Part shown: in pieces, positions 1 to 64,000 of the stretch
Position numbering within the stretch: position 1 is the stretch's first letter
How the letters are laid out: every line of letters starts with the position of its first letter
Origin: an uncultured Gammaproteobacteria bacterium
Lineage (GTDB): Bacteria > Patescibacteriota > Microgenomatia > Levybacterales > GWA1-39-11
Assembly: GCA_964504535.1 (NCBI GenBank)
Contig: CAZDED010000002.1
Span: 82,673 to 146,672, forward strand
Length of the DNA stretch: 64,000 nucleotides
Direction of reading: 5' to 3'
Program-made: the position numbers and the translations under genes
Notes under the pieces: generated by a model
What the model was told of the DNA's origin: nothing
The model's input: only the letters and a program-made list of their open reading frames with translations
Databases searched by the model: none

Positions 1-259
1 CACGGTCACCTTTTTTAATATTAAGTGAGGAAAGTAAGTGAGCGAATTGATTTGAGTGCGTTTTGAGATAGTGATAGGAATATGTCTTGTTTTTCAAATC
101 GGAGTCTATGCAAATGTATGCAGTTTTTTCAGGATGCAGCTTTGCTTGATAGTCAAGAGTCAGGTGTGAGAGATTGAAATTACCAGAACCGATTGTCAAA
201 AAGTAGGATCGGAGATCTTCCCAATTGAGAAGAGGAGCATTTTTTCTGTCTGAAATCAT
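1..259 (-). CDS. AMP-binding enzyme (acyl/aryl-CoA ligase or DltA-like adenylating enzyme), N-terminal part; ORF runs off the window start
   Basis: Minus-strand ATG at 259..257 gives MISDRKNAPLLNWEDLRSYFLTIGSGNFNLSHLTLDYQAKLHPEKTAYICIDSDLKNKTYSYHYLKTHSNQFAHLLSSLNIKKGDRV, open to position 1. 'PEKTAYI…TYSYHYL…SNQFAHLL…KKGDRV' matches the N-terminal consensus of ANL adenylate-forming enzymes (…P.k.Al…lTY.eL…n.lA..L…G.k.GDrV). Absent from the ORF track because there is no stop inside the window. Confidence 0.5.
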   Translation of the reverse strand, partial: MISDRKNAPLLNWEDLRSYFLTIGSGNFNLSHLTLDYQAKLHPEKTAYICIDSDLKNKTYSYHYLKTHSNQFAHLLSSLNIKKGDR

Positions 260-348
260 AAAATATTATAAATTATTTCGGAAAGATGTATCAAGACATG
301 TTAATACAATAAGTGAGATGAGAATAAATAATACCCATAAAAGATCAA

Positions 349-357
349 TGGTACAAT
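349..357 (+). promoter_or_regulatory. Extended -10 element TGgTACAAT placed 6 nt upstream of the ATG at 364 (candidate leaderless promoter)
   Basis: TGGTACAAT at 349-357, spacer cagcat, ATG at 364. No Shine-Dalgarno is possible with this spacing. Same geometry as at 3211-3227 and 24442-24459. Confidence 0.3.
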
Positions 358-363
358 CAGCAT

Positions 364-882
364 ATGAATAGTGCATCTTTAAGGATGATCTTAAAAATAA
401 TTGTAGTTACTTTTTTTGTAGTATCAGCAATTGCAGTTATCTTAGTTGTTTTCTTTATTTCCAATTTGGGTGTAAAAGAGAATAAAATGCTCTCCAATCT
501 TAAAAGTATCCAAGTGCCAGAAGGTGGTAAGGAAATATATTACAAAGAGGCTGGAAGTCCAACATGCTTAGATTCTTGTACTTCGCTGTCGCGAGTTTAT
601 GCTTACAATATTTCCGTTGACAAATTGCAGCAGGAATTTATTTTACTGTCAAAAAAACAAGGATACATTATTACTGATAAATATAATGTTGGATATGTAA
701 GCTTAAGTTTTGCAAATCTAAATAAAAAAATTGATAGTAATGATCTTATTGGGTTTGCCTCATTTTTTGTAGATTTTTCTCAGACAACTCCAGGTAGGCA
801 AGGTTTGCAAAAGACAACTAACTCTCAAATAAAGTCATATCTTGAGGTAAATCTTAGATACGGATATTTTGACTCTAAGTGA
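364..882 (+). CDS. Hypothetical membrane-anchored protein (single N-terminal TM helix)
   Basis: 172-aa ORF with a hydrophobic N-terminus (ILKIIVVTFFVVSAIAVILVVFFISNL). No recognisable catalytic motif. Confidence 0.5.
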   Translation: MNSASLRMILKIIVVTFFVVSAIAVILVVFFISNLGVKENKMLSNLKSIQVPEGGKEIYYKEAGSPTCLDSCTSLSRVYAYNISVDKLQQEFILLSKKQGYIITDKYNVGYVSLSFANLNKKIDSNDLIGFASFFVDFSQTTPGRQGLQKTTNSQIKSYLEVNLRYGYFDSK

Positions 883-938
883 CCCGATCGTATGACGGTA
901 ATTTTTGGTCAACAGACGTCTAGGTTATATGTTTCTAC

Positions 939-966
939 TTGATTATCACCTCTAAGGTAATAGAAT
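939..966 (+). promoter_or_regulatory. Sigma70-like promoter candidate (TTGATT-16-TAGAAT) upstream of the ORF at 977
   Basis: TTGATT at 939-944, 16-nt spacer, TAGAAT at 961-966, ATG at 977. Confidence 0.25.
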
Positions 967-976
967 TAGAAAACAC

Positions 977-1645
977 ATGGTACCTAAGAAAAAGACAGGC
1001 GACAATCTTTTTAAGAGCAAGAATATAAAAATCGCAGTCATAATCTGTCTTTTCGCTCTTCTCATTTTCTCTCTAAGGTTTTTTACATCAAAACAAAACG
1101 ATTATGACAAGAATAAATCTAAGGCACCAAACGCACAAACAGCTAGCACATTGACCAGTGGACAAATCACTCCAACACCTACCATCTATTACTATTCCAC
1201 TTCTGGAAAAAACTTGGCGGATTTGAAAGAGAAAGACCCCAAAGATGAGTCGGGAATGTACAAAACATACACTGACAAAAAAAGACTTTTTACATTTAAG
1301 TATCCAGTCACTTGGTCAAGGATTGTTGTGGAGATTTATGGAAGTTCTCAAATTGAAGAATTTTTTGAGGATGGGATAGAGCCAGAGTTGCATGATTCTG
1401 ATGGGGTTGGTAATGACGCGTTTTATATCAACCACTATGACAATTACGAGACATTAGCAGAAATAAAGGCAAAGATTGGAAGTGTAAATACTGAAGAAAC
1501 AACCGTTGGTAATAAACCTGCGCTTAAAAGTGGCGACACTTACCATGTCAAAACCGCGAAAGATAAAACCCTATTCATAATTACAAGATATACGGATAGG
1601 ATAAATTATGAAGAGGTACTTGATTCATTCACTTTCGAAGATTAG
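977..1645 (+). CDS. Hypothetical membrane-anchored/secreted protein
   Basis: 222-aa ORF with an N-terminal TM anchor (IKIAVIICLFALLIFSL), then a Thr/Ser/Pro-rich linker and an acidic domain. No known motif recognised. Confidence 0.5.
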   Translation: MVPKKKTGDNLFKSKNIKIAVIICLFALLIFSLRFFTSKQNDYDKNKSKAPNAQTASTLTSGQITPTPTIYYYSTSGKNLADLKEKDPKDESGMYKTYTDKKRLFTFKYPVTWSRIVVEIYGSSQIEEFFEDGIEPELHDSDGVGNDAFYINHYDNYETLAEIKAKIGSVNTEETTVGNKPALKSGDTYHVKTAKDKTLFIITRYTDRINYEEVLDSFTFED

Positions 1646-1715
1646 CAAGAATGGTGACCCTACCGGAATTTACCCCAAGAGTACTTGCCAATTCTTGGCG
1701 GCGCGTATCGGGTTT

Positions 1716-1732
1716 CTTGGATGAGAACCAAG
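1716..1732. other. Orphan anticodon-arm-like hairpin CTTGG-ATGAGAA-CCAAG whose 7-nt loop is identical to the anticodon loop of the adjacent tRNA-Glu
   Basis: 5-bp stem plus loop ATGAGAA (plus strand; TTCTCAT on minus), identical to the loop at tRNA positions 32-38. No D-arm or T-arm is found around it. A second CTTGG copy lies at 1694-1698. Confidence 0.3.
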
Positions 1733-1743
1733 GGCCAAAGCGA

Positions 1744-1776
1744 CCTTCATGCTTAAGAATGCATGATGCATGAAGG
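1744..1776 (-). terminator. Stem-loop (9-bp stem CCTTCATGC/GCATGAAGG containing a TGCATGA x2 tandem) 18 nt downstream of the tRNA 3' end; possible terminator or processing hairpin
   Basis: Inverted repeat 1744-1752 / 1768-1776. Inner alternative stem CATGC(1748-1752)/GCATG(1761-1765). Only a weak T-tract follows on the minus strand. Confidence 0.25.
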
Positions 1777-1793
1777 GTAACCCCTAGACCTTG

Positions 1794-1865
1794 TGACCCG
1801 TGGGAGAGTCGAACTCCCCTTACTAGGATGAGAACCTAATTTCCTAACCGATAGAAGAACGGGCC
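1794..1865 (-). tRNA. tRNA-Glu (anticodon CUC)
   Basis: Minus-strand 72-nt cloverleaf. Acceptor stem GGCCCGT/ACGGGTC (one G-U pair). D-stem TTCT/GGAA with GG in the D-loop. Anticodon stem TTAGG/CCTAG with loop TTCTCAT (U33, CUC, A37). T-arm GGGAG-TTCGACT-CTCCC, discriminator A, CCA not encoded. Confidence 0.75.
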
Positions 1866-1989
1866 GTAGGGTATATTTTACCTTAAAGTACTACCTTAAC
1901 TCAAGCTCAAACCAGTAATTCCTTCCACCCTCACAAACCCCTGCTATCGCAGATCATTGTGATGGTATATAAAAGCTGATCTGTGTCGA

Positions 1990-2688
1990 ATGGTGAATAT
2001 TGGTGGTAAATTCAGTTTTTGTATAATACGAGGTAATATGAGTGAGCGCCCTCAAATTGACGAAAGGCATATTTTCTCAAGCCGGATGTTCTTCAATACG
2101 GTTTCAACCTTTGTCCAAGAAGATCCGAGGTCATATGCAGAGCCTGTCTCACTTTCCGTATCAATGATAGAAGCGGTCAGGAAGCGAGTAGAGAGTTCTG
2201 AGATACCTTTCTCTGAAGACATGTTGGACCAGTTAGCTCGGACTAGAATGAAAAATCCGGCAATAGTTCTTGACTACGTGTGTGATACTTTAAGACTAAG
2301 TCTTGGATATGGGACAAATCCACAATCAAGAGTTGAGAGAGAGGATGATTTTTCCGTTACTCCTCCAGGATTTAATTTTCCAGTAGTCCTTTTAACTATG
2401 TGGGGTGATGCATTTATCAGATCCCCATTTGGAATTTTGGAAACTCCAGGTGTGGTAGACAGTAGGGGGCGTAATTTTTTTGTGAGAAATGTCATCTTTT
2501 CAGATGGGAAAAAAACCTCAAGACTTGAGGAGGTAGTTGAGATTGATGAACAATATGATGATTTTCGAGAGGTAGATAGGGAGGTCTCAACAGATGACAA
2601 TAGGTATGTGCCATTGACTGGATCTGATTTTAATGAACTTATGTTTGTGGTAGCGGATCTGAAAGCAGGACATTTCAAACCTGTCTAG
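1990..2688 (+). CDS. Hypothetical cytoplasmic protein
   Basis: 232-aa ORF. GC noticeably higher than the glycosylation genes. TGgTATATA extended -10 at 1963-1971 lies 18 nt upstream. Its stop shares the palindrome CTAG with the convergent gene. Confidence 0.4.
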   Translation: MVNIGGKFSFCIIRGNMSERPQIDERHIFSSRMFFNTVSTFVQEDPRSYAEPVSLSVSMIEAVRKRVESSEIPFSEDMLDQLARTRMKNPAIVLDYVCDTLRLSLGYGTNPQSRVEREDDFSVTPPGFNFPVVLLTMWGDAFIRSPFGILETPGVVDSRGRNFFVRNVIFSDGKKTSRLEEVVEIDEQYDDFREVDREVSTDDNRYVPLTGSDFNELMFVVADLKAGHFKPV

Positions 2689-3110
2689 TGATTTTCTTTA
2701 GGTCCAAACTCTGCAACTTCCTTTACTTCCATTTCTAAAAGGTATTGATCCATTGGATCACCACTTGCGATCATTTGGTGCAGTCTTCTGTCTGCATTTT
2801 CCTCATCTGCGGTTCTTTCAAGACCCAATTGTTCTCTCTCAGCATAATAAGCAGCAACGGGATTTGTAAGAGGATCAACAGACATTCCTTGGCTTTCTCT
2901 TCTTACTGCAGCTTGTCTCCTTTCCTCAGCTATCATCTCTGCATACAGTTCTGGATTTGTTTGTTCCAAATCTCTTCTTTCTGCTCGACTTCTGGCTCGA
3001 TTGATATCTTTTGCGGTTAAATAGGCTTCTCCGAATTTTTGGAGACGATGAGGGAAAGACTGGATTTGCCAATCTTCAAAGTATTTACCGAATTCAATTT
3101 CATTACTCAT
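2685..3110 (-). CDS. Hypothetical acidic, Glu/Arg-rich cytoplasmic protein
   Basis: 141-aa ORF, charged and probably helical, with no TM segment. It is convergent with 1990..2688 and overlaps it by 4 nt. Confidence 0.5.
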   Translation of the reverse strand: MSNEIEFGKYFEDWQIQSFPHRLQKFGEAYLTAKDINRARSRAERRDLEQTNPELYAEMIAEERRQAAVRRESQGMSVDPLTNPVAAYYAEREQLGLERTADEENADRRLHQMIASGDPMDQYLLEMEVKEVAEFGPKENH

Positions 3111-3125
3111 GTTATTTATATGCGG

Positions 3126-3154
3126 TTGAAATTATTATAAGATACATTTATGAT
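3126..3154 (+). promoter_or_regulatory. Sigma70-like promoter candidate (TTGAAA-17-TATGAT) in the divergent gap upstream of the glycosylation operon
   Basis: TTGAAA at 3126-3131, 17-nt spacer, TATGAT at 3149-3154. A second -10, TGTATAAT at 3211-3218, lies 6 nt before the ATG at 3225. Confidence 0.3.
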
Positions 3155-3209
3155 AAAGTCAACAGCTATTTAGATTCATTTTTATTTATTTTTAAGTATA
3201 CTAATTGTT

Positions 3210-3980
3210 ATGTATAATACTAATATGCCGCAATTCCTTCTTACAGTCGTGATCCCCTCATATAACGAGATGGGAAACCTTCAGAAAGGAATCCTCAACA
3301 AAATCCAAAGATATCTCGACCGTCAGCCTTATAACTATGAAGTTATTGTAGTTGATGATGGGTCAACAGATGACAGCCGTGACTTCATAAAGAAATTTAC
3401 CAAGGAGGAAAAGCAATTTCATTTGATCGAAAACAGCCATTCGGGTAAGGCTGGTGCTGTAACTGCTGGTATGCTTGCAGCAAAAGGGGATTATATATTG
3501 TTCACAGATATGGATCAGGCAACACCAATTGAAGAATTGGAAAAGGTCATGCCTTTTATCCAAAAAGGCTTTGATGTTGTCATAGGGTCTCGGAGTGGGA
3601 ATAGGAAAGGCGCACCTTTGACTCGCAAAATAATGGCAAAAAGCATGATGATCCTCAGATCCACTATAGTTGGCCTTCCTGAAATAACAGATACTCAGTG
3701 CGGATTCAAATTGTTTACCAAAGATGCAGCGAAAAAGATTTTTGAGAAAGTGAAAGAGTCACATCATGGATTTAAAAAAATACATGGTTCTTCTGTCACG
3801 GCTGGGTTTGATATTGAGCTTCTGTTTATCGCAAAAAATATGGGTTTTAAGATAAAAGAGGTGCCGGTTAGCTGGCTTTATGTCGAGACTAGAAGAGTTA
3901 GCCCTATCAAAGACTCTGTTGAGGGATTTTTAGAGTTATTTAAAATCAGAAAAAATATCAATTCAGGTAAATACGACTGA
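3210..3980 (+). CDS. GT2 polyprenyl-phosphate glycosyltransferase (DPM1/GtrB/CsbB-like)
   Basis: VVIPSYNE, VIVVDDGSTDDS, TDMDQ (DxD) and CGFKLF are typical Dpm1/GtrB motifs. Likely true start is ATG 3225 (MPQFLL). Confidence 0.8.
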   Translation: MYNTNMPQFLLTVVIPSYNEMGNLQKGILNKIQRYLDRQPYNYEVIVVDDGSTDDSRDFIKKFTKEEKQFHLIENSHSGKAGAVTAGMLAAKGDYILFTDMDQATPIEELEKVMPFIQKGFDVVIGSRSGNRKGAPLTRKIMAKSMMILRSTIVGLPEITDTQCGFKLFTKDAAKKIFEKVKESHHGFKKIHGSSVTAGFDIELLFIAKNMGFKIKEVPVSWLYVETRRVSPIKDSVEGFLELFKIRKNINSGKYD

Positions 3981-3981
3981 C

Positions 3982-5139
3982 ATGTCAAAGAAATTTTTCC
4001 TCCCATTGTGGATCACAGGTGCTCTGCTTCTGTTCTTCTATTCTTTCACGCAAGTTGATCTTTCCCTTACATTGTCAAAAGCGTCCATATTTCAAACGAT
4101 TGAGAAATCTTTTCAATATGTCGGATGGTTCAATAGACCTGTCTCTACCTATTTATATATAGCGGTTTTTGCAATTTTGTTTTTTCTTTATCTTGCAACC
4201 ATAAGACTTGTCTCAAAAAATAAGCTTTCGAGAAAAAAAATTTGGCTAGCAATATTTATCGTGACTGGTATCCTTACACTTTCCTATAATGCTTTTTCCT
4301 ATGATCTTTTCAATTATGTATTTGACGCAAAAATAGTCACTTTCTACCACCAAAATCCCTATATCCACAAAGCGTTGGATTTTCCAAATGACCCCATGCT
4401 TTCATTCATGAGATGGACTCATCGGGTCTATCCTTATGGTCCAATATGGTTGGGACTTACGATCCCATTGAGTTTTGTAGGGGCAAATATATTTATCGTG
4501 ACTGTTTACCTTTTCAAAATTATGATTGCTTCATTTTTCCTTTTAACAGTGTGGTCTATAGAGCGGATAGGAAAAACCCTGAAATTTGAGAATGTTCTTC
4601 TGCCTGTCGTTGCATTTGCTTTCAATCCATTTGTTCTTAGCGAGAGCTTGGTTAGTGCTCACAATGATATTGTTATGATGGGACTTGCTCTTTATGCAAC
4701 AAGTCTTCTTATGGACAAAAAAACTGTGAAGGGGAGTGTGGTGTATATACTCTCAATAGGTCTGAAATTTGCGACAGCCTTCTCATTTGCAGGATACATA
4801 CTTCTTTTGTTGTTCAAAAAAACGAAATACGTGATTGAGGCAAGTATAATTCTTTCAATAGTAGCCGTCATTGTTGCTTCGATGCGTACGAATTTTCAAC
4901 CGTGGTATCTGTTGTATGTAGTGCCCTTTGCCGTTCTTTTGATTGGTAAAAGATATGCCCGGTACCCTCTGTATATTTTTTCAACCGCTAGTGTAATTTA
5001 TTACATACCATTTCTTTATTCAGGTAACTGGAATGACCCAATACCAATGATTCTTAACACAATCGTTATAGGTGCAACAGTGTTGTCAATTGTTACTATT
5101 CTCATATTTTTTCCTCATTCAAAAAAAGAAACAAACTAG
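3982..5139 (+). CDS. Polytopic membrane protein, possible GT-C-type glycosyltransferase (DUF2029/GT87-like?)
   Basis: 385 aa with 9 or more predicted TM helices. Motifs YDLFNY…HQNPY…YPYGPIW resemble polyprenol-P-sugar-dependent mannosyltransferase-like proteins. Family assignment uncertain. Confidence 0.4.
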   Translation: MSKKFFLPLWITGALLLFFYSFTQVDLSLTLSKASIFQTIEKSFQYVGWFNRPVSTYLYIAVFAILFFLYLATIRLVSKNKLSRKKIWLAIFIVTGILTLSYNAFSYDLFNYVFDAKIVTFYHQNPYIHKALDFPNDPMLSFMRWTHRVYPYGPIWLGLTIPLSFVGANIFIVTVYLFKIMIASFFLLTVWSIERIGKTLKFENVLLPVVAFAFNPFVLSESLVSAHNDIVMMGLALYATSLLMDKKTVKGSVVYILSIGLKFATAFSFAGYILLLLFKKTKYVIEASIILSIVAVIVASMRTNFQPWYLLYVVPFAVLLIGKRYARYPLYIFSTASVIYYIPFLYSGNWNDPIPMILNTIVIGATVLSIVTILIFFPHSKKETN

Positions 5140-5160
5140 ATATTCTGCTACAATAACCAT

Positions 5161-6708
5161 ATGCAAATATTAAAGAAATTATTCCCTGAAATTATCGTTG
5201 CCCCCATCCTTCTCGTCCTTTTTCTCATGACCCGCCTCATCAATATCTTGGCTGTTCCTATATTTACAGATGAGGCTATTTACACAAGATGGTCACAAAT
5301 TGCCAGATATGACTCCAATTGGAGATTTATCTCCCTAACTGACGGAAAGCAACCTGCATTTGTCTGGATAAATATGATTGTCATGAGATTTTTTGATGAT
5401 CCTCTTATGGGAGGAAGAGTGGTATCTGTGATATGCGGACTATTTGTTGTTATCGGTCTTTACTTTGTTACAAAGGAAATTTTTAGAGGTCACAAGCATG
5501 CAAGGATCATGGGACTTGTTGCATCGTCTCTTGCAGTTTTCTACCCCTTCCTTCTTGTTTATGACAGACTTGCACTTTATGAAAGTATGATAGCGGCATT
5601 TATGGTGTGGGCATTATATTTTCAGATCACACTTATCAGAAGAATCCGCTTTGATATGTCAATGATAACAGGACTTGTGATGGGTGGGGCAGTCCTTACA
5701 AAGTCTTCAGGGTTTCTGGCTCTTTATCTAATTCCCTTCATCTTTCTGCTTTTTGATTTTAAGAAAAAAAATAGAAGATCAAGATTGATAAGAGCAGTTT
5801 TCTATTTCATTCTGTCTGCAGTTATTGTTAATGTTTGTTATGCCATTCTTAGGCTTTCGCCTTTTTACCATATCATCAATCAGAAAAATGCAGTTTTTGT
5901 ATATGACGTAGGTTCTTGGATAAAACTTGCTACAAACATCAAAATAGATCTTCTATTTAGTAATTCACGCGGACTTTTTGACTGGTTTTTCACATACTTC
6001 ACAGTACCGTGGAGTCTTCTAGTCTTAATTTCTTTCTTCGTTAAAAAAGAACATCTTAAAGAAAAAATAGTTTTATTCTTGTGGTTCTTGCTCCCCCTTC
6101 TTGCTCTTTGTTTTCTTGGAAAAACGTTGTATCCCCGCTATCTCTTATTCATGACAATTCCTCTTATCCCACTTGTTGCATATAGTGTCACTTCGTTGTT
6201 TTTGAAATTCAAAAATAATATAGTCAGAGCAGTAATTATTGCATTGATAGTAGTTCTTCCCTTGTGGTCTGACTATTTCATCCTGTTTGATTTCGCACGT
6301 GCCCCTATTCCTAAAATCGACCTTGAGCAGATGATAAATGGATGGCCAGCTGGAGGTGGGCTACGGGAAAGTGTAGAATTTTTTAAAGAAAAATCGAAGA
6401 ATGGTGAGATCATGGTAGGAACTCAAGGTACATTTGGACTTATGCCTGCTGCATATGAAATATATTTTAGAGATAACCCAAATGTCCGCATCAATGGATT
6501 TTGGCCAGTTGAGAGTGATAAGGTTCCGGATCTTTTGACTGACTATGCAAAAAGAATTCCAACCTATTTTGTTTTCTACCAACCCTGTGGAGCATGTGAG
6601 GATGCAGGTATCGCACCAAAAGCATTAAATCTCAAGGAAGTTGCTTCATACAAGAAGGGAATTGGCACGACCAGACTCACAATATACCAGGTGTTAAAAA
6701 GCGAGTAG
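5161..6708 (+). CDS. GT-C membrane glycosyltransferase, ArnT/PMT-like (divergent member of family A)
   Basis: 515 aa, polytopic. First extracytoplasmic loop carries FTDEAIYTRWSQ (DE motif of the GT39/GT83 superfamily). Confidence 0.55.
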   Translation: MQILKKLFPEIIVAPILLVLFLMTRLINILAVPIFTDEAIYTRWSQIARYDSNWRFISLTDGKQPAFVWINMIVMRFFDDPLMGGRVVSVICGLFVVIGLYFVTKEIFRGHKHARIMGLVASSLAVFYPFLLVYDRLALYESMIAAFMVWALYFQITLIRRIRFDMSMITGLVMGGAVLTKSSGFLALYLIPFIFLLFDFKKKNRRSRLIRAVFYFILSAVIVNVCYAILRLSPFYHIINQKNAVFVYDVGSWIKLATNIKIDLLFSNSRGLFDWFFTYFTVPWSLLVLISFFVKKEHLKEKIVLFLWFLLPLLALCFLGKTLYPRYLLFMTIPLIPLVAYSVTSLFLKFKNNIVRAVIIALIVVLPLWSDYFILFDFARAPIPKIDLEQMINGWPAGGGLRESVEFFKEKSKNGEIMVGTQGTFGLMPAAYEIYFRDNPNVRINGFWPVESDKVPDLLTDYAKRIPTYFVFYQPCGACEDAGIAPKALNLKEVASYKKGIGTTRLTIYQVLKSE

Positions 6709-6710
6709 GC

Positions 6711-8375
6711 ATGAAAACATATCTGAAAAGCTTCATAAAGAAGAACAAATATCTCCTGGTCATCATTCTTCTTTCTATTCTTCCAACAATTCCCTATTTC
6801 ATTACTTCAAATCTGATCCATACACATGACGGGTTAGTGCATCTGCCACGATTGGCTGCTTACTATCATGCATTAACTGAGGGGAGTATTCCTGTCAGAT
6901 TCGCCGGGTATATAAATTACGGATATGGTTTGCCTTTATTCAATTTCATTTACCAATTCCCATATTGGGTAGGTTCTCTCCTTTTGTCGGTTGGATTTGG
7001 ATTGGTTGCTGCTTTTAAAATATCGATAACCCTCAGTTTTCTACTTTCCGGGATATTTATGTTCATGTTCGGGAAAGAATTTTTCAAAGATGATAGACAG
7101 GCACTTTTGGTCGCTGTTTTGTATCAGTTTGCTCCTTTCAGGATGGTAGAACTTCTTGTTAGAGGTAGTTATGGCGAGGTTTATACGTATGCTTTTTTGC
7201 CACTAGTTTTGTATGGTTTGGTAATACTCTCTAAAAACAGAACATTAAAAGGGTTTTTAGTAACGTCTCTTGCAGTTTTTTGCCTCATTGTTTCTCATAA
7301 CTCTGTTTCACTCATGTTTTTTGGAGCAGCATTTTTATTTGTAATTTTTACTTTCAACAATGTAAAAAAAGGTTTATTTGCATTTTTGTCGATGTTTTTG
7401 GGACTTGGGCTGGCCGCATTCTATTGGATGCCCGCGCTTCTTGAGCATAAGTATACATTTGGTGATCTTTTCATGTCCAAATTGTATGAATCATATTTCC
7501 CATCCTTCCAAAATTTCTTTATTCCAAATTTCAACAATAATCCATCACTTCAAACGACTGGAATAACGACATACATCGGACTTATCCAGGGGATAGTTCT
7601 GATATGCGGACTATTTGTTCTTTTATTCAAAAGAAAAAAACTGAAAGAGTATGCTCGTATATTTTATTTTGGGTATGCACTTGTTGCTATCTCTTTTTTC
7701 TTTATGAGTCCTGTATCGAAATTCATTTGGAGCGCTCCAATTGGTGCGATGCTTCGTCAATTTCAATTTCCATGGAGATTTTTGGCGTTGATAGTCCTTT
7801 CAACCTCTTTACTCTCAGTTGGATTGACGACTGTCTCAAAAAGACTTCTCGATAACCGTGTTTACATAAGTATTATACTGTTGACTGTTTTGTCGGTGGC
7901 CTTTTATTGGAAGGGTAGTCTTGGGTTTGATAAGATTAACGAAAAATATTATTGGAATTTTCCACTAACCTCAACTTATTACGGTGAAACAGATGTCATA
8001 TGGTCTGAAGGACCTGCAAAATCATATCCAAAGCAAAGAGTAGAGTTCACAAGCGGAAAAGGCACTATAACCAATTTTGTAAAAAGGAATACTTATCAGT
8101 CATTTGATGCTTTAGCTTTAACTGACTCTGAGATGGTTTCGCATACTCAGTATTTTCCGGGATGGACGGTTAGGATTGATGGTGTAAAAACTCCTATTCA
8201 ATTCCAAAGCGCAAACCATCGTGGTGAGATACTCTTTAACATACCTCAGGGAAATCACAAAGTAGTTCTTCGGTTTGAAGAAAGTAAGATCAGATTGGCT
8301 GCCGATTTTATAACTCTTTGTAGCTTTATAACGTTTTTTGTCCTTGTGTTTTTAAGAAAGAGAATATTTAGATGA
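6711..8375 (+). CDS. Family B: GT-C-like polytopic membrane protein with N-terminal HTHDGxxH motif and C-terminal YFPGW domain (possibly PTPS-related/YfhO-related)
   Basis: 554 aa. HTHDGLVHLPRLAAYY…PVRF…GYGLPLFNFIYQFPY. C-terminus YFPGWTVRIDGVKTPI. Paralogous to 12179, 13723 and 19432. Confidence 0.55.
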   Translation: MKTYLKSFIKKNKYLLVIILLSILPTIPYFITSNLIHTHDGLVHLPRLAAYYHALTEGSIPVRFAGYINYGYGLPLFNFIYQFPYWVGSLLLSVGFGLVAAFKISITLSFLLSGIFMFMFGKEFFKDDRQALLVAVLYQFAPFRMVELLVRGSYGEVYTYAFLPLVLYGLVILSKNRTLKGFLVTSLAVFCLIVSHNSVSLMFFGAAFLFVIFTFNNVKKGLFAFLSMFLGLGLAAFYWMPALLEHKYTFGDLFMSKLYESYFPSFQNFFIPNFNNNPSLQTTGITTYIGLIQGIVLICGLFVLLFKRKKLKEYARIFYFGYALVAISFFFMSPVSKFIWSAPIGAMLRQFQFPWRFLALIVLSTSLLSVGLTTVSKRLLDNRVYISIILLTVLSVAFYWKGSLGFDKINEKYYWNFPLTSTYYGETDVIWSEGPAKSYPKQRVEFTSGKGTITNFVKRNTYQSFDALALTDSEMVSHTQYFPGWTVRIDGVKTPIQFQSANHRGEILFNIPQGNHKVVLRFEESKIRLAADFITLCSFITFFVLVFLRKRIFR

Positions 8376-10507
8376 AAAGAATTTTCCCAATCATAATTCT
8401 GCTTTTTATCTCTGTCTTTTTTTTCTACAAAACATTTCTTTTTTTTGAAGTCCCATTTCCCGGTGATCTTTTAGTTTCGGAGTACGCCCCGTGGAAATAC
8501 GATTCATACTTGGGATACAATCCCGGTTCTTATCCGAATAAAGCCCAGTATTTTGATGTAGCCCGTCAATTGTATCCTTGGAAAATGCTTGCGATTGATC
8601 TACTCAAGCAAGGAACAATTCCCTTATGGAATCCATACAACTTTTCTGGAAGTCCTCTTCTTGCAAATAACCAATCGGGAGTTTTCTACCCTCTAAATCT
8701 CGTTTTATTTTCGGGCTTCAAAGGCTTTTCTTGGAGTATTTATATTTTTTCTCAACCCTTTTTAGCCTCGATTTTTATGTATCATTTTGCAAAGTCACTG
8801 AAGCGCTCGATTGGGGCATGCCTAATCGCTTCTGTCTCTTTTGGATTTTCTCTTTTCATCTCCACTTTTTTGGAATATGGAAATATTGGCCACACGATTC
8901 TCTGGTTGCCTCTTATATTGTTATGTATAGAGAAATTTAAGGATAAAAAACTACTTTTTGGCCCCATCCTTTCGATTCTAATAAGTTTTGTCTTTTTTGC
9001 CGGTCATCTGCAGATAGCCGTATCACTCGTTCTTTTCTCTTGTGTTTATTTATTTGTGACCAATATAAAAAACAAAATGTTACTTTTAAAGGGATTTCTC
9101 TTTATTTTTCTTGGGATACTGCTTTCATCTGTCCAACTGATTCCGACATTAGAACTGTTATCAAATTCAGCAAGAGAAGCGCACGCGCAACACATGATAA
9201 ATGACCTATTTCTTTTGCTACCACAACAATTAATTCTGCTATTTTCGCCGGATACGTACGGGAACCCGGCTACAAGAAATTATTTACTAACTGACACATA
9301 TCCGGGTAACGCTATATATATAGGTATAATACCTCTTATTTTTGCGACCGTTGCAATTCTTGATAAGAAAAGAGATAGAACAACCAATATTTTTATTCTT
9401 TTTACTGTCGCATTTCTTGTTTTATTCATCAAGAATCCAGTTTCAACTGCAATATTCAATCTGTCTATTTTTTCAGCAAGTTCACCCTCTAATTTTTTCT
9501 ATTTGTTAGGATTTTGCATCAGTGTTCTTTGTGCAATTGGAGTAGACGCAAAAAAGGAAACTTTAAAAAAGAATGTGATAACAGTTGGAATAATTTTTCT
9601 TTTGCCTCTTTTGTTCTTTTTATTACACATACTTTTACATATCCCCGTAAATGCAAAACAATTTTCACTAAGCATGGGAATAGTTGCGATAAGTTCTTTA
9701 GCCTTTATTTTATTTAAAGTTATCAAAACCAGACATCTCTGGGTTCTTCCACTGTTAGTACTTACACTTGAGCTTTTTTACTTCTTTATTAAATTCAATC
9801 CCTTTGTTTCAAAAAATTTGATATACCCTAAAAATGATATGATCTCATACATTCAGAAAGAGGCCGGATACAATCGGTTCATTGGTTTTAGGGCAGCATC
9901 GATTGAATCCAACTTTTCAACATTATTTAAAGCATACTCTCCGGACGGATACGATCCGTTATACCCCAAAATTTACAATTCGTATACGAATTCAAAATCC
10001 CGGTCTGATGTGATAATTGATCTTGCCAACAAAAAAATTCTAGATGAGCTTAGTGTCAGATTCATCCTCGACCGGGTGGAAAATGGAGCAGATGAAAAAG
10101 TGTTTGATCCAAATGAATTTTCTATCATTTATACCAATAATTCATGGCGAGTATTTAAAAATAACGATTCCTACCCGAGAGCATATGTCAATGAAAAAGG
10201 TCAAATTACTCAAGCAAGTATCGTTTCGTATACACCTAACAAAGTAGTGATAAATAAAAATGAGGGAGCCGGAACGTTAGTTTTATCAGATACCTATTTC
10301 CCAGGGTGGGAGGGTAGTATTGACGGCGAGAAAAGCGAGATTGTAAAAGTTAACAGTATTTTTAGAGGGATAATAGTTCCTGCGGGGAAGCACACTATTA
10401 TTTTTGAATACAAACCTAAATCTTTCTATTGGGGTGCAATTGTTACTATAATAAGTAGTGCTCTGACTGTTTGTATGTTTGCTTTATTGAAAAGATATTC
10501 AAAATGA
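8372..10507 (+). CDS. YfhO-family membrane protein (family C)
   Basis: 711 aa. N-terminus YPWK…GTIPLWNPYNFSGSPLLANNQSGVFYPLNL, C-terminus YFPGWEGSIDGEKSEI…IFRGIIVPAGKHTI. ATGA overlap with the upstream gene. Confidence 0.65.
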   Translation: MKRIFPIIILLFISVFFFYKTFLFFEVPFPGDLLVSEYAPWKYDSYLGYNPGSYPNKAQYFDVARQLYPWKMLAIDLLKQGTIPLWNPYNFSGSPLLANNQSGVFYPLNLVLFSGFKGFSWSIYIFSQPFLASIFMYHFAKSLKRSIGACLIASVSFGFSLFISTFLEYGNIGHTILWLPLILLCIEKFKDKKLLFGPILSILISFVFFAGHLQIAVSLVLFSCVYLFVTNIKNKMLLLKGFLFIFLGILLSSVQLIPTLELLSNSAREAHAQHMINDLFLLLPQQLILLFSPDTYGNPATRNYLLTDTYPGNAIYIGIIPLIFATVAILDKKRDRTTNIFILFTVAFLVLFIKNPVSTAIFNLSIFSASSPSNFFYLLGFCISVLCAIGVDAKKETLKKNVITVGIIFLLPLLFFLLHILLHIPVNAKQFSLSMGIVAISSLAFILFKVIKTRHLWVLPLLVLTLELFYFFIKFNPFVSKNLIYPKNDMISYIQKEAGYNRFIGFRAASIESNFSTLFKAYSPDGYDPLYPKIYNSYTNSKSRSDVIIDLANKKILDELSVRFILDRVENGADEKVFDPNEFSIIYTNNSWRVFKNNDSYPRAYVNEKGQITQASIVSYTPNKVVINKNEGAGTLVLSDTYFPGWEGSIDGEKSEIVKVNSIFRGIIVPAGKHTIIFEYKPKSFYWGAIVTIISSALTVCMFALLKRYSK

Positions 10508-12201
10508 TAAAGATATTATCTAAATATCAGGGAGTGATGCTTGTGTTTGTTTTTATTTTGGGATTTTTATTGAGATTTAACAATTTAGACAAAATCCCAA
10601 ATGGGTTATATCAAGATGAGACTGCTATCGGATATAACGCCTATTCTATTCTTTCAACAGGAAAAGATGAATATGGTAAGTCCTATCCTGTTTATTTTAA
10701 ATCTTTCGGTGATCAAAAACTTCCGACTTATATTTATATAACTGCAATAAGCGAGAAGATATTTGGTGTCAACACTTTTGCTGTTAGATTTCCGTCTGCC
10801 TTTTTTGGATTTTTGACTGTTGTTGCTTTTTACTTCTTCGTTAAATTATTGACCAAAGACAAAGTAATTGCATTTGTTTCAACGGCTTTACTCTCAATCA
10901 ATCCTTGGAGTCTGGATTATAACCGCGCCACCTTTGAGGTCAGTATTTGCATGTTCCTTTTTGTTTTTGGAGGTTATCTGCTCCTTAAATCATTTGAGAA
11001 TAAAAAGTTTGGGTTGTTTTTGAGTGGCTCAATCCTGTTCATCGTCTGTCTGTACTCCTACAATCTGACAAGACTGCTGTCTCCATTACTGTATGGACTA
11101 ATTTTAGTTATCAACAAAAAACATCTGAGAAACGTGATGAGGGTAGAGTACATAATAACGGTTTTGGTTTCGCTTTTACTTCTTTTGCCATTCGCAACAT
11201 CAATTTTTTCAAGCGGAGGGGCATCATCTGCATCAGGAACCTTTCTCTTCTCAAGTAACGCAGTCAAAGCACCATTGTTAGAATTTCGGAGTTATTTTGT
11301 ATACCACGATTTTTTTGCAAAACTGTTTTTTAACACTTGGGTACTTTTAGGATGGCAATACGTTAACAATATTGTTTCTTATTTCTCAACGCCGTTCTTA
11401 TTTGTCACCGGATCTGCTCATGGTAATCATGGTATCGGTAATGCAGGACAACTATATTTATTTGAGTTTCCACTCGTGATTCTGGGTATTGTGATTGCTT
11501 TGAAGAATAGGCTTCACGGGACTAAATTATTAGTTGCGTGGGGGGTTATTACAGTTCTTGTAGCATCGTTGACACGGGATATACCTCAAGCGACCAGAAG
11601 CATCTTTCTTGTGGTCCCCCTTGAGATATTCTCCGGAGTAGGACTTGTATATTTTTACAAATATGCAAAAACAATCAAACCGTTCTTTCTAAAAAGTATC
11701 GTCTGGATAATTGTTATTGGAGTCTCGCTTTATTCAATTCTATTTTATTTTTCATCTTACTACATTAGATTTCCTATCTATTATGCAAAGCAATGGAGGC
11801 AGCAAGATCAGGAATTAGTAAAGTACTTAGTCTCAGAAGAGAAGAAGTATGATCATGTTATTGTTGATTCAAAATCAGGTTTTATTTATTCTTCATATTT
11901 ATTTTATTCATTGTTTTCTCCGCAGGAATTTCAAAACAGTGTAAAAAGGTTGCCGGATGACAAGGAAGGATTTAGTAAAGTTGCGAGTTTTGGAAAATTT
12001 GAATTTCGGGATGTAGATTGGCAGAATGATATAAATACTCCAAAAACTCTAATTATAACCACGAATAATTTCAGACCAAAAGAAATGCCTGTTGAAAAGT
12101 CATTTAATTATCCGGTACGCCCTGTCGTCCAATCAGTTGGAGAAGTAATCAGTATTTTTCCTGTTACAGATAACGCCTATGAAGTTGTCAAAGCTAAGTA
12201 A
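10504..12201 (+). CDS. Family A: GT-C glycosyltransferase, PMT/ArnT-like (GT39-type)
   Basis: GLYQDETAIGYNAYSIL loop motif, polytopic, ~565 aa. Start set at ATG 10504 (ATGA overlap with the upstream stop) rather than the track's 10471. Confidence 0.65.
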   Translation: MIKILSKYQGVMLVFVFILGFLLRFNNLDKIPNGLYQDETAIGYNAYSILSTGKDEYGKSYPVYFKSFGDQKLPTYIYITAISEKIFGVNTFAVRFPSAFFGFLTVVAFYFFVKLLTKDKVIAFVSTALLSINPWSLDYNRATFEVSICMFLFVFGGYLLLKSFENKKFGLFLSGSILFIVCLYSYNLTRLLSPLLYGLILVINKKHLRNVMRVEYIITVLVSLLLLLPFATSIFSSGGASSASGTFLFSSNAVKAPLLEFRSYFVYHDFFAKLFFNTWVLLGWQYVNNIVSYFSTPFLFVTGSAHGNHGIGNAGQLYLFEFPLVILGIVIALKNRLHGTKLLVAWGVITVLVASLTRDIPQATRSIFLVVPLEIFSGVGLVYFYKYAKTIKPFFLKSIVWIIVIGVSLYSILFYFSSYYIRFPIYYAKQWRQQDQELVKYLVSEEKKYDHVIVDSKSGFIYSSYLFYSLFSPQEFQNSVKRLPDDKEGFSKVASFGKFEFRDVDWQNDINTPKTLIITTNNFRPKEMPVEKSFNYPVRPVVQSVGEVISIFPVTDNAYEVVKAK

Positions 12202-13726
12202 AATAGTACTTTTCCCGATTTTAGCAGGAATTCTTTCAATTCCTTCGATATTTTCTCTCCTAAGACAAGGATTTTTCACTTCCGATGATGGTGGGTGGAT
12301 GATCATTCGATTTGCTGCTTTTTACAGTAGTTTTTCAGATGGGCAATTTCCTGTGAGATTTCTGAAAGGTCTTAATTTCGGATATGGGTATCCGGTAGCC
12401 AATTTTTTGTACCCTGGATTCATGTATATGGCAACTCCATTTCACCTGTTGGGTTTTGGAATCGTAGATAGCATAAAAATAGTAGTAATATTTAGTTTTA
12501 TTTTCTCCTCAGTCTTTACTTTTTTATGGTTAAGAACACTATTTAACAAACTTCCATCACTGATAGGCTCTGTGTTATTTGTCTATACTCCATATCATCT
12601 CTTCGATTTGTATAAGCGGGGGTCAGTTGGAGAAATTGTTTCGCTTACTTTTGTGCCACTGGTTCTTTATGGAATTGAAAAAAGAAATTTTTATGTCATT
12701 TCAATTGCTATATTTTTATTGATTATTTCCCATAATTCCATGGCATTACTATTTTTGCCTTTGATTCTTGCCTATATCTTTATCCGGTATTCTGTTGATA
12801 AGAAATTAATTTTAGGAGTAGGAACTGGTATCGCACTTTCTTCCTTTTTTATATTTCCTGCAGTGCTTGAATTAGGGTATACATATTTTAAAAAGACATC
12901 GATATCAAATCCTTCCGAATATTTTGTTGGGATAGACCTTATTGGGATCATATCTATTCTTCTTCCATTAGCATCACTTGTTGTCTATAGACTGATGAGA
13001 AAAAATAAAAAGGATTCAACTGGGATTATTTTTCTTTTTATTACCGTTTCTTTAATTGGAATATTTCTAAGTACTTCACTAAGTGAGTTTTTGTGGAAAA
13101 CACCGATTGCATCTCTTCTGCAGTTCCCATTTAGAGTACTTGCATTATTACTCGTAAGTAACGCCTTCTTGTCTGCATTCATAGTTAATTTTTTCAAAGG
13201 ATCAATAAGAATTGTTGTTTGTGTAGTTATATTATGCGTGAGTGCATATTCATGTATTAGTTTTCTAAAGCCGGAGGAATTTAATGATATTCCAGATTCG
13301 GTCTATGCAACAAATCCTGCCACAACAACGGTGAAGAATGAATACATGCCAATATGGGTAACCGAATTTCCAGAATCACAGTATGAGCATAAAGTCGAGT
13401 TATTAAATGGAGTAGGGGAGGTTGGCAATCTAATTGAGAAGTCGAATAATATCAGTTTTGATCTGAATAATAATACTGCAACTGAAATAAGACTAAACAC
13501 TGTTTATTATCCTGGGTGGAGGGCGTATGTTGATAATAATGAAGTAAAAATACAGTATATGAATCCTAAAGGGGTTATGGATATCCCTATTGCCGAAGGA
13601 CAAAAAAATATTCGATTTGTTTTTTCAGAAACTCCTGCAAGGCTGATAGCGGATTTGATATCCGGCCTTGCCGTTATTGCTTTGATGTTATACCCTTTTT
13701 GGGTACGAAATAAATTTAAGAAATGA
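12179..13726 (+). CDS. Family B GT-C-like membrane protein (HxD…YxPGW)
   Basis: 515 aa. FFTSDDGGWMIIRF…PVRFLKGLNFGYGYPVANFLYPG. C-terminus VYYPGWRAYVDNNEV. Confidence 0.55.
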   Translation: MKLSKLSKIVLFPILAGILSIPSIFSLLRQGFFTSDDGGWMIIRFAAFYSSFSDGQFPVRFLKGLNFGYGYPVANFLYPGFMYMATPFHLLGFGIVDSIKIVVIFSFIFSSVFTFLWLRTLFNKLPSLIGSVLFVYTPYHLFDLYKRGSVGEIVSLTFVPLVLYGIEKRNFYVISIAIFLLIISHNSMALLFLPLILAYIFIRYSVDKKLILGVGTGIALSSFFIFPAVLELGYTYFKKTSISNPSEYFVGIDLIGIISILLPLASLVVYRLMRKNKKDSTGIIFLFITVSLIGIFLSTSLSEFLWKTPIASLLQFPFRVLALLLVSNAFLSAFIVNFFKGSIRIVVCVVILCVSAYSCISFLKPEEFNDIPDSVYATNPATTTVKNEYMPIWVTEFPESQYEHKVELLNGVGEVGNLIEKSNNISFDLNNNTATEIRLNTVYYPGWRAYVDNNEVKIQYMNPKGVMDIPIAEGQKNIRFVFSETPARLIADLISGLAVIALMLYPFWVRNKFKK

Positions 13727-15426
13727 AAAAAATTCATAAAACTATTCTTATACTTTTCATTATTCTTTTCGGGTTAGGCACAATATTTCCATTGTTTCAT
13801 TCCGGCTTTTTTGAAGTTCATGATAATACGCAGGTCGAAAGGGTATACCAGATGGGAGTTTCACTAGCTGACAAATCATTTCCCGTCCGGTGGGTTCCTG
13901 ATCTTGGTTATGGATATGGCTATCCGATATTCAATTTTTATGCACCCCTCCCATATTATGTGGGGGGAATCCTTTTCATAAGTGGCATTGGAGCTCTTTT
14001 TGCAACAAAGATTATGTTTGGCTTGGGTATATTACTTTCAGGAATTTCTATGTATTTTCTCACAAAGAAATTTTTTGGGGTAGGACCTGGAGTGGTTGGA
14101 AGCGTAATATACATGTACTTTCCATACCACGCGGTTAATATATACGTTAGGGGAGCAGTGGGTGAATTTTTTGCTTATGCTGCTATTCCTCTCATATTTC
14201 TTGGGTTATTCCAATTCGTCGAAAATAGGAAGGCAACCTTAGTCACTTCTGAAAATTTCCGCACGGTCGTTTTGACTTCTTTTGCCATCTTTCTTGTAGC
14301 AATATCCCACAACTTAAGTATCTTTATGTTCCTCATTCTTCTAGTTCCCTTTATTGTAATCAGTTTGTTTGTTATTAGAAATAAAAGAAATTTTCTTCTG
14401 TTATCCGGCACTTCAATCGTTATCGGTTTTATGCTTAGCGCTTTCTATATTCTTCCAGCATTTATGGAAATGTCTTATACCAATGTTGGGTCTCAAGTTG
14501 GAGGAGGGGCATACGTTCCCGACCACTTTGTATGCGTGGGGCAATTTGTAGATAGTATTTGGGGATTTGGAGGATCTGTAAAAGGATGTTTGGATGGGCT
14601 CAGTTTTAGACTTGGGAAAGTAAATATTTTACTTGCTATTTTTGGTGTGGTTTTGTTGATTCACGCTTTTTACCGTAGAAAGATAGAACGGACGGATATG
14701 CTTGCTCTCGTAAGTTTTTTGCTCCTTTGTTGTTCAGTATTTTTGAGTCTTAGTCCCTCAAGATTTGTTTGGGATAGTATTCCATTCATGCAGTATATTC
14801 AATATCCATGGAGATTTTTGAATTTTATCGGACTATTCATCTCAATTATTGCCTCTTATTCTGTATTTAAGATCAGTAAAAACTCTTGGAAAAAAGGAAT
14901 CGTTCTTATGATTTTGATCATTATCCTGACGTTATTTACAAATTTAAAGTTATTCAGCCCTCAGGAATTTAATAATTATTCCGACAGTCACTACACTTCA
15001 CAAAACCATATACGCTTTGACACGTCAAAAATATCAGATGAATACTTGCCCTCTGGTTTTCAGACTCCTTATTCCGCCTACGAATTACCTAGTGCAACGG
15101 TAGAGTTGCTCAAGACAAGTGGAAATGTCGGTGTAATTGCGTATCATACCGGATACCTTAAAGCATCGTATCAGGCTTTGTCCGATGGTGTTATTCATGT
15201 TAACTATGCATACTTCCCGGGATGGCAAGCAAGTGTTAATGGGGAGAAGATGCCAATAGTCCCGACTGCTGATGGAATGAATATATCTGTTAGGAAGGGG
15301 AGTGGACAGTTAGAGCTCAAATTTGTACAGACACCCATCGAAGTTGCCGGAAATACTATTACTATTCTTGCTTTTTTAGTATTGTTACTTGGTATAATAA
15401 AAACCAGTTTGAATAGCAAGAAATAG
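13723..15426 (+). CDS. Family B GT-C-like membrane protein (HxD…YxPGW)
   Basis: 567 aa. FFEVHDNTQVERVYQ…PVRWVPDLGYGYGYPIFNFYAPLPYY. C-terminus AYFPGWQASVNGEKMPI. Confidence 0.55.
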   Translation: MKKIHKTILILFIILFGLGTIFPLFHSGFFEVHDNTQVERVYQMGVSLADKSFPVRWVPDLGYGYGYPIFNFYAPLPYYVGGILFISGIGALFATKIMFGLGILLSGISMYFLTKKFFGVGPGVVGSVIYMYFPYHAVNIYVRGAVGEFFAYAAIPLIFLGLFQFVENRKATLVTSENFRTVVLTSFAIFLVAISHNLSIFMFLILLVPFIVISLFVIRNKRNFLLLSGTSIVIGFMLSAFYILPAFMEMSYTNVGSQVGGGAYVPDHFVCVGQFVDSIWGFGGSVKGCLDGLSFRLGKVNILLAIFGVVLLIHAFYRRKIERTDMLALVSFLLLCCSVFLSLSPSRFVWDSIPFMQYIQYPWRFLNFIGLFISIIASYSVFKISKNSWKKGIVLMILIIILTLFTNLKLFSPQEFNNYSDSHYTSQNHIRFDTSKISDEYLPSGFQTPYSAYELPSATVELLKTSGNVGVIAYHTGYLKASYQALSDGVIHVNYAYFPGWQASVNGEKMPIVPTADGMNISVRKGSGQLELKFVQTPIEVAGNTITILAFLVLLLGIIKTSLNSKK

Positions 15427-15427
15427 T

Positions 15428-16141
15428 ATGAGTAAGCTGTTGCCTGAACTATCTATCTTTTTTCCCTTCTGGAACGAGGAGAAAAATGTAAAACATGTTG
15501 TTGAGAATGCGATACCTGTCGCGCGTGAAGTAGCTGAAAAATGGGAGATCATAATAGTAGATGACGGCTCATCAGACAAGACCTACGCCATAGGTCAAGA
15601 ACTGGCAAAAAAACACGAGAATGTTAAAGTAATAACCCACAATCCTAACCGCGGATATGGAGCAGCTCTTAAAGAAGGATTTGAAAACGCAAAATATGAT
15701 TATGTCGTATTTACTGATGGTGATAGACAGTTTGATTTTGGCGAGGTTAAAAAATTGATAGGTGCCCTTGATGGTGCTGATATTGTCATTGGCTTTAGAA
15801 AAAGAAGAAGAGACAGTATATCAAGACATGTTTTGATGTATCTTCTGAAGTTTTGGGATTATATTTTCTTTAGATTTTACTTCAAAGATATTGACTGTGG
15901 TTTTAAATTATTTACAAGACATGCCCTTGTAGAAATTATGCCACTTAGATCAGAAGGAGCAATGATCACTACAGAAATCCTTGCAAAGGCGACACGAAAG
16001 AAGTTAAAGATAAAGCAGGTAGAAGTTAATCACTATAAAAGAGAATACGGTGCTCAGAGTGGTGCTAATATTGCTGTTGTTATACGCGCTGTTCTGGAAA
16101 GTTTTATATTGTGGTTTGACATCCTCAATAAAAGGATTTAA
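15428..16141 (+). CDS. GT2 polyprenyl-phosphate glycosyltransferase (DPM1/GtrB-like)
   Basis: LSIFFPFWNEE, IIIVDDGSSDKT, FTDGDRQFD and DCGFKLF motifs. 237 aa. Confidence 0.8.
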   Translation: MSKLLPELSIFFPFWNEEKNVKHVVENAIPVAREVAEKWEIIIVDDGSSDKTYAIGQELAKKHENVKVITHNPNRGYGAALKEGFENAKYDYVVFTDGDRQFDFGEVKKLIGALDGADIVIGFRKRRRDSISRHVLMYLLKFWDYIFFRFYFKDIDCGFKLFTRHALVEIMPLRSEGAMITTEILAKATRKKLKIKQVEVNHYKREYGAQSGANIAVVIRAVLESFILWFDILNKRI

Positions 16142-16173
16142 AAAATATTAATGGCAGACAAGGTTAACTTTAT

Positions 16174-17628
16174 ATGGATGAATTCGAGTTGCATGCTATT
16201 GCCACAAAGTCTGTCAAAGGCGTTTTCGCGTTAGTATCACGATCTTTCCTGCTGCAGCTTCTTGGTGTTGCAACAAGTTTTATTCTGACGTTATATCTAG
16301 ATCCAGCAAGCTTTGGCGTATTTTTTGTAGTTTCCTCAATAATTGTCTTTTTTAATTATTTTCAGGACATTGGTCTTGCTGCGTCTTTAATTCAAAAAAA
16401 AGATGAACCAACGATACGTGAACTACGTACGGTATTTTTTATTCAAGAATTACTCGTATTGGCTCTTATTATTCCCGCCATACTGTTCTCAAACTCAATT
16501 GTACATTTCTACAAACTTAATGGTGATGGATACATACTCTATATCTCTTTACTGATTTCATTCTTCCTAACGTCCCTTCGAACAATCCCTACAGTTATTA
16601 TGGAGAGAAAGCTTGACTATACAAAGCTGGTAGTGCCTCAAATTTTAGAAAATCTCACTTACAATGTTTGTCTGATTGTATTTGCTATCGCCGGGTTTAA
16701 GGTGCAGAGCTTTACGATAGCAATTTTAGCCAGAAGTGCGGTTGGTCTTATAGCAACATATGTTGTTTCTCCATGGCCAATCGGGCTTGCATTTGATAGG
16801 CAGAGTCTCAGAAAACTCATCTCATTTGGGATACCATTCCAAACGAACAGTATCCTGGCTTTATTTAAGGATGATTTCAGAACAATTTATCTAGGGAAGG
16901 TTTTACCGATTTCACAACTTGGATATATTGGTTTTGCAGAAAAAATGGCCAACCTTCCCCTGCGGCTTGTCATGGACAACGTTATAAAAGTAACATTTCC
17001 TTCATTTAGTAGGCTTCAGGAGGACAAAGAAGCCTTGAAGTTGGCAATAGAAAAATCTCTTTTTCTTATTTCACTTGCGATATTTCCAATAGCTGTTGGA
17101 ATCATCAGCTACTCTCCATACCTCATGCAGTTCATACCTAAATATCAAAAATGGGAGCCTGCAGTGATATCCATAATGTTTTTCTCGCTTGGGACTGTTC
17201 TTTCCTCGATATCAACTCCACTGACAAATTTTCTCAATGCTATAGGTAAGGTCAAAATAACTCTTTATTTTATGGTTTTTTGGACAATAGCAATTTGGTT
17301 CTTAACGATACCATTGATTCATATGTACGGCTACAACGGAGTTGCAATAGCCTCTTTCCTTGTGTCCTTAACATCTGTGGGAGTATTTTATGTAGCAAAG
17401 AAGCATGTAAAATTTAAGATATTCGGATCCATATATAAGCAGTTCATTGCTGCAGTTGTTATGTACATCTTCGCTTTGGCAACAAGCAGCATGATTAGTT
17501 CACTGGTTATCATGCTTTTGTTCTCAGTTATCTCACTGGTAGTTTATTTTGCTGTAATAATGCTTATTGCCCGGAAAGAATTTCTCAAAACTGCCCGCTT
17601 CGTTTTAAGTTCTGTGAGAAAACATTAA
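16174..17628 (+). CDS. Wzx-type oligosaccharide flippase (MOP superfamily, polysaccharide biosynthesis protein)
   Basis: 484 aa, ~12-14 TM helices. N-terminal VKGVFALVSRSFLLQLLGVATSFIL…YLDPASFGVFFVV is typical of the Polysacc_synt family. Confidence 0.7.
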   Translation: MDEFELHAIATKSVKGVFALVSRSFLLQLLGVATSFILTLYLDPASFGVFFVVSSIIVFFNYFQDIGLAASLIQKKDEPTIRELRTVFFIQELLVLALIIPAILFSNSIVHFYKLNGDGYILYISLLISFFLTSLRTIPTVIMERKLDYTKLVVPQILENLTYNVCLIVFAIAGFKVQSFTIAILARSAVGLIATYVVSPWPIGLAFDRQSLRKLISFGIPFQTNSILALFKDDFRTIYLGKVLPISQLGYIGFAEKMANLPLRLVMDNVIKVTFPSFSRLQEDKEALKLAIEKSLFLISLAIFPIAVGIISYSPYLMQFIPKYQKWEPAVISIMFFSLGTVLSSISTPLTNFLNAIGKVKITLYFMVFWTIAIWFLTIPLIHMYGYNGVAIASFLVSLTSVGVFYVAKKHVKFKIFGSIYKQFIAAVVMYIFALATSSMISSLVIMLLFSVISLVVYFAVIMLIARKEFLKTARFVLSSVRKH

Positions 17629-17646
17629 ATCTGATAAACTACAAAT

Positions 17647-18546
17647 ATGAAGGTAAGTGTGGTGATTTCCGCCTACAATGAAGAGGAAAAGATTGAAAAA
17701 TGTCTTTCCTCTGTGAAAGATATAGCCGATGAAATAATTTTTGTTGATAACTCTTCAACTGATGGAACGGTACGAATTGCTAGAAAATATACTGATAAGG
17801 TTTTTTCGCGCGAAAATAACCCGATGCTCAACGTGAATAAGAATTTCGGTTTTACAAAAGCAACAAAGAATTGGATACTCAGTCTAGATGCAGATGAGCG
17901 GGTAACTCCAGAACTCGCTTCAGAAATCATGCAGTTGTCTGAATCAGAAGATGTAAGAGGTTACTTTATTCCAAGGAAAAACATAATTTTTGGTAAGTGG
18001 ATTCGTCATACCGGCTGGTACCCCGATTATCAACTACGGCTTTTCAGGGCAGACAGTGGAAGGTTTGCGGAAAAACAGGTGCACGAGATGATTTCTCTTG
18101 TTGGTGCTTCAGAGCATCTTGAAAGTCCGATGGAGCATTTGAATTATGAGAATATTACACAGTTTTTAAATAAAATGGTTAAAACCTATACAGTTTCTGA
18201 AGCAGAGAATTTAATAAGTCAGGGATACAAATACAACTCTCTTGATCTTGTTAAGATGCCCCTTTCAGAATTTTTGAAGCGTTATTTTGCGGAAAGTGGA
18301 TATAAGGATGGGATGCATGGATTAGTCCTTTCTCTTCTTCAAGGATTTTATCATTTCGTAGTTTTTCTAAGACTTTGGGAAGCTAATAATTATCCAGATG
18401 AGAAGGATGGCCAAGCATTGCTTTTGGAAGGCAAGAAGATGGTATCTCATGAATTCAAGTATTGGGTTACCCATACTAAGATAGAAAACGAAGCAAACGT
18501 TTTGAAAAAAAATCTGTTAAAAGTAAAAAGAAAAATCCTTCTCTGA
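17647..18546 (+). CDS. GT2 glycosyltransferase (KdtX/WaaE-like subfamily; paralogue of 23392 and 44885)
   Basis: VVISAYNEEEKI…IIFVDNSSTDGT…SLDADERV. Confidence 0.7.
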   Translation: MKVSVVISAYNEEEKIEKCLSSVKDIADEIIFVDNSSTDGTVRIARKYTDKVFSRENNPMLNVNKNFGFTKATKNWILSLDADERVTPELASEIMQLSESEDVRGYFIPRKNIIFGKWIRHTGWYPDYQLRLFRADSGRFAEKQVHEMISLVGASEHLESPMEHLNYENITQFLNKMVKTYTVSEAENLISQGYKYNSLDLVKMPLSEFLKRYFAESGYKDGMHGLVLSLLQGFYHFVVFLRLWEANNYPDEKDGQALLLEGKKMVSHEFKYWVTHTKIENEANVLKKNLLKVKRKILL

Positions 18547-19454
18547 TGTACAAAGTAATCGTTTCAATACTCCATTACAACAATGATCACGATACCCTTT
18601 CGTGTTTGGATTCACTTCTTGCCTTAAATCTTGAAGACATAAAGATAAGTACTTACGTGCTTGATAACGGTTCTAAGAAGGAGCTTGATATAGATCCTTC
18701 AAAATACGACCTTCTGGACCTGACCGTCATAAGAAATCCTAAGAACACCGGATTTACCGGAGGGCATAATATGATCTTTGGTAAAGTTGAAGATAAGGAA
18801 TTCGATTATTTCATGATACTGAACAACGACACGATAGTACATCCGGATCTCATAAAGGAAATGGTTAACACTATACAAAAAAATGGAGTAGGGGCAGTTG
18901 TCCCAAAAATATATTTTACAAAAGGTCATGAGTTTCATAAAGAACGATATAGTGAGAATGATTTAGGGAAAGTTTTCTGGTATGCAGGAGGATACATGGA
19001 TTGGAATCATGTCGTAAGTAAACACAGAGGAGTCGATGAAATAGATCATGGACAATTCGGTGAGGAAGAAGCTATAGGATTTGCTACAGGAGCATGCATT
19101 CTCATGCGGAAAAATCTTTTAAAAAAGATTGGCTTATTTGATGAAAAATATTTCCTTTATTATGAAGATGCAGATCTAACTCAAAGAATCATAAAATCAT
19201 CTCACAAAATATTCTATAACCCCAAAGCTATCCTTTGTCACAATAATGCAGGATCTTCTTCTTCCGGGTCTTCCCTGCACGATTATTATCTTACAAGAAA
19301 TAGGATGTTGTTTGGTATGCATTATGCGCCACTAAAGACCAGATTATTTTTGGTGAAAGAAAGCCTTGTGCTTTTGAAATCAGGTAGGATGTGGCAAAAA
19401 AAAGGCATAAAGGACTACTACTTACACAAATTTGGCAAAGGAAGCTATGAATAG
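18546..19454 (+). CDS. GT2 glycosyltransferase (rhamnosyltransferase/WbbL-like)
   Basis: VIVSILHYNNDHDTLSCLDSL, VLDNGS, ILNNDTIV, YYEDADLTQR. Confidence 0.65.
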   Translation: MYKVIVSILHYNNDHDTLSCLDSLLALNLEDIKISTYVLDNGSKKELDIDPSKYDLLDLTVIRNPKNTGFTGGHNMIFGKVEDKEFDYFMILNNDTIVHPDLIKEMVNTIQKNGVGAVVPKIYFTKGHEFHKERYSENDLGKVFWYAGGYMDWNHVVSKHRGVDEIDHGQFGEEEAIGFATGACILMRKNLLKKIGLFDEKYFLYYEDADLTQRIIKSSHKIFYNPKAILCHNNAGSSSSGSSLHDYYLTRNRMLFGMHYAPLKTRLFLVKESLVLLKSGRMWQKKGIKDYYLHKFGKGSYE

Positions 19455-21099
19455 AATAAGAATTCCTGGTTTTATCCTTGTTATCTTACTTGCAGTTATC
19501 CCTCTTGTTGGTCTTTTGCCTCAAGGACTTGCCGAAACTCATGATGGAATTGATCATGTCGCAAGGGTCGCAAATTTTTATAAAGGACTTTCAGAGGGAG
19601 TCATATTTCCCCGGTGGGGCGAAAATCTCAACTGGGGTTATGGCCATCCAATCCTGATGTTTTTATATCCATTATCCTCATATGTCTCTTCATTTTTTCA
19701 CTTTCTTGGAGCCTCGTATGTTGATTCTATAAAGTTAGTTTTTGGTTTTGGATATATTGCAAGTGGAGTGACGATGTATATATGGGCTAGAAAACAGTTC
19801 AACGAACATTTTGCGATTGCTTCCTCCCTCCTTTATATGTATGCGCCCTATCGTTTTGTCGACCTATATGTACGGGGTGCGATTGGTGAGCATATGGCTT
19901 TTATATTTCCGCCCTTAATACTTTATTTTATTTTTAACAACTTTGAACGTCGAGTTGGGTTAAAAACAACATCTTTTATTGGTGTCAGTATTTCGTTTGC
20001 TTTACTGTTACTTGCCCACAATGCAATAAGTCTCATGTTCATGCCAATTATCGCATGTTATTCATTGGTACTTGCATATTCAAGAAAGGAATATAAATCT
20101 CTGCTGTATATTTTTCTTGCCGTAGTAAATGGTTTTTTGATGTCGGCTTTTTTTACCATTCCAGCATTTCTAGAGGGAAAGTTCACTTTAAGAGATATTG
20201 TTACGGGTGATGAGTATAAAAATCGATTTGTTACCAATCCTTTAACCTTTCTCTATGGAGCTTGGAGTTATGGTATAACAGGACAATTTTCGGTACAAAT
20301 CGGTGTAGCGCATATATGTGGAATTTTGCTTGCACCACTGGTTTTTTTGAAAACAAAAAAGAAGGAAGCTAAATTGATACTTATTATGATCATTTTATTT
20401 TTTGTGTGCTCGTTGTTTTTGATGATTCCTCAATCAGATTTTCTTTATCAGCTCGTAACAACTCTTCAAAAATTTCAGTTTCCGTGGAGATTTTTAACTT
20501 TGACTGTATTCACCAGCTCTGTACTTGGTGCCAGTATCTTTATTGTCATTAAAAATAAAAATGTAAAAAATATTTCTATTGGTTTACTTATTTTTTTATT
20601 ACTGCTATCAACAGTTAGCTATTGGTGGGCTAAATCATACAGGAAGATACCTGATAATTTTTTTGAAACCGTATATAACGGAACTACTGATACGGGTGAA
20701 AGTTCTCCAGTTTGGTCTGTTAGATTCATGGAGAAAAAACCCAGGGCGCATGCAGAAGTTATAAGTGGTAAAGCAATCATTGTTGAAAAGAACCGCAAGA
20801 GTACTACACACATTTACCAAATAACTGCTTTGACTGAATCATCAAGGATAAGAGAGAATACTCTTTATTTTCCTAGTTGGAAAGTTTATATTGATGGTAA
20901 AGAGTCAACTATTCAGTTTCAGGATCCATCGGAACGTGGACTTATCACGTACAATTTGGAAAAAGGATCTCATACTGTTATGGTTGAATTTAGAGACACC
21001 AAGCTGCGTGTTATTTCCAGCATGCTCTCAATTGCATCAGTTTTTCTAACTGCACTTTTAGGATTGTTAATTATTTTTAAATACAAACATGAAAAATAA
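19432..21099 (+). CDS. Family B GT-C-like membrane protein (HxD…YxPGW)
   Basis: 555 aa. AETHDGIDHVARVANFYKGLSEGVIFPRWGENLNWGYGHPILMFLYPL. C-terminus LYFPSWKVYIDGKEST. Confidence 0.55.
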   Translation: MAKEAMNRIRIPGFILVILLAVIPLVGLLPQGLAETHDGIDHVARVANFYKGLSEGVIFPRWGENLNWGYGHPILMFLYPLSSYVSSFFHFLGASYVDSIKLVFGFGYIASGVTMYIWARKQFNEHFAIASSLLYMYAPYRFVDLYVRGAIGEHMAFIFPPLILYFIFNNFERRVGLKTTSFIGVSISFALLLLAHNAISLMFMPIIACYSLVLAYSRKEYKSLLYIFLAVVNGFLMSAFFTIPAFLEGKFTLRDIVTGDEYKNRFVTNPLTFLYGAWSYGITGQFSVQIGVAHICGILLAPLVFLKTKKKEAKLILIMIILFFVCSLFLMIPQSDFLYQLVTTLQKFQFPWRFLTLTVFTSSVLGASIFIVIKNKNVKNISIGLLIFLLLLSTVSYWWAKSYRKIPDNFFETVYNGTTDTGESSPVWSVRFMEKKPRAHAEVISGKAIIVEKNRKSTTHIYQITALTESSRIRENTLYFPSWKVYIDGKESTIQFQDPSERGLITYNLEKGSHTVMVEFRDTKLRVISSMLSIASVFLTALLGLLIIFKYKHEK

Positions 21100-23395
21100 A
21101 CTCCTTCCATACATTGCTATTTTTGTTATATGGATACTTTTTTCGTCGCCATATTTTTTTTCCGGAAAAAGTCCTTTTCCATCTGATTATCAAAATAATT
21201 TTTTTGCGCCGTGGAATGTGTATCCTGGGCATTCAGGTCCCGTTAAAAATAACGCACAACCAGACATAATAACTCAAATTTACCCATGGCGATATTTTGA
21301 CATACAGGAATACAAAAAAGGCATTATCCCTTTCTGGAATCCATTTAGTTTTGCAGGTACTCCCCACTTGGCCAATTATCAGTCCGCGTCTCTTTCTCCA
21401 ATTAATATCTTATTTTTTCTTCCATTAGATTTTATTGATGTCTGGGGTTTGTTGGTTTTATTACAACCGCTACTTGCTGGCCTATGTATGTTTCAACTTT
21501 GCCGGAAGATGAAAGTTTCAAAAGTAGGTAGTATCCTTTCAAGTTTTTCCTTCATGTTTTGTGGGTTTTTGGTTACATGGATGGGGTATGCAACGCTGGG
21601 CTATGCTATTCTCTTTTTACCTTTGGCATATTACTCCATCCTACAGTACACAAGTAGTAGATCTTTGAGATGGCTTATAATTCTTGCTTTTACATTTCCG
21701 CTATCATTTTTTTCAGGTCATTTTCAAATGAGTATATATTTTAGTTTGGGAGTATTCTCTTTTATTTTCTATCATTTACTGTTCACAAAAGAACGGAAGT
21801 TATTTGCAACAGCACTGTTATATTCATTTTTTGGATTGTTTCTTACAATGCCGCAAGTACTTCCATCAATAGAATTTTACTCGTTATCGCCAAGAAGCAA
21901 TCTGTTTCAGAAGATCGAAGCAATACCGTGGAATTATCTCCCAACATTAATATCTCCAGATTTCTATGGTAATCCAGTAACGAGAAATGATTGGTTTGGA
22001 CATTACGCTGAGTGGAGTGGATTTCCTGGAATTGTTGCAGTTGTTTTTTCGATTGCTGCGGTAATTCTTAAAAGGAACCGAACCACTTTGTTTTTTATTA
22101 TCCTTGCTGTTGGATCATTAATGTTAGCCTATGACACACCCCTTCTAACGTTTCTAGTTAATCTAAAACTGCCTGTGTTATCAACGAGCGCAGCAAGCAG
22201 AATAATTGTTTTGTTCAGCTTCTCGATAGCAGTCCTTTCAGGGTTCGGTTTTGACCAAGTGATATCAGTCTATAACAAAGACAAAAGAAAAATACTTCTA
22301 TGGTTAATCGTAAGTCTCGTGCCGGTTGTTGTTGTCTCAATTATTCCATTTCTTAATCTATTGGAAGTTGATAAGAGTCAAATAGCTCAAAAAAACGTAA
22401 TTCTGCCGGTGGCCTTCTTTGGCGTCATTGGAATTGCAACTCTTCTCTTATTAAACATCAAGCATAAATATTCAAAGCTATTTTTTATTTGTTGCGTCCT
22501 TGCCGTAAGTTCATTTGAGATGTACCGGTTTGCTGCAAAATGGCAATCATTTACTCCAAAAAAAGAAGCATATTTACCGGTGCCAATCTCAAAATTTTAT
22601 GGTCAACAAAATAATTATGATAGATTGATTGGATTGTCCGGAGGAGAAGATGCCGTGTATTACAGAATGCCAATTCTTTCCGGATACGATCCTTTATACA
22701 GTGAATCGTATGGAAAATTCGTCCAGTATGTCGGAAGTGGATCCTATAAAAATCCTGAACGGTCGGTTGTGACTTTCCCCCTCAACGGTCGTTATACTCC
22801 TCAAGCGCTCGACCTTCTTGGTGTGAAATATATAGTTCGTAAGGATTCTGATGGGGAAATGGTGTGGGCCTTTCCTTTTAAAAAGTATCCCCCAGAGCAA
22901 TTCACGAAAATATATGATGACAATGGATATGATGTTTTTCTCAATAATAAATCAAGCAAACGTGCTTTCATAGTTTCAGATGTAATTGAGGTTAGTGAAA
23001 AAAATAGAGACAGGTCAATGTTATTTAATTATGATCTATCCAAAACAGCTATTGTTTATGAGAATATAAAACCCTTAGCCAAAACTCAGGGATCGGTAAA
23101 AATAATAAAATATTTATCAAACAGCATAGAAATGGAAGCGCAAACAAATGGGGAATCTTTCTTGGTTCTGACAGACAATTATTACCCAGGATGGAAAGCA
23201 TTTGTTAACGACAAAGAAGTAAAAATATACAAAGCCGATTATACATTCCGGGGAATAGTCATACCGGCAGGGAAAAGCAGTATCGAGTTTTCATTCGTTC
23301 CGCAAACATTCTTAATCGGTACGTACCTGTTCTTAACAGGTATAATGGGTATGGTAGTGGTTTATATAATCAGAAAATTCAAATATATTTCATGA
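21089..23395 (+). CDS. YfhO-family membrane protein (family C)
   Basis: 768 aa. YPWRYFDIQEYKKGIIPFWNPFSFAGTPHLANYQSASLSPINI. C-terminus YYPGWKAFVNDKEVKI…TFRGIVIPAGKSSI. Confidence 0.65.
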   Translation: MKNKLLPYIAIFVIWILFSSPYFFSGKSPFPSDYQNNFFAPWNVYPGHSGPVKNNAQPDIITQIYPWRYFDIQEYKKGIIPFWNPFSFAGTPHLANYQSASLSPINILFFLPLDFIDVWGLLVLLQPLLAGLCMFQLCRKMKVSKVGSILSSFSFMFCGFLVTWMGYATLGYAILFLPLAYYSILQYTSSRSLRWLIILAFTFPLSFFSGHFQMSIYFSLGVFSFIFYHLLFTKERKLFATALLYSFFGLFLTMPQVLPSIEFYSLSPRSNLFQKIEAIPWNYLPTLISPDFYGNPVTRNDWFGHYAEWSGFPGIVAVVFSIAAVILKRNRTTLFFIILAVGSLMLAYDTPLLTFLVNLKLPVLSTSAASRIIVLFSFSIAVLSGFGFDQVISVYNKDKRKILLWLIVSLVPVVVVSIIPFLNLLEVDKSQIAQKNVILPVAFFGVIGIATLLLLNIKHKYSKLFFICCVLAVSSFEMYRFAAKWQSFTPKKEAYLPVPISKFYGQQNNYDRLIGLSGGEDAVYYRMPILSGYDPLYSESYGKFVQYVGSGSYKNPERSVVTFPLNGRYTPQALDLLGVKYIVRKDSDGEMVWAFPFKKYPPEQFTKIYDDNGYDVFLNNKSSKRAFIVSDVIEVSEKNRDRSMLFNYDLSKTAIVYENIKPLAKTQGSVKIIKYLSNSIEMEAQTNGESFLVLTDNYYPGWKAFVNDKEVKIYKADYTFRGIVIPAGKSSIEFSFVPQTFLIGTYLFLTGIMGMVVVYIIRKFKYIS

Positions 23396-24153
23396 AAAAT
23401 CTAACAGTTATTATTTTGTCTAAGGATGATGAAGATGTGATTGCAGATGCAATTTCCTCGCTCTCCGGATTTGCAGATGAAGTTGTCGTTATTGATGCAA
23501 ACAAAAACTCAGGCACGCAAAAAATAGCTGAGAAATTTGGTGCGAAGGTGGTAAAGAATCAATTTAAAGATTTTGCTGACCAGAGGAATTTTGGTATTTA
23601 TCAAGCAACAACACCGTGGGTGTATTTTATGGATTCAGACGAAAGAGTTACACCTAACTTTAAAGAAGAGGTTTTGGATATTATCAAGCATTATCATGAG
23701 ACTGACCCTGTTTCTGGGTATTTTGTGAAGAGAAAGACTTTTTATTATGGACGCGACTGGAATTTCCAAGATAGTGTTCAGCGGTTGTTTGTTAGAAGTA
23801 AATTTGTTGAATGGAAAGGGGTAGTTCACGAAACCCCTATTATCAGAGGTGAATTTGGCACTATCAATTCACCCATTATCCATTTAACTCACCGGAATCT
23901 TTCCCAGATGGTAAGAAAAACGAATGAATGGTCAGAATATGAAGCAAAATTAAGACTTGAATCAAAGCATCCACCGCTTGCCCCCTGGAGATTTATCAGG
24001 GTTATGAGTACAGAATTTTTTGCATCGTATTTTAAAAATAAAGGTTACAAGAATGGTACTGTTGGACTTATAGAAGCAATGTATCAGTCATTTTCTATCT
24101 TCATAACTTACGCAAAACTATGGGAAATGCAGCAGAGCAGGCGAAGTAAGTAA
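23392..24153 (+). CDS. GT2 glycosyltransferase (KdtX/WaaE-like subfamily)
   Basis: VIILSKDDEDVI…VVVIDANKNSGT…MDSDERV. Last gene of the first plus-strand polycistron. Confidence 0.65.
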   Translation: MKNLTVIILSKDDEDVIADAISSLSGFADEVVVIDANKNSGTQKIAEKFGAKVVKNQFKDFADQRNFGIYQATTPWVYFMDSDERVTPNFKEEVLDIIKHYHETDPVSGYFVKRKTFYYGRDWNFQDSVQRLFVRSKFVEWKGVVHETPIIRGEFGTINSPIIHLTHRNLSQMVRKTNEWSEYEAKLRLESKHPPLAPWRFIRVMSTEFFASYFKNKGYKNGTVGLIEAMYQSFSIFITYAKLWEMQQSRRSK

Positions 24154-24154
24154 A

Positions 24155-24403
24155 TTATTTCCTGCGAAACCAAGACTTCAATTCTGATATTGTCAATCTT
24201 TTTTTAGCGAACCAGAAAAGGTAAACTATTTCCAATATGCCCATATCATTGAGTGGTATTAAGATGAAGAGGGCTATAAACCAATTTCTTTGTTTGAGTT
24301 GAGACGAACGCCATAGGGCTATTCCTTTCCAGATAAGCTGCCAAACCGAAAGGACAATAATTACTGCGATAATAAGTGGATCTGGGGTGGCAATCTTTTT
24401 CAT
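24155..24403 (-). CDS. Small 2-TM membrane protein (PLD-nuclease-N-like small membrane domain?)
   Basis: 82 aa with two hydrophobic helices (LIIAVIIVLSVWQLIWKGIALW / WFIALFILIPLNDMGILEIVYLFWF) and a basic C-terminal tail. Only minus-strand gene inside the first 50 kb of the cluster. Confidence 0.4.
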   Translation of the reverse strand: MKKIATPDPLIIAVIIVLSVWQLIWKGIALWRSSQLKQRNWFIALFILIPLNDMGILEIVYLFWFAKKRLTISELKSWFRRK

Positions 24404-24409
24404 AGTCTA

Positions 24410-24418
24410 TTTGTAGCA
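24410..24418 (-). promoter_or_regulatory. Extended -10 (TGcTACAAA on the minus strand) 6 nt upstream of the ATG at 24403; candidate leaderless promoter
   Basis: Minus-strand read: TGCTACAAA-tagact-ATG. Confidence 0.25.
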
Positions 24419-24441
24419 CAGTGACATTTTTTATGCAATAT

Positions 24442-24450
24442 TGGTAGAAT
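24442..24450 (+). promoter_or_regulatory. Extended -10 (TGgTAGAAT) 6 nt upstream of the ATG at 24457; candidate leaderless promoter for the second polycistron
   Basis: TGGTAGAAT at 24442-24450, spacer aaagta, ATG at 24457. Confidence 0.3.
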
Positions 24451-24456
24451 AAAGTA

Positions 24457-25524
24457 ATGAATATTGGAATTTATTCACCTTACCTAGATACCTTAACCGG
24501 TGGAGAGAAATATATCTTTACCTCTGCATCGTGCTTATCAAAAGAGCACAAGGTTACCGTCTTTTGGGATGACGAAACAATAATCGAAAAAGCGGCGGCC
24601 AAGTTCAATTTAGATTTAAGCAATGTAACTGTTTCGCCTAATTTATTTTCGAAAAATATTGGGCCTTTTAAGAGATTTTTCAATACATTAAAGTATGATC
24701 GTATATTTTTCTTGTCAGATGGTAGTATCCCTCTCGTTGGAGCGAAAAAACTACTTATTCACTTCCAGTTTCCGGTAGAGTGGGTGAATACTAACAGTTT
24801 TTGGTTCTTATTTAAGAAATCGAGAATTTCAAAAATTATTTGCAACTCAAGATTTACAAAGAAGTATATAGATAAAAAATTCAATGTTGATAGTTTTGTG
24901 TTGTATCCTCCTGCAACAAACAATGAAGATAAAATTCCGGAGAAGGAGAATCTAATTTTGACAGTTGGAAGATTTAGTATTTTGCCGAACGGGACCGATT
25001 TTAAGAAGTTAGAATTCCTTGCAAAAGCATTTAAGAAGTTCCAGAAAAAAAGACTCAAGGGGTGGAGCATGGCTATCGTCACTAGTGTATCTCCGGAGCT
25101 GAAGGATAAATTTTCTGAACTAGAGAAAAAAATAAAGAGTACTCATGTGAAGGTGTATCAAAATGCTTCCTTTGATGAGATTGTGTCACTATATTCCAAA
25201 GCAAAAATTTATTGGCACGCTTCCGGATATAAAGAGGATTTGGATAAATATCCTGAGCGGGCAGAGCATTTTGGAATTTCAACAGTTGAGGCAATGTCTT
25301 ATGGGCAAGTACCGATAGTGATAAACGCCGGTGGTCAACCGGAGATTGTTATAGACTGCGATAACGGATTTTTGTGGAATACAGAAGAGGAGCTGATCTC
25401 ATCAACGCATAAAGTAGCTATCGACAAAGACCTTATGAAAAAAATTTCTGAGAGGGCACACCAAACTTCAAATAATTTCTCAAAAAGCAGATTTTGTGAA
25501 GAATTAAATCACCTGATATGGTAA
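24457..25524 (+). CDS. GT4 glycosyltransferase
   Basis: E-x7-E motif EHFGISTVEAMSYGQVPIV…GGQPEIV is typical of retaining GT-B GT4 enzymes. Confidence 0.75.
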   Translation: MNIGIYSPYLDTLTGGEKYIFTSASCLSKEHKVTVFWDDETIIEKAAAKFNLDLSNVTVSPNLFSKNIGPFKRFFNTLKYDRIFFLSDGSIPLVGAKKLLIHFQFPVEWVNTNSFWFLFKKSRISKIICNSRFTKKYIDKKFNVDSFVLYPPATNNEDKIPEKENLILTVGRFSILPNGTDFKKLEFLAKAFKKFQKKRLKGWSMAIVTSVSPELKDKFSELEKKIKSTHVKVYQNASFDEIVSLYSKAKIYWHASGYKEDLDKYPERAEHFGISTVEAMSYGQVPIVINAGGQPEIVIDCDNGFLWNTEEELISSTHKVAIDKDLMKKISERAHQTSNNFSKSRFCEELNHLIW

Positions 25525-27758
25525 AAAAGATCAAAAAACACTTTGCATTGCTGGTCTTGATATTTGCCATATTATTTTTTTACATACCATTTCTTTTAAA
25601 TTCGAGGTTTCCAATACCATCAGACGCATTGGTGGGTCTATATCATCCCTATCGGGATTTTTATTCTCATAACTATCCGAATGGTATTCCTTTTAAAAAC
25701 TTTCTAATAACAGATCCTGTTAGGCAAACTTACATTTGGAAAGAACTTGCGGTCGATATATTTAAGGCAGGCAGCGTACCCTTATGGAATCCATACGAGA
25801 TGACTGGAAAACCATTGATGGCTAATTTTCAGTCAGGTGCACTATATCCTCTAAATCTTGTCTTTTTATTCCTTCCATTTTCTCTTTCATGGTCCATCTT
25901 GATCCTTCTTCAAACACTCCTGTTTGGGAGTTTTATGTTTCTTTACCTTAGAAATCTGAGAATAAATAAGTACGCATCATTGCTCGGAAGTCTATCAGTT
26001 GCGTTTTCTGGATTTAGCGTTGCCTGGCTTGAATGGGGAAATATTGTTTCTACTGCCTTATGGCTCCCCCTGATATTGATGGGTACTGATAAGATTATTC
26101 AAAAAAAAGCAGCCAGTCAGCCATTGTTATGGTATCTGATAATTTTCTGTGCCTTAATTTGTTCATTTTTTGCCGGCCATCTGCAATCGTTTTTCTATTT
26201 ATACATGTTTTCATTCTCTTACTTTTGCTTAAGATGGTTTGAAAATAAGAATCGCAGAACTCTTTTCGCCTTTTTTATTCTTAATGTAATATTTATTGCC
26301 ATTTCATTTATTCAGTGGTTTCCTACTTTACGGTTTATACAACTTTCAAATCGTGTAGCTGACCAAAATTTCACAACCATCGAGGGATGGTTCATTCCAT
26401 GGAGGCACCTCATTCAATTTATCGTTCCTGATTTCTTTGGCAATCCTTCAACATTAAATTACTGGGGGACATGGAATTACGGAGAACTTGTTGGTTATTT
26501 AGGAGTTTTGCCATTCGTGTTTGCTCTTTTTTCATTCAGCAACCGTACGAGAACAACTGTGTTTTATGTGATAGTAGCCATAGCATGTTTTGTGATGGCT
26601 TTACCAACGGGTGTATCTTCGATTCCATTTATTATGAATGTTCCATTTATTTCAACAGCTCAGCCAACGAGATTGCTATTTCCAATAATTTTTTCATTGT
26701 CAGCACTTTCAGCAATCGGAATGGATAGATTTTTACTTTTTGAAAAGTTCAGACTCAAACAATTTTCCCCTTTTATTATTGTAGGCGGTATTTATGGGCT
26801 CTTGCTATTTTTTATATTCACAAACAGCGGACTTATTTTTAAGAACCAAATTGAATTATCTATTGCCAAAAGAAACATAATTTTTCCGCTTTTTGTGTTT
26901 TTAGCTTCTTCAATTCTCTTATTCATGTTTGTGAAGATAAGAAACGCAAAAGTACGTACAATTGTGCTTTCAATAGTGTTACTCGTTTCATTTGTTGATT
27001 TATTGCGGTTTGCTCAAAAGTTCACTCCATTTACTTCACAAAAATATCTTTATCCGACAACAAAAACTCTTTCATTTTTAAAATCGAAGAATGATTTATT
27101 CAGAGTAGCTGTTATGGATAAAAGAGTTATGCCACCAAATTTTCTAACACATTACAAATTACAAACCATAGAAGGATACGATCCGTTATATCTCAAAAAC
27201 TATGCTGAGTACGTAGTCGCACTGGAGCGGAATCAGCCTGACATTCGTGGCCCATTTGGATTCAATAGAATAATAACTCCACACAATTACAATTCTCCCT
27301 TATTTGATTTTCTAAATGTTAAATACATAATTTCTCTCGAGGAGTTGAAATCCGAAAAATTAGTTAAGGTTGTTGAAGAAGGACAGACGAAAATATACGA
27401 AAACAAAAAAGCGCTACCTCGCATATTTTTTGTAGAAAATGTAGTGCCAGACACTAAAGATATGACATCACTATTTTCTAACGACCTGAGTAAGACAGCA
27501 GTTGTTAATGGTTTTACTCGAAGCGAAAAGCTTAGGATTGGGAAGGTTTCTGATATAGCGTATGAACCAAATTTTGTTGGTATGAAAACTCAAAATGATG
27601 GAGATGGTTATCTGGTTTTTTCGGATGCGTACTATCCAACATGGAGCGCATATATTGACGGTGTAAAAACACCTATCTACGTTACGAATCACGCATTTCG
27701 AGGAATCTTTGTGCCAAAAGGATCACATACTGTACAATTTAAAGATAACTTATTCTAA
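25518..27758 (+). CDS. YfhO-family membrane protein (family C)
   Basis: 746 aa. TYIWKELAVDIFKAGSVPLWNPYEMTGKPLMANFQSGALYPLNL. C-terminus AYYPTWSAYIDGVKTPI…AFRGIFVPKGSHTV. Confidence 0.65.
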   Translation: MVKKIKKHFALLVLIFAILFFYIPFLLNSRFPIPSDALVGLYHPYRDFYSHNYPNGIPFKNFLITDPVRQTYIWKELAVDIFKAGSVPLWNPYEMTGKPLMANFQSGALYPLNLVFLFLPFSLSWSILILLQTLLFGSFMFLYLRNLRINKYASLLGSLSVAFSGFSVAWLEWGNIVSTALWLPLILMGTDKIIQKKAASQPLLWYLIIFCALICSFFAGHLQSFFYLYMFSFSYFCLRWFENKNRRTLFAFFILNVIFIAISFIQWFPTLRFIQLSNRVADQNFTTIEGWFIPWRHLIQFIVPDFFGNPSTLNYWGTWNYGELVGYLGVLPFVFALFSFSNRTRTTVFYVIVAIACFVMALPTGVSSIPFIMNVPFISTAQPTRLLFPIIFSLSALSAIGMDRFLLFEKFRLKQFSPFIIVGGIYGLLLFFIFTNSGLIFKNQIELSIAKRNIIFPLFVFLASSILLFMFVKIRNAKVRTIVLSIVLLVSFVDLLRFAQKFTPFTSQKYLYPTTKTLSFLKSKNDLFRVAVMDKRVMPPNFLTHYKLQTIEGYDPLYLKNYAEYVVALERNQPDIRGPFGFNRIITPHNYNSPLFDFLNVKYIISLEELKSEKLVKVVEEGQTKIYENKKALPRIFFVENVVPDTKDMTSLFSNDLSKTAVVNGFTRSEKLRIGKVSDIAYEPNFVGMKTQNDGDGYLVFSDAYYPTWSAYIDGVKTPIYVTNHAFRGIFVPKGSHTVQFKDNLF

Positions 27759-28694
27759 ATGAAGGTCGATATTGTAATCCCAAACTTTAATGGTGCTCAT
27801 TTAATTGAGCAAAACCTTCGTAGTGTAGTAAATGCCCTACAACCTTACGAAGGAAAAGTAATTATTGTTGATGATGGGTCAACGGCAGAAGAACAAGAAA
27901 AATTAAGAAAATTTGTTGGGAATTTTGGGGATAAGCACAGAGTAGAGCTGATAGTAAAAGAAAAAAATTCAGGTTTTTCCTCAACCGTAAATACCGGGGT
28001 TAAAAAATCCGAAGCAGAATTTGTCGTACTACTTAATAGCGATGTGGTGCCGAGAGCAGGATTTCTAAAAAGCCCCCTAGAATCACTTTTAAAGGATGAT
28101 AATCTTTTTGGAGTTGGTTGTATGGATGAGAGCGTTGAGGGTGATAGAAGGGTGAATAGGGGTAGAGGTTTGGCGCATTGGGGTAAGGGTTTTTTGCACC
28201 ACAGCAGGGGAGAAGTAAATAAAAGTAATACATTTTGGATATCTGGAGGAAGTAGTGTTGTCAGAAGGCAACTATTTATGAAGCTTGATGGGTTTGATGA
28301 AATATACGCACCATTTTATTGGGAAGACATAGATCTTTCATATAGAGCTCAAAAAGCCGGCTACAAAATCCTATTTGATAATACATCAGTTGTTGAGCAC
28401 TATCATCAGGAGGGAGCGATAAAAAAACATTATAACAGTGAAAGGATTACAACCATTTCTTACAGAAATCAAATCATTTTTATATGGAAAAACATAACGT
28501 CATATAAATTATTGCTAAACCATATATTTTATCTTCCAATAAATTTTTTTAGTGCAGTTTTTAGGTTTGATTGGCCATTTATTTCGGGATTATTTCTTGC
28601 GGTGTCACTCTTTCCTGCTATAATTAATAGACGTTTTACGCAAAAAAAATTGTTCAAGATCTCAGATGAGCAGGTAATTCGAAACAACTCATGA
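27759..28694 (+). CDS. GT2 glycosyltransferase
   Basis: VDIVIPNFNGAHLI…VIIVDDGSTAEE…LLNSDVVP…WEDIDLSYR. Confidence 0.7.
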   Translation: MKVDIVIPNFNGAHLIEQNLRSVVNALQPYEGKVIIVDDGSTAEEQEKLRKFVGNFGDKHRVELIVKEKNSGFSSTVNTGVKKSEAEFVVLLNSDVVPRAGFLKSPLESLLKDDNLFGVGCMDESVEGDRRVNRGRGLAHWGKGFLHHSRGEVNKSNTFWISGGSSVVRRQLFMKLDGFDEIYAPFYWEDIDLSYRAQKAGYKILFDNTSVVEHYHQEGAIKKHYNSERITTISYRNQIIFIWKNITSYKLLLNHIFYLPINFFSAVFRFDWPFISGLFLAVSLFPAIINRRFTQKKLFKISDEQVIRNNS

Positions 28695-29422
28695 ATTCAT
28701 CAAAAAAGACTTTATCTATTGTTATTCCTGTATATAACGAAGAAAAAACAATTGGCACAGTGTTGTCAAATCTTGCCGTACTTAACATACCCAATGTGAT
28801 AAAAGAAATAATCGTAGTGGATGATGGATCAGGTGATAGATCAAAAAAAATTGTTGAGGGTTTGAAAAGCAAAGTTAAGGGTCTTCGATTTATTTCACAC
28901 GAGAAAAATAGAGGAAAGGGAGCTGCCGTCCAGACGGGACTTGAGGCAGCAACCGGTGATGTCCTTATGGTTCAGGATGCCGATTTAGAGTATGACACAA
29001 ACGATATTCCAAGATTACTAAAACCAATTCTTGATAACAAGGCAAATGTTGTATATGGTACCAGGCTGAGAAGAATGCCTAACGTAAAAAAAGAAGAAAA
29101 AACGTGGAGGTTTTTATTGCATTACATCGGAAACAGATGGCTCAGTCTTGTTACGAGTATATTATATTTTAATTGGGTGACAGATATGGAAACGTGTTAC
29201 AAACTTTTTTCAAAAGAATCTTTTAAGGGAATAACACTAAAATCAAAAACGTTTGATTTCGAACCCGAAATTACCGCTAAATTTTTAAAAAAAGGACTAA
29301 AAATACTTGAGATAGATATCAATACACGACCAAGAGGATACGATGAAGGTAAAAAGTTACACACCTTTAGAGATGGGTTTAAGGCACTATGGACCCTTGT
29401 GAAGTTTAGATTTATATCATGA
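28691..29422 (+). CDS. GT2 polyprenyl-phosphate glycosyltransferase (DPM1/GtrB-like)
   Basis: LSIVIPVYNEEKTI…IIVVDDGSGDRS…QDADLEYD. 243 aa. Confidence 0.8.
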   Translation: MNSSKKTLSIVIPVYNEEKTIGTVLSNLAVLNIPNVIKEIIVVDDGSGDRSKKIVEGLKSKVKGLRFISHEKNRGKGAAVQTGLEAATGDVLMVQDADLEYDTNDIPRLLKPILDNKANVVYGTRLRRMPNVKKEEKTWRFLLHYIGNRWLSLVTSILYFNWVTDMETCYKLFSKESFKGITLKSKTFDFEPEITAKFLKKGLKILEIDINTRPRGYDEGKKLHTFRDGFKALWTLVKFRFIS

Positions 29423-30663
29423 AGAACCTACGGCTTTCAATTTCAAGCGTTGTTCTGGCATGTTTATTGGTACCGGTCATCATGACATACCAGATATTCC
29501 CCGGAGATACTAATTATTTTCAGTTTGGGTTTATTTTCCTCGGATTATTCATAAATTTTTTGCTTGATATAGTAAAGATATCCGAAAAGAAATACTACCT
29601 GTCCAAATATATAGTATTTTGGACTTTGCTTGGGTTGTCTGTAGGTGGTGCTTTCATTTCAGCAATTATAGTACGGCACACTGTTGCTCCGGTATTTCAA
29701 ATTCACGATATTATCTTGCAGCTTGAAGCGGCAATTCAGTTCTTCCGTCATGGAATAAACCCCTGGGCAGCAACGTATGTAAATACTTACATGGCATCAT
29801 GGCATTATTCTGACACAATGGTAAATCCTGCACTCTATCATTTTGTTATGATGCCACTTTATTTATTGTTTTCCTTACCATTTTATTTTATAGCAAACCA
29901 CACAATAGGGTATTTTGATGGAAGAATTCCGTTATATTTTCTTTATTTTTCACTCCTTATCGCTGCATTTAAATTTATAAAAGATAAGGAAAAAAAACTG
30001 CTTTTCGTAACTCTTCTTGCATTTAATCCAGCAATGTTTTCATACACCCTAGAAGGAAGATCTGACGTGTTCATGTTTGCATTTTTCTTTGGTAGTTTAG
30101 TTTTACTTTCTAAAAAAAGATATTCCTATGCTGGATTATTGATGGGGGCTGCCTTTGCTGTAAAGCAGTCCATTTGGCCAATACTACCTCTGTATATTGG
30201 ATATATTTACTTTCTTTCAAAAGGAGTGTCAAAAACGGTAAAAAGACTTCTTTCTTTTGTCATTACGTTTCTTGTTCTCGTTGTTCCTTTCGTTCTCTGG
30301 AACCCCTTAGCTTTCTTGAATAGCACGGTATTATATCTTTCAGGCAATACTGTTCATAGTTACCCCATTTCAGGCTATGGACTGGGAGTTTTGTTGCATC
30401 AGGTAGGAGTAATTAAAGATCTCAACGCTTCATACCCATTTATTATTTGGCAAGTAATAATAATCATTCCTTTGCTTTGTTATTTATTATACTTACTTAA
30501 AAAAAATACGAATGTGCGAATGCTTCTTTTGGCATACGCTTTATTAGCCCTCGTGTATTGGTATTTATCAAGATATTTCAATAATAGCCATATGGGCTAC
30601 CTGACTATGGTTTTTTTGACAGCATATTTTTGGCCAGACAGTTCTGACAAAGATGAAAAATAA
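29419..30663 (+). CDS. Polytopic membrane protein, possible GT-C-type glycosyltransferase (DUF2029-like?)
   Basis: 414 aa with 10 or more TM helices. Loop HGINPWAATYVNTYMASWHYSDTMVNPALYHF. Family uncertain. Confidence 0.4.
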   Translation: MKNLRLSISSVVLACLLVPVIMTYQIFPGDTNYFQFGFIFLGLFINFLLDIVKISEKKYYLSKYIVFWTLLGLSVGGAFISAIIVRHTVAPVFQIHDIILQLEAAIQFFRHGINPWAATYVNTYMASWHYSDTMVNPALYHFVMMPLYLLFSLPFYFIANHTIGYFDGRIPLYFLYFSLLIAAFKFIKDKEKKLLFVTLLAFNPAMFSYTLEGRSDVFMFAFFFGSLVLLSKKRYSYAGLLMGAAFAVKQSIWPILPLYIGYIYFLSKGVSKTVKRLLSFVITFLVLVVPFVLWNPLAFLNSTVLYLSGNTVHSYPISGYGLGVLLHQVGVIKDLNASYPFIIWQVIIIIPLLCYLLYLLKKNTNVRMLLLAYALLALVYWYLSRYFNNSHMGYLTMVFLTAYFWPDSSDKDEK

Positions 30664-32374
30664 ATCCTTGTTTTTCCTCAATGAAGGTTTTCTCTTGATA
30701 GCTTTATTTATTCTGGGGTTGGTACTAAGAATTTATAGTCTCTCATCGTTTCCGAATGGATTTTCCCGGGATGAAGCATTTCTTGGGTACAATGCATATT
30801 CATTATTAATGACCGGAAAAGACATTAATTCACACTTTCTGCCACTTTTCCTCGAGTCATTTCTCTATACACCTGCTGGGTATTCATATGTTTCCGCATT
30901 GTTTATAAAAATTTTCGGACTGAGTATCTTTTCTGTCAGATTTGCCTCTGCTTTTTTTGGCGCGCTCACAATTCCTTTATTGTTTCTCCTAACAAAGTCT
31001 TTGTTTGCCCTTGATAAGGGAAGAAAGTATACAGAGAGAGTTGTTGGATTAATCGGATTGATCTCTGCACTTCTTCTCGCAACGTCTCCCTGGCACATAA
31101 ATCTTTCCCGCACCGCAAGTGTTTCAACCGTTGTTACTTTTTTTATAGTGTTGGGCTGTTATTTCTTTATACGGTCGATTTCGAGAAATAGCGCAAAGTA
31201 TATAGTTTTATCTTTTATCTGTTATTTAATCTCGCTATTTTTTTATATTGCGCCGTATTCATTTCTACCTCCTTTTATACTTCTTTCTTATTTTTTATTC
31301 AAAAATACAATCTCAAAAAACAATAAAAAAATCTTTGCAATATTATTTGTGTTGTTCATTATCCCAGTTCTTTATGTATTTTCATCACCGACTCTTTCAT
31401 TAAGGGTAAGATCACTCAGTCTAACGGAAAGTCCTTTAATAAAACTTGTTCTGCTTGAGGATACTGGACGGGATGGAGTTGGAAATATTACACCACTGAT
31501 TGCACGATCTTTTCATAACAAGGTAACAGTTATTTCTGATCTATTCTTTCAAAATTATTTTAGTCATTTCTCCTATAATTTTTTGTTTCGTGATACAGGC
31601 TTTCCTGAGCGATTCAGGATACCCGGATCAGGATTGTTCTTACCCATAAATATTGTACTTATCGCATTGGGGCTTTACTATTTGCTCCGTTCCGAAGGCA
31701 AGCTTAAATGGTTTCTGTTGGGATGGGTGCTTTTGGGGCCTGTGGGAAGCGGATTTGCCAGCGACGATGTCCCAAACCTGCAAAGGACTTTATTTTTGTT
31801 ACCCCCATTGTTAATCGTGTCTTCGATAGGAATAGTTAACCTTTTTATAAACATTCGAAAATCGAAGATTTTCATATATGTTATTGGTTTGATGTTCCTT
31901 GGTATGTTTTGCTACCAATTCATTTATTATATTCATCAATATTATTTTCATGAGAATGCTTACCGCCCATGGTATAGGCAGGATGGATATCAGCAGCTAA
32001 TTGAAAAACTTAATGGACTTACAGGTGGATATAAGGAAATAGTCGTTACAAATAGAGAATCGGCACCAACGATTTTTCTTCTTTTCTTTAACAAATTCGA
32101 TCCGTCTTTGATTCAAAATACCATTGCAAAAAGTACACTTCGGGATACTGATAGAATTAGTTTTTCAAATTACCATATTACACAAGAAGAGTGTCCATTA
32201 AGAGTTGAAATAGATCCTGTAACTGGGAAAAGAACATTAACAGGTGAAAAAGGAACACTGTATGTTAATAGTGGTTTTTGTAAAAATGAAAATCTTCCTC
32301 CATCAGTAAAAATTATAGAAACAATTTTAAGGGGCGATGGTTCGAAGGTATTTTTCATAATGAGGGTTGAGTAG
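30653..32374 (+). CDS. Family A GT-C glycosyltransferase, PMT/ArnT-like (GT39-type)
   Basis: GFSRDEAFLGYNAYSLL…SIFSVRFASAFFG. 573 aa. Confidence 0.65.
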   Translation: MKNKSLFFLNEGFLLIALFILGLVLRIYSLSSFPNGFSRDEAFLGYNAYSLLMTGKDINSHFLPLFLESFLYTPAGYSYVSALFIKIFGLSIFSVRFASAFFGALTIPLLFLLTKSLFALDKGRKYTERVVGLIGLISALLLATSPWHINLSRTASVSTVVTFFIVLGCYFFIRSISRNSAKYIVLSFICYLISLFFYIAPYSFLPPFILLSYFLFKNTISKNNKKIFAILFVLFIIPVLYVFSSPTLSLRVRSLSLTESPLIKLVLLEDTGRDGVGNITPLIARSFHNKVTVISDLFFQNYFSHFSYNFLFRDTGFPERFRIPGSGLFLPINIVLIALGLYYLLRSEGKLKWFLLGWVLLGPVGSGFASDDVPNLQRTLFLLPPLLIVSSIGIVNLFINIRKSKIFIYVIGLMFLGMFCYQFIYYIHQYYFHENAYRPWYRQDGYQQLIEKLNGLTGGYKEIVVTNRESAPTIFLLFFNKFDPSLIQNTIAKSTLRDTDRISFSNYHITQEECPLRVEIDPVTGKRTLTGEKGTLYVNSGFCKNENLPPSVKIIETILRGDGSKVFFIMRVE

Positions 32375-34322
32375 AATTTATATGTACAATTTATTCTCGC
32401 CTAGTTTCTTGTTCTTTTTTCTATACTCCTTTATTGCAATTTTCTTTTCTGTATATATACCGGGTAGTGTGGCGCTACGATTTTCAAAACTTAATCTGTC
32501 TCTTTTCTCATATATTGTTCTATCAGTAATCGTTGGAACTTCTCTGTGGGTTTTACAAGGATTTTTATTTGGTTTTATGAATGTTAGATTTATAACGTAT
32601 GTTTATGTGGGTGTCCTCTTTTTATTTTGGATACGTAATTTTCAATTTCGTTCTTTTAAATTGCCATTTAAAAGAACGGTAATTTTTGCGGTTCTTTTAA
32701 TAACATTTGGGGTCATAACACAAAATATACCAGCATTTTTTATGGGATCGGTAACAGATAAAGGTGTTTCATTCTGTTGTGTGGATGCAAGTGACAGTCT
32801 TTATTTTGCCTCACTCAGTCAAGAAGTAAAACGCACTATCCCTCCGCAGGAACCTGGCCTGGCCGACGTAACAGTAAAAAATTATCACTATTTATCAAAT
32901 ATTTTTGTTGCCGAGTTATCTCGAGTATTTTTCATCCCCTTACACATCTTACAATTTCAAGTTTCAGTATTATTTTTATCAGTTATGTTGGGGCTTGCCG
33001 CTCTATCATTTGGATTGGCGGTCGTAAAAAATTGGAAATATTCGCTATGGTTAGTATTTTTCTTGTATTTTGGAGGAGATTTTATTTGGCTTGTTTTGCT
33101 AATTCTCAATAAAAGTGTAAATCCATTTGTCATGAGTTCGCTGGAGGATGGAGCTAAATTTTTGAGCAATCCTCCTCGCGCTTTTGCTATTGTGCAGTTT
33201 TTTGGCGCACTTGTTCTTTTGTATTCATGGTTACAGTCAAAAAAAACACTTCTCTTAACTATAATTCTTGGAATTGTATGTGGTACCCTAATAGGGTTCA
33301 AAGTATATCTGGGGATCTTTGTTTTGTCAGGTCTTGCTGTGCTTTGCCTATATCAAATTTTAAGAAAAGAATTTGATGGATTACGGCTTTTAATTATTGC
33401 CGGTATAGTTTGTCTCATACTGTACCTACCCGTAAATGGTAACGCCGGTGGGATATATTTTACAGGCTTTTGGTCTTTTGAAAATTTCATATCTCAGCCA
33501 TATCTAAAGCTTAGTAACCTAGAATTGGCTAGAAGGATATTTATTGCTGATAACAAGATTCTGAAATCATATTTTTTCGAATCAATATTTATACTTGTCA
33601 CAATCTTTTCTTTTTTTGGTTCTAAAATCATTGGGGTAGTACAATCAAAGAAATCTATATCTCTTATTCCGTTTCAACTGCATATATTTCTATTGTCTGG
33701 GATTGTTGTAAGTTTTATTTTAGGATTTTTTTTCCAACAGACTTCGGGTGGATCAAATACATTTAATTTCATAGTTAATGTGTTTATAGTTGGAAGCGTT
33801 TATACTGCACTCTCTGCGTTTTTTCTTACATCATTAAAAAAACCAGTTGCTATCATGCTCGCAGCAATTATCATTGGGTTGACCGTACCAAGAGTAGTGT
33901 ATGAAACATATCGCAGTATTCATCGTCTTATAAACGGTCAGTATCAATCGGTAACTCCTTTTCAGCTGAGGGCTTTTGATTTTTTGAGGCATCAGACGAG
34001 GGGTAGAACTTTGGTTGACCGGACTGTTTTTGGGCTTGATGCGAGTAGTCCGTACGTTGCTTTTTTTGTAGATCAACCGATGTACTTGTCAGGTGTTCAG
34101 ATACTGGAAAGCCATGGTCTGAACGTATTTACAAAATCATCAAAAGTTGCAGTTATGATGGATCCACTAAAAGTTGAGCAAGCAAGAAACCTGTTTTTGA
34201 CAGAGAAAATTAAATATTTTGTGATTGGTAATTCAAGCCCTATTGCAACGGTTTCTGCGCAATTTTCAAAAGTCATATATTCAAATACTGAAGTCTCTAT
34301 CCTCCTGATTGCACACTATTGA
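32367..34322 (+). CDS. Large polytopic membrane protein of unknown family
   Basis: 651 aa, TM helices throughout. No recognised motif. Confidence 0.45.
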   Translation: MSRIYMYNLFSPSFLFFFLYSFIAIFFSVYIPGSVALRFSKLNLSLFSYIVLSVIVGTSLWVLQGFLFGFMNVRFITYVYVGVLFLFWIRNFQFRSFKLPFKRTVIFAVLLITFGVITQNIPAFFMGSVTDKGVSFCCVDASDSLYFASLSQEVKRTIPPQEPGLADVTVKNYHYLSNIFVAELSRVFFIPLHILQFQVSVLFLSVMLGLAALSFGLAVVKNWKYSLWLVFFLYFGGDFIWLVLLILNKSVNPFVMSSLEDGAKFLSNPPRAFAIVQFFGALVLLYSWLQSKKTLLLTIILGIVCGTLIGFKVYLGIFVLSGLAVLCLYQILRKEFDGLRLLIIAGIVCLILYLPVNGNAGGIYFTGFWSFENFISQPYLKLSNLELARRIFIADNKILKSYFFESIFILVTIFSFFGSKIIGVVQSKKSISLIPFQLHIFLLSGIVVSFILGFFFQQTSGGSNTFNFIVNVFIVGSVYTALSAFFLTSLKKPVAIMLAAIIIGLTVPRVVYETYRSIHRLINGQYQSVTPFQLRAFDFLRHQTRGRTLVDRTVFGLDASSPYVAFFVDQPMYLSGVQILESHGLNVFTKSSKVAVMMDPLKVEQARNLFLTEKIKYFVIGNSSPIATVSAQFSKVIYSNTEVSILLIAHY

Positions 34323-34354
34323 AATGTTACCTATACTATCAAGAGAGCTCGTAT

Positions 34355-36031
34355 ATGGTCAGAACTTATTTCATCAGGTATTGGGTAGTTTTTGCGGTTT
34401 TCATCGTCGCACTTTTCTTAAGAACCTATAATTTGTCTGAAATACCAGTTGGCCTTCATGGAGACGAGGCTAGTATCGGTTACACAGCATATTCTCTTCT
34501 CAATACACTTCACGATCAGAATGGTAAGTTCTTGCCAATCGCAATAGATCAATTTGGAGATTTTAGGCCAGCTGGGTATCATTATTTGGATATTCCATTT
34601 GTGGCTCTTCTTGGCCTCACTGAGTTTGCGGTAAGGCTTCCGGCAGCACTTTTTGGAAGCCTGGCTGTAGTTGCTATCTATCTACTGGTTTTTGAGCTTT
34701 TTGAGAATAGAAAAATAGCCGGGTTGAGCTCAATACTTTTGGCTGTGCTCCCGTGGGACGTAAATATTTCCCGTGCAAGTTCTGAGAGTGTAATAGCCAC
34801 TTTCTTCGTGATTTTAGGTGTATATTTTTACTTAAAATTCGTTAAAAGAAAGGCTTTTTCTTCTCTGTATCTAGGATTAAGCAGTGTTTTATTTATTGTT
34901 AGTTTTTTCTTTTATCATGCACATAGGTTTTTTGTTCCAGCACTGTTTCCATTTCTTTTTTTGATTTCTTTTTTTGCTTTTCGTCCCTCAAGAAGAAAAA
35001 TTATTGGTGGTATAGTTCTGTTTGGCGTTGTTCTTCTTGGATTGTCTTTCTTTGTTCTATTTGGACAAGGAACAGGGCGTGCATCTGAGGTGAGTCTTCT
35101 TAGTATTCCTGGTGGTACAACGAATCTAAAACAGGCTATGGATGAAGAGGGAACACTCAACCCTCTTATAAATAGGTTTTACAATAATAAATTAATTTAT
35201 TACGGAAGATTTTTCGTAAATTTTTATTCACAGCATCTGTCAGGGGACTTTCTTTTTGTTAATAACGGGAATCCAATACGCTACAGAATCCCATTTACCG
35301 GAAATCTCTATTTTGTTATGCTTCCATTCTTGATCCTTGGATTTGCCTTTTTGCTTTCACAAGGATTGAAAGAGAAGAAATATCATTATTTGTTGCCTAT
35401 TGTCTGGTTACTTATTGCACCGGTTCCTGCAGGGCTTACATGGGAAGATTTACCTAACGTTATACGTGCAAGCATTTTGATCCCCGCCTTATTAATAGTT
35501 ACCGCTTTCGGTTTCCATGAGGCAGTGTCATTATTTAAGAATAAAAAAATAAAAACACTCATTATTGTTGTCTCAGGATTGCTTCTTGCGCATAATTTCC
35601 TATATTTTTGCCATAACTATTACTGGAGATCAAAGATTCATGAGCCATGGCACAGGAGTGGAGCCGAAAAAGAATTATTGTTCCAGGTTGGACAAATAGC
35701 AAAACCAACCGACTCAATAGTTATGACTACAGAGAGAAACAATAACCTTATCTTTTACCTTTTTTATAATAAATTTGATCCAAAGAAATTCCAGGAAATA
35801 GGATCACCGAAAGAACACGATGGGTTGAAGTTTGAAAATATTACATATACTGGAAATTCATGTCCTTTAAGGGGTGAGAGTGAAGAGATTGTCACAGTGA
35901 TACCAGATACTATTTTTGTAGACAAAGAGGATTGCCCACTACCGAAAAATTCAGAAATCCTTAACACAATAAAATTTTCTGATGGGGTTCCTGCCTTCAA
36001 AATTGTAAAAACAGTCGATGTTAAAAAGTGA
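34355..36031 (+). CDS. Family A GT-C glycosyltransferase, PMT/ArnT-like (GT39-type)
   Basis: GLHGDEASIGYTAYSLL…FAVRLPAALFG. The track's ORF begins at a TTG at 34319; ATG 34355 (MVRTYF) is the more plausible start. Confidence 0.65.
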   Translation: MVRTYFIRYWVVFAVFIVALFLRTYNLSEIPVGLHGDEASIGYTAYSLLNTLHDQNGKFLPIAIDQFGDFRPAGYHYLDIPFVALLGLTEFAVRLPAALFGSLAVVAIYLLVFELFENRKIAGLSSILLAVLPWDVNISRASSESVIATFFVILGVYFYLKFVKRKAFSSLYLGLSSVLFIVSFFFYHAHRFFVPALFPFLFLISFFAFRPSRRKIIGGIVLFGVVLLGLSFFVLFGQGTGRASEVSLLSIPGGTTNLKQAMDEEGTLNPLINRFYNNKLIYYGRFFVNFYSQHLSGDFLFVNNGNPIRYRIPFTGNLYFVMLPFLILGFAFLLSQGLKEKKYHYLLPIVWLLIAPVPAGLTWEDLPNVIRASILIPALLIVTAFGFHEAVSLFKNKKIKTLIIVVSGLLLAHNFLYFCHNYYWRSKIHEPWHRSGAEKELLFQVGQIAKPTDSIVMTTERNNNLIFYLFYNKFDPKKFQEIGSPKEHDGLKFENITYTGNSCPLRGESEEIVTVIPDTIFVDKEDCPLPKNSEILNTIKFSDGVPAFKIVKTVDVKK

Positions 36032-37508
36032 TAAAAAAAAATCATTCGATTGGGTCTTGATAGGAATTATAGTTCTCTCGGCAGTCTTAAGATTTTATAA
36101 CTATGGTAGTAGATGGGGTCTTGCTTATGATCAGGCGTGGTTTGCAGTCATTGCTCGCCATGCACTTGCAACCCTACAACTTCCGTTCTTAGGTCCTTTT
36201 GCTTCCGGAGGTCCATTTCAGACTGGTGGGGAATGGTTCTGGATAGTAATGATTGGGACAATGCTTAACCCACTGAGCGTGATTTCTCCGTGGGTTTTTA
36301 TAACCTTGCTTTCGATTTTTCAGGTGTATCTCCTTTATGTACTTGGTAGTCATTATGGTGGAAAAAGTTTGTCTTATATTCTTGCTTTTTTAGGTGCCGT
36401 ATCCATATCCCAAGTTCTTCAGGCAACAAATCTTACCAATCAAATGCCGTCATCATTGTGTGCATCATTGCTCCTTTTGGCTATTGTTTTATACCTAAAG
36501 AAAGAAAAAAACAGATATCTTTTCTTTTCCGGATTTGCTGTCGGGTTATCATCCTCGATTCATCTTCAAGGTGTTCTTCTTCTCATACCTTTATGTGGAT
36601 TTTTAGCACTTACGAAAACAATTAGCCCAAAGAAATTATTGCTGGTTGGGATAGGAGTATCTTTGCCTTGGGTTCCAGTACTACTAATTGATATGCAGAA
36701 TAATTTTTACAATACCAAAAATATGCTTATGTACTTTACTAATTCCCAAAGTAAAGTTTCGTATGATGAACTCGGGAGAAGGTGGCTGACTTTTATAACG
36801 GATTATGTTCCTTCGTCATGGGGAAGAATAGTGGGAGGGAACATATTTTTTGGATATTTAGAAATATTTTTAGTAGGTCTAACGTTTCTTTTGGGAATTC
36901 TTAAAAAAGTAATAGATAAGAAATGGATGATAGCTGTGGTATCGACGATACTTATGACCATAGCCCTTCGATATATAAGGACACCACTTTATGAGAACTA
37001 TACTACTTTTATTCATCCATTTGTTCTCCTTTTGATTGCCTGGTCCATCTGGAATTTATACAAACGTCAGAGATTTATCGCCGTCATAATACTTGTGGCA
37101 ATAGTATCTTTTAGCGTATTTGCATTATGGAAAGATATTGGCAATAGTACTAATTTCACAAACATAACGACTAAAAGGTATGTTTTATTTTTGAAAAATA
37201 AATTCCCCAAGGAGAAATTTGCTATTTACGATTATGAATATAATAACAAGCAAAATACATTGCCTCTTGTTCTTTATCTTCAAACAGAAGGCCTATTGGA
37301 TGACAAGGGGCATAGAATTGGCATGGTAATCGTTGCTAATTCAAAAATTAGAATAGATCCGCATAAAACAATACATGGTGGTAATGGAGGATATCAGCTC
37401 GTTGACCTTACTGCATCTGAAAGCGCTGAGCTCCAGAAAGGGAGATGGGCATTTGTAAATCCTTCTGTCATTTACAATTCTGTACAATATTGGTACAAGG
37501 ATAAATGA
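36018..37508 (+). CDS. Family D polytopic membrane protein ('WDQ' family, GT-C-like, uncharacterised)
   Basis: 496 aa. GLAYDQAWFAVIARHA…PFLGPFASGGPFQTGGEWFWIVM. Paralogue of 40841..42106. Confidence 0.5.
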   Translation: MLKSDKKKSFDWVLIGIIVLSAVLRFYNYGSRWGLAYDQAWFAVIARHALATLQLPFLGPFASGGPFQTGGEWFWIVMIGTMLNPLSVISPWVFITLLSIFQVYLLYVLGSHYGGKSLSYILAFLGAVSISQVLQATNLTNQMPSSLCASLLLLAIVLYLKKEKNRYLFFSGFAVGLSSSIHLQGVLLLIPLCGFLALTKTISPKKLLLVGIGVSLPWVPVLLIDMQNNFYNTKNMLMYFTNSQSKVSYDELGRRWLTFITDYVPSSWGRIVGGNIFFGYLEIFLVGLTFLLGILKKVIDKKWMIAVVSTILMTIALRYIRTPLYENYTTFIHPFVLLLIAWSIWNLYKRQRFIAVIILVAIVSFSVFALWKDIGNSTNFTNITTKRYVLFLKNKFPKEKFAIYDYEYNNKQNTLPLVLYLQTEGLLDDKGHRIGMVIVANSKIRIDPHKTIHGGNGGYQLVDLTASESAELQKGRWAFVNPSVIYNSVQYWYKDK

Positions 37509-39163
37509 GGGATAATAGTATAAAATTATTAAAGAGTTATATGCAGAAAAAGATATTGTTATTATTTGGGATTGTTTTTGTTGCGTTCATTGTAAGGTTT
37601 GTTTTTCTTGGGAGCATTGCACCATCTTTAACGTGGGATGAAACCGCATGGGGATACAACGCTTATTCGCTAGGAATTGATGGAAAGGACGAATTCGGTA
37701 AATTTTTGCCGATGACATATCTTGAATCCTTTGGAGATTTTAAACCACCGGTGTATGCGTACCTTGACATTCTCCCTATTAAATTATTTGGCCTGACTGA
37801 GTTTGCAACCCGCTTTCCATCGGCATTTTTTGGAACGCTCACCGTTTTTCTGACATTTTTTCTTGTTAAAGAAATATTTGGTAAAGAAAAAGAAGATTTA
37901 GCGCTTATAGCCTCTTTGTTGTTGGCAATTTCTCCCTGGCATATAATGTTGTCCCGCGCTGCATTTGAGGCAAATGTTGCGAGTTTCTTTATTGTACTTG
38001 GTGTTTTTCTGTTTTTAAAAGCCGTGCGGGAAAGAATAGTCCTTCTTCCTTTTTCTATTCTTTCATTTGTTCTTGCTATGAATACATTTAATAGTGCAAG
38101 AATTGTAGTTCCGCTTCTCGGTATTTTGGTGATTATTGTATTTCATAAAAAACTCCTAAAACATATAAAAGTATCAGTAATTTCCCTCATTCTTGGTGTC
38201 GTGCTTTTAGTGCCCCTTATCAGTTTTATGGTTTCTCCACAAGCAAAATTAAGATTTAATGAGGTGAACATATTTACCGATATTGGCGTAATAGATAGAA
38301 CAAACCAGGAAATAAAAAATGATAATAATTCAATTTTCTCCAAAGTGCTGCATAATCGTAGATTTGCTTATGGAGTAGAGTATATCCATCACTATCTTGA
38401 TAATTTGGCTCCTCAATTTCTTTTCATTAAGGGTGATGGAAATCCTAAGTTTTCTCTTCAGGATGTTGGGCAACTATACATATGGGAAATCCCATTTTTT
38501 GTAGGTGGAATAATTTTATTATTTAGGAAAAGAGAAAAGCATTGGTGGTTAGTACCATTATGGTTATTGATTGGTATTGTTCCTGCGGGGTTTGCGAGAG
38601 AAACACCACACGCACTTCGTATTGAGTCTGCACTTCCTACATTTCAGATATTTACAGCAATTGGATTTTATTATTTTACAAAGTACCTTATAAAATTAAA
38701 GAACAAAAGAATGGGGATTGGGTCTCTATATGTTCTTGGACTTATCATTTTGTTTGGCTTTGTTTATTTTGTCCAAAATTATTTTTTCCATTATTCACAT
38801 GAATTTTCAGGAGAATGGCAGTATGGATATAAGGAGTCTATAGCATACGTATCTTCAGTGCAGAATAAATACAAGGATGTATATATAACAGAAAGCCTGG
38901 GAAGACCGTATGTGTACTACCTTTTTTATCAGAAATATGATCCAGTTACATTTCGTCAAGAAGCAGACATTTATAGAGAAGTTTTTGGTTTTGTACACGT
39001 TAAAAGTTATTCAAATCTTCACTATACCGACCAAATCGGTAAAATAAATAAAACTAATGCTCTTTATCTATCGACTCCGGGAGAAAAACCTGAAAATGCA
39101 AATACAATAAAAGAGTTCAAGTTATTGAATGGGCACACCGCTCTTGTTGCATACACCTTATGA
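37505..39163 (+). CDS. Family A GT-C glycosyltransferase, PMT/ArnT-like (GT39-type)
   Basis: SLTWDETAWGYNAYSLG…TEFATRFPSAFFG. 552 aa. Confidence 0.65.
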   Translation: MRDNSIKLLKSYMQKKILLLFGIVFVAFIVRFVFLGSIAPSLTWDETAWGYNAYSLGIDGKDEFGKFLPMTYLESFGDFKPPVYAYLDILPIKLFGLTEFATRFPSAFFGTLTVFLTFFLVKEIFGKEKEDLALIASLLLAISPWHIMLSRAAFEANVASFFIVLGVFLFLKAVRERIVLLPFSILSFVLAMNTFNSARIVVPLLGILVIIVFHKKLLKHIKVSVISLILGVVLLVPLISFMVSPQAKLRFNEVNIFTDIGVIDRTNQEIKNDNNSIFSKVLHNRRFAYGVEYIHHYLDNLAPQFLFIKGDGNPKFSLQDVGQLYIWEIPFFVGGIILLFRKREKHWWLVPLWLLIGIVPAGFARETPHALRIESALPTFQIFTAIGFYYFTKYLIKLKNKRMGIGSLYVLGLIILFGFVYFVQNYFFHYSHEFSGEWQYGYKESIAYVSSVQNKYKDVYITESLGRPYVYYLFYQKYDPVTFRQEADIYREVFGFVHVKSYSNLHYTDQIGKINKTNALYLSTPGEKPENANTIKEFKLLNGHTALVAYTL

Positions 39164-40839
39164 AATTATTGAAAAAACCTGTTTTTTTACTTATTGCGAT
39201 CATACTCTTGGCGGTAAGTCTTAGAACCTACAATATTGGCAAAGTACCAATAAGCCTTAATTGGGATGAAGTAGCTCTTGGATACAATGCATTTTCAATT
39301 CTTAAAACGGGGAATGATGAATATGGAAAATTCTTGCCGGTCGTTCTCCAGTCTTATGATGATTATAAGCCGGCGCTTTATGCTTATTTTGATATCCCAT
39401 TTGTTGCGATTTTAGGACTGACCGAAGCTGCTGTAAGACTTCCTTCTGCAACTGCTGGCGTAGCAGCGGTGTTTCTTATTTATTGTATCGTCTTGGAGCT
39501 TATGGGACAACGCAAGGTCCAACTCTTTGACCACGAAGTTGCTTCGACCTGGGTAGCTCTTGCAACTTCTTTTTTCTTGGCAATTTCTCCATGGCACATC
39601 CAATTCTCGCGAATTGCTTTCGAGTCAAATGTTGGTTTAACGCTAAATCTGTTTGCTTTCCTCCTATTTCTAAAGGCTCTAAAAAAACCAATGCTGCTTC
39701 CATTATCATTTATGGTTGCAGCATTAAATATTCATATGTATCAAAGTGAAAGAGTATTCTCTCCTTTGTTGATAATCATACTGTCGTTAATTTTTTACAA
39801 AAAGCTTTTGACTTTTAAGAAATGGGTATTTGTCTCTATTATTGCAGCTTTTATTGTAGCGTTACCGCTTATTGTCTACATTTTGACAAACAACAATGCA
39901 CTGATGCGGGCAAAAGGTGTTAGTGTATTTTCGTCCCAGGAATTGGTCTCGCGTTCCTCAAAAAAATTATTGCAAGACGATCTAACAGGAAACACTATCG
40001 GAAAAATATTAGACAACAGAAGACTAGAATTTGGAAAAGCGGCAGTTGCCGGGTACATCTCCCATTTTGACCTCAATTGGCTTTTTATATCGGGAGATAT
40101 TGCTCGCCACCATGCCCCTTTCATGGGTTTGCTTTATCTCTTTGAATTACCTTTGCTTCTTATCGGAATTTATGCTCTCATCTTTTTGAAGATAGAAAGA
40201 AAATATAAGTTGGCATTTTTTGCATACTTTCTACTAGTGCCTATACCTGCCTCTATTACAAGTGGGGTGCCGCATGCTGTAAGGACTTTAAATTTTGAAG
40301 GGACTTGGGAGTTATTTATTGCTCTAGGACTGATTGTTTCAATTCAATTTATCCTCAATCAAAGAAAAAAATTAATAAAAAATTGCTTTAAACTATTTGC
40401 TATTTTCTATTTACTTTTTACTATTTTTAACATTTCCTATTTCCTCAATCAATATTTCGTGCAGCTTAACTACTATGATGCAAAAGACTGGCTATATGGT
40501 TATAAACAGGCAATTTCATATGTTGATTCGGTTAACCATAAATATGACAAAATTATTGTAGAAAATACCTCACCGTTGGATCAGTCATATATGTTTTTCC
40601 TTTTCTATCTAAAGATTGATCCGGCATACTATCAGTCTTTAGGCGGTACAGCAAGCGGAGGTTTTAGAGAGACACACAAAGGATTTTATAATTATGTTTT
40701 CGAGCCATTATCAACTGCCAAAGAAACGGGGAGAATTTTGTTAGTTGGAAAGCCCTCCGATATTTCCGAGAGTGCAGGGGGTAAAAAAATAATTCTTTTC
40801 CCGGATGGTACTCCTGCAATTGCCATAGGAGAAAAGTAA
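39160..40839 (+). CDS. Family A GT-C glycosyltransferase, PMT/ArnT-like (GT39-type)
   Basis: SLNWDEVALGYNAFSIL…TEAAVRLPSATAG. 559 aa. Confidence 0.65.
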   Translation: MKLLKKPVFLLIAIILLAVSLRTYNIGKVPISLNWDEVALGYNAFSILKTGNDEYGKFLPVVLQSYDDYKPALYAYFDIPFVAILGLTEAAVRLPSATAGVAAVFLIYCIVLELMGQRKVQLFDHEVASTWVALATSFFLAISPWHIQFSRIAFESNVGLTLNLFAFLLFLKALKKPMLLPLSFMVAALNIHMYQSERVFSPLLIIILSLIFYKKLLTFKKWVFVSIIAAFIVALPLIVYILTNNNALMRAKGVSVFSSQELVSRSSKKLLQDDLTGNTIGKILDNRRLEFGKAAVAGYISHFDLNWLFISGDIARHHAPFMGLLYLFELPLLLIGIYALIFLKIERKYKLAFFAYFLLVPIPASITSGVPHAVRTLNFEGTWELFIALGLIVSIQFILNQRKKLIKNCFKLFAIFYLLFTIFNISYFLNQYFVQLNYYDAKDWLYGYKQAISYVDSVNHKYDKIIVENTSPLDQSYMFFLFYLKIDPAYYQSLGGTASGGFRETHKGFYNYVFEPLSTAKETGRILLVGKPSDISESAGGKKIILFPDGTPAIAIGEK

Positions 40840-40840
40840 C

Positions 40841-42106
40841 ATGACAAAATTTCTATTAAAGTATTTTTCCAACAAAACCACACTGTTGATTTTTATTCTT
40901 TTATTAATCGTTCAAATTTTTACCCGTTTTTCATACCCCGACACGAAAAGTGATTTTAGCTGGGATCAAATAGACAATGCATGGGCGGCAAAAAATATAA
41001 TTTATGATCATAAATTCCCATTGGTAGGAATGCAGGCGAAAGGAAATACAGGTTTTTATATTGGGCCCTATTATTACTATTTGATAACTCCTTTCTATCT
41101 AGCTACTGATCTTGACCCATATGCATCAATTGTTATAGCAGGATTTACAAGTATAATTATGTTTTTTCTGACCTACCTATTGGTAAGGGATATGATGGGT
41201 GAGAAAATTGCTTTATTTGCTACTTTTTTTGAAGTTTTTTCGTTCTATATTATCGGTCTTGACAGGACACAATGGCCTGTCAATCTTATTGCGCCCGTTT
41301 CGCTTATTATATTTTATTCGCTCTATAAAATTATGAACGGTAACGTACGGTATATACTGTTGCTAATTGCTTCATTTGGATTTTCACTTCACGTCCATTT
41401 TACTTCAGTATTTTATATTCCATTAATAATATTGTGTTTGCCTTTTTTTCCAAGAAAAAAACTATCGATAAAATATTTATTTTTATCGTTTCCAATACTA
41501 CTATTTTTTATCTTCCCGATAATTATTTCCTCATTTGGCAAAGGAAGCACTCATGTTCTTGGGTATCTTAGCAGTTCGTATCTGGGTTTTCATTTAAGGA
41601 GAGTTTTTCAAATAATTGGTGATGGTTTTATTGAATATGAAGGAATAGCTGATTTTCAATACTTCAAAAAAATAGGCTTATTATTGTTTCCTACATTTCT
41701 TTTAGTTTCTTTTATTGCGTTTTATAGAACAAGTAAAGTGTATTTAATATATCTCAGTTTAATTTGGGTCATTTTGCCGTGGCTATTTTTTGCCACATAC
41801 GGCGGTGAAATTTCAAATTATTATTTCTCAATAACTCGACCTGTCGTCTTGATATCATTAGCGTACCTTTTATATATTCTCTTCGAAAATAAAAAGATAA
41901 TCGGAAAGCTATCTGTATTTGTAATCCTCTTGCTGTATGTGTATGTCAACTCCAAACAATTCTTTGCATTCAAGGCTAGGGGACTTGGATATTACCGGGA
42001 AAAGGTGGATGAAAAGATTAAGAATGGAGTGGATATCGAATTTAGTCAGGGCAATCCCGAGTCATATCTCTATTTCATTAAGAAACAAAGATATGACAAA
42101 AAGTAA
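40841..42106 (+). CDS. Family D polytopic membrane protein ('WDQ' family)
   Basis: 421 aa. DFSWDQIDNAWAAKNIIYDHKFPLVGMQAKGNTGFYIGPYYYY. Aligns with the 36018 ORF. Confidence 0.5.
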   Translation: MTKFLLKYFSNKTTLLIFILLLIVQIFTRFSYPDTKSDFSWDQIDNAWAAKNIIYDHKFPLVGMQAKGNTGFYIGPYYYYLITPFYLATDLDPYASIVIAGFTSIIMFFLTYLLVRDMMGEKIALFATFFEVFSFYIIGLDRTQWPVNLIAPVSLIIFYSLYKIMNGNVRYILLLIASFGFSLHVHFTSVFYIPLIILCLPFFPRKKLSIKYLFLSFPILLFFIFPIIISSFGKGSTHVLGYLSSSYLGFHLRRVFQIIGDGFIEYEGIADFQYFKKIGLLLFPTFLLVSFIAFYRTSKVYLIYLSLIWVILPWLFFATYGGEISNYYFSITRPVVLISLAYLLYILFENKKIIGKLSVFVILLLYVYVNSKQFFAFKARGLGYYREKVDEKIKNGVDIEFSQGNPESYLYFIKKQRYDKK

Positions 42107-42159
42107 TTTTTCTGTTGCACTTTATTTGGCAACAATGATACGATCATAATCTGGTTTAT

Positions 42160-43224
42160 ATGAACAAGAGCAAGATATTAATCACGGGTGGAGCAGGGTT
42201 TGTAGGAACAAACCTCGTTAGTTTTTTACTGGGGAAAAAGGAATATGAAATAGTTGTTTTCGATAAATTGGATCATCATTCAGACGAAGAACAAGCAAAA
42301 AAAATTACATACGTTAAAGGCAACATTATTAATAAGTCTGATGTAGAAAAATTATTTGCTCAACATGCACCGTTTGAGGGGGTATATCATTTGGCTGGCG
42401 AGATGCCAAACAAACTTGCGGATGCAAAATTAATGATGCAGACGAATGTTGATGGAACATCAAATCTCATTTCAGAAGCAGTGAAATATAAAGCAAAGTT
42501 TTTTATATTTGCTTCAAGCAATGTGACTTATGGAATACCAATTGAACTCCCTGTAACGGAAAACACCCAACTTAAGCCTCTTGAGGTATATGGGAAGAGT
42601 AAGGAGGAGGCCGAAAAAGTCCTCCAGAAATACAACGGGAAAATAAATATCCAGATGTTCAGGTGCCCGGTTATAACCGGCGTAGGAAGACTTGGACTGC
42701 AGGCAATTCTGTACGAATTCATATCAGAAGACAAGAAGGTATATGTTCTAGGCGGAGGGAACAATAAATACCAGTTTGTTGACGTAGAGGATGTAGTGCA
42801 GGCAATGACGACAGCAAGCAAGATTAAAGGGTTTGACGTATATGTGATAGGGGCAGACGAAATCTTAACACTGCGTGAGTTATATCAAAAAGTTATTGAA
42901 TTTGCCGGCAGTAAATCAAAAATTGTATCACTCCCCTGGGGACCAGCCCTTTTTGCACTTTCAATTTTAGATAAAGTTAACTTTTCCCCGCTTGGAGTAT
43001 ATCAATACACTATGATGGGAAGATCCATTTACGCGGATACGACGAAAATAAAAAAGAAACTTTCCTGGAAACCTAAAAGAACAAATGCAGACACATTCAT
43101 AGAAAATTATAAATGGTATAAGAAAAATAAAGGAAATTTTGTTGTTATTGGCGGGAGTAAGTCTTCGCCAAATAAAAGTGTTCCAAAGATGGGGATTTTA
43201 AAGATTCTTAAAATGTTTTCATAA
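42160..43224 (+). CDS. NAD-dependent epimerase/dehydratase (SDR) family protein
   Basis: Rossmann fold ILITGGAGFVGTNLV and catalytic YGKSK (YxxxK). 354 aa. Confidence 0.7.
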   Translation: MNKSKILITGGAGFVGTNLVSFLLGKKEYEIVVFDKLDHHSDEEQAKKITYVKGNIINKSDVEKLFAQHAPFEGVYHLAGEMPNKLADAKLMMQTNVDGTSNLISEAVKYKAKFFIFASSNVTYGIPIELPVTENTQLKPLEVYGKSKEEAEKVLQKYNGKINIQMFRCPVITGVGRLGLQAILYEFISEDKKVYVLGGGNNKYQFVDVEDVVQAMTTASKIKGFDVYVIGADEILTLRELYQKVIEFAGSKSKIVSLPWGPALFALSILDKVNFSPLGVYQYTMMGRSIYADTTKIKKKLSWKPKRTNADTFIENYKWYKKNKGNFVVIGGSKSSPNKSVPKMGILKILKMFS

Positions 43225-43228
43225 TATT

Positions 43229-44872
43229 ATGAAGCATGTACATAAATTTCTGGTCGCTATTATAATTCTTGCAGCAATTCTTCGCCTTTTTGATCTTAAT
43301 GGTGTGCCTCCTTCTGCCTCACTCGATGAGTCTTCTATCGGGTATAATGCATATTCAGTCATCAAAACAGGAGGGGACGAATTCGGTACATTTCCACTCG
43401 TTTCTCAACGTGGATATGATGATTATCGTCGTTCAACCTATTTACTTCTTGTCGCGCCCTTTGTAGTTGTCATGGGGCTGAATGTTCTGGCTGTCAGACT
43501 TCCAGCAGTGATTCTTAGTATACTAACTGTTTGGGCGGTTTTTGAGATCGCTCGACTTTTGGTTAAAAAACCTTCTAAATTCAGTGATGAGTTAGCATGC
43601 TTTTCGGCATTTCTACTTGCGATTAGTCCGTGGCATATTTATATTTCTCGTATTGGGCATGAATCAAATGCTTGTCTTTCTTTTTTAGTATTTGCGATTC
43701 TTTTTTTCCTGAAAGGACTTGAAAACAAAAAACTACTGTTGGTTTCAGTTCTTTTCTTTGCTTTGTCTATGGTAAGTTACTATTCGGGGCAAGTCATCGT
43801 TCCTCTTCTCGTTATCTCATTGGCTGTAATTTATAGAAAAAAACTCTTAGAAATGATACTTGTTGACAAAAAATCCAAGATTGTAACTTTATTTGTTTTG
43901 TTGTTGGCAATACCTGTCGTGTGGTCCGTTTTTTCACCCGATGCTCTTATCCGCTTTCGCGGTACGAGTACTTTTTCACCGAGTTCACACGAGCAACTAT
44001 TTAAAGAAAGGGTGTTATTGCGCAATGAAGCTGTTGCAAAGCATGACCTCATTGGTAGCATTATCTACAATCAACGGTTGTTTCCTCTTGTTGTTTTAGC
44101 TCAGGGATATTTTGATCATTTTAATCCTCAGTGGTTATTCTTTAATGATTCTAACGGTATTTTTAAAGCTCCCCATATTGGGTTGTTATACCCATGGCAA
44201 ATTCCGTTCATATTATTCGGTTTGGTTGCCTTCCTAGTCAGTAAAAATGTCGGCATATCAATGAAATTTACAGTTTTGATATGGTTTCTATTGGGGGCAT
44301 TACCTGCGTCTATCGCAACACAAACACCACATGCGATGCGCTCATACAATATATTACCAACATGGGAAATATTTACAGCTTTTGGAATAATAACTCTGAA
44401 ATTTTTATTCTATAAATATAAATTGATAACCGGTGGATTAGTAGCTATTCTTGTTTGTTTTTCATTACAATCATTTTTTACGAATTACTTCGTTAATTTT
44501 CCGAAAGAGCATTCTAAGTCTTTCCAATATGCATATGGCAAATCACTGGGGTATGTCATCGCAAATCAGGATAAATACCAAAGAGTAGTAATCTCGAACA
44601 AAGATAATATGTTCCAGTCTTACATGATATTTTTGTATTACAGTAAATATGATCCAAACTTGTATCAAAAACAGGGTGGGACAATATCAGGTGGCTATGA
44701 AGCGACACACTTTTTCGGAAAATATGAATTTAAAGAAATTGATTGGACAAAAGAAAAAACATCAAACACTTTGTATGTAGTAAATCCTCAGGAAATACCC
44801 TCAAATGCTCAGGTATTATATGTAGGAAAATACTTAGATAATACAAAAGGGGCAATAGTTCTTACGCGTTGA
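43229..44872 (+). CDS. Family A GT-C glycosyltransferase, PMT/ArnT-like (GT39-type)
   Basis: SASLDESSIGYNAYSVI…LAVRLPAVILS. 547 aa. Confidence 0.65.
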   Translation: MKHVHKFLVAIIILAAILRLFDLNGVPPSASLDESSIGYNAYSVIKTGGDEFGTFPLVSQRGYDDYRRSTYLLLVAPFVVVMGLNVLAVRLPAVILSILTVWAVFEIARLLVKKPSKFSDELACFSAFLLAISPWHIYISRIGHESNACLSFLVFAILFFLKGLENKKLLLVSVLFFALSMVSYYSGQVIVPLLVISLAVIYRKKLLEMILVDKKSKIVTLFVLLLAIPVVWSVFSPDALIRFRGTSTFSPSSHEQLFKERVLLRNEAVAKHDLIGSIIYNQRLFPLVVLAQGYFDHFNPQWLFFNDSNGIFKAPHIGLLYPWQIPFILFGLVAFLVSKNVGISMKFTVLIWFLLGALPASIATQTPHAMRSYNILPTWEIFTAFGIITLKFLFYKYKLITGGLVAILVCFSLQSFFTNYFVNFPKEHSKSFQYAYGKSLGYVIANQDKYQRVVISNKDNMFQSYMIFLYYSKYDPNLYQKQGGTISGGYEATHFFGKYEFKEIDWTKEKTSNTLYVVNPQEIPSNAQVLYVGKYLDNTKGAIVLTR

Positions 44873-44884
44873 TATAATGGTTAT

Positions 44885-45661
44885 ATGAAAAAACTCTCGG
44901 TTGTTCTTGCAACTTTTAATGAAGAAGAGAATCTAGATAGGTGCTTGAGTGCCGTAAAGGATTTGGCTGATGAGATTGTTATAGTTGATGGGACTTCCAA
45001 AGATAAAACAGTTGAGATTGCCAAGTCATTTAAGGCTAAAGTCTTTGTTACAACCAATCCTCCCAATTTTCACATCAACAAGCAAAAAGCTATTGATCTT
45101 GCAACCGGAGATTGGATATTGCAACTTGATGCCGATGAGGTAGTGTCTAAGGGACTTTGCGAGGAGATAACTGACATTTTAAAAAACGATCCGGTAGAGA
45201 ACGGATACTGGATGCCAAGAAAGAATTATTTTTTAGGGAGATTTCTAATGAAGGGTGGTCAGTACCCTGACTACACGGTCAGACTTTACAGAAATGGAAA
45301 AGGAAAGCTGCCCCAAAAAGATGTACACGAGCAGGCAGTGATTGAAGGAAAAATAGGCTACCTTAAGGAGGCATTACTTCATTATCCCTATAAAGACTTC
45401 AATTTTTACGTTTCTAAATGGATGCGCTACAACCACCTTCTCGCTTCTCAAATACATGACGATTTAAAAAATAAGAATTTTATATTGCGTATTTACTATG
45501 GTTTTGCTTATGTTTTCGCAAAACCGGCGCACTGGATGTTGACTGCATACGGAAGGCATAAAGGGTTTTATGATTCATGGCAAGGTTTTGTATTTGCTAT
45601 AATGTCAGCACTACGTTTTCCAGTCTCTTACATTTTGTACCTACAACATAAGTATGAATGA
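44885..45661 (+). CDS. GT2 glycosyltransferase (KdtX/WaaE-like subfamily)
   Basis: LSVVLATFNEEENL…IVIVDGTSKDKT…QLDADEVV. Confidence 0.65.
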   Translation: MKKLSVVLATFNEEENLDRCLSAVKDLADEIVIVDGTSKDKTVEIAKSFKAKVFVTTNPPNFHINKQKAIDLATGDWILQLDADEVVSKGLCEEITDILKNDPVENGYWMPRKNYFLGRFLMKGGQYPDYTVRLYRNGKGKLPQKDVHEQAVIEGKIGYLKEALLHYPYKDFNFYVSKWMRYNHLLASQIHDDLKNKNFILRIYYGFAYVFAKPAHWMLTAYGRHKGFYDSWQGFVFAIMSALRFPVSYILYLQHKYE

Positions 45662-46631
45662 CAAAACAATTTTAGTAACCGGTGGAGCAGGCTATATTGG
45701 CGGATTTATGGTCAGAAAGCTGGTTGAAAAAGGCTACACTGTTGTTGCAATCGATAACCTTTCACGCAATAGTAGACCGGAATTACCTGAAAGCGTTAAT
45801 TTTGTTGAAGGAAGTATCGGTGACAGAAATAAAATAAAATCGATCTTTGAAAACACCCGAATTGACGGAGTTATCCACTTTGCGGCTTTTATTTCGATGG
45901 CAGAGTCAATGAAGGATCCATTTATCTATTTCGAGGATAATGTATACGATAGCCTTACACTTCTTGAAGAAATGAAAAACCATGATGTGAAAAATATTAT
46001 TTTTTCTTCAACCGCAGGGGTATACGGCAATCCAACCGTTCTTCCAATTCCCGAAGACCATCCCAAGAATCCTACAAACCCATACGGGCAAAGCAAATTG
46101 ATGGTTGAACAAATCTTGTCGTGGTACCAAAAAATATTTGGTATATCATACACAGCTCTTCGCTATTTTAACGCGTGTGGAGCATCATTAGATGGTGAGC
46201 ACGGAGAAAGACACAGTCCGGAAACACATATAATTCCACGGGCTATGCAAGCCTTGCTTGGTAATGAGCCGTTTGAGCTTTTTGGGAGAGATTACCAGAC
46301 ACCTGATGGCACCTGTGTACGTGATTATATTCATGTTTTGGATTTAGTTGAGGCACATGTTTTGGCTTTAGAAAAGATCTTTCAAAATCCTGGGGGAAAC
46401 ATATTTAATGTAGGTACTGGTAAAGGCCTTTCAAATAGTGAAATTCTTAAGACGATTGAAGAAGTGACCGGAAGGAAAATGAATATTATTGATAAGGATC
46501 GAAGACCTGGAGATGCAAATGAACTTGTTGCAGATGTTACAAAAATTACAAATGAACTTGGATTTTCACCTCAACACTCAGACATTCGAACGATTGTTGA
46601 ATCAGCTTGGAAATTCCATAGTAAGCAATAG
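45654..46631 (+). CDS. galE: UDP-glucose/UDP-GlcNAc 4-epimerase
   Basis: ILVTGGAGYIGGFMV, FSSTAGVYG, YGQSKLMVE and NACGAS are the GalE hallmarks. 325 aa. Confidence 0.8.
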   Translation: MNDKTILVTGGAGYIGGFMVRKLVEKGYTVVAIDNLSRNSRPELPESVNFVEGSIGDRNKIKSIFENTRIDGVIHFAAFISMAESMKDPFIYFEDNVYDSLTLLEEMKNHDVKNIIFSSTAGVYGNPTVLPIPEDHPKNPTNPYGQSKLMVEQILSWYQKIFGISYTALRYFNACGASLDGEHGERHSPETHIIPRAMQALLGNEPFELFGRDYQTPDGTCVRDYIHVLDLVEAHVLALEKIFQNPGGNIFNVGTGKGLSNSEILKTIEEVTGRKMNIIDKDRRPGDANELVADVTKITNELGFSPQHSDIRTIVESAWKFHSKQ

Positions 46632-46667
46632 TTTGGTTTTTAGCCTCTGTTTCTCTATAATAAATTC

Positions 46668-47729
46668 ATGCGTATAGCATTAGACGTTGGACCTATTGAT
46701 TCAAAAAGCACAAGCAGTCACAAGGTACGCGGAGTTGGGAAATACATAACTCTTCTTAAAGACAATCTTCGCAAATACGATCACACAAACACGTACATTT
46801 TTTCATCAAATCCTTCAAATGAGAAAGATGTGGATTTAATCCATTACCCATACTTTGATCCGTTTTTCATCACCCTTCCATTGATTAAAAAAACTAAGAG
46901 CATAGTTACCGTGCATGACGTTATTCCGCTGGCACACAAAAGGCAGTTTCCGGTGGGTTTGAGAGGGGAGATCAAGTGGAAACTGAATAAAATGAGAATC
47001 CGTGGAGTTGATGGAATAATAACAGACTCGTTTGCTTCGAAAGATGCAATCAATAAAATAACTGGGATTTCAAACAAAAAAATATTCCCTGTTTATTTGT
47101 CAGTTGACCAAGAGTTTAGAAAATTGGAAGATGGAAAATGGAAAGCAGAGCTAATAAAAAAGTACAATCTTCCAGAATCATTTATTCTATATGTAGGGGA
47201 CGTAACATGGAATAAAAACCTACCAAATATCGTAAAGGCTACAAAAGAGGTAGGGGTAAGCTTGGTTATGGTGGGAAAAGCGGTTGGAGAGGATTTGTTT
47301 GATTTTAAAAGCCCATGGAATGCGTCTAGGAAAATAGTTTTGGAAGAAACCTACCAAAATCCATTATTCATAAAAGCTGGATTCGTTCCTACAGAAGATC
47401 TTGTGGAAATGTATAATCTAGCCCGCGCTTTAGTAATGCCTTCATTTGATGAAGGGTTTGGGTTGCCTGTTCTTGAGGCGATGAGCTCTGGATGTCCCGT
47501 TATAACTTCTAATTGTGGAAGCCTTCCTGAAGTAGCAGGAGAAGCCGCTGTTTATGTTGACCCTGAGGATCCGAAATCAATTGCCACTGCAATTAAAGAA
47601 GTTGTTGAGAGTAGCGAGTTGAGAAAAAACCTAAGTAGTAAGGGAATGTCCCAAGCAGATAAATTTTCTATTGAAAAAATGATGAAAGATACGATTTCTG
47701 TCTACCAATCTTTTTCGGATGAAAAGTAA
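46668..47729 (+). CDS. GT4 glycosyltransferase
   Basis: [31 protein letters not shown] (E-x7-E). Confidence 0.75.
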
Positions 47730-48978
47730 AATTTTAGAAGTTTTAAGACACCCCCTAATATCTGGTTCGTTCCTGCTTATTTCTGGAGGAATTTTAGCAA
47801 ACCTGTTTAGTTTTATATTTAATTTTTTTATGAGCAGGAACCTTCGGGTTGAGGATTATGGTACATTCGTAAGCTTGGTTTCGATAATAACGCTACTATC
47901 TATTCCGGCAGGTGCCCTTGCTCCAACAATAGTTACCCTTGCAGGCAATTTCTTTGCAGAAAAAAATCTCGGCATGGTGCATACCTTATATATTAAGATC
48001 ATAAAAATACTTGCCGTAATTTCATTATTTATTTTTATCCTTTTTACCGTATTTGCCGGTCAAGTATCTGCATTTTTCAATATAAAAGACGCAATCCTTA
48101 TGCCGTTAACTGCTGTAGCAATCATGTTTTCATATATATTTACAATCAATCTCTCATTTTTCCAAGCACGTTTATCATTTAAATTGCTTCCCTCTTTAAG
48201 TGTGGCTTCTTCATTCACAAAATTAGTATTTGGAATTATACTCGTGCTTACTGGATTTGGATTGGGTGGAGCAATAAGCTCTTATCTACTGTCATACATT
48301 ATCCCTATATTAATAGGATCCATTTTCCTACGATCAGTTCTTTTTCATAAATCCGATAAAAAGACACATATTACTTTTAAAGAATTGATCAATTTTGGTA
48401 TTCCCTCAGTTGTTATCATATTTTGTTTGAATTCCTTTATTAACACGGACATTCTTCTTGTTAAGCATTTGTTCTCTGAAAAAGATGCTGGGTTTTATGC
48501 AGGTCTTTCACTTGTAGGAAGAGTGGTTTTTTACATAACAGCCCCTGTTACAACAGTTATGTTCCCAATTATTATCAATAAATATAAAAGTAGTCAGCCA
48601 TATAAAAATATTCTCTATGGGGCTCTTGGTATTACGGGTGCTATTTCTATACTTGTAACTGCATTTTATTTTCTGTTTCCTAAGTTCACGATTCTTTTTT
48701 TCTTAAAGAAAACAGAATACCTATTCGTAGCTAACAATCTCGGTATGTTTGGAATATTTATTACGTTATATTCGTTAATGTCAGTCCTTGTGTATTATTT
48801 CTTGTCGGTAAAGCAAACAAAAATATTATATCTTCTTGTTGCGGGTGTTATTTCGCAGGCAGTTTTGATCTATCTTTTCCACGCAAATTTTTATGAAATT
48901 ATAACTATCTCATCACTTATCAGTTTCGTAGTTCTTATCGGTCTTGTCATTTATTATAAAATCCTCTCCGTTAAATAA
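47719..48978 (+). CDS. Wzx-type oligosaccharide flippase (MOP superfamily)
   Basis: 419 aa, ~12 TM helices. GSFLLISGGILANLFSFIFNFFMSRNL…YGTFVSLVS. Confidence 0.65.
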   Translation: MKSKILEVLRHPLISGSFLLISGGILANLFSFIFNFFMSRNLRVEDYGTFVSLVSIITLLSIPAGALAPTIVTLAGNFFAEKNLGMVHTLYIKIIKILAVISLFIFILFTVFAGQVSAFFNIKDAILMPLTAVAIMFSYIFTINLSFFQARLSFKLLPSLSVASSFTKLVFGIILVLTGFGLGGAISSYLLSYIIPILIGSIFLRSVLFHKSDKKTHITFKELINFGIPSVVIIFCLNSFINTDILLVKHLFSEKDAGFYAGLSLVGRVVFYITAPVTTVMFPIIINKYKSSQPYKNILYGALGITGAISILVTAFYFLFPKFTILFFLKKTEYLFVANNLGMFGIFITLYSLMSVLVYYFLSVKQTKILYLLVAGVISQAVLIYLFHANFYEIITISSLISFVVLIGLVIYYKILSVK

Positions 48979-49038
48979 TTACCTTTCAGTTTGGCATGGA
49001 AAATAGTAACCGTTTGGGTTAGAATAAGCCAAGTAAAA

Positions 49039-49875
49039 ATGAAATCCAAAAATCCTCAAGTGATCTCCTTAATTATTCCTGCTTACAAACAAGAAAAGAC
49101 AATTTATAAAGACATAACTAATTTAAAAAAAAGTTTGGATGACCTTAAGCAGCCGTATGAAATAATTGTTGTCATTGATGGAGTACTGGACAAGACGTAT
49201 CAGCAATTAAGAAAAATCAAAACAAAAAAGCTACGAGTCTTTAAATTTGATCAAAATCAGGGTAAAGGATCTGCTATAAAATTCGGAGTAGAAAATGCGA
49301 AAGGAGATATTATCGGTTTTATTGATGCTGGAATGGATATAGACCCAACCGGAATTGCTATGTTGATCAATCACATGCTTTGGTATGATGCTGATATTAT
49401 TGTCGGATCAAAATTGCATCCGGTGTCTCAAGTAAACTATCCCAGAGAACGAAAGATTTTGTCATGGGGTTATAGAACATTTACAAGATTACTGTTCGGT
49501 TTTAAAGTAAGAGACACTCAGGCTGGAATTAAATTTTACAGACGGAGAGTGGCACGTGATGTATTCCCCAGACTTCTGGTTAAAAAGTTTGCTTTTGACG
49601 TTGAGATATTGGCTTTATCATATGCTCTTGGTTATACGAGAATTTATGAAGCCCCGATTAAATTAAAATTTAGAGGAGTAAATTCCATTACATCTACAAA
49701 TCTTTGGAAAATTATTTTTCTTATGCTGTGGGATACGGCTGCGATATTTTATAGAGTTCGAATAATTAAGTTTTACAAACGCAGTAACCGGAAAAATTGG
49801 GAAGTGGAGAAGAGCTCAGTTAAAAAAATTTTACGCAAAAAACGTGTAGCCAAAATTGGTAAAATTAAAAAATGA
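49039..49875 (+). CDS. GT2 polyprenyl-phosphate glycosyltransferase (DPM1/GtrB-like)
   Basis: ISLIIPAYKQEKTI…IIVVIDGVLDKT…DAGMDID…DTQAGIKFY. The track's ORF begins at 48991; ATG 49039 (MKSKNPQV) was chosen. Confidence 0.7.
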   Translation: MKSKNPQVISLIIPAYKQEKTIYKDITNLKKSLDDLKQPYEIIVVIDGVLDKTYQQLRKIKTKKLRVFKFDQNQGKGSAIKFGVENAKGDIIGFIDAGMDIDPTGIAMLINHMLWYDADIIVGSKLHPVSQVNYPRERKILSWGYRTFTRLLFGFKVRDTQAGIKFYRRRVARDVFPRLLVKKFAFDVEILALSYALGYTRIYEAPIKLKFRGVNSITSTNLWKIIFLMLWDTAAIFYRVRIIKFYKRSNRKNWEVEKSSVKKILRKKRVAKIGKIKK

Positions 49876-50990
49876 AAGTTTTAGTCTTGAATTGGCGCGA
49901 TCCAAAACATCCCCTTGCCGGAGGGGCAGAGATTTCTTTATTGCACCACGTAACATACTGGAAAGAGAAGGGGTATGATGTTACATGGTTTGCTTCTGGT
50001 TTTGATGAAGCAAAGGCACAAGACAAAATTGATGGGATAAAGATTGTGAGAGCAGGAAGTCATTTTACAGTGTCTCTGTATTTCTTTGCTAAATGGTTAC
50101 GGGGTGATTTTAGAGATACCGACATTATTGTTGACTGTTTTCATTTTTTTCCATTTTTTACGCCGCTTTATATAAAGGATAAGCCAATAATTGCGTTGAT
50201 CAATGAAATTGCCGGCAACGTGTGGTTTGACAATCTCATGTATCCCTTGGCATTTATTGGTTTTAAAATTGAGCCCTACGTTATTCGTCTTTATAGAAAA
50301 ATTAATTTTATAACTGGATCTAAATCAGCCGCAGAGGATCTCCAAAGCGTTGGTATAAAAAAGCAAAAAATTGCTGTCATAAATCATGGTTTTAATCCTT
50401 TAATAGTTACAAAAAAATGGCCAAAAGAAAAAAATAAGACTGTACTTTTTCTTGGACGACTTGCAAAAGACAAGGGGATTGAGGACGCCCTTCTTATGTT
50501 GGAGCTTTTGATCCGAGATGACAATACAATACAGCTTTGGGTAGTGGGTAAATTTGAGAGTAAAAATTACGAGAAAAGATTAAAAAAATTAATAAATGAA
50601 TTCAAGGTAAAAAAGAACTGCACATTTTTTGGCTACGTTGATGAGGAGAAAAAAGCGGAGCTTCTGCAGCGGGCATGGTTGATGGCCCATCCGTCTGCCC
50701 GTGAAGGGTGGGGACTTAATGTTATTGAAGCGAATTCAGTCGGCACACCCGTAGTAGGTTATAACGTTCAGGGTCTTCGTGATTCAATTATAAACAACAA
50801 GACAGGTCTTTTAGTCGAGCCAGATGCCATAAGTCTTGCAGATGGAGTTGAAAAGGTGTTGGAAGACAAAAAATTACTAAAGAATTTTTCTATCGAGGCA
50901 AAAAAGTGGTCAAATACTTTCAGTTGGGAAAAATCCGGTCTTGAAAGTTTTGAGTTTATAAATGCAGTATATGCGAAGTTTAAAAAATAG
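49872..50990 (+). CDS. GT4 glycosyltransferase
   Basis: REGWGLNVIEANSVGTPVVGYNVQGLRDSI (E-x7-E). Confidence 0.75.
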   Translation: MKVLVLNWRDPKHPLAGGAEISLLHHVTYWKEKGYDVTWFASGFDEAKAQDKIDGIKIVRAGSHFTVSLYFFAKWLRGDFRDTDIIVDCFHFFPFFTPLYIKDKPIIALINEIAGNVWFDNLMYPLAFIGFKIEPYVIRLYRKINFITGSKSAAEDLQSVGIKKQKIAVINHGFNPLIVTKKWPKEKNKTVLFLGRLAKDKGIEDALLMLELLIRDDNTIQLWVVGKFESKNYEKRLKKLINEFKVKKNCTFFGYVDEEKKAELLQRAWLMAHPSAREGWGLNVIEANSVGTPVVGYNVQGLRDSIINNKTGLLVEPDAISLADGVEKVLEDKKLLKNFSIEAKKWSNTFSWEKSGLESFEFINAVYAKFKK

Positions 50991-51029
50991 CCAAATTTAC
51001 AATAATTACTGATATAATTTGAAAATCTT

Positions 51030-52187
51030 ATGAAAAAATATATTCATTTTGCACAACCACTTTTCGGAAGTGAAGAGAAAAAAGAGGTAATAAAAGCGAT
51101 GGATTCGGGTTGGGTAACATTGGGTCCAGGAACCCGTGAATTTGAAGAGCAATTCGCAAAATATACGGGTGCTAAATATGCAGTTGGTCTCAGCTCCTGT
51201 ACGGCTGCTCTTCACCTAGCTCTCATCGCAGCAGGAGTTGGTAGGGGAGATGAGGTAATAACCACTATTTTTACATTTGCAGCATCTATCAACCCCGTTC
51301 TTATTCTTGGTGGAAAACCTGTACTTGTTGATATTGATGAAAAAACTATGAATATTGATGAGAAGTTGATTGAGGCAAAAATAACAAAAAAAACCAAGGT
51401 TATTATGCCTATGCACTATGGTGGATACCCCTGCAATATGGATGCAATTAAAAAAATCGCGAAAAAACACAAATTGATCATAATCGAAGATGCGGCAACG
51501 GCAATTGGGACATCCTACAAGGATAAGAAGGTGGGAAATATCGGGGATATGACCTGTTTTTCTTTCCATCCCATTAAGAATATGTCCACAGGCGATGGTG
51601 GAATGGTGACCACTAACAATAAATTATTTGCAGAAAGAATTATGCTTTTAAGACTTCACGGGATGAGTAAAGAAGCATGGAAGAGGCATACTGCTGCCGG
51701 CTCATGGAAGTATGATATTGTTGAGCCTGGTTTTAAATACAATATGACTGACATTCAGGCTGCTCTTGGGAGAGTACAGCTTAAAAGATTGGATGGATTT
51801 ATAAAAATTAGAAAACAGTACGCGAAGATCTTTGATAGTGAGTTGTCGAAAATACCTGAAATAACTGTTCCTATTCATTCTAAGGATTCTGGTACAGCCT
51901 ACAATTTATATACAATAAGAATTGACACCAAAAATTTAACGGTAACTAGAGATGAAATAGTTGAATTACTAAAGCAAGAACAGATAGGGGTTAGTGTGTA
52001 TTACATCCCACTTTACGAATTTAGTTACTTTCAAAAGCACTTAAAACTTAAAAGTTCAGATTATCCACACGCAAGCGCTGTATATCAGAACATGATGTCT
52101 CTTCCTCTTTATCCCAAGATGACTCTGAAGGATGTTAACAGGGTGATAAACACGCTTTCAAAAATTATTATAAAACACCGCAAATGA
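51030..52187 (+). CDS. DegT/DnrJ/EryC1/StrS-family PLP-dependent sugar aminotransferase (WecE/ArnB/PglE-like)
   Basis: FGSEEKKEVIKAMDSGWVTLGP…SSCTAALHLAL. PLP-lysine region SFHPIKNMSTGDGGMV. 385 aa. Confidence 0.8.
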   Translation: MKKYIHFAQPLFGSEEKKEVIKAMDSGWVTLGPGTREFEEQFAKYTGAKYAVGLSSCTAALHLALIAAGVGRGDEVITTIFTFAASINPVLILGGKPVLVDIDEKTMNIDEKLIEAKITKKTKVIMPMHYGGYPCNMDAIKKIAKKHKLIIIEDAATAIGTSYKDKKVGNIGDMTCFSFHPIKNMSTGDGGMVTTNNKLFAERIMLLRLHGMSKEAWKRHTAAGSWKYDIVEPGFKYNMTDIQAALGRVQLKRLDGFIKIRKQYAKIFDSELSKIPEITVPIHSKDSGTAYNLYTIRIDTKNLTVTRDEIVELLKQEQIGVSVYYIPLYEFSYFQKHLKLKSSDYPHASAVYQNMMSLPLYPKMTLKDVNRVINTLSKIIIKHRK

Positions 52188-52900
52188 ATCCAAAATTCTC
52201 CTGGAAGATTGATACATTCGATTCTGATATCTTAGGTTTTTCTTGTGCAAAGATACAGTGTTTGAGTAGCGGAGGTTTGGATATTTCAGAACTAATAACT
52301 GACTTGGTCAAAAAGAAAGTTAAGTACGCGGTCATCAGAATCCCAGGAAGTGACTATCAAACAGCGCAACTTCTTGAGCGTAATTCCTTTCGGATTGTCG
52401 ATAGTTTAGTTGAAATGAGTTTAAATCTAAGTGGTGCAATCATAGAGTCGGTTGAAAACGTTAGGGTAGCCAAAGTTAGTGATAGTGAAGACATCGAAAA
52501 GCTTTCTTCAGATTCGTTTCAGGACACTCGCTTTTTTCATGACGATGGGATTTCGAAAACTTCCGCAAAAAAGATTTATTCTGAGTGGGCAAGAAATTCA
52601 TTATTGGGAAAAGCCGCAGACAAAGTTATTGTTTGGGAGCAGAATGGCACCATAGAGGGGTTTGCTACTATCCAAAAAAGTGGGCACATACCTCTTATTG
52701 CGGTTGCAAAAAGTGCGCAAGGCAAAGGAGTTGGTAAGGCACTTTGCAGGGCTTCTATAAATGTTTGCAAAGAATTTGGAGCGACTAACGCTGCCATTGA
52801 AACACAAACCAATAATATACCTGCCATGCGTGCATACATTTCTGCTGGGTTAAAAATAATAAATTCTTATTTCACCTTTTCGTGGCATGCTAAATCTTAA
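52184..52900 (+). CDS. GNAT-family N-acetyltransferase, WecD/RffC-like (amino-sugar N-acylation)
   Basis: IPLIAVAKSAQGKGVGKALC…ETQTNNIPAMRAYISAGLKI. Translationally coupled (ATGA) to the upstream aminotransferase. Confidence 0.6.
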   Translation: MNPKFSWKIDTFDSDILGFSCAKIQCLSSGGLDISELITDLVKKKVKYAVIRIPGSDYQTAQLLERNSFRIVDSLVEMSLNLSGAIIESVENVRVAKVSDSEDIEKLSSDSFQDTRFFHDDGISKTSAKKIYSEWARNSLLGKAADKVIVWEQNGTIEGFATIQKSGHIPLIAVAKSAQGKGVGKALCRASINVCKEFGATNAAIETQTNNIPAMRAYISAGLKIINSYFTFSWHAKS

Positions 52901-54380
52901 TATAATTCTAATAAGTGTAATCGTACCTGTTATAGCCTTTTTCTTTGAGTCATACCCGCGTTTTTTTAACAGAAAATTTGGGGTAGATATATGGACTCAC
53001 CTTTTATATCTGAAGGAGTATCACAAGCAAAAAGGGGTACCAAAAGTTATTGATAAAGGATTTCTTGTACCCGGTGAATATGATTATCCACCGGTATTTA
53101 TCACAATTCTTTCAAAATTTCCAATTAAATTAGTTGAGAAGTATGAATTTTTCTTCTCCCCCTTTTTTGATTCTCTCCATTTGATTCTAATGTTTTTTAT
53201 TGCATATCATCTGTCGGGAGATTTTATTGTAGCCATCCTAACACAGATCTTATACCTACTGACACCAATAATAGTCCTTGAGAATTCAAGTGCCACTCCA
53301 CGGTCACTGGGCTACACATTGTTTACAATATTTATCTTTTCACTTTTTATGTTTGCACAAACAAATCTCGTTCTTTTTTTTGTAATCTCGCTCATTGCCG
53401 GGGTATTTATATTTTTATCTCATAGATTCACCGCTCAAGGTGCATTATTTTTTGTTCTTTTCTTCTCAATTAACGAAAATAACAGCATCTATGTCGTTTC
53501 TTATCTTGTTTCATTTTCACTCGCTCTCATATTTACAAACGGATTGTATTTGAGAGTACTTAGGGGACATATTGGTAATTTAAAATTTTGGTACAACCAG
53601 ATAGATTATCGTTTTTCGCACCAAATTCTTGGAAACTATAAAAAACATAAAACGCAAGACTTTGTTTTTAAGCTTTACAATCAATTTTTAAAATTTCCCC
53701 CCTTTGTTCTTGCAATAACCAATCCATGGACGTTGCCTGTCGTATTCTACCTTTGGAACATGCACCAACTTACTCCATTATTGCGACAAACCCTTGAATT
53801 AGTTATTCTTTCATATATTATTTCTCTCCTTGTTATATGGGTTCCTAAGTTGAGGTTTTTAGGTGAAGGACAGCGTTATCTCGAGTTAACTGCTTTTCCT
53901 ACTGCATTTCTGTCAGCGAAACTTCTAATTTATATGTTGGGCACTAGTTACTCAAATTTGTTTGTCGTTATTTATCTAGGAGCTGCTGTGCTTGCTCTTG
54001 TTACAATAATTGTGATCCAAAGGAAAGCAATAATTAAAGACACTCTGCGAACACTTACTCCTGAGATGGAATCAATGTTTGGTTATTTAAAATCATTAAA
54101 GAACAAGCCGCATCTTTTATGTATTCCTCATCAAATAACAACAAACACAATTTATCATACTGGGTGCCCTGTTTTTGTAAATGCTGATTATAGGAATATT
54201 GAAAAAATCTCAGAGATATATCCATTTCTAAAAATACCTGTCAGTAAGGCTTTGAAAAAATATTCGCTTGATGCAATTCTTCTAAATGAAAAATATGTAT
54301 CAGTAAAAGACTTGAAAATAAAAAATTACAAAGAAGTCAAAAGATTTGGAACGTTTGTTCTTCTAAAGCTTAATAAGTAA
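52887..54380 (+). CDS. Family E polytopic membrane protein (uncharacterised; 497 aa)
   Basis: YPRFFNRKFGVDIWTHLL…TPRSLGY…GEGQRYLE…CIPHQITT. Paralogue of the convergent gene 54363..55850. Confidence 0.5.
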   Translation: MLNLNIILISVIVPVIAFFFESYPRFFNRKFGVDIWTHLLYLKEYHKQKGVPKVIDKGFLVPGEYDYPPVFITILSKFPIKLVEKYEFFFSPFFDSLHLILMFFIAYHLSGDFIVAILTQILYLLTPIIVLENSSATPRSLGYTLFTIFIFSLFMFAQTNLVLFFVISLIAGVFIFLSHRFTAQGALFFVLFFSINENNSIYVVSYLVSFSLALIFTNGLYLRVLRGHIGNLKFWYNQIDYRFSHQILGNYKKHKTQDFVFKLYNQFLKFPPFVLAITNPWTLPVVFYLWNMHQLTPLLRQTLELVILSYIISLLVIWVPKLRFLGEGQRYLELTAFPTAFLSAKLLIYMLGTSYSNLFVVIYLGAAVLALVTIIVIQRKAIIKDTLRTLTPEMESMFGYLKSLKNKPHLLCIPHQITTNTIYHTGCPVFVNADYRNIEKISEIYPFLKIPVSKALKKYSLDAILLNEKYVSVKDLKIKNYKEVKRFGTFVLLKLNK

Positions 54381-55850
54381 CATACCATTTAAGTTGTAAA
54401 CTACTTTTGCTTTTTTAAGTTTCAGTTCTTCAAGTTTTGCAAACGACTCTTTCAATATAAGGTAATCGAGCTTGTATTTAGACTTTAATTCCTCAATTGA
54501 CAGTTTTAGTACTGGATAAAACTGCATTATCTCCATAAGACCCTTGTTGTCTGCATTAACGAGTATTTCAGCCTTTGTGTGGTATACAGTCATTGTTGTT
54601 ATTTGGTGGGGAATACAAATTATTCGAGGTTTTCCGGGGATTTTATTGATGAATGTAAATAAATCCAGCAATTCGGTTGTTAACGACCGATTTTTGTCTT
54701 TTATTATTCCTTTGATTTGGATGAACAATATCATGCCAAGATTTCCCAAAGCAACAACTGCAAATCCAATAATTGCAATTATTCCGTATGAATCATAGAA
54801 ATGGAATAGCAATACGGAGCTCAGTATTGATACGGGAACTGTCGCCATTTCCAAGTATCGTTGCCCCTCACCAATTGGAACAAGAATCTTAACCCTCAAA
54901 ATTATTGCTCCCAGCGCATAAAAGAAAATTACCCACAGTGACATGAAATAAAACATACTGTTTTGAATCTCAAGACTTGTTCCGGTCAGGAAGTAATAAA
55001 AATAGATAAATGCAGAAATAACCCAAACGTCTGTCATAAGCAAGAAGATGGGCGAAAATTCCGAAAGTAAAAAATATATTGTCCCAACCCAATCCAATTT
55101 CTTCCTTGAGGTCAGCCCATGTAGCTGGTGAGAAAATCGATATCTATAATTTTTTGTCCAAAAGTATATGTTGTATAGATGTCCGGTAGCGACCCGTAAG
55201 TAGTACCCCTTGGTTAGAATAGTTGCTAGGCTAAATCCTATGACTGGTACTGCGAGAAATATTAAAGAACCCGTAACTGTAGCAAAAAAGAAACATATAA
55301 ATATGAATGATTGAAGGGCAAATCTATGTGTAAGAAAAAGGATAGTTGTAAAAGTAACTGACAGCAGGATATAAATTAGCTCTGAAGAATTGTAAAACAA
55401 TAAAAGGGGGTAGAAGGAAAGAGTGAACATCAGGTATCCAAGCGACCGAGGAGTAAGGTAACTATTTTCCACAGGAATCATAGGAATCAATGTATATACA
55501 GCCTGCGAAACAAACGCTATCTGAACTGAGTGAGTAAGACTGAATGCAATGTAAAACAACAATATATTCTGAAGGGCATCAAAAAAAGGCGACACAAATC
55601 CTTGATATTTTAGTAGAGCTTTCTTTGGAAAAAAGGAAAAAAGCCACGGAAATAAAATTGGATAATCGAATTTCCCATCAATTATAAATCCTCTTTGTAT
55701 TTTCCCAGGTATTTTGTGACTGGATTTTTTGACATGATCAATCTCGAGAAGTCGTGTCCAAACATCGACGCCAAAATATCTGTTAAAAAATCTTGGGTAG
55801 GTTTGCAATATATAACTCAGAACAGGAATAATAAAAGCCGTGACAATCAT
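54363..55850 (-). CDS. Family E polytopic membrane protein (inverted paralogue of 52887..54380)
   Basis: Same motifs (YPRFFNRYFGVDVWTRLL, TPRSLGY, GEGQRYLE, CIPHQITT). 3' ends overlap by 18 nt. The track's ORF begins at a TTG at 55856; ATG 55850 was chosen. Confidence 0.5.
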   Translation of the reverse strand: MIVTAFIIPVLSYILQTYPRFFNRYFGVDVWTRLLEIDHVKKSSHKIPGKIQRGFIIDGKFDYPILFPWLFSFFPKKALLKYQGFVSPFFDALQNILLFYIAFSLTHSVQIAFVSQAVYTLIPMIPVENSYLTPRSLGYLMFTLSFYPLLLFYNSSELIYILLSVTFTTILFLTHRFALQSFIFICFFFATVTGSLIFLAVPVIGFSLATILTKGYYLRVATGHLYNIYFWTKNYRYRFSHQLHGLTSRKKLDWVGTIYFLLSEFSPIFLLMTDVWVISAFIYFYYFLTGTSLEIQNSMFYFMSLWVIFFYALGAIILRVKILVPIGEGQRYLEMATVPVSILSSVLLFHFYDSYGIIAIIGFAVVALGNLGMILFIQIKGIIKDKNRSLTTELLDLFTFINKIPGKPRIICIPHQITTMTVYHTKAEILVNADNKGLMEIMQFYPVLKLSIEELKSKYKLDYLILKESFAKLEELKLKKAKVVYNLNGMLLIKL

Positions 55851-55910
55851 TGACAATAACCGATAATAGCATATTTACAATCTAAATAAAAATGAGTAAT
55901 ATCTATTATC

Positions 55911-56693
55911 ATGAAATTGACAGGTCGCAAATATCCATATTATTTCGAGGGAGAAATAAAGCCCAATAATTCAAAAATTGTAGAATCGGGCGTCAAAGAA
56001 ATCATAAAAGCTTCAAAAAAATATCTGGGAAAAGATCCTGAAGAGATATCAGTTCTGGATGTAGGGTCCGGGCGTGGTGATTTTTCTATTCAAATGGCAA
56101 AGGTTTTCAAAAGTGTGGTTGCTATAGAGCCATATAAAGATGCATATGAATATGCAATGAAAAACTCTCCAAAGCAACTAAAAAATATCATATTTAAGAA
56201 TTCGTCAATAGAAATGTTTGAATCAAAGAATAAATACGATCTGATAGTAGCATTAACAATATTTGAGCATCTTAAAAATCAAAAAAAAGCTTTCAATCAG
56301 ATGTTCTCGTTATTAAAAGAGGGCGGTATCATATATATCACTGCGCCAAATAAGTATTGGCCTGTCGAGCAGCATTATGGTTTGCCCTTCCTTGCATGGT
56401 TGCCACTTCCACTGGCCAATTTCTATCTTAAATTATTTAGGGGAGTTTCTTCATACGAAGATAGTTCTTACTCTAGAGGATATTACTGGACAAGAAAATT
56501 TTTCGACAAATACCCATGCACATATGAATTTATTTTGCCATTTAACACAAAAGGTGCTTACATTGGTTACGGAAAGAAGGGGTTTTATTCAGTGATAAAG
56601 GACTTTGGAATAAAGCTAATTTCAAGTAACCCGAATTTTTGGGCAATTTCTAAAGGCTTTATTATTGTCGTTAAGAAAACATCGAAAAAGTAG
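55911..56693 (+). CDS. Class I SAM-dependent methyltransferase
   Basis: Motif I VLDVGSGRGDFS, post-I acidic residue, motif II DLIVAL. 260 aa. Confidence 0.65.
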   Translation: MKLTGRKYPYYFEGEIKPNNSKIVESGVKEIIKASKKYLGKDPEEISVLDVGSGRGDFSIQMAKVFKSVVAIEPYKDAYEYAMKNSPKQLKNIIFKNSSIEMFESKNKYDLIVALTIFEHLKNQKKAFNQMFSLLKEGGIIYITAPNKYWPVEQHYGLPFLAWLPLPLANFYLKLFRGVSSYEDSSYSRGYYWTRKFFDKYPCTYEFILPFNTKGAYIGYGKKGFYSVIKDFGIKLISSNPNFWAISKGFIIVVKKTSKK

Positions 56694-56696
56694 ATA

Positions 56697-57656
56697 TTAA
56701 TAAGCGTCTTTAACCCACCCGTGTTTTTTTACTAGTTTTAAAATTTCCTTTATTCCGTCTTCGATATTATATTTCGGATCAAATCCTAAAAATTTTCTTG
56801 CTTTAGAAATGTCTAGTGCGCCTCTGAATACCTGCTGTACCGAAGGCTCTCTCACTTCATAAGTGAATTTTGGAAAATATTCTTTTAGTACTTCAGCAAA
56901 ATCACTTGCTGCTCTTGGCTCACCTCTGGAAATATTAAATGTTTGATACATTGCGCTTGGTGACTCTACGCACAATACAAATCCGTCAGTAACATCTTCA
57001 ATATATGAAAGATCTAGGGTTTCACCCTGTACAACCCATGCTGGTTTTTTCGTGAGTGCAGCATCTAAAAGTAATTGAGTCACTCTGTTTGCGGCATCCG
57101 CGTATCCATAGACTGATGTGGGGCGAACGATGACCCACTCTTTTTTTGATAATTTTACGAAGTATTCACCAGCTGCCTTTGTTGCCCCATATGAGTTGAT
57201 GGGGTTTAGAATTACATCCTCAGGTTGCGGATTTAGAGTAAAATGACCATAAGTCATACTTGAAGATGTATAAACGATTCTTTTGCAGGATGGAGACTTT
57301 TCAAATTCCTCCAAAACATTTAGTGTTCCATACATATTGACAGGAATCATCTGAGCTTCATACTGTGGAAGTGGTCTTGCCATAGGTAGACCTGCAAGAT
57401 GGACAACAACTTCCGGGTTAAATTTTTCAAAAGCTTGAGAAAGAGCCTCTTTGTCTCTAACATCTGCATCAAAAAATTTCTTTGGGGTATGAGGGAATAA
57501 TAGCTTTCTGTGCTTGACTGCAGCCTTCGAGTATTTCGGTTTATCGATAAAACTTAGTGTTGAATCGTAAACAGCAACATCGTGTTTATTTTTGATGAGT
57601 TTCTCAACCAAACTTGTTCCAATGAAGCCATTTCCACCAGTCACTAAAATTTTCAT
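56697..57656 (-). CDS. NAD-dependent epimerase/dehydratase (SDR) family protein (candidate NDP-sugar 4,6-dehydratase, 4-epimerase or decarboxylase)
   Basis: MKILVTGGNGFIGTSLV and YGATKAAGE (YxxxK). Start set at ATG 57656, because the track's start at 57707 would overlap the divergent gene at 57701. Confidence 0.7.
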   Translation of the reverse strand: MKILVTGGNGFIGTSLVEKLIKNKHDVAVYDSTLSFIDKPKYSKAAVKHRKLLFPHTPKKFFDADVRDKEALSQAFEKFNPEVVVHLAGLPMARPLPQYEAQMIPVNMYGTLNVLEEFEKSPSCKRIVYTSSSMTYGHFTLNPQPEDVILNPINSYGATKAAGEYFVKLSKKEWVIVRPTSVYGYADAANRVTQLLLDAALTKKPAWVVQGETLDLSYIEDVTDGFVLCVESPSAMYQTFNISRGEPRAASDFAEVLKEYFPKFTYEVREPSVQQVFRGALDISKARKFLGFDPKYNIEDGIKEILKLVKKHGWVKDAY

Positions 57657-57700
57657 ACTTGAGAGTGTAATCCTTTCATGTACAATAATCAATATTATAT

Positions 57701-58402
57701 ATGGCAAATTCTCACATGAAGTTTATTAAAAAGAGAGACAAAAATCCCTTAGTCCCTGGGCACTACTTTCTCTTTAACTGGGTAAAACCATTTATAAAAA
57801 AGAAAACAAAAATTTTGGATATCGGTTGTTGGACAGGACCCCTTGAAATACTTTTTGAAAAAACTGAAGCTGCCGTTACCGGTATTGATATTGAAGAGGG
57901 ACCTTTAAAATACGCTTCTAAAAGATTTCCACAATATAGGTTTAAAAATGTCTCAATTATAGAAAATCTACCCTTTAAAAATGGTGAGTTTAATATTGTA
58001 CTTTTTTTCATGGTTATTGAACACATTCCTCAGGGGAGTGAATTGATAGCTCTTCGTAATATAAACAGGGTAATGAAAAAGGGTGGGAAATTATGCATGA
58101 ATACTATGAATTCAAATGTACTATCAAACCTTCTTGATCCGGCTTACTTCTTTGGACACAGACATTATTCTGAAAAACATCTTCGTGATTTACTATCTCT
58201 TGCAGGATTTAAAGTCGAAAAAATAACATTCAACGCTGGATTTTTTACAACAGCCTACATAGTCACGTTATATTTTTTCAAACATGTATTAAGAAGAGCA
58301 GAGCCAAGAGGAATATTTGATAAGCTGATGGAGCTTGACTACAAAAATCGTGGATTTGCAGAAATAGATATTCAAGCGGTTAAGGTTGCCAATATAAATT
58401 AA
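57701..58402 (+). CDS. Class I SAM-dependent methyltransferase
   Basis: Motif I ILDIGCWTGPLE…KKGGKLCMNT. 233 aa. Confidence 0.6.
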   Translation: MANSHMKFIKKRDKNPLVPGHYFLFNWVKPFIKKKTKILDIGCWTGPLEILFEKTEAAVTGIDIEEGPLKYASKRFPQYRFKNVSIIENLPFKNGEFNIVLFFMVIEHIPQGSELIALRNINRVMKKGGKLCMNTMNSNVLSNLLDPAYFFGHRHYSEKHLRDLLSLAGFKVEKITFNAGFFTTAYIVTLYFFKHVLRRAEPRGIFDKLMELDYKNRGFAEIDIQAVKVANIN

Positions 58403-58403
58403 A

Positions 58404-59447
58404 ATGAAGGCATTTGAAAAAGTTTCAATAATTATTGTCAATTGGAATGGTGCTCAGCATCTTAAAAAATGTTTGCCAACACTTGAAAAAATTAATTATC
58501 CAAATTTTGAAATAATATTTGTTGATAATGCATCTCAAGACGAGTCAATAGATCTTATAAAAACATTTGCAAAGAGGATGCAACCGCGAAATGTAAAAAT
58601 TAAGACGGTTGTTAACAAAAAGAATTTAGGATTTGCAGGGGGGAATAATGCAGGTCTTAAATCGGTTACTGGTAAATATATCCTGCTTCTTAATAATGAC
58701 ACTACTGTTACGAAAAACTTCATCAAGGAACTTGTTGGAGTAATTGAAAAAAATCCGTCCGTCGATTGCGTTCAATCAAAGATACTATCCATGAACTATC
58801 CTGAAAAACTTGATTCTGTAGGGGCTTATCTCACAAACACTGGTTTTCTATACCACTACGGTTATTTCCAAAAAAATAAATTGTCATATGACTCAACCCG
58901 TGATCTCTATACAGCCAAAGGCGCATGCATGATGGTGAAGAAAGAAATTGTAGATAAAATAGGATTGTTCGATCCTGACTTTTTTGCTTACTTTGAAGAA
59001 TCTGATTTTTGTCACCGTATATGGTTGTCCGGAGGAAGAGTGATGTATGCTCCAAAATCAGTTATTTATCACAAGGTTGGTGGAACTTCGAATTCAATGA
59101 ATAATGCATTCATTCAATTCCACTCATTTAAAAATCGCATCAATTCTTACTTGAAGAATTTGGGAACCTTAGAACTTATAAAAATATTACCGCTGCATCT
59201 CTTGTTATGTGAGCTTGCGGCTGTAAGCTTTGTTCCAAAAGGTCGGGTGGATTTATTTATTGCTATCAATAAAGCAATTTATTGGAATGCATTAAATATT
59301 AAAAAAACTCTAAAAAAAAGAAAAAAGATACAGCATGTTTTGCGTACTGTGCCGGATTCAAAATTCATGAAAAATATAAAGAGAAGTCCGGGAGCCCGTT
59401 ATTACTATTATTTATTTGCAAAAAGCCTCGTGGGGTATAGGGAATGA
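58404..59447 (+). CDS. GT2 glycosyltransferase (rhamnosyltransferase-like)
   Basis: VSIIIVNWNGAQHL…IIFVDNASQDES…LLNNDTTV…EESDFCHR. Confidence 0.7.
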   Translation: MKAFEKVSIIIVNWNGAQHLKKCLPTLEKINYPNFEIIFVDNASQDESIDLIKTFAKRMQPRNVKIKTVVNKKNLGFAGGNNAGLKSVTGKYILLLNNDTTVTKNFIKELVGVIEKNPSVDCVQSKILSMNYPEKLDSVGAYLTNTGFLYHYGYFQKNKLSYDSTRDLYTAKGACMMVKKEIVDKIGLFDPDFFAYFEESDFCHRIWLSGGRVMYAPKSVIYHKVGGTSNSMNNAFIQFHSFKNRINSYLKNLGTLELIKILPLHLLLCELAAVSFVPKGRVDLFIAINKAIYWNALNIKKTLKKRKKIQHVLRTVPDSKFMKNIKRSPGARYYYYLFAKSLVGYRE

Positions 59448-61579
59448 AAAAACTTGTTGGAGTCTGGTTGTTTTACTTTGTCATTATTGCTTTTTTCTAC
59501 AGAAATTCCCTGTATTCGTATTTTGAAGGGGATGAATGGTACTATTTTTCAATTTTTTTGCCTTTGACTCATCACCCATTTGGACTGCTTGAAACCTTTA
59601 TTAAAAGTTTTACAGAGTCCAATACTATTTCAGGAGGTGGACATGTTGCCCCTCTCTACAATGTTATCTGGTTTCTGCTTAACAAGTTTTTTGGTTTGAA
59701 TTTCAAATATTACATTATTTTTAGTCTTCTTACGCATACCTTTAACACGTTCTTCTTATATATATTTACAAAAGGAATTATTAAAAACAGACTTGTGCCA
59801 CTTCTTGCAGGTTTTATCTTTGCAATATCATGTGTACACTATGAAGCTATAACATGGGTAATGGCTGTTGTTCCAACTCAGATTTCATTACTTTTTACTC
59901 TTCTTGGGTTGATATTTTTTATCCGTAAATCGTTTGTTATAGGTCTTTTATTTTTTTTGGCAGGAGTTTTTACCAAAGAGACAGTAATTCTTGTTATGGT
60001 TCTTGCGCCACTTCTTCTCTTGCCCTTAGGAAAAAAAGAGTTCTTAAAAGGAACAGCGTTAAGTGTAATTGGAATGGTTATATATTTACCTATTCGGTTT
60101 GGTATTCCGCTTCTAGTTGATAAAACACCCGTCCATTCCCTTCATATACCCATCCAAAGCCTCTTTTTTTACCAAATACTTCTTGTAGAGAGAATGATAA
60201 CCGAAGTATTTGTATCATCAAACATATTATTAGTTCTTTCAAGGTACGTTTCAGAATATACATATCAGAAAATGCCATCTCATCTTATCCCAAAAGAGTC
60301 CCTTGAATTATTTAGTCAAAGTATTGGGGCTGATATCCTTATGTTGGCGTTAAGCCCTATTTTTATTGGCGTATGCGTTATTGTTCTGCAAAGGACATTT
60401 CGGAAAAAGAAAAACTACGAGGTTTTACTATTATCAGTTGCTCTCATTGTGACAAGCGCATTTCCTTTATTGTTTGTTCTGAATTATGCACCGTGGTGGA
60501 TTGAAGGTGCCTTCATTGATTCTCGCCATCTTTATTTGCCTTCAGTTGGGGCATCACTATTATTGTCATTAGGTGTTTACCACGTGTATAAATACTTATC
60601 AAAGCATCGGGCAAAAGGTGTCACTATTTCACTTTTTTCAATACTATGTGTGTTATGGATTTGGATACAGTATTCTGTCATTCAAAAACAAGCTGACAAA
60701 TTCGAGAACTTGTCTGTCATGAGACAAAGCTTACTAAGATCTATGCATTCGTATCTTCCACAGCTACCTCAAAAAGCGGTCATTCTTGTAGAAAGCGACA
60801 CTCCCTATTTTGGGTTTGGTGCAATTCCTCCTTTCCAGACCAATCTCGGTCAAGTCCTGGCGCTGACATATTATGAAAAAAACCAACTATCCTCTTATTT
60901 TTTTACAAAAGCTAAATATATGCAAAAGGGAATATTGGGGGAAGGAGTGGTTTCGTTAAATAATAAAACTTTTGGGTATTACCTAAGTAAAAGTAGCATG
61001 TTGAGAGATCTGGCGCTTAATAAATTCTCAATAGAAGATGTTTATGCTTATTATTGGGTTGGTGGTAGCAACGAATTACAAGATAAAACAAGAGAAACAA
61101 GAGAACTCGCGTCAACATACACATATGAAGTTGTGAAGACAAGGAATTGGAGACAGATAGTGGTAGAAGGTGATGTCAAGTTTTCTTACCCTCCTGATAG
61201 TCAGTTGACGGACGTAACAGATAACGGTGAATCATTAAAAAAATTTGAGCTACAGATCGACAATGGCTCGCTTATCACAATCAGCCTTGAAAACAAAAGT
61301 AGCAAGCTTCCTTTTCATGAATTTTTGAAATCCGAGAAAAAATCTGATCAGATCCCAAAGGATGCTGAATACTATATCAAAAACATTTTTAGAGCAAATG
61401 GCTCTGCCGTTACTGCAGTCTATATAAAATCAGGTGATTATGCGCGGTATTTTGTTCCATTCGGCAACGGGACCGGTTATTTAGAATTCAGTGCTCCTGC
61501 CAATCCTAAAGAAACTGATAGGGACATAAAATATATGAATAAAGAAATAGAGTTAGTTATAAGTACTGCCCACTTTTAA
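59444..61579 (+). CDS. Large membrane protein with ~430-aa polytopic N-terminal domain and ~280-aa C-terminal soluble domain; possible GT-C-like transferase
   Basis: 711 aa. Early loop YFEGDEWYYF contains an acidic DE motif. C-terminal region is non-hydrophobic. Confidence 0.4.
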   Translation: MKKLVGVWLFYFVIIAFFYRNSLYSYFEGDEWYYFSIFLPLTHHPFGLLETFIKSFTESNTISGGGHVAPLYNVIWFLLNKFFGLNFKYYIIFSLLTHTFNTFFLYIFTKGIIKNRLVPLLAGFIFAISCVHYEAITWVMAVVPTQISLLFTLLGLIFFIRKSFVIGLLFFLAGVFTKETVILVMVLAPLLLLPLGKKEFLKGTALSVIGMVIYLPIRFGIPLLVDKTPVHSLHIPIQSLFFYQILLVERMITEVFVSSNILLVLSRYVSEYTYQKMPSHLIPKESLELFSQSIGADILMLALSPIFIGVCVIVLQRTFRKKKNYEVLLLSVALIVTSAFPLLFVLNYAPWWIEGAFIDSRHLYLPSVGASLLLSLGVYHVYKYLSKHRAKGVTISLFSILCVLWIWIQYSVIQKQADKFENLSVMRQSLLRSMHSYLPQLPQKAVILVESDTPYFGFGAIPPFQTNLGQVLALTYYEKNQLSSYFFTKAKYMQKGILGEGVVSLNNKTFGYYLSKSSMLRDLALNKFSIEDVYAYYWVGGSNELQDKTRETRELASTYTYEVVKTRNWRQIVVEGDVKFSYPPDSQLTDVTDNGESLKKFELQIDNGSLITISLENKSSKLPFHEFLKSEKKSDQIPKDAEYYIKNIFRANGSAVTAVYIKSGDYARYFVPFGNGTGYLEFSAPANPKETDRDIKYMNKEIELVISTAHF

Positions 61580-61628
61580 TTTAGAAAGACAATGTATATC
61601 AAATTGATTATAATGTTATGAATTAATT

Positions 61629-63032
61629 ATGCTTTTTACAGATCACTTTTTTATCCTTTACTTCTTCCCAATTTTCTTTATTTTCTATTATCTATTTCGA
61701 AGATCACTCATACTTTCAGACGTCATCCTCATAATATTTAGTCTTCTGTTTTATGCATCATTTGGAATAAATAATCTTCCAATTCTCATTATTCCCCTAT
61801 TTATAGATTATTTCGCCGGGATATATCTCCAAAAACAAAGATCAAAAAGAAAAAGAAAAATTGTACTGACTATCTTGATTGTGGGGAACTTGCTGCTACT
61901 TGGATATTACAAATATGCGCTTTTTACTATAGATAGCATTATATTGCTTCATAAAGATAATTTTTTGACTACCTTGACGTTCTATAAGAACATCATTGTC
62001 CCGGTTGGTATATCTTTTATTACATTTCAACGGATCAGTTATGAAGTAGACATTTATAGAAGAAAGATAAAGGCCTGCAAAAATCTTTTACAGTATGCCT
62101 CATATGCACTTCTCTTTCCGCATCTCATCTCAGGACCAATTGTGAGATATTCATTTATTCAAAAACAGCTAAAAAAACGAAAGCTGACATCTCTACTGAT
62201 GTTTGATGGGATGAAGTATTTTGTCATAGGACTTTGTCTCAAGTTATTGATAGCAGACAAACTTTTTATCGTAGAAAATGCCCTTTCAACGAATCTTAAG
62301 AACATCCATTCTCTTGAGGCAATTTGTCTTTTGTTCTATTTCTCATTTAGAATTTATCTGGATTTTTGCGGATACTCGCTTATAGCGATTGGACTCGCAA
62401 AGCTTATGGGATTTGAATTTCCACATAACTTTAACGCGCCTTACCAGGCTATAAATATAACTGACTTTTGGAGACGGTGGAATATCACACTTTCCGGTTG
62501 GTTGAGGGACTATCTGTATATTCCCTTGGGGGGAAATAGAAAAGGGAAGATCAGAACTTATGTGAATTTAATAATAACCATGCTTTTGGGTGGACTATGG
62601 CATGGAGCTAGCTGGAATTTTGTTCTATGGGGACTTTTACATGGAAGTTATTTAGCAATTGAACGGTTGTTAAATGACAAGAAAATTACTATACCTTTAC
62701 CACTAATTATAAAAAGATATGCAACTTTCTTGCTAGTGACAGTTACTTGGCTAACATTCCTTTTCAAAAGCCCTGGAGATATTGCCATGGAGGTGAAGAA
62801 AATCTTAGAATTGAATTTTACGCTCCCTGATCTAAGTCTTAAGTTATTGATGCAAGAGAGTATTATTGTTTTGCTCTTTGCAGTAATTTGGTCATTCTTT
62901 TTAAAAGAAGAATATATAGAAAAAATAAAACCAAATCTTTTATCTTCAATTTCACTTGTTATTCTTTTATTGGTATGTATTTATAGTGCGCTATGGAGTG
63001 CTGGTGTTCCTTTTATTTATTTTCAATTCTAG
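61629..63032 (+). CDS. MBOAT-family membrane-bound O-acyltransferase (AlgI/DltB-like)
   Basis: WRRWNITLSGWLRDYLYIPLGGNRKG and GLWHGASWNFVLWGLLHG (conserved His). 467 aa, polytopic. Confidence 0.8.
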   Translation: MLFTDHFFILYFFPIFFIFYYLFRRSLILSDVILIIFSLLFYASFGINNLPILIIPLFIDYFAGIYLQKQRSKRKRKIVLTILIVGNLLLLGYYKYALFTIDSIILLHKDNFLTTLTFYKNIIVPVGISFITFQRISYEVDIYRRKIKACKNLLQYASYALLFPHLISGPIVRYSFIQKQLKKRKLTSLLMFDGMKYFVIGLCLKLLIADKLFIVENALSTNLKNIHSLEAICLLFYFSFRIYLDFCGYSLIAIGLAKLMGFEFPHNFNAPYQAINITDFWRRWNITLSGWLRDYLYIPLGGNRKGKIRTYVNLIITMLLGGLWHGASWNFVLWGLLHGSYLAIERLLNDKKITIPLPLIIKRYATFLLVTVTWLTFLFKSPGDIAMEVKKILELNFTLPDLSLKLLMQESIIVLLFAVIWSFFLKEEYIEKIKPNLLSSISLVILLLVCIYSALWSAGVPFIYFQF

Positions 63033-63033
63033 T

Positions 63034-64000
63034 ATGAAAAAAATTATTCTTGTATTACCAATTATTGTCTGGCTGAGTCTCTTTTTATTAGAGATTTTCT
63101 CTTACTTTTTCCAACAGCCAAAGCCGATGTATTTTAGGGCTTGGGAATATGTGCTTAATCAAGGGAAGGATTCATTTTATGTCCCTTTTCAACCCAGAGC
63201 TTATTATGATGGGCCGATGACAGGTGATCTCTTGTTCACAACGAATTTTTTGCCAAAAAAGAGTGAAATCAGAAGGCAAGTTTTTATAACAGATGAATAT
63301 GGTTTTAGGAATGAAGTTGGAACTTATGCTAAAGGTGTTGACGTGGTACTTATGGGAACATCCTTTGTGGGAGGAGCAGCCGAGACTCAAGATAATCTTG
63401 TATCATCTTTGCTTAATAAAAAATACAAGATAAAAACGTACAACTATGCGACACTTCCGTTGCAACATTTCTGGGAAGATTCCCGTTTTGTAGACAAACC
63501 TCCAAAATATCTTGTGGTAATTGCAAATGAAACTGAAGCCCTGCAAAATATCTGGACTGAATTTGTTAAACCTTCAACAGTTAAGCGTGCTCTTCCTAAG
63601 TGGAGTTCACATTCAGATTGGAAAGAGAAAGAGGAAATTATTGATACCAGCTACTTAGGGATTACGACTCTTTTGAAGAGGTTTTCGATCGTCAAATATG
63701 AGTTAAGGCAAATATACCTTACCATGCTTAATTCTATTTTTCCGAGAGATATTATTGCAAACAAACTCATAAAACTAAATATTTATGATCCGGATTTGGA
63801 TATGCTTTTTTGGGATTCGAATAGCTATAATCCCCTCATCAACAAGAAAGCTGTTGATGAAACAATAACAACTCTTAAGCAGTCGCAGGAAATGCTTAAG
63901 AGTCGTAATATTACATTGGTTATGGCTGTTATGGTCTCAAAAACAACGCTGTATTCAAAAGATTTTAAAAATGTTGATCAGAAAAAAGAATCTCTGTATC
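63034..64000 (+). CDS. AlgJ/DltD/DHHW-like periplasmic O-acyltransferase partner of the MBOAT (5' part; ORF runs off the window end)
   Basis: ATG at 63034, open frame to 64000 and so absent from the ORF track. N-terminal signal/TM MKKIILVLPIIVWLSLFLL, then a soluble domain with GTSFVGG (SGNH block-I-like) and ITDEYGFRN. The gene order MBOAT then partner protein is conserved in known systems. Confidence 0.5.
   Translation, partial: MKKIILVLPIIVWLSLFLLEIFSYFFQQPKPMYFRAWEYVLNQGKDSFYVPFQPRAYYDGPMTGDLLFTTNFLPKKSEIRRQVFITDEYGFRNEVGTYAKGVDVVLMGTSFVGGAAETQDNLVSSLLNKKYKIKTYNYATLPLQHFWEDSRFVDKPPKYLVVIANETEALQNIWTEFVKPSTVKRALPKWSSHSDWKEKEEIIDTSYLGITTLLKRFSIVKYELRQIYLTMLNSIFPRDIIANKLIKLNIYDPDLDMLFWDSNSYNPLINKKAVDETITTLKQSQEMLKSRNITLVMAVMVSKTTLYSKDFKNVDQKKESLY

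Follow-up and report, generated by a model that had tools for sequence, protein, structure and literature searches.

Precedents exist for systems in which a synthase, a flippase and a GT-C enzyme act as a set. The streptococcal precedent for such a set is GacI/J/K/L, in which the MOP-type flippase GacK has been proposed to replace GtrA; that a Wzx-type protein flips monophosphate-linked sugars is a proposal in the case of GacK, too (10.1101/180810; PMC8035078). A Citrobacter system offers a MATE flippase as a further precedent (PMC11127046). In Actinobacteria the corresponding precedent is Ppm1 with MptB and Pmt (PMC3485146, PMC2440535, PMC5882110).

In this work we have analysed a window of 64,000 nucleotides from the genome of a Levybacteria (Patescibacteria/CPR) host, an ultrasmall bacterium of the "candidate phyla radiation". 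It holds a gene train of about 60 kb, with 38 co-directional genes between positions 3210 and 54380 and further genes downstream; the four-base ATGA overlaps and the intergenic gaps of 0–2 bases between genes are real. The locus is far larger than the original prediction described and contains four GT2s predicted to load sugars onto a lipid carrier, two Wzx flippases and at least 19 membrane GT-C enzymes. The four GT2s, here called PI-GTs (polyprenyl-phosphate glycosyltransferase-like), are listed below with window positions and strand.

3210..3980 (+): PI-GT no. 1, DPM1/Ppm1-like GT2, 256 aa, Pfam GT2, no TM helix
15428..16141 (+): PI-GT no. 2, 237 aa, GT-A domain and two juxtamembrane-type helices, no TM helix
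28691..29422 (+): PI-GT no. 3, 243 aa, no TM helix; top PDB match DPMS, residues 7–219
49039..49875 (+): PI-GT no. 4, 278 aa, between Wzx and GT4, DAG in place of DxD

All four match Pfam Glycos_transf_2, lack transmembrane helices and form one paralogue group (mutual best paralogues over their full length, 26–32% identity). In the PDB, DPMS, ArnC and GtrB alone make up their best sequence matches, with the whole catalytic domain aligned, whereas other GT2 structures align with them only in the N-terminal part (about 100 residues). Control GT2s of the locus (23392, 27759) have other best matches, covering only their N-terminal part. For 3210 the top match is DPMS 5mlz (62 bits, residues 9–189), followed by ArnC and GtrB, and for 15428 the top matches are ArnC, DPMS and GtrB. 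The scores of 49039 are the weakest of the four (top match DPMS, residues 24–239, 50 bits); an upstream TTG at 48991 is a possible alternative start of this gene. The PI-GTs share the conserved motifs DxD, G[ST]R and D..CGFK, except that 49039 has no DxD. We modelled one of the four, 15428, with AF2 (pLDDT 89), and the top 25 Foldseek matches were all ArnC, DPMS or GtrB (TM-score up to 0.81). Two helices of the model, 131–148 and 215–233, sit where GtrB has its juxtamembrane helices JM1 and JM2 (PMC4728340). The sequence matches of all four thus support the original assignment to the polyprenyl-phosphate type, which the predicted fold of 15428 supports as well. Lacking TM helices, the four resemble DPM1, Ppm1 and GacI more than they do GtrB or CsbB.

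The polytopic membrane proteins were as follows.

3982..5139 (+): GT-C, MptA/MptB (GT87-like) family, 385 aa, about 8–10 TM helices
5161..6708 (+): GT-C, PMT_2 type (Pfam 3.8e-10), loop-1 DE motif
6711..8375 (+): GT-C, PTPS_related (YfhO-related) type (Pfam 3.5e-16)
8372..10507 (+): GT-C, YfhO type (Pfam 3.2e-27), four-base overlaps with GT-C genes on both sides
10504..12201 (+): GT-C, PMT_2/PMT type (Pfam), DE motif; 565 aa in a near-identical contig
12179..13726 (+): GT-C, PTPS_related-like; weak Pfam match, hhalign 100% to the PTPS group
13723..15426 (+): GT-C, PTPS_related type (Pfam), directly upstream of PI-GT no. 2
19447..21099 (+): GT-C, PTPS_related type (Pfam, gene call)
21089..23395 (+): GT-C, YfhO type (Pfam)
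25518..27758 (+): GT-C, YfhO type (Pfam 1e-27)
29419..30663 (+): GT-C, GT87 type (Pfam)
30653..32374 (+): GT-C, PMT_2 type (Pfam)
32382..34322 (+): U1, 646 aa, GT-C recognisable from fold alone; nearest structures oligosaccharyltransferases
34355..36031 (+): GT-C, PMT/PMT_2 type (Pfam)
36018..37508 (+): GT-C, PMT_2 type (Pfam), loop-1 DQ variant by motif alignment
37505..39163 (+): GT-C, PMT_2 type (Pfam)
39160..40839 (+): GT-C, PMT_2-like; weak Pfam match, 37% identity to 43229
40841..42106 (+): GT-C, PMT_2-like by profile evidence only (hhalign 94% to the PMT_2 profile, in register)
43229..44872 (+): GT-C, PMT_2 type (Pfam)
52887..54380 (+): U2a, polytopic, possibly GT-C; first TM helix followed by a conserved FGVD, hhalign 35%, no Pfam match
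54363..55856 (−): U2b, convergent paralogue of U2a (38% identity)
59444..61579 (+): U3, probable PMT_2-like GT-C; hhalign 83.5% to the PMT_2 profile, loop-1 GDE motif

We count 19 supported GT-Cs (nine PMT_2-like, four PTPS_related, three YfhO, two MptB/GT87-like and one fold-only family), one probable and two possible. That the membrane neighbours are GT-C-like, as had been claimed, is supported by Pfam, by profile links, by the fold of U1 and by an acidic residue of loop 1, the first outer loop, that is conserved within each GT-C group; the PMT-type DE motif occurs in seven of the eight aligned PMT_2-group genes. Profile comparison links the PTPS_related group to YfhO (hhalign 99%, profile of paralogue 12179) and 3982 to 29419 (90% probability). 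The protein of 3982 itself had no match in the Pfam search of the window ORFs; an identical protein carries PF26314 (MptA_B_family), and some homologues also match GT87.

The remaining genes belong largely to cytoplasmic glycosyltransferases, supply and tailoring.

17647..18546 (+): GT2 group b, GmaR/SunS-like (Pfam, NCBIfam, paralogue comparison; PDB control on paralogue 23392)
18546..19454 (+): GT2 group c, rhamnosyltransferase/MftF-like (Pfam, NCBIfam, paralogue comparison)
23392..24153 (+): GT2 group b, overlaps the end of YfhO 21089, not PI-GT type; top PDB GmaR, ThuS-like, SunS
24155..24403 (−): DUF5652 small membrane protein, 82 aa, two TM helices (Pfam 3.5e-19)
24457..25524 (+): GT4 (Pfam)
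27759..28694 (+): GT2 group c, not PI-GT type; top PDB chondroitin synthase, N-terminal part only
42160..43224 (+): NAD-dependent sugar epimerase/dehydratase (Pfam, NCBIfam)
44885..45661 (+): GT2 group b (Pfam, paralogue comparison)
45654..46631 (+): UDP-glucose 4-epimerase GalE (NCBIfam TIGR01179, 384 bits, cut-off 262)
46668..47729 (+): GT4 (Pfam)
49872..50990 (+): GT4 (Pfam)
51030..52187 (+): sugar 4-aminotransferase, PseC/ArnB/WecE-like (Pfam DegT 2.5e-129; NCBIfam)
52184..52900 (+): WecD-like amino-sugar N-acetyltransferase (Pfam, NCBIfam)
58404..59447 (+): GT2 group c (Pfam, NCBIfam)
61629..63032 (+): MBOAT O-acyltransferase (Pfam)
63034..64000 (+): AlgX-like partner of MBOAT, running past the window end (Pfam ALGX on an identical gene)

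The original prediction saw neat repeated pairs of GT2 and GT-C after the model of CsbB–YfhO, each YfhO gene being coupled to a GT2. All three YfhO genes (8372, 21089, 25518) are indeed present, and the coupling holds for 21089 with 23392 and for 25518 with 27759. However, 8372 lies between GT-C genes, of the PTPS_related type upstream and of the PMT_2 type (10504) downstream; the Pfam matches of 10504 to PMT_2 and PMT rule out its earlier reading as a GT2. Nor are the two coupled GT2s CsbB-like; 23392 and 27759 fall into other GT2 groups. The regular pairing breaks down further with four synthases to about 20 GT-Cs, so that most GT-Cs must share donors. Similarly, the four PI-GT genes and their positions were correctly given, but 49039 is not next to a GT-C: it is flanked by Wzx 47719 and GT4 49872. 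Such adjacency is in any case uninformative within the window, because GT-Cs make up about half of the 38 genes and simple arithmetic gives a GT-C neighbour to about 77% of genes at random. The core of the prediction, four PI-GT-like GT2s and no GtrA, stands, while several details of adjacency and coupling do not.

Specific gene orders are conserved across 80 species, and this does go beyond chance. At least 80 Levybacteria genomes have an orthologue of 15428 (61–97% identity). In 79 of 80 Levybacteria loci this PI-GT is followed directly by Wzx, and 77 of the 80 genomes retain the order GT-C, PI-GT, Wzx, an arrangement that matches the streptococcal GacI/GacK/GacL. In most of the 80 loci PI-GT and Wzx are followed by GT2b and GT2c, and in 26 then by a GT-C (PTPS_related or U1). 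The 3210 orthologue stands directly before a 3982-like gene in 31 of 80 genome loci. A unit of GT4, YfhO, GT2 and PI-GT recurs in genome and metagenome loci, and the DUF5652 gene, divergent to it, is at the equivalent position in at least 54 of the loci compared and in 39 of 40 metagenome loci.

How could the lipid-linked sugars cross the membrane? GtrA (PF04138) was absent from all window ORFs of at least 100 aa, from 73 small ORFs (E≤1) and from the small multi-TM ORFs of related loci, in agreement with the original prediction. Its suggestion that Wzx proteins stand in for GtrA also gains from the GacK and MATE precedents and from the position of the two predicted Wzx genes, each of which adjoins one PI-GT (16174 with 15428, 47719 with 49039).

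16174..17628 (+): MOP/Wzx-family flippase no. 1, 12 TM helices (Pfam Polysacc_synt_3 2.8e-46; NCBIfam MOP flippase family)
47719..48978 (+): MOP/Wzx-family flippase no. 2, 12 TM helices (Pfam Polysacc_synt_3 and Polysacc_synt)

Since genes for cytoplasmic GT2s or GT4s adjoin each Wzx gene as well, a conventional lipid-linked oligosaccharide could be the substrate of Wzx instead.

We consider the following scheme probable as a whole. At the cytoplasmic face, the four PI-GTs would move sugar from nucleotide sugars to polyprenyl (undecaprenyl) phosphate, as their family membership suggests. The lipid-linked sugars would then cross the membrane, most likely via the two Wzx proteins, to judge from synteny and GacK. 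Outside, at least 19 GT-Cs would spend these donors in building or decorating an envelope glycan or glycoprotein. The cytoplasmic GT2s and GT4s, GalE, the aminotransferase/acetyltransferase pair, methyltransferases and the MBOAT/AlgX pair would serve the supply and tailoring of the glycan. Among the genes of the window we identified neither an acceptor nor a ligase or priming enzyme.

Could some PI-GTs serve another purpose? Like archaeal AglJ, some may prime a lipid-monophosphate-linked oligosaccharide, a role that the original prediction did not consider. Here 15428, perhaps also 49039, would place the first sugar of an oligosaccharide, not a monosaccharide donor, on polyprenyl monophosphate; neighbouring GT2s and GT4s would extend it, Wzx would flip it and a GT-C (PTPS_related or U1) would transfer it en bloc to protein or polymer. 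The remaining PI-GTs would feed later trimming-on steps, compare AglD/AglR/AglS, and for the remaining modules this is compatible with the preferred scheme. We hold it to be rather unlikely. The priming phosphoglycosyltransferase domains Bac_transf and Glycos_transf_4 are absent from all window ORFs, but a primer could be encoded elsewhere, as WecA is in the E. coli genome. In NCBIfam, 28691 matches AglJ best (115 bits) and 15428 has AglJ among its best matches, and the recurrent unit of PI-GT, Wzx, GT2b and GT2c, with its GT-C in 26 loci, would suit such a pathway, for which Haloferax is the precedent (PMC3871713). By fold, U1 is nearest to STT3B and AglB, including the C-terminal globular domain of AglB; however, it has no STT3 match at the sequence level, WWDYG was not seen in its family consensus, and U1 is missing within 10 kb in most related loci.

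A different acceptor is proposed if the PMT_2-type GT-Cs mainly glycosylate S-layer, pilin or other surface proteins, as Pmt does with Ppm1, a pairing established in Actinobacteria (PMC5882110). The locus would then be a protein-glycosylation arsenal and not a polysaccharide assembly line. The DE motifs, the several genes matching both Pfam PMT and PMT_2, and the resemblance of group-b GT2s to GmaR and SunS, which glycosylate proteins and peptides, all point this way, yet we find it doubtful. Membership in PMT_2 does not fix the acceptor, because the family also holds ArnT (lipid A) and GtlB (LTA) (PMC8035078); known MptB/GT87-like and YfhO enzymes use glycolipids or polymers (PMC2440535, PMC5836110); and the window encodes no candidate target protein. 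Lastly, the four GT2s might be ordinary nucleotide-sugar transferases whose acceptor is a growing glycan, lipid-linked or polymeric, with GT-C donors coming from elsewhere and the likeness to three-component systems superficial. None of the four reaches a curated NCBIfam equivalog cut-off, GT-A folds are broadly similar, and in the fold list of 15428 soluble GpgS-type enzymes follow close behind the PI-GTs (E about 1e-11 versus 1e-16). This is nevertheless very improbable, given full-domain PI-GT matches in all four and not in the control GT2s, the JM1/JM2-equivalent helices, and about 20 GT-Cs that need lipid-phosphate sugar donors, for which only these four candidate synthases exist in the locus.

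The types of component in this locus are already known; what is unusual is how many there are and how conserved they are. Most likely, the locus serves the assembly or decoration of an envelope glycan outside the membrane of these ultrasmall bacteria.

The genes of the window form an almost unbroken train on the plus strand, in which 38 co-directional genes span positions 3210 to 54380 (genes are named here by their start positions). Neighbouring genes mostly overlap by 1-23 bases or stand 0-60 bases apart, and the sole larger gap, at 24154-24456, contains a minus-strand gene. In a Pfam scan of every ORF of at least 100 aa we found ten GT2 and three GT4 glycosyltransferases, two Polysacc_synt/Wzx flippases of the MOP family, three SDR epimerase/dehydratases (one of them exceeds the NCBIfam cut-off for GalE), a DegT aminotransferase with a WecD-like acetyltransferase, and very many polytopic membrane proteins. 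No priming phosphoglycosyltransferase domain was found in these ORFs. At the end of the window (61629-64000, plus strand) lie an MBOAT gene and, behind it, an AlgX-like gene which runs past the window end, a pair typical for polysaccharide O-acetylation, with two methyltransferase genes (55911 and 57701) not far away. The GC content is uniform along the window (0.33-0.39), and origin as a foreign island was rejected on this ground. Proteins identical or near-identical to those encoded here were found on MAG contigs. With a length of about 60 kb, the locus would represent about 4-5% of a Levybacteria genome of approximately 1.3-1.6 Mb. The literature that we searched contained no publication on this locus and nothing relevant which links CPR/Patescibacteria/Levybacteria with GT-C, YfhO or PMT proteins.

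All-against-all BLAST divided the ten GT2 enzymes into three groups. The first comprises 3210, 15428, 28691 and 48991/49039 (two possible starts), which share 26-32% identity over their full length; the second contains 17647, 23392 and 44885, and the third 18546, 27759 and 58404. The original prediction regarded the four members of the first group as DPM1/GtrB-like enzymes, and this assignment holds with one qualification. The best solved relatives of all four in a PDB sequence search were exclusively Pyrococcus DPMS, Salmonella ArnC and Synechocystis GtrB, with alignments that extend to residue 190-240 or thereabouts, whereas the other GT2 proteins align at the N-terminal nucleotide-binding part alone. 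The control 27759 matched chondroitin synthase best, by its N-terminus only, and the control 23392 matched GmaR, a ThuS-like enzyme and SunS. The top NCBIfam matches of the four include PgfS, ArnC, AglJ, PpgS and a haloarchaeal Dol-P hexose transferase, with none of the four reaching an equivalog cut-off. The AlphaFold model of 15428 (pLDDT 89.4) gave only ArnC, DPMS and GtrB among its top 25 Foldseek matches, with ArnC in first place, TM-scores of up to 0.81 and an alignment over about 230 of its 237 residues. Polyprenyl-phosphate glycosyltransferases (PI-GTs) are defined by two juxtamembrane amphipathic helices, the internal JM1 and the C-terminal JM2 (PMC4728340), and the model has helices at the corresponding positions, a long one inside the protein (131-148) and another at its C-terminus (215-233). 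To judge from their sequences, 3210, 28691 and 49039 probably have these helices too. A motif of the D..CGFK type, with the equivalent of GtrB D157, was found in all four, and a G[ST]R motif is seen in the same alignment. The DxD motif is DMD in 3210, DGD in 15428 and DAD in 28691 but doubtful in 49039, which has DAG in its place; the roles of DxD and of D157 have been described (PMC4728340). It may be that 49039 binds the metal differently or is inactive. This gene (49039-49875, plus strand) also encodes a long and basic C-terminal tail. The qualification is that a transmembrane (TM) helix of their own is absent from all four proteins, and because of this they belong with the DPM1/Ppm1/GacI subtype and not with the GtrB/CsbB subtype. 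Enzymes of the former need a membrane partner, while GtrB, CsbB and ArnC are anchored by TM helices of their own. We consider all four to be putative polyprenyl-monophosphate sugar synthases. The second group is made up of three short paralogues (17647-18546, 23392-24153 and 44885-45661, all plus strand). The relatives of 23392, GmaR, the ThuS-like enzyme and SunS, glycosylate proteins or peptides, a similarity that may point to protein glycosylation in the cytoplasm or to an uncommon acceptor.

Are these synthases arranged in modules with polytopic membrane glycosyltransferases of the GT-C type? The original prediction placed each of the four directly next to a GT-C gene and coupled every YfhO gene translationally to a GT2 gene. 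The immediate neighbours of the synthases are as follows.

Neighbours of the four PI-GT genes in the window
3210: upstream, an unknown ORF on the minus strand; downstream, the MptB-like GT-C 3982
15428: upstream, the GT-C 13723; downstream, the Wzx flippase 16174
28691: upstream, the GT2 27759; downstream, the GT87 protein 29419
49039: upstream, the Wzx flippase 47719; downstream, the GT4 49872

The first three synthases do adjoin a GT-C gene, but 49039 lies between a Wzx and a GT4 gene, and since half of the genes are GT-C, three contacts out of four are what chance would give. The YfhO gene 8372 is not coupled to a GT2: it overlaps GT-C genes on both sides, and its supposed partner 10504 encodes a 565-aa PMT_2 protein. 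The YfhO genes 21089 and 25518 do abut GT2 genes (the former overlaps its GT2 by 4 bases, the latter adjoins with a 0-base gap), but these GT2 proteins are not PI-GT-like. The adjacency of synthase and flippase is more telling. Both Wzx genes of the window adjoin a PI-GT gene, with p = 0.037 for random gene order.

We confirmed orthologues of 15428 (61-97% identity) at 161 places in a collection with one genome per species, kept 80 of these loci with 10 kb on either side, and classed their ORFs by similarity to the proteins of the window. The titles of the 80 genomes are Candidatus Levybacteria/Levyibacteriota, Patescibacteria or a generic placeholder. Among their records are long contigs of 1.32 and 1.61 Mb, which point to small genomes. 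Many MAG records that carry this Levybacteria-type locus (L006-L011, L013-L014 and others) are titled 'uncultured Gammaproteobacteria bacterium', evidently as a placeholder or through mislabelling. The recurring order begins with PI-GT, MptB-like and PMT_2 genes, a portion which varies, continues with PTPS, PTPS, PI-GT (15428), Wzx, a GmaR/SunS-like GT2 and a GT2 of the remaining group, and then, after either PTPS-YfhO-GT2 or GT2-YfhO (this GT2 again GmaR/SunS-like), ends with GT4, YfhO, a GT2 of the remaining group, PI-GT and GT-C. The pair of 15428 and its MOP-family Wzx gene is kept in 79 of the 80 loci, and the triplet GT-C, PI-GT, Wzx in 77; PI-GT followed by the MptB-like gene occurs in 31, and the YfhO-GT2-PI-GT unit recurs as well. 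Synthase and GT-C genes share one conserved neighbourhood, as is characteristic of multi-component glycosylation systems. Species differ in how many GT-C genes lie between the conserved anchors, with a median of 7 and a maximum of 9 per 20-kb locus.

Pfam assigned 5161, 10504, 30653, 34355, 36018, 37505, 43229 and, weakly, 39160 to PMT_2/PMT; 6711, 13723, 19447 and, weakly, 12179 to PTPS_related; 8372, 21089 and 25518 to YfhO; and 29419 to GT87. The paralogues within each group share just 24-38% identity and are thus old, and recent tandem duplication was rejected as the origin of the array. With hhalign profiles built from orthologues in the related loci, 12179 joined the PTPS group (100% probability) and the PTPS-group profile tested, that of 12179, proved to be related to YfhO (99%), while 40841 joined PMT_2 (94%) and 29419 joined 3982 (90%). 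The protein 3982 first seemed unclassified because the MptA_B family was missing from our local Pfam copy. A database protein identical to it carries PF26314 (MptA_B_family), some homologues also match GT87 and NCBI calls one MptB, and on the basis of the Pfam match 3982 probably belongs to the MptA/B family; PDB sequence searches with 3982 and 29419 gave no match. These proteins are polytopic, with 8-13 TM helices, and have a conserved acidic residue in the predicted first extracytoplasmic loop: DE just after the first TM helix in seven of the eight aligned PMT_2-group genes and in U3 (59444-61579), (H/D)D in the PTPS group and PxPxD in the YfhO group. In total, 19 GT-C genes are supported by Pfam, profile or fold, and U3, with a probability of 83.5% against PMT_2, is probably another. 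The reading frame 34319-36031, when taken from a TTG start, was not on record in the database look-up. The U2 paralogues U2a (52887-54380, plus strand) and U2b (54363-55856, minus strand) lie tail to tail with an 18-base overlap at their 3' ends. Each is a polytopic protein of 497 aa, they are 38% identical, and FGVD is conserved after the first TM helix. They matched no known family, and their 35% hhalign probability against the GT-C profiles fell short of significance; they may be GT-C enzymes or resemble Wzy or a ligase.

One further protein, U1 (646 aa, 32382-34322, plus strand), was placed by its structure. It has about 150 database homologues and matched neither Pfam nor any PDB sequence, even when the family profile was used, and hhalign against the GT-C profiles of the locus was not significant. 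Its model (pLDDT 90.3) gave only GT-C enzymes as Foldseek matches at E ≤ 1e-3, the closest being the oligosaccharyltransferases STT3B and AglB, including the C-terminal domain of AglB. The likeness to oligosaccharyltransferases (STT3/AglB/PglB, GT66) is one of fold and does not extend to sequence homology or to the WWDYG motif: Pfam STT3 was not matched at E ≤ 10, and inspection by eye of a consensus from 49 homologues revealed no such motif. The model suggests that U1 represents a GT-C family recognisable by fold alone.

The absence of a recognisable small flippase of the GtrA type, which had been predicted, was borne out. GtrA (PF04138), SMR and DUF2304 (the family of GacJ) were found neither in the large ORFs of the window, nor in its 73 small ORFs at E ≤ 1, nor in small multi-TM ORFs of the related loci. 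Small-ORF matches in L026, an atypical locus, were type IV secretion pilins and were rejected as flippase partners; there, the orthologue of 15428 lacks its usual neighbours and four tandem pilin-like genes (T4SS_pilin) are found at 6492-8339 (plus strand). The suggestion that Wzx takes the place of GtrA is reasonable by analogy. It is supported by synteny with the PI-GT genes and by precedent, but each Wzx gene also lies beside genes for cytoplasmic GT2 or GT4 enzymes. The precedents are GacK, a proposed MOP-family flippase found together with GacI (a synthase that has no TM helices), GacJ and GacL (10.1101/180810; PMC8035078), and a MATE flippase in Citrobacter (C. youngae ORF14; PMC11127046).

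The gap in the gene train is filled by a DUF5652 gene (24155-24403, minus strand; Pfam 3.5e-19), which encodes 82 aa with two TM helices. In 54 of the related loci examined it occupies the same place and points the same way. A scan with a 5-sequence alignment, one of 16 sequences being too divergent for this purpose, also located it in 39 of 40 metagenome loci (minimum length 5 kb), where the GT4-YfhO-GT2-PI-GT unit is in every case transcribed away from it. In L003, the version of the locus in a relative, two small GIY-YIG nuclease genes, which may be mobile homing-type elements, are inserted at 5792-6073 (minus strand) and 14427-14708 (plus strand), one of them right beside DUF5652. We found no functional literature on DUF5652. 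Because the four synthases have no TM helices, we speculate, by analogy with DPM3/DPM2 or GacJ, that it is a candidate for their membrane partner.

Several known systems resemble parts of the locus. As in streptococcal GacI/J/K/L, a GT-A synthase with no TM helices is predicted to make a polyprenyl-phosphate sugar, the proposed flippase is of the Wzx type and not GtrA, a polytopic GT-C is predicted to transfer the sugar outside the membrane, and the genes are contiguous (here GT-C 13723, PI-GT 15428 and Wzx 16174). However, the host is a CPR bacterium, there is no GacJ (DUF2304) homologue but a different conserved small membrane protein, DUF5652, there are four synthases and about 20 GT-C genes instead of one of each, and polyrhamnose backbone genes and an ABC exporter are missing. 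The Bacillus/Listeria CsbB-GtcA-YfhO and Shigella GtrA-GtrB-Gtr* systems also combine a GT2 polyprenyl-phosphate sugar synthase with an outside GT-C (YfhO/PMT_2), and YfhO 25518 and PI-GT 28691 belong to one conserved unit here. Unlike CsbB and GtrB, which have two C-terminal TM helices, the present synthases have none, GtrA/GtcA is lacking, and the GT2 genes that overlap YfhO genes are of other GT2 types. The region 43229-52900 recalls Arn (ArnB/ArnC/ArnT/ArnE-F) in having a PMT_2 GT-C, an ArnB-like aminotransferase, an N-acyltransferase and a PI-GT, and the best structural match of 15428 is ArnC; but there is no ArnA-type dehydrogenase/formyltransferase, ArnD or SMR-type ArnE/F, and these are monoderm-type organisms without lipid A. 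The number of GT-C enzymes is comparable to that in Corynebacterineae. There, a soluble-type polyprenyl-phosphate mannose synthase, Ppm1, feeds many GT-C enzymes (MptA/MptB/MptC/PimE, Pmt, Emb/Aft) which polymerise and branch LM, LAM and arabinogalactan outside the membrane, and here the Ppm1-like 3210 directly precedes 3982 of the MptA/B family. Their genes are scattered across the genome, whereas here a single co-directional locus is found, with no sign of phosphatidylinositol anchors, arabinose (DprE/UbiA) genes or mycolates.

The system of Haloferax volcanii offers a rival reading for part of the locus. Synthesis in this archaeon starts with the priming of dolichol monophosphate by the DPM1-like AglJ; AglG, AglI and AglE lengthen the chain, which AglB transfers after flipping, while AglD, the Wzx-like AglR and the GT-C AglS add the last mannose (PMC3871713). 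The likenesses are DPM1-like GT2 enzymes, which in Haloferax both prime the lipid-monophosphate glycan and make the lipid-phosphate mannose, a Wzx-like protein implicated in flipping (AglR), a PMT_2-like GT-C (AglS) and an oligosaccharyltransferase acting outside the membrane, and clustering with sugar-tailoring genes, including a methyltransferase. Could the conserved unit PI-GT, Wzx, GT2, GT2, together with a GT-C, likewise prime, extend, flip and transfer an oligosaccharide? The conservation of this unit, followed by a GT-C, and the absence of a priming phosphoglycosyltransferase domain from the window would agree with such a scheme. The resemblance of U1 to oligosaccharyltransferases is compatible with it but does not discriminate, and in this bacterium no STT3/AglB is recognisable by sequence and GT-C paralogues are far more numerous. 

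The components are all of known kinds, and the general mechanism of the original prediction, a GT2 synthase, a flippase and an outside GT-C, is the best supported, although its pairing details were partly wrong and the extent it gave to the modules was far too small. Beyond this, we tentatively propose that one conserved locus, taking up some 4-5% of a 1.3-1.6 Mb genome, might build a major envelope glycan almost wholly on the outer side of the membrane, in mycobacterial or archaeal style but from a different list of parts: PI-GT enzymes with no TM helices, MOP/Wzx proteins flipping a lipid-monophosphate sugar (or oligosaccharide), at least 19 GT-C enzymes including U1, and DUF5652 as the missing membrane subunit (an analogue of DPM3/GacJ) or as a flippase.

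What is new here is the scale, a very small genome carrying 19 or more GT-C genes in a single locus, the conservation of this locus across Levybacteria, the pairing of synthases that have no TM helices with Wzx, the GT-C family recognised by fold alone and the DUF5652 gene. The near-invariant adjacency of synthase and Wzx provides clean candidates for MOP flipping of polyprenyl-monophosphate sugars, a role that is proposed for GacK as well. With U1, and perhaps with U2 and U3, the locus adds new families to the known GT-C sequences, and it places DUF5652 in a functional context for the first time. The cell envelope of CPR/Patescibacteria mediates host attachment, and to our knowledge almost nothing about it has been established experimentally. 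Some 20 predicted extracytoplasmic glycosyltransferases in a conserved locus imply a complex surface glycan which is probably important to these bacteria.

Follow-up and report, generated by a model that had tools for sequence, protein, structure and literature searches.

The window analysed here, i.e. the whole 64-kb stretch of DNA, carries four predicted GT-C-type membrane protein genes, referred to as B1 to B4 and collectively as family B, set among further glycosyltransferase genes (Table 1). Their coordinates and lengths agree with a preliminary description of this DNA, which had proposed a four-member family at these positions. BLASTP comparison bore this out, the proteins sharing 26-31% pairwise identity over nearly their full length, with E-values of 2e-43 to 9e-77; as judged from sequence, this similarity lies far above chance and B1-B4 are real, ancient, full-length paralogs. 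For B4, the TTG at 19432 is a less likely start than the ATG at 19447, which shares nucleotides with the stop codon lying upstream (ATGAATAG). The window includes at least 17 GT-C genes and as a whole is a gene island of very large size for cell-surface glycans, in a Microgenomates-type bacterium of the candidate phyla radiation (CPR); the small ORFs at its upstream end (364-3110) had no Pfam matches, nor were they obviously Ser/Thr-rich or pilin-like.

Table 1. Family B genes, domains of B1, and neighbouring genes in the window.
Feature	Position	Strand	Evidence or remark
Upstream block: GT2, MptA_B-like GT-C, and PMT_2 GT-C	3210..6708	+	Conserved order
GT2 of upstream block	3210-3980	+	Pfam match
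MptA_B-like GT-C	3982-5139	+	Pfam, precomputed PF26314
PMT_2 GT-C of upstream block	5161-6708	+	Pfam match
B1	6711..8375	+	554 aa; predicted PF10131-type GT-C glycosyltransferase
B1 first extracytoplasmic loop, residues 34-81	6810..6953	+	After TM1 helix 13-31; D40, R47, R63, GYGxP
B1 C-terminal extracytoplasmic β-sandwich, residues 444-522	8040..8276	+	Carries YFPGW
B1 C-terminal TM anchor helix, residues 526-547	8286..8351	+	AF2 helix 526-547; hydropathy peak 527-550
Y1, YfhO-family GT-C	8372..10507	+	PF09586 E 3e-27; start overlaps B1 stop
PMT_2 GT-C between Y1 and B2	10471..12201	+	PF13231, PF02366; position conserved
B2	12179..13726	+	515 aa; PF10131 19.2 bits
B3	13723..15426	+	567 aa; PF10131 36.3 bits; start overlaps B2 stop
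GT2, candidate polyprenyl-phosphate sugar synthase (donor maker)	15428..16141	+	PF00535; directly after B3
Wzx-like (Polysacc_synt_3) flippase candidate	16174..17628	+	PF13440 E 3e-46
B4	19432..21099	+	555 aa from TTG; PF10131 36.2 bits
Y2, YfhO-family GT-C	21089..23395	+	PF09586 E 3e-18; start overlaps B4 stop by 11 nt

Levybacteria, Gottesmanbacteria, and their relatives keep the same gene order. The series GT2, MptA_B, PMT_2, B, and YfhO (g-M-P-B-Y) recurs in most related loci, where 59 of the 83 B genes are directly followed by a YfhO gene; pairs of the B4-Y2 type also occur in loci L072 and L077. B2 and B3 have no YfhO gene directly downstream, and behind the B-B pair loci L003, L078, L081, and L083 retain the order g-W-g. 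Position-specific orthologs in conserved loci share 42-50% identity, with L003 containing positional orthologs of B2 (47%) and B3 (42.5%). Fusion proteins found in metagenomes comprise in-frame B-B and multi-B forms and one B-PMT form, while a Rosetta-stone search returned no clean B-YfhO fusion. The best solved relatives of the GT2 directly after B3 are ArnC (9bhc, 4e-16), DPMS (5mlz, 4e-13), and GtrB (5ekp, 9e-11).

In HMM searches, PF10131 (PTPS_related) was the best Pfam match for all four ORFs, with B1 (59.2 bits), B3, and B4 scoring above the curated gathering score of 26.4 bits. B2 falls below this threshold, despite which its alignment to B1 (30% identity over the full length, E 3e-67) makes it, on sequence comparison, an unambiguous full-length homolog of the other three. 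The matches cover only positions 1-324, approximately, of the 621 in the PF10131 model, a span corresponding to the transmembrane (TM) core, and none extends over the whole model; over their last 120 residues the proteins instead match the end of PF09586, the YfhO model. Public-database homologs are annotated as PF10131, and the family amounts to 6373 cluster representatives at 50% identity (E <= 1e-30). Searches of B1-B4 with PMT, STT3, and ArnT HMMs, including PMT/PMT_2 (PF02366 and PF13231), gave no match, these last two models matching eight other ORFs in the window. A search of NCBIfam gave no meaningful match, and PDB sequence searches with the family B profile and with a YfhO protein of the window were empty, so that there is no experimentally solved close relative. 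In the literature, PF10131 appears in the GT-C clan CL0111 with the entry ‘function unknown’ (PMC7801869), the sole substantive mention recovered by a search for PF10131 or PTPS_related, which found no biochemical characterisation; a search for GT-C or YfhO in connection with CPR or Patescibacteria found nothing. Family B thus consists of new members of an already catalogued, biochemically uncharacterised Pfam family. The preliminary description had presented it as a distinct, uncharacterised GT-C-type family and had named the PTPS-related family only as an alternative. The HMM results separate it from YfhO and from PMT/GT39, and the literature search agrees that it is uncharacterised, but PF10131 is the actual assignment, and the TM core is homologous to that of YfhO.

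AF2 modelling and hydropathy place 12 TM helices in family B, 11 in the core, close to the total of about 11 first suggested, and one as a C-terminal anchor, with the N-terminus inside; low-confidence parts of the B1 model are the GYGxP loop (residues 72-78) and residues 419-439. The membrane core can be superimposed on solved GT-C enzymes and has the GT-C fold. Using B1 numbering throughout, alignment of the four paralogs showed D40, R47, R63, G71-Y72-G73, P75, and F79 to be invariant. Across 259 family members, D40 is conserved at all 253 non-gap positions, alongside R47 (246), R63 (250), G73 (258), P75 (253), K103 (243), R151 (254), H196 (257), E245 as Glu or Asp (256), and R356 (248). The invariant polar residues all lie in outward loops of the predicted topology, from which it is suggested that the conserved residues cluster into one site. 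The first-loop motif reported earlier (HTHDG...P(V/I)R(F/W)...GYG) is therefore real as regards D40, R63, and GYGxP, whereas its His residues vary: H37 is found in 75 and H39 in 175 of the 259 members. For this reason a His-based metal site, as had been proposed for the loop, is rejected, the Asp alone being invariant.

D40 lies nine residues past the TM1 helix, on the outer side given the orientation of the N-terminus, and so supplies the acidic residue in the first external loop after TM1 that characterises the GT-C superfamily. Its counterpart in the alignment with the YfhO proteins of the window is their invariant D32. In GT-C enzymes of solved structure the catalytic Asp is located after TM1 (PMC11127046), and D40 is the candidate catalytic Asp of family B. 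The C-terminal domain, correctly described before as β-rich with an FPGW motif, is modelled as an eight-strand β-sandwich whose Y-F/Y-P-G-W signature retains P483 in 255 and W485 in all 259 members; its top match in structure comparison is a domain of AftD.

Homology, fold, topology, the conservation pattern, and gene context are what was observed for family B; from these we infer catalytic activity, the nature of a donor and an acceptor, and what single residues may do. B1-B4 are probably inner-membrane GT-C-fold glycosyltransferases of PF10131 that act extracytoplasmically and use polyprenyl-phosphate-sugars. The adjoining ArnC/DPMS/GtrB-like GT2 and Wzx-like flippase are compatible with such glycosylation outside the cytoplasm: the cytoplasmic GT2 would put a sugar onto polyprenyl phosphate, the flippase would carry the polyprenyl-P-sugar to the outer face, and each family B enzyme would add the sugar at a specific position of a growing surface glycan or glycoprotein. 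Within each enzyme, D40 in the outward first loop may serve as catalytic base, while invariant Arg, Lys, and His residues, arranged as a ring on the outer face, may provide the phosphate-binding site for the lipid-linked donor. The extracytoplasmic β-sandwich could bind or position the acceptor glycan, with the 11-helix core residing in the membrane and the final helix anchoring the protein. Since the paralogs are old and each has been kept separately, each probably makes a different linkage, and the four would belong to a larger, conserved assembly line that numbers at least 17 GT-C enzymes in this Microgenomates-type genome.

Hetero-oligomeric GT-C enzymes have precedents in Pmt1-Pmt2 and EmbA-EmbB. 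By analogy, it can be speculated, although this is on balance unlikely, that family B proteins depend on partners with which they form hetero-oligomeric GT-C complexes (the downstream YfhO protein for B; B3 for B2) within the at least 17-enzyme line, which would build a large, undescribed surface coat of glycan or glycoprotein in Microgenomates. Hints in this direction are the frequent B-YfhO adjacency (59/83), the overlapping stop and start codons, the B-B fusions, and an order maintained at 42-50% identity.

Family B might instead be regarded as merely divergent YfhO enzymes that, like the characterised ones, modify teichoic acids or Ser/Thr-rich proteins with GlcNAc or Glc. The TM cores of the two groups are indeed homologous (hhalign probability 99.3%, E 2.9e-20, 343 columns), B1 residues 112-243 align directly with YfhO residues 131-260 (BLASTP E 1e-7), and they share a terminal helix and, as the preliminary description had recognised, a C-terminal domain: BLASTP between family B and the YfhO proteins of the window gave E-values of 8e-8 and 1e-6, and the isolated family B C-terminal segments match positions ~760-829 of the 835-position YfhO model (E 0.01, 1.2e-7, 3.4e-5, and 0.0086), that of B2 alone exceeding the PF09586 gathering score of 28.5 bits. 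The full-length proteins, however, gave no PF09586 match at E <= 0.01, with PF10131 matching best, and the YfhO proteins of the window exceed them in length by about 150-250 residues. The long first loop invariant in the three YfhO proteins of the window (YPW...WNP...G.P.LANxQS) is absent from family B in alignments, in agreement with the earlier remark that the NP...ANxQ signature is lacking, and is replaced by a different loop of the form D...R...P(V)R...GYGxP. Moreover, B and YfhO genes form a conserved side-by-side pair, which implies that the two are not interchangeable, and no teichoic-acid synthesis genes were seen within the window. Divergent YfhO enzymes are therefore an improbable explanation, and the relationship is best explained by PF10131 being a shorter sister family of YfhO.

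A GT-C fold need not be catalytic, PIG-U/GAB1 being a GT-C-fold subunit of the GPI transamidase, and family B could by that precedent consist of non-catalytic subunits scaffolding or regulating the downstream YfhO enzyme. This is less probable still. The Asp after TM1 and the outward Arg and His residues are invariant in 259 members, as one would expect if the GT-C site were active; furthermore, neither B2 nor B3 has a YfhO gene directly behind it, and B-B fusions occur without YfhO. It is very improbable that family B comprises glycan polymerases or ligases (Wzy-, EpsG-, or O-antigen-ligase-like) in place of single-sugar transferases, the points in favour being a weak EpsG match of B2 (E 0.0016, below the cut-off) and the Wzx-type flippases nearby. 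A role as 6-pyruvoyl-tetrahydropterin synthase relatives in pterin metabolism is suggested by the historical Pfam name only and is, in that literal sense, ruled out by the 12-TM GT-C fold and the entirely glycan-synthetic context, no PTPS domain having been detected in the Pfam search.

The outcome is a refined annotation and not the discovery of a new type of system. With more than 6000 representatives of the same architecture, PF10131 ranks among the larger GT-C families that lack an assigned function, and the present analysis sets it beside YfhO and AftD and names a likely catalytic Asp and candidate phosphate-binding residues as testable targets. That a small-genome CPR bacterium gives at least 64 kb to a single surface-glycan island suggests an elaborate, unstudied surface glycan, which could matter for the attachment of episymbionts to their hosts.

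Among known systems, the YfhO enzymes use Und-P-sugar donors to modify teichoic acids or Ser/Thr-rich proteins (PMC8035078, PMC12041528). They include the lipoteichoic acid (LTA) GlcNAc transferase of B. subtilis and S. aureus, an enzyme of L. monocytogenes wall teichoic acid (WTA), and streptococcal PgtC2, PgfM1, and PgfM2, which function in protein O-glycosylation. Family B shares with them the TM core, the Asp after TM1, a His (H196 in family B, H212 in YfhO), a C-terminal β-sandwich with Y-F/Y-P-x-W followed by a terminal TM helix, and a system of three components, the other two being a GT2 and a flippase (PMC8035078), but lacks both the long first loop and the extra region before the β-sandwich and has a conserved gene of its own next to that of YfhO, as a distinct partner. 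Mycobacterial AftD, a GT-C arabinofuranosyltransferase (PDB 6w98/6wbx), is 11-14% identical to family B, with no significant family match at the sequence level, and differs in its size of ~1400 aa, its three CBMs, its extra soluble GT-C domain, and its four additional C-terminal helices. AglB/STT3/PglB, ArnT, and PMT, of the GT-C_A fold, are 8-14% identical to family B, which is missing the WWDYG-containing soluble domain of OST and the MIR domain of PMT. If family B proteins did act in complexes with their neighbours, the proposed surface-coat line would be the bacterial equivalent of the ALG pathway in the ER lumen or of arabinan/LAM synthesis in mycobacteria.

Four ORFs of the window, B1 to B4 (family B), are part of a long, densely packed same-strand gene array (GC ~35%), and their products align over essentially their whole length in pairwise BLASTP (26–31% identity, E 2e-43 to 9e-77), identifying them as true paralogs. 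The B4 product from the TTG at 19432 had no exact match in the public protein collection; an ATG at 19447 that overlaps the upstream stop codon (ATGAATAG; window 19432–19454) is the likelier start. The best Pfam match of B1–B4 is PF10131 (PTPS_related), at 59.2, 19.2, 36.3 and 36.2 bits, respectively, with only B2 below the gathering score of 26.4 bits, and the match is limited to profile positions ~1–320 of 621. No YfhO (PF09586) or PMT match was found with full-length B1–B4, whereas neighbouring ORFs do match these models. The Pfam search thus bears out the preliminary description, which had proposed a GT-C-type family distinct from YfhO; PF10131, there named as an alternative, is the correct family, but one already catalogued and very common, hence not newly seen. 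The family was rightly called uncharacterised, PF10131 being listed as 'function unknown' in GT-C clan CL0111 (PMC7801869). The pterin-synthase reading of its name was rejected as a historical misnomer.

Features of the window discussed in the text
Feature	Position	Strand	Remarks
B1	6711–8375	+	554 aa
YfhO gene after B1	8372–10507
B2	12179–13726	+	515 aa
B3	13723–15426	+	567 aa
GT2 gene directly 3' of B3	15428–16141		237 aa
Wzx-like flippase	16174
B4	19432–21099	+	555 aa (TTG start as listed)
YfhO gene after B4	21089–23395
Third YfhO gene	25518–27758
ORF, no significant Pfam match	32367–34322
ORF, no significant Pfam match	40841–42106
Wzx-like flippase	47719
ORF, no significant Pfam match	52887–54380
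ORF, no significant Pfam match	54363–55856	-
ORF, no significant Pfam match	59444–61579

Profile-profile comparison shows that family B and the window YfhO proteins have homologous membrane cores (hhalign probability 99.3%, E 2.9e-20, 343 columns), in which B D40 pairs with D32 and B H196 with H212, both invariant in YfhO (B residues in B1 numbering). The isolated C-terminal 120 residues of B1–B4 matched the last ~70 positions of the YfhO model (E 0.01, 1.2e-7, 3.4e-5 and 0.0086), and BLASTP against the C-termini of window YfhO proteins gave E 8e-8 and 1e-6. YfhO has a long first loop (YPW...WNP...LANxQS) that family B lacks, together with ~150–250 residues before the beta domain. The homologous core and matching C-terminus, without the long first loop, mark family B as a shorter sister of YfhO. 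The third window YfhO stops just past the beta-sandwich ('...VQFKDNLF'), whereas the other two and each of B1–B4 continue into a terminal TM helix; the next gene begins one base past the stop of this third YfhO gene.

Invariant in B1–B4 are D40, R47, R63, G71-Y72-G73, P75, F79 and K103 in the N-terminal part, R151-G152, G155-E156, H196-N197, E245, Q352, P354 and R356 in the middle, and Y481, P483 and W485 at the C-terminus. In a 259-sequence alignment of cluster representatives and genes from related loci, D40 occupied 253/253 non-gap positions and W485 was present in all 259 members, followed by G73 (258), H196 (257), E or D at 245 (256), P483 (255), R151 (254), R63 (250), R356 (248), R47 (246) and K103 (243). 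The histidines of the 'HTHDG' first-loop motif vary, H37 occurring in 75/259 members and H39 in 175/259. The motif reported earlier thus exists, with a conserved core that combines Asp with Arg rather than with His, and the residue set given here corrects it.

A family profile retrieved 21,487 representatives of 50% identity clusters at E ≤ 1e-3 and 6,373 at E ≤ 1e-30, most of 530–580 aa and matching end-to-end, and 556 relatives were confirmed in the species-representative genome collection. Informative record titles were Levyibacteriota, Gottesmanbacteria, Woesebacteria, Roizmanbacteria, Parcubacteria and Patescibacteria. Numerous MAG records (TPA_asm) under the title 'uncultured Gammaproteobacteria bacterium' (loci L005–L009 and others, among them L009 with 99% identity to the window) share the locus with Levyibacteriota- or Gottesmanbacteria-titled records, and the Gammaproteobacteria titles seem to be placeholders or taxonomic errors. 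Single relatives under Pacearchaeota archaeon (47% identity, same synteny) and Limisphaerales (36%) titles, at loci L056 and L064, are possible binning errors or lateral transfers.

The window matches a 205-kb ENA metagenome contig, and the order GT2 - MptA_B - PMT_2 - B - YfhO - PMT - B - B - GT2 - flippase - GT2 is found again in genomes where the B1 orthologs share only ~50% identity. Across window 3210–25518 and loci L003–L083, the order, with its MptA_B-like gene and Wzx-like flippase, continues with GT2 - B - YfhO - GT2 - GT4 - YfhO in Levybacteria- and Gottesmanbacteria-type genomes with orthologs only 42–50% identical. A separate positional ortholog exists for each paralog (50% identity for B1, 47% for B2 and 42.5% for B3), closer than paralog types are to each other (26–33%), which indicates that the paralogs are ancient and non-redundant. 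Of 83 B genes with sufficient sequence downstream (81 related loci), 59 were directly followed by a YfhO gene, a biased estimate since B1 orthologs dominate the sample. Stop and start codons usually overlap in these pairs, as at both window junctions (8372/8375 and 21089/21099), and the pairing suggests functional or physical coupling. In-frame metagenome fusions (proteins P0127, P0129, P0132, P0136 and P0223) include B-B tandems of 1093 and 1116 aa; multi-B proteins as long as 3329 aa and a single B-PMT fusion also occur in this set, and no clean B-YfhO fusion was found among the fusion proteins examined. What these data add is a very large, conserved GT-C assembly locus marked by B-YfhO gene pairs as well as B-B fusions.

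The entire 64-kb window is a surface-glycan island. At least 17 GT-C genes are recognisable in it (four PF10131, three YfhO, eight PMT_2, one GT87 and one MptA_B-like), alongside about ten GT2 and three GT4 genes, two Wzx-like flippases, and genes for sugar epimerases, dehydratases, a DegT aminotransferase, GNAT, methyltransferases and MBOAT. Related complete or near-complete genomes measure ~0.8–1.2 Mb. The best solved relatives of the GT2 protein encoded after B3 are the polyprenyl-phosphate glycosyltransferases ArnC, DPMS and GtrB; it matches just the catalytic part (residues 6–210) of these 320–370 aa proteins. Their membrane helices are probably absent from it, and it may depend on a distinct partner protein in the membrane. 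Five large ORFs (421–711 aa) gave nothing beyond weak matches below the threshold, to EpsG or other models, and may encode additional divergent membrane proteins of the GT-C or polymerase-like type.

An AlphaFold2 model of B1 from a 37-sequence alignment (mean pLDDT 86.4, pTM 0.89), combined with hydropathy and charge distribution, predicted an inside N-terminus, a core of eleven TM helices, a beta-sandwich of eight strands on the extracytoplasmic side (residues 444–522) and a last TM helix (526–547). All invariant polar residues fall at outward-facing loops or outer helix ends in this topology, and we infer that they gather in a single pocket. The GT-C fold, the outward conserved Asp/Arg/His set, the carbohydrate-enzyme-type beta-sandwich, and neighbouring genes for a donor-making enzyme and a flippase make it probable that family B proteins are outer-face transferases using polyprenyl-phosphate sugars. 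Each would take such a sugar at the outer face of the membrane and move it to a specific acceptor position, with Arg, Lys and His residues binding phosphate and the beta-sandwich helping to position the acceptor. D40 would be the catalytic base, because the catalytic Asp of several GT-C enzymes with solved structures comes after TM1 (PMC11127046). A polymerase or ligase role has only a sub-threshold EpsG match in its favour. A non-catalytic partnership with YfhO is hard to reconcile with the invariance of a residue set resembling an active site and with B2 and B3, which have no YfhO neighbour. The view of family B as ordinary YfhO fails on the HMM, loop and size tests alike and runs counter to the conserved pairing of B with YfhO genes. 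It is conceivable but rather unlikely that GT-C enzymes form hetero-oligomers within an extracytoplasmic assembly line resembling that of the ER.

Among solved GT-C enzymes, the structural comparison listed AglB (21.3), STT3B (19.6), AftD and AftA (19.3 each), Pmt4 (19.0), ALG12 (17.6), ArnT (16.8) and PglB (16.2). Sequence searches of solved structures gave no relative for either family B or the window YfhO proteins. AftD gave the longest alignment (391 residues) and consists of an 11-TM GT-C core, periplasmic beta-sandwich/CBM domains and then a membrane re-entry (bioRxiv 10.1101/2019.12.22.885152). Family B has the same overall plan, which adds an explicit link between YfhO, AftD and PF10131.

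Follow-up and report, generated by a model that had tools for sequence, protein, structure and literature searches.

Six intact paralogues that are PMT_2-superfamily GT-C glycosyltransferases were found in the genome of an uncultured Candidatus Levybacteria (CPR/Patescibacteria), within a 64,000-nucleotide stretch of DNA that was analysed as a whole and is referred to below as the window. On balance, these enzymes probably build or decorate a cell-surface glycan outside the membrane, in a stepwise manner. They belong to a strand-coherent cluster of about 60 kb with at least 18 GT-C genes, the six core paralogues and 12 further ones. The latter comprise four divergent PMT_2 relatives (5161, 36018, 40841 and probably 59444), four PTPS_related genes (6711, 12179, 13723 and 19432), three YfhO genes (8372, 21089 and 25518) and one GT87 gene (29419). 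The PTPS_related, YfhO and GT87 genes are located on the plus strand in a block (6711..30663) where GT-C genes alternate with GT2 and GT4 enzymes.

The core paralogues, all on the plus strand, lie at 10471..12201, 30653..32374 (573 residues), 34319..36031, 37505..39163 (552 residues), 39160..40839 (559 residues) and 43229..44872 (547 residues); the first is outside the interval reported by the initial annotation, 30653-44872. The starts at 34355 and 10504 given in that annotation are the first ATG codons inside open reading frames that open at TTG 34319 and TTG 10471, and either start is possible in both cases (570 or 558 residues, and 576 or 565 residues, respectively). Translation from 10504 would leave a 4-base overlap with the preceding gene, a pattern that recurs in the cluster and is also seen between 37505 and 39160. 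Every gene listed was an intact reading frame. Truncations and frameshifts were absent, the copies were far from identical and their orthologues covered 94-100% of the query; none is a pseudogene or an assembly duplicate.

A common loop motif was present in all six core paralogues, as QDETAIGYNAYS in 10471, RDEAFLGYNAYS in 30653, GDEASIGYTAYS in 34319, WDETAWGYNAYS in 37505, WDEVALGYNAFS in 39160 and LDESSIGYNAYS in 43229. The presumed catalytic Asp-Glu pair within it (D45/E46) was invariant in the six proteins and in a 25-sequence family alignment, and in the model of 37505 the first loop helix begins with it, just after TM1. The downstream helix, (F/A)(A/S)(V/T)R(L/F)(P/A)(S/A)A, was conserved in five of the six, the exception being 43229 (LAVRLPAV). 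The shared motifs described initially hold for the core set, except for the helix variant of 43229, and do not extend fully to the distant member 5161, where GY(N/T)A(Y/F)S is missing. Pairwise BLASTP of the core six gave 26-37% identity over nearly the full length (E 1e-32 to 1e-96), slightly lower than the 30-40% first estimated. The catalytic N-terminal 160 residues were 40% identical between paralogues, compared with 22-26% for the remainder, including the extracytoplasmic C-terminal domain. The duplications are old, as had been proposed, because orthologues in other species (median identity 41-54%) are more alike than the paralogues are among themselves.

The array is not made up of core paralogues alone. 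Two family members inside the reported interval, 36018-37508 and 40841-42106, were missing from the original list. The first (36018..37508, plus strand, 496 residues; hhalign probability 41%) has Asp-Gln (AYDQAWF) instead of Asp-Glu. The second (40841..42106, plus strand) is a short protein of 421 residues and about 11 helices, with an hhalign probability of 95% and weak BLASTP similarity to 43229 and 37505; it likewise has Asp-Gln (SWDQIDNAW) and has no C-terminal domain. The distant member at 5161..6708 (plus strand, 515 residues; hhalign probability 89%) keeps Asp-Glu (FTDEAIY) without the rest of the motif, its corresponding sequence being FTDEAIYTRWSQ. The interval is further broken up by two plus-strand genes, a membrane protein of about 16 helices (32367..34322) that matches no known family and a NAD-dependent sugar epimerase or dehydratase (42160..43224; Pfam Epimerase).

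The assignment of the core paralogues to the GT-C class rests on their polytopic membrane topology, the acidic motif of the first loop and their likeness to solved GT-C structures. A hydropathy scan identified 8-12 segments per paralogue, the last ending near residue 425. The AlphaFold model of 37505, the protein chosen for modelling, was confident (pLDDT 85.7, pTM 0.87) and showed two parts, residues 1-435 forming a membrane domain with about 13 helices and residues 436-552 the sole soluble domain, an alpha/beta unit of about 115 residues at the C terminus. Structure searches with this model retrieved the generic GT-C fold, with ArnT nearest, then ALG12 and STT3, and Pmt later. Five of the six core paralogues exceeded the Pfam PMT_2 (PF13231) gathering cutoff of 26.1 bits (10471, 39.0; 30653, 38.1; 34319, 37.7; 37505, 47.2; 43229, 45.9), as did 36018 (35.7) and 5161 (40.7). 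The sixth, 39160, scored 21.4 bits, under the cutoff, and is a clear homologue by BLASTP.

The proteins had initially been labelled PMT/ArnT-like enzymes of family GT39. GT39 is defined by a C-terminal PMT_4TMC domain, to which a lumenal MIR beta-trefoil is added in the eukaryotic enzymes. Pfam searches of the paralogues at E <= 0.01 returned no MIR or PMT_4TMC match, and the 37505 model contained no beta-trefoil (the role of MIR is treated in PMC7759382). With Pmt placed behind ArnT, ALG12 and STT3 in the structural ranking, membership among the GT39 protein O-mannosyltransferases was unsupported, while the superfamily, the fold and the proximity to ArnT were borne out. At the sequence level, Pfam PMT (PF02366; cutoff 22.7 bits) was exceeded by 34319 (41.2), 37505 (42.5) and 10471 (29.2); 30653 fell below it (17.8), and 39160 and 43229 gave no match. 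Membership of GT83 by sequence was likewise unsupported, only two paralogues matching NCBIfam PRK13279, at 23.5-25.3 bits against an equivalog cutoff of 567. The Cupriavidus metallidurans ArnT chain was the only solved relative retrieved by sequence profile (E 0.011), with the KPP motif aligned. A family profile compared with E. coli ArnT by hhalign gave E 0.0024 and a probability of 12%, with the D/E loop and the FxVR helix aligned.

The loci of 80 related species, each with a 21-kb neighbourhood, were compared. Such arrays had been considered unusual; in Levybacteria they are not exceptional, since these neighbourhoods usually hold 2-5 family members and as many as 7. An orthologue of 37505 was found in all 80 loci (median identity 54%) and was directly followed by an orthologue of 39160 in 76, forming a conserved gene pair. 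The other copies are more variable. Orthologues of 30653 occurred in 17 loci and the 43229 orthogroup in 16, both thus accessory, while 40841 was present in 40 and reading frames resembling 32367 in 28. No orthologue of 34319 was detected in the 80 neighbourhoods; it is missing even from the closest relative (L002), which is otherwise collinear, and was therefore either gained recently here or lost in that relative. The epimerase gene 42160 accompanies only the best 43229 orthologues, in four loci (L002, L014, L047 and L065), and the two genes are a cassette that travels together. Altogether, the family separated into about 27 orthogroups within just these 80 neighbourhoods. In 57 loci, the GT2 gene 28691 was conserved immediately ahead of the array.

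This GT2 (28691..29422, plus strand, 243 residues) is a candidate polyprenyl-phosphate-sugar synthase. Of the solved structures, 5mlz, a dolichol-phosphate-mannose synthase, is the nearest to it (E 3e-15), with ArnC and GtrB ranking next, and its NCBIfam matches (AglJ, PpgS and ArnC) were all under the cutoffs. Two further plus-strand candidates were identified at 3210..3980 (256 residues; best matches PgfS and ArnC) and 15428..16141 (237 residues; ArnC, PgfS, AglJ and PpgS), again under the cutoffs. Candidate Wzx/MOP-type flippases are encoded on the plus strand at 16174..17628 (Polysacc_synt_3, 158.5 bits; MOP flippase NCBIfam match under cutoff) and 47719..48978. A GtrA-type flippase had no match in the window, nor was there intergenic room for one. 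Downstream of the array, a glycan-biosynthesis block (44885..63032; mixed orientation, with 54363-55856 and 56697-57707 on the minus strand) includes GT2, GT4 and methyltransferase genes, GalE (45654, above the equivalog cutoff), a PseC/WecE-like aminotransferase (51030), a WecD-like N-acetyltransferase (52184), a GT-C-like gene (59444) and a DltB-like MBOAT (61629). In total, the window encodes two Wzx-like proteins, ten GT2 and three GT4 enzymes, GalE, the aminotransferase and N-acetyltransferase, two methyltransferases and the DltB-like MBOAT. A complete polymer pathway could not be traced because no initiating phosphoglycosyltransferase, Wzy/WaaL-type polymerase or ligase, LCP ligase or GtrA was recognizable in the window.

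In the proposed mechanism, the short GT2 enzymes would make a polyprenyl-phosphate-sugar donor in the cytoplasm, and the Wzx-like proteins are candidates for flipping it to the other side of the membrane. Each paralogue would most likely take one sugar from such a donor and transfer it on the outer side by means of the Asp-Glu pair of the first extracytoplasmic loop, with a different sugar or a different linkage for each paralogue. The likeliest acceptors are surface glycans, either still being built or already complete; a wall polysaccharide, a lipoglycan and a teichoic-acid-like polymer would all qualify. We infer a glycan acceptor from the polysaccharide-type gene context and from precedent, the characterised bacterial PMT_2-domain GT-Cs tabulated in PMC8035078 all acting on LTA, WTA or wall polysaccharide. 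The 37505-39160 pair belongs to a core common to Levybacteria; the remaining copies are accessory cassettes, variable from one species to the next, that would diversify the surface glycan.

The possibility was considered that the paralogues are protein O-glycosyltransferases, as the initial annotation held, each serving its own Ser/Thr-rich substrates among secreted and membrane-anchored proteins, for example S-layer proteins, pilins or juxtamembrane linkers. Some bacterial GT-Cs do glycosylate Ser/Thr-rich protein regions (PMC12041528; PMC6151902), and three of the paralogues exceed the Pfam PMT cutoff. In the acceptor search suggested at the outset, the sole candidate was a short linker in the reading frame 977-1645, which is richer in Ser/Thr/Pro than any other part of the window. 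This reading was judged unlikely; the family and the old duplications on which it drew stand, and a surface glycan is the likelier acceptor. The conserved pair beside variable accessory copies would also fit a mixed pathway, in which one or two members (e.g., 37505-39160) initiate the glycan, anchored to a protein or lipid, and other GT-Cs lengthen it and add branches on the extracytoplasmic side. Parallels would be mycobacterial O-mannosylation together with LM/LAM assembly, or N-glycan synthesis in eukaryotes at its lumenal stage. Four or five GT-C families share the cluster, including GT87, which extends mannans in Actinobacteria (PMC6031116), and the lipid-linked glycan extenders ALG12 and ALG9 are among the top structural neighbours of the 37505 model. 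Nevertheless, the sequences do not separate initiators from extenders, and such a division of labour is doubtful.

Modification of a membrane lipid, where a sugar on the head group would alter surface charge or resistance, was judged highly improbable. While ArnT is both the top structural match and the only solved relative by sequence profile, and an ArnB-like aminotransferase (364 bits) and ArnC-like GT2s occur in the window, the ArnT and ArnB scores are far under the equivalog cutoffs (25 vs. 567 and 364 vs. 631 bits), the window contains no ArnA, ArnD, ArnE or ArnF, and a single lipid target would hardly account for six to ten paralogues. CPR bacteria are not known to make lipid A.

Surface-glycan assembly, the preferred reading, has close counterparts in the three-component transmembrane glycosylation systems of Gram-positive bacteria, GtlA/GtcA/GtlB, CsdC/CflA/CsdD and GacI/GacK/GacL (PMC8035078). 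In both cases a PMT_2-domain GT-C lies near a GT-A enzyme, a polyprenyl-phosphate-sugar synthase there and candidate synthases here (28691, 3210 and 15428), and an acidic motif is present in an extracytoplasmic loop. The third component could be a flippase of the Wzx type, for which GacK offers a parallel; the genes of those systems lie within wall-glycopolymer loci, as those of the array probably do. The differences are that they have one GT-C each and few per genome, compared with six close and four distant PMT_2 members and eight GT-Cs of other families here, and that the present host is a CPR bacterium rather than a Firmicute and has no GtrA-type flippase in this region. The GT83 enzyme ArnT, which transfers 4-amino-4-deoxy-L-arabinose to lipid A, an acceptor unlikely in the Levybacteria lineage, differs in that the genes here are multi-copy, have no arn operon and score far under the equivalog cutoff. 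Fungal and animal PMT/POMT and actinobacterial Pmt (GT39) differ in their domains and in the polysaccharide-like context found here. No sequence relationship to mycobacterial Emb or Aft was detectable. Compared with the mycobacterial GT-C set (EmbA/B/C, AftA-D, PimE and GT87 mannosyltransferases), the Levybacteria proteins are far smaller (about 550 vs. at least 1,000 residues), have no recognizable carbohydrate-binding modules and come from a tiny genome (a related chromosome, sequenced completely, measures about 1 Mb). The streptococcal Pgf and GtrB/PgtC2 systems (PMC12041528) similarly combine a GT-A polyprenyl-phosphate-sugar synthase with GT-Cs, with an epimerase in the operon. Unlike there, no Ser/Thr-rich adhesin genes were found next to the array, and the streptococcal protein-glycosylating enzymes are YfhO-type, not PMT_2-type. 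PgfS was a top NCBIfam match of two GT2s in the window, where YfhO-type enzymes are also encoded.

The six core paralogues of the array are PMT_2/ArnT-like GT-C proteins of 547-576 residues, encoded by ORFs starting at 10471, 30653, 34319, 37505, 39160 and 43229. Two of these ORFs have alternative starts: TTG 34319 or the first ATG, at 34355, and TTG 10471 or the first ATG, at 10504. Between neighbouring genes in the array there are either overlaps of 4-14 bases or gaps of 1-53 bases. The possibility was considered that some copies are pseudogenes or products of assembly duplication. However, every ORF was found to be intact, including all those named in the initial annotation, and the core proteins are only 26-37% identical in nearly full-length pairwise alignments, which rules out both explanations. 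Recent lineage-specific amplification was likewise ruled out for 37505, 39160, 30653 and 43229. The orthologues of these proteins in other species (median identity 41-54%) are closer to them than the paralogues within the window, indicating that the duplications are older than the species, as had been suspected. Promoter and terminator scans of 27000-46900 gave no signal above shuffled expectation and the operon boundaries therefore cannot be drawn.

The loop motif x-D-E-x-x-x-G-Y-(N/T)-A-(Y/F)-S is present between residues 32 and 59 of all six core proteins. The helix motif (F/A)(A/S)(V/T)R(L/F)(P/A)(S/A)A follows about 55 residues later in five of them, and 43229 carries the variant LAVRLPAV. 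The initial annotation had described both motifs as shared by the core proteins and, more distantly, by 5161; the loop motif is indeed common to the six, but the helix is conserved in only five and 5161 is merely a distant relative. The predicted catalytic Asp-Glu pair was identified on alignment as D45 and E46 of 37505, in the loop that follows the first membrane helix, and is invariant in the six paralogues and in the family alignment. Two divergent members within the interval 30653-44872, 36018 and 40841, had been missed. In these two proteins Asp-Gln replaces Asp-Glu.

An AlphaFold model of 37505, built from a 25-sequence alignment, was confident (pLDDT 85.7, pTM 0.87). In it, a membrane domain of about 13 helices, whose first extracytoplasmic loop contains two short helices, is followed by a C-terminal alpha/beta domain some 115 residues long. 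Modelled alone, the C-terminal domain gave generic alpha/beta matches only, with no MIR-like or CBM-like fold. Conservation among the paralogues is highest in residues 1-160 (mean identity 40%) and falls to 22-26% beyond residue 160, the C-terminal extracytoplasmic domain included. When the model was compared with the PDB using Foldseek, STT3, ArnT, AglB and PglB were matched at about E 1e-8, whereas Pmt4 and Pmt1/2 were matched at E 1e-4 to 1e-3. Thus, Pmt is not the nearest structure, and the fold is that of a generic GT-C enzyme.

A single-sequence search of solved structures returned nothing relevant, and ArnT was reached by profile only, weakly. The profile comparison with E. coli K-12 ArnT paired the family segment LTWDETAWGYNAYS with ArnT LLWQPDETRYAEIS, the W and Y residues coinciding and the DE pairs lying two positions out of register, and FGLNEFAVRFPSAFF with FGANNFGVRAGVIFA (both at E 0.0024, low probability). 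In the profile match to C. metallidurans ArnT, the family KPP motif was aligned on the ArnT KPP. These alignments indicate that both motifs originally taken as a PMT_2/GT39 signature are common to a lipid-glycosylating GT83 enzyme. The GT-C fold and the acidic pair of that signature stand, but a strict GT39 assignment does not: PMT_4TMC and MIR domains are absent from the core paralogues, structures other than Pmt are closer, and the Pfam PMT model was passed by only three of the six. Assignment to ArnT/GT83 is not supported either, as the scores fall far short of the equivalog cutoff and an arn operon is absent. The only NCBIfam matches of the core paralogues were weak ones to Agl23 and ArnT, far under the cutoffs, and thus provide no family-level name.

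The window is a single strand-coherent gene cluster of about 60 kb and about 35% G+C that contains at least 18 GT-C genes. In addition to the six core paralogues, there are four distant PMT_2-like genes identified by hhalign (5161, 36018, 40841 and, weakly, 59444) and, assigned by Pfam, four PTPS_related genes (6711, 12179, 13723 and 19432; mutual identity 26-31%), three YfhO genes (8372, 21089 and 25518; 29-34%) and one GT87 gene (29419). The C-terminal 70-120 or so residues of the PTPS_related proteins are weakly similar to the YfhO C-termini (BLASTP E 1e-4 to 1e-8). The protein encoded by 59444-61579 (711 residues) has a GDEWYY motif after its first helix, a weak hhalign match to the PMT_2-like family (probability 30%) and an extracytoplasmic C-terminal part, some 300 residues long, that matches no known domain.

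Further polytopic proteins could be assigned to no family: 3982, 32367 and the products of two convergent genes, 52887-54380 (+) and 54363-55856 (-), whose 3' ends share 18 bases. The convergent pair encodes proteins of 497 residues each, 38% identical, with about 10 helices and a C-terminal soluble part. When six unassigned membrane ORFs were compared with Pfam at permissive settings, nothing usable emerged, and hhalign showed no link of 3982, 32367, 52887 or 54363 to the PMT_2-like family. The ORF at 32367-34322, with about 16 helices, is interleaved in the array, and ORFs resembling it occur in 28 of the 80 related loci; a role as polymerase, ligase or transporter is conceivable.

The cluster also encodes ten GT2 and three GT4 enzymes, two Wzx/MOP-like proteins, two methyltransferases and three SDR epimerases/dehydratases, one of which, 45654, scores above the GalE equivalog cutoff. 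The best matches of the short GT2 enzymes 3210, 15428 and 28691 are polyprenyl-phosphate-sugar synthases; the closest solved relative of 28691 is dolichol-phosphate-mannose synthase (5mlz, E 3e-15), followed by ArnC and GtrB. Against NCBIfam PgfS, ArnC, AglJ and PpgS, all scores of the short GT2 enzymes were under the equivalog cutoffs. At 51030-52900, a PseC/ArnB/WecE-like aminotransferase (392 bits, just under the PseC cutoff of 423) precedes a WecD-like N-acetyltransferase, which suggests that a 4-acetamido-4,6-dideoxyhexose or some related amino sugar is made. The segment 61629-64000 encodes a DltB-like MBOAT protein (165 bits, cutoff 375) and a membrane-anchored protein, starting at 63034 and continuing past the window end, with a weak AlgX SGNH match (E 0.0012). 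The pair is possibly a system that O-acylates or D-alanylates a glycopolymer. Rfam and tRNA scans of the window found a single RNA gene, a tRNA-Glu (anticodon CTC) at 1793-1865 on the opposite (-) strand, just ahead of the start of the glycan cluster and unrelated to the array.

The family is large: clustering at 50% identity leaves 2,680 representatives at E <= 1e-30 and 12,421 at E <= 1e-3. The named sequences closest to 37505 come from genomes of Candidatus Levybacteria/Levyibacteriota and of the 'Patescibacteria group', and a scan of species-representative genomes yielded 80 loci, essentially all from Levybacteria and one from Roizmanbacteria, which were compared as 21-kb neighbourhoods. 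Each neighbourhood contains one to seven family members, most commonly three. The conserved order is GT4 24457, YfhO 25518, GT2 27759, DPMS-like GT2 28691, a variable slot, 37505, 39160, a second variable slot, GT2 44885 and epimerase 45654. The slots hold differing mixes of GT87, 30653-, 32367-, 36018-, 40841- and 43229-like and PTPS_related genes. A 39160 orthologue directly follows the 37505 orthologue in 76 of the 80 loci.

When orthogroups were cut at 45% identity, the neighbourhoods contained about 27 of them; that of 37505 occurs in 80 loci, that of 39160 in 72, 30653 in 17 and 43229 in 16, and 34319 and 10471 have no orthologue in the 80 neighbourhoods. The closest relative (L002, about 80% identity) is otherwise collinear and lacks 34319, showing that copies are still being gained or lost. 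In these loci, every orthologue of epimerase 42160 lies immediately before one of the best 43229 orthologues (L002, L014, L047 and L065), which identifies 42160-44872 as a two-gene cassette and suggests that the donor sugar varies. A protein identical to 37505 is encoded on an 84-kb ENA metagenome contig (L001, ERZ4216102 NODE_112). That contig ends 60 bases upstream of the gene, an assembly break within the array that may reflect strain variation or hard-to-assemble paralogues.

The paralogues are therefore intact, ancient and diversified GT-C proteins whose acidic pair is invariant and sits at the canonical position, and they lie inside a glycan-biosynthesis cluster with candidate polyprenyl-phosphate-sugar synthases and Wzx-like proteins. 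By analogy with established GT-C biochemistry, a flipped polyprenyl-phosphate sugar would serve as the donor, and each enzyme would pass one sugar on to an acceptor at the outer membrane face. Glycan acceptors, whether a wall polysaccharide, a teichoic-acid-like polymer or a lipoglycan, are favoured because the gene context is polysaccharide-like, because the epimerase and GT-C cassette suggests a varied donor sugar, and because glycan extension is what systems this rich in GT-C enzymes do, as in the mycobacterial envelope and the lumenal pathways of the ER. Furthermore, every characterised bacterial PMT_2-domain GT-C in the review of Rismondo and Gründling acts on LTA, WTA or wall polysaccharide (PMC8035078), which argues for the same acceptors.

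The initial annotation had proposed that the array carries out protein O-glycosylation. In C. bescii, protein glycosylation depends on a 'GT39' of similar size (PMC6151902), and streptococcal GT-C enzymes with GtrB or PgfS partners glycosylate Ser/Thr-rich regions, although these enzymes are of the YfhO type (PMC12041528). A search for a Ser/Thr/Pro-rich secreted protein confirmed that the small protein encoded by 977-1645, which has no reliable Pfam domain, carries the richest 30-residue stretch in the window (residues 47-76, 50% Ser/Thr/Pro) behind its N-terminal membrane anchor. Protein O-glycosylation by the paralogues is considered a live, though rather unlikely, alternative. A mixed pathway, in which synthesis starts on a protein or lipid and other GT-C enzymes extend the chain, is equally likely.

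One tentative proposal, which we regard as somewhat doubtful, combines these elements into an extramembrane glycan assembly line, to which Levybacteria may devote roughly 5% of the genome. Starting from lipid-linked donors, about 20 GT-C enzymes of four or five families would add one sugar after another until the main surface glycan is complete. Outside the CPR, its counterpart would be mycobacterial arabinogalactan/LAM assembly or the lumenal part of eukaryotic N-glycan synthesis. The 37505-39160 pair, universally conserved and translationally coupled, would form a heteromeric core enzyme comparable to Pmt1-Pmt2 or EmbA-EmbB. Swappable cassettes of GT-C and sugar-modifying enzymes would make the surface differ from species to species, which would serve host attachment or phage evasion.

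CPR/Patescibacteria are abundant, mostly uncultured and thought to live attached to host cells, and to our knowledge almost nothing is known of their surface chemistry. Levybacteria genomes are about 1 Mb, and the GT-C-rich 60 kb would make up about 5% of a genome as large as the related complete 1.14-Mb Levybacteria chromosome (L042). The enzyme class and general mechanism are already known and the array is not mechanistically surprising; what stands out is the density and diversity of GT-C genes, the lineage-wide core pair and the cassette-like accessory copies. A literature search on GT-C expansion in CPR, Levybacteria or Microgenomates found no paper on such arrays, earlier CPR genome papers having noted only multi-copy dolichol-phosphate mannosyltransferase-type GT2 and GT87. 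The locus, which combines a lineage-wide core with species-specific additions, suggests that Levybacteria invest heavily in extramembrane sugar transfer from lipid-linked donors. The array is a useful and testable lead on CPR surface biology. Its conserved pair of enzymes, the candidate donor synthases and the cassette genes are targets for glycan analysis, in vitro assays and comparison of surface variation with host range.

Public records carry the labels 'glycosyltransferase family 39 protein' and '4-amino-4-deoxy-L-arabinose transferase-like' for these proteins, which should be read as superfamily labels only; a 'glycosyltransferase family 39' or 'protein mannosyltransferase' label does not establish a protein acceptor. 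Many third-party MAG records among the related loci (L002-L081) are titled 'uncultured Gammaproteobacteria bacterium' and are Levybacteria-collinear, with proteins 50-78% identical to those of the window. These titles appear to be placeholders or mislabels.

Follow-up and report, generated by a model that had tools for sequence, protein, structure and literature searches.

Two GT-C Genes within an Operon-Like Array

The window, by which we mean the entire stretch of 64,000 nt analyzed here, carries 17 GT-C genes within 40 kb. D1 and D2, the subject of this study, lie between genes of a second group, family A (table 1). An initial annotation had described open reading frames of 496 aa (ORF 36018) and 421 aa (ORF 40841); both are present on the plus strand together with the peptides quoted from them, and the gene order given there, namely A (34319), D1, A (37505), A (39160), D2, epimerase (42160), and A (43229), is correct. 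Genes 34319 through D2 are joined end to end: the end of 34319 overlaps the start of D1 by 14 nt, the end of D1 shares 4 nt with 37505, a further overlap of 4 nt follows, and the stop of 39160 is separated from the D2 start by a 1-nt spacer. The codons at positions 36126–36137 of D1 translate to YDQA and those at 40961–40972 of D2 to WDQI, and we refer to the shared dipeptide as the D-Q motif.

Table 1. Location of D1, D2, Their Motifs, and Neighboring Genes in the Window
Feature	Coordinates	Strand	Evidence
GT2, DPM1/AglJ/PpgS type, candidate polyprenyl-phosphate-sugar synthase	28691..29422	+	NCBIfam, below cut-offs
Family A GT-C (PMT/PMT_2, D-E), directly upstream of D1	34319..36031	+	ORF, Pfam
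D1, GT-C-fold glycosyltransferase, 496 aa	36018..37508	+	ORF, Pfam PMT_2, AF2, Foldseek, topology
D1 D38-Q39 motif, extracytoplasmic loop 1	36129..36134	+	Translation, conservation, alignment on family A D-E
Family A GT-C, "37505-type", first of conserved pair before D2	37505..39163	+	ORF, Pfam, orthologs
Family A GT-C, "39160-type", second of conserved pair	39160..40839	+	ORF, Pfam, orthologs
D2, minimal GT-C-fold glycosyltransferase, 421 aa	40841..42106	+	ORF
D2 D42-Q43 motif, extracytoplasmic loop 1	40964..40969	+	Translation, conservation, alignment on family A D-E
NAD-dependent sugar epimerase/dehydratase, between D2 and next A gene	42160..43224	+	Pfam Epimerase 133.8 bits
Family A GT-C, "43229-type", often downstream of D2	43229..44872	+	ORF, Pfam, synteny
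GT2 glycosyltransferase	44885..45661	+	Pfam GT2

D1 and D2 Are Distant Homologs Set Apart from Family A

Pairwise BLASTP analysis of D1 and D2 revealed only a weak match (e value 0.001, 25% identity over 181 aa), which is what might be seen if the resemblance were merely the shared composition of hydrophobic membrane proteins, or if both were transporters. However, each protein matches the HMM of the opposite family (5e-14 and 3e-12), and profile–profile comparison of the two families gave a probability of 99.0% (e value 6e-18, 369 columns), or 99.4% (e value 1e-21) with independently built alignments, whereas the control ORF 32367, which is polytopic and equally hydrophobic, reached a probability of only 0.1–0.2% against the D1 and D2 profiles. 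Fold searches with D1 and D2 returned GT-C proteins only, with transporters at a probability of 0.1 or less. The likeness claimed for the two proteins thus goes beyond composition, and a transporter fold, the outcome against which the initial annotation had set its proposal, is contradicted by structure prediction and fold search for both. Compositional likeness and transporter identity are refuted by the profile comparisons and fold searches, and we give this reading virtually no credence.

D1 and D2 are also related to family A. Against family A profiles they gave e values of 3e-8 and 9e-13, and homology to the family A genes of the window extends across the transmembrane (TM) core (e values 1e-5 to 1e-13); in D1, the alignment with family A also includes the C-terminal domain. 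The hhalign scores are 164–236 between the two D families, 36–110 between D and A, and 538–1156 among family A subfamilies, in agreement with the grouping of D1 and D2 apart from family A. The family A members of the window (30653, 34319, 37505, 39160, and 43229) are PMT/PMT_2 proteins encoded in the same operon-like array; they are 50–150 aa longer than D1 and D2 and always carry D-E (179 of 179 aligned) instead of D-Q. D1 and D2 are, therefore, distantly related to one another and to the neighboring genes, all encoding GT-C-fold membrane enzymes, and together with a third group, dx, they make up a loose D-Q superclade of Microgenomates bacteria that is distinct from family A.

Family Assignment, Fold, and Topology

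The view that D1 and D2, set between GT39 genes, are a family of their own that resists classification did not hold: D1 matches the Pfam model PMT_2 (PF13231) with 35.7 bits, which passes the gathering cut-off of 26.1 bits, most D2 homologs with 40–76% identity carry a precomputed PF13231 match, and both proteins have the GT-C fold. D2 itself did not match any Pfam or NCBIfam model, and membership in PF13231 therefore applies to D1 directly and to D2 through its family only. In public databases, PF13231 is assigned to most homologs of both proteins, and names such as "glycosyltransferase family 39 protein" or ArnT-like are already in use for some of them. The Pfam model PMT (PF02366), which the A genes 34319 and 37505 match with 41–42 bits, was not matched by D1 or D2 at e values up to 1. 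Neither was a MIR domain found in them with Pfam, and their longest loops have 45–63 residues; as bacterial GT39 enzymes, to our knowledge, also lack MIR, this absence alone is not decisive against GT39. No sequence-level match to a solved relative, ArnT included, was found in PDB. Because all these proteins share the fold of enzymes that attach sugars outside the cell, D1 and D2 represent an uncharacterized branch of a known enzyme family rather than a new kind of protein.

The AF2 model of D1 (pLDDT 89.8, pTM 0.89) matched only GT-C structures in Foldseek, ArnT among them with TM scores of 0.62/0.58. For both D1 and D2, 11 TM helices and a cytoplasmic N-terminus are predicted; D1 has a predicted C-terminal alpha/beta domain of ~100 aa on the outer face, and D2 has a helical tail of 45 aa and no soluble domain. 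The density of Lys and Arg is 30–36% in cytoplasmic loops versus 6–8% outside, and conserved polar loop residues number 27 on the outer face versus 0 on the inner in D2 and 34 versus 0 in D1. This is GT-C topology, comprising a cytoplasmic N-terminus, a loop-1 Asp after TM1, a positive-inside pattern, and outward conservation. We consider it likely that D1 and D2 are divergent, lineage-specific GT-C paralogs (Pfam clan GT-C, PMT_2/ArnT/PMT-like) acting as polyprenyl-phosphate-sugar transferases, each with its own step on a shared surface glycan.

The top structural matches of D1 and D2 also include AglB, PglB, and STT3, and it has to be considered whether the two proteins use polyprenyl-diphosphate-linked oligosaccharides instead, as an oligosaccharyltransferase (OST), ligase, or polymerase resembling OST/PglB or WaaL/Wzy/EpsG. 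D2 has a faint EpsG match (e value 0.06), one homolog carries PF14897, and two Polysacc_synt (Wzx-like) genes, 16174 and 47719, in the window would encode flippases of the type that moves diphosphate-linked units. However, enzymes with monophosphate donors (ArnT, ALG12, and PMT) equal or exceed these structures in score, PMT_2 is the only family model whose cut-off was passed, the EpsG match lies far under its cut-off of 30.1 bits, and D2 lacks the soluble periplasmic domain that bears the acceptor-binding motif in OSTs. We regard a diphosphate-linked donor as improbable.

A Conserved Gln in the Loop-1 Motif

As the initial annotation had proposed, D-Q takes the position of D-E: in both profile alignments it is aligned with the D-E of family A. 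Among 40 homologs each, D42-Q43 never varies in the D2 family; in the D1 family, the same is true of Q39, with D38 retained in at least 90%. D-Q is further present in all 70 D2 genes that were aligned from genome loci, in 57 of 58 D2 representatives from the exhaustive search, and in 58 of 67 further representatives from that search. Gln in place of the usual Glu is a hallmark of the D-Q clade.

Across GT-C enzymes, the first Asp is the sole universally conserved residue of the motif, which reads D55/E56 in ArnT, D77/E78 in Pmt1, and D281/D282 in EmbA (PMC7801869). The second acidic residue is variably important: exchange of Glu for Ala inactivates POMT1 and Pmt4, and the effect is only mild for E78A in Pmt1 and E86A in POMT2 (PMC5016187). 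Given the inactivation of POMT1 and Pmt4, the Gln of D1 and D2 could reduce or change activity. It is conceivable in the extreme that activity was lost along with the Glu, leaving noncatalytic GT-C-fold scaffolds or substrate-presenting subunits like PIG-U/GAB1; neither protein has kept the canonical second acidic residue, and the loop-2 Arg, which never varies in family A and is retained in at least 90% of D2 homologs, is absent from D1, which counts against D1 being an active transferase. However, the universally required Asp is kept, the Gln is strongly conserved with no sign of drift, the dozens of conserved polar residues lie exclusively on the outer face, and catalytic GT-Cs outscore PIG-U by far in structural comparison, making a loss of catalysis very improbable. 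The Gln probably tunes donor or acceptor specificity without abolishing catalysis. The strictly conserved Asp-Gln variant represents a natural experiment on the role of the second acidic residue in loop 1 of GT-C enzymes.

D2 Belongs to an Ancient Gene Module

The proposed linkage of D genes to A genes is borne out by conserved synteny, strongly for D2 and more weakly for D1. An A gene is encoded at most two genes upstream of D2 in 47 of 57 loci, the pair of a 37505-type gene (orthologs with 45–66% identity) and a 39160-type gene precedes D2 in about 42 of the 57, and the order A-A-(dx)-D2 is found in 38. D1 adjoins an A gene in 22 of 42 loci, so that it is tied to the array only moderately. 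D2 is, therefore, part of an ancient, ordered, and translationally coupled module consisting of a 37505-type A gene, a 39160-type A gene, optional dx, D2, and a 43229-type A gene or dx.

Protein O-mannosyltransferases (PMTs) act as dimers of paralogs, and this is the basis of the idea that D1 and/or D2 might be obligate partners of the adjacent A-type enzymes in heteromeric complexes in the manner of Pmt1-Pmt2 or POMT1-POMT2, the catalytic contribution of the D-Q subunit being smaller or different. The adjacency of D2 to the same two A orthologs is fixed and ancient, overlapping stop and start codons suggest cotranslation, and the mild phenotypes of Pmt1 E78A and POMT2 E86A indicate that the Glu is dispensable in one partner of a PMT dimer. 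On the other hand, D2 retains the full set of conserved outward polar residues that an independently working active site typically has, only about half of the D1 loci have an adjoining A gene, and in many loci optional dx genes separate D2 from the A pair. Sequential GT-Cs are clustered in other systems too, and synteny, therefore, cannot separate a heteromer from serial steps. Such obligate partnership seems unlikely to us. Equally doubtful is the broader proposal that the ordered, coupled set encodes a multisubunit GT-C machine, or a GT-C assembly line, that is confined to Microgenomates, and that D-Q and D-E subunits join physically in it to make a surface glycopolymer peculiar to this lineage. 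The genomes of CPR/Patescibacteria are tiny, and these bacteria are believed to live on host cells; if this proposal were true, Microgenomates, with genomes of roughly 1 Mb and probably host-attached, would invest a remarkably high proportion of their coding capacity in a surface glycopolymer, to judge from the 17 GT-C genes counted here.

Pathway Context and Proposed Function

Candidates for further components of a polyprenyl-phosphate-sugar pathway are encoded in the window. GT2 28691 matches the NCBIfam models AglJ, PpgS, and dolichyl-phosphate hexose transferase near full length, and 28691 and 15428 both match AglJ, PpgS, and ArnC near full length, in all cases below curated cut-offs; by these matches, 28691 is a candidate for the enzyme that would make the lipid-linked donor. 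The GT2 encoded at 44885 shares 62% identity with the N-terminal half of protein P0173, in which an ortholog of this GT2 is fused in-frame to a D1 homolog (fusion gene called on ENA contig L078), and this fusion is, on the sequence level, a link of the Rosetta-stone type between the 44885 GT2 and D1. For the flippase step, the window offers the Wzx-like genes 16174 and 47719; a scan of small ORFs yielded no GtrA-family match. Genes resembling YfhO, GT87, and MptA/B occur in the same islands.

From the homology, fold, topology, motif conservation, and synteny observed for D1 and D2, we infer donor type, catalytic activity, and acceptor: most likely both are active polyprenyl-phosphate-sugar transferases, and the enzymes of the module most likely contribute one distinct linkage each to a common surface glycan or glycoprotein of Microgenomates (CPR). 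A cytoplasmic GT2 would load the sugar onto polyprenyl phosphate, the lipid-linked sugar would be flipped across the membrane, and D1, D2, and the A-type enzymes would each transfer a sugar to an acceptor on the outer face. Judging from their positions in the loops, the loop-1 Asp (D38 in D1, D42 in D2) would position or activate the acceptor, and the conserved basic residues of loop 4 (R254, plus H251 in D2) would hold the lipid phosphate.

We propose that D1 and D2 be annotated as GT-C (PMT_2-like) glycosyltransferases of a D-Q subclass, and not as hypothetical proteins or protein O-mannosyltransferases. The very dense array of extracytoplasmic glycosyltransferases and its deeply conserved gene order point to an elaborate surface glycan or glycoprotein with a possibly central role in keeping the envelope intact or in attaching to the host.

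Comparison with Known Systems

ArnT (CAZy GT83; PDB 5ezm/5f15), the undecaprenyl-phosphate-L-Ara4N:lipid A transferase, has the Pfam model PMT_2 in common with D1 and with most homologs of D2. Basic residues in the loop after TM7 are common to ArnT and both proteins, and like ArnT, D1 carries a small outer-face domain at its C-terminus, whereas D2 lacks a soluble domain. ArnT has 13 TM helices, compared with the 11 predicted for D1 and D2. Its catalytic Asp, D55, is located in loop 1 after TM1 (PMC7801869) as in D1 and D2, although the motif is D-E (D55/E56) in ArnT and D-Q here. An arn-type gene set is absent from the surroundings of D1 and D2, where the neighbors are other GT-Cs, GT2, GT4, epimerases, and Wzx-like genes. 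Patescibacteria are generally regarded as lacking an outer membrane, and lipid A is therefore not expected as an acceptor here, unlike for ArnT.

The GT39 protein O-mannosyltransferases (Pmt1/Pmt2/Pmt4, POMT1/2, and bacterial PMT) have their motif at the same position in loop 1. They are characterized by PF02366, D-E, the use of polyprenyl-P-mannose to mannosylate Ser/Thr residues of proteins, and, in the eukaryotic enzymes, a MIR domain within the large lumenal loop, whereas D1 and D2 have D-Q without a PF02366 match or MIR and are much shorter than eukaryotic PMTs.

The three-component paradigm of donor synthase, flippase, and GT-C is established (PMC11127046). The Gtr, CsbB/YfhO, and GT136 pentofuranose systems combine a GT2 that synthesizes a lipid-linked monosaccharide with a flippase and a GT-C acting outside (PMC11127046), and the same logic is proposed here. 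A fixed arrangement of four to five PMT_2-type GT-Cs has not been described in the literature that we searched. Several distinct GT-Cs acting in series on one polymer, as we propose for D1, D2, and their neighbors, are found in the mycobacterial Emb/Aft/Mpt assembly lines.

Homology and Fold of the D1 and D2 Proteins

The initial annotation described D1 and D2 as a related pair, and both open reading frames, with the peptides quoted for them, are found in the window. By pairwise BLASTP the relationship of the two proteins is marginal (e value of 0.001, 25% identity over 181 residues), and we therefore made family alignments from database homologs. Comparison of the D1-family and D2-family profiles gave a probability of 99.0% (e value of 6e-18 over 369 columns), a repeat with independently assembled alignments from genomic loci gave 99.4% (e value of 1e-21), and the D1 and D2 sequences of the window matched the HMM of the other family (5e-14 and 3e-12). 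As a negative control, the hydrophobic, polytopic ORF at 32367 reached only 0.1–0.2% probability against the same profiles. These matches and the near-zero probability of the control demonstrate that the homology, as proposed, is genuine rather than compositional, ruling out chance similarity.

Both families are also homologous to the flanking family A genes, which carry a D-E motif (e values of 3e-8 and 9e-13). D1 matches the Pfam PMT_2 model with 35.7 bits (cut-off 26.1); D2 itself has no Pfam match, and PF13231 is found on most of its homologs (40–76% identical). A search of NCBIfam returned no family for either protein. The pair belongs to the GT-C superfamily and, in the case of D2 through its homologs, to Pfam PMT_2, but lies outside GT39 proper, lacking a PF02366 match, the D-E motif, and a MIR domain. 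AlphaFold2, run on the alignments, gave confident models, with a pLDDT of 89.8 for both proteins and a pTM of 0.89 (D1) and 0.90 (D2). Their top Foldseek matches in the PDB are exclusively GT-C enzymes (ArnT, AglB, PglB, STT3, ALG9/12, Pmt4, Emb, and Aft), and transporter matches have a probability of 0.1 or less. The structure prediction called for by the initial annotation therefore yields a GT-C fold and clearly rejects an unrelated transporter; the reading of D1 and D2 as transporters or as accidentally similar proteins is refuted.

Among D1, D2, and dx, a third D-like GT-C group, hhalign scores from profiles of equal depth are 164–236, whereas scores between these groups and the A subfamilies are only 36–110 and the A subfamilies score 538–1156 among themselves. 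The grouping as family D is thus real but loose, a super-clade within PMT_2-like GT-Cs in which the distance between D1 and D2 is about the same as that of either one from dx. Proteins of the dx group are about 500 aa long, carry the motif F-D-[Q/V/H]-G-R-[D/E]-[YLM]-L, form at least three subfamilies (DQGR, DVGR, and DHGR), and are encoded on other contigs and not in the window.

Locations of features in the window and, where a contig is named, in relatives
Feature	Location (start only where single)	Strand	Length (aa)	Remark
D1	36018-37508	+	496	motif YDQA
D1 C-terminal stretch	37200-37280			KYP-x-x-KFAIYDYEY, residues about 391-421
D2	40841-42106	+	421	motif WDQI
Family A	10471, 30653, 34319, 37505, 39160, 43229
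PMT_2	5161
PTPS_related	6711, 12179 (weak), 13723, 19432
YfhO	8372, 21089, 25518
GT87-like	29419
Epimerase	42160
GT2, DPM1/AglJ/PpgS/ArnC-like	15428, 28691
GT2, related to P0173	44885-45661
DegT/DnrJ-type aminotransferase, then WecD/RffC-like acetyltransferase	51030-52900
Unclassified ORF in array	32367-34322	+	651	TTG start
ORF without Pfam match	3982-5139	+	385
ORF without Pfam match	52887-54380	+	497
ORF without Pfam match	54363-55856	-	497
ORF without Pfam match	59444-61579	+	711
dx examples	L001 8488-9999; L002 8501-9997			also in many of L006-L076, next to D2 on either side
P0173	L078 2180-4465		761	GT2-D1 fusion

The D-Q Motif and Conservation on the Outer Face

In both alignments with family A, the D-Q of D1 and D2 falls on the D-E column, as the initial annotation had claimed. 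D-E is present in all 179 aligned family A genes, and D-Q in all 70 D2 genes from genome loci. An exhaustive search (1.84 billion searched) found D-Q in 57 of the 58 representatives of D2 proper and in 58 of 67 more distant relatives. Among the 40 closest homologs of D1, the Gln is invariant and the Asp at least 90% conserved; more divergent D1-like genes vary (DD, DN, DH, EQ, and others). A metagenome scan for D1 gave D-Q in 73 of 73 sequences, a count that we discounted because the scan pattern itself included "AYDQ"; the unbiased figures are those from the 40 D1 homologs, the genome-locus alignments, and the exhaustive-search representatives. These counts indicate that the Asp is kept and that the Gln itself is under selection in the D-Q clade. 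In PMTs, replacing the Glu by Ala inactivates POMT1 and Pmt4, whereas in the heteromers that contain Pmt1 or POMT2 the same change in these subunits has only a mild effect (PMC5016187). Because no usable match came from searching the PDB, by sequence or by profile, with D1, D2, the two family profiles, and that of family A, the D-Q motif is not aligned directly with a solved structure; it is linked to structure through the coverage of the A genes by Pfam PMT, through the hhalign alignments, and through PMC7801869.

From the helices of the models, taken together with the positive-inside rule, we predict 11 transmembrane helices for each protein, the N-terminus lying inside and the C-terminus outside; Lys and Arg make up 30–36% of the short cytoplasmic loops versus 6–8% of the outer loops. 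Polar loop residues conserved at 90% or more number 27 on the outer face versus none on the inner face in D2, and 34 versus none in D1.

Conserved residues in the loops of D2 and D1
Loop	D2	D1
1	D42, Q43, D45, N46, K51, K67	D38, Q39, Q68, T69, E72
2	D141, R142, Q144, W145	N138, T140, N141, Q142 (no Arg)
3	T188	H182, Q184
4	H251, R254, Q257, D261	R254, R255
5	Y320, E323	Y319

This distribution is what one would expect of active enzymes whose site faces outward rather than of a decayed scaffold, and it speaks against D1 and D2 being noncatalytic subunits that merely retain the GT-C fold, a reading that we consider very improbable. D2 is essentially the transmembrane core alone; in the model, D1 ends in an alpha/beta domain of approximately 100 residues on the outer face that aligns with the corresponding C-terminal domain in family A. 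A conserved stretch within this domain of D1 (see the table of locations) weakly and recurrently matches PDB 4ycs, an uncharacterized protein, with both single sequence and profile, although not significantly (e values of 0.28–0.6).

Gene Order and Distribution of the Array

The gene order first reported, A (34319), D1, A (37505), A (39160), D2, epimerase, A (43229), is borne out. The array is tightly packed, with overlaps of 14 nt (A/D1), 4 nt (D1/A), and 4 nt (A/A), and a 1-nt gap lies between the stop of 39160 and the start of D2, which is preceded by an AGGAG 9 nt upstream. Promoter and terminator sites between 29000 and 46000 are no commoner than in shuffled sequence, so we base the operon inference on the gene overlaps alone.

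D2 was found in 74 loci in a scan of one genome per species, and all those with informative names come from Patescibacteria of the Microgenomates group (Levyibacteriota, Gottesman-, Shapiro-, and Roizmanbacteria). Many third-party MAG records bearing the array are titled "uncultured Gammaproteobacteria bacterium" (among L004-L076), and two D2 homologs (L014 and L041) lie on short contigs of MAGs labeled Pacearchaeota or Nanoarchaeota archaeon; these labels likely reflect placeholder taxonomy and mis-binning rather than the real distribution.

Upstream sequence of 4 kb or more is available for 57 D2 genes; of these, 47 have an A gene no more than two genes upstream, and 38 show exactly the order A-A-(dx)-D2. 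The A pair consists of a 37505-type followed by a 39160-type gene (best-match orthology, 45–66% identical) in about 42 of the 57 loci; an optional dx, directly upstream of D2 in 25, then D2, and then a 43229-type A or dx follow. In 19 of the 57, D1 is found no more than 10 kb from D2. In 80 metagenomic loci centered on D1, a 37505-type A immediately follows it in 17/52 and any A in 22/52, and the upstream gene is usually unrelated (38/50), so that D1 tends to sit at the 5' boundary of the array. The functional link with family A proposed initially has good support for D2 and moderate support for D1. A Pmt1/Pmt2-like heteromer of D1 or D2 with A-type partners would fit this synteny and the tolerance of a Glu-to-Ala change in one PMT partner; we nevertheless regard it as unlikely.

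The Surrounding Glycan Island

The window is one large glycan island, with nearly all genes on the + strand and an exceptional density of GT-C-clan genes, 17 in about 40 kb (5161-44872), which amounts to a very heavy investment for a CPR bacterium whose genome measures roughly 1 Mb. It also encodes several GT2 and GT4 enzymes, two Wzx-like flippases, epimerases, and an MBOAT protein. Two of the GT2s resemble polyprenyl-phosphate sugar synthases (DPM1/AglJ/PpgS/ArnC-like), nearly full length and below curated cut-offs. Extracytoplasmic glycosylation by a GT-C together with a flippase and a synthase of the lipid-linked donor is an established route (PMC11127046).

We consider it probable that D1 and D2 belong to a D-Q subclass of GT-C transferases, are active, and use polyprenyl-phosphate sugars as donors, with D1, D2, and the A-type enzymes each performing a separate step on a common surface glycan or glycoprotein. 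That the donors would instead be diphosphate-linked oligosaccharides appears quite unlikely. P0173, a database protein, is an in-frame fusion of a D1 homolog to a GT2 62% identical to the one encoded at 44885-45661 and may be a Rosetta-stone indication of cooperation between D1 and this GT2; it is known from one contig only (five member sequences in its cluster), and a frameshift or assembly artifact is possible.

Farther downstream, the DegT/DnrJ-type aminotransferase gene and the following WecD/RffC-like gene (NCBIfam 92.8 bits, below cut-off) suggest that the island provides for the synthesis of an acetamido-dideoxyhexose. The ORF at 32367 matches no Pfam or NCBIfam model and is excluded from families A and D by its hhalign probability; in L004 and L005, both close relatives, an unclassified gene likewise follows the 30653-type A in this position. 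Four other large ORFs have no Pfam match, and the two of 497 aa are convergent with an 18-nt overlap of their ends.

Comparison with Known GT-C Families

A literature search on GT-C, GT39, or mannosyltransferase in CPR/Patescibacteria returned nothing relevant, including no paper on such arrays in Patescibacteria. GT39 and ArnT-like labels on homologs are already in public databases, some being annotated as "glycosyltransferase family 39 protein" or "ArnT-like" in NCBI and IMG. What is modestly new is the conserved D-Q signature and the deeply conserved, ordered multi-GT-C module in Microgenomates. The known families closest to D1 and D2 are ArnT (GT83) and PMT (GT39), both of which have the GT-C fold. 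Gene context gives no support for an ArnT function.
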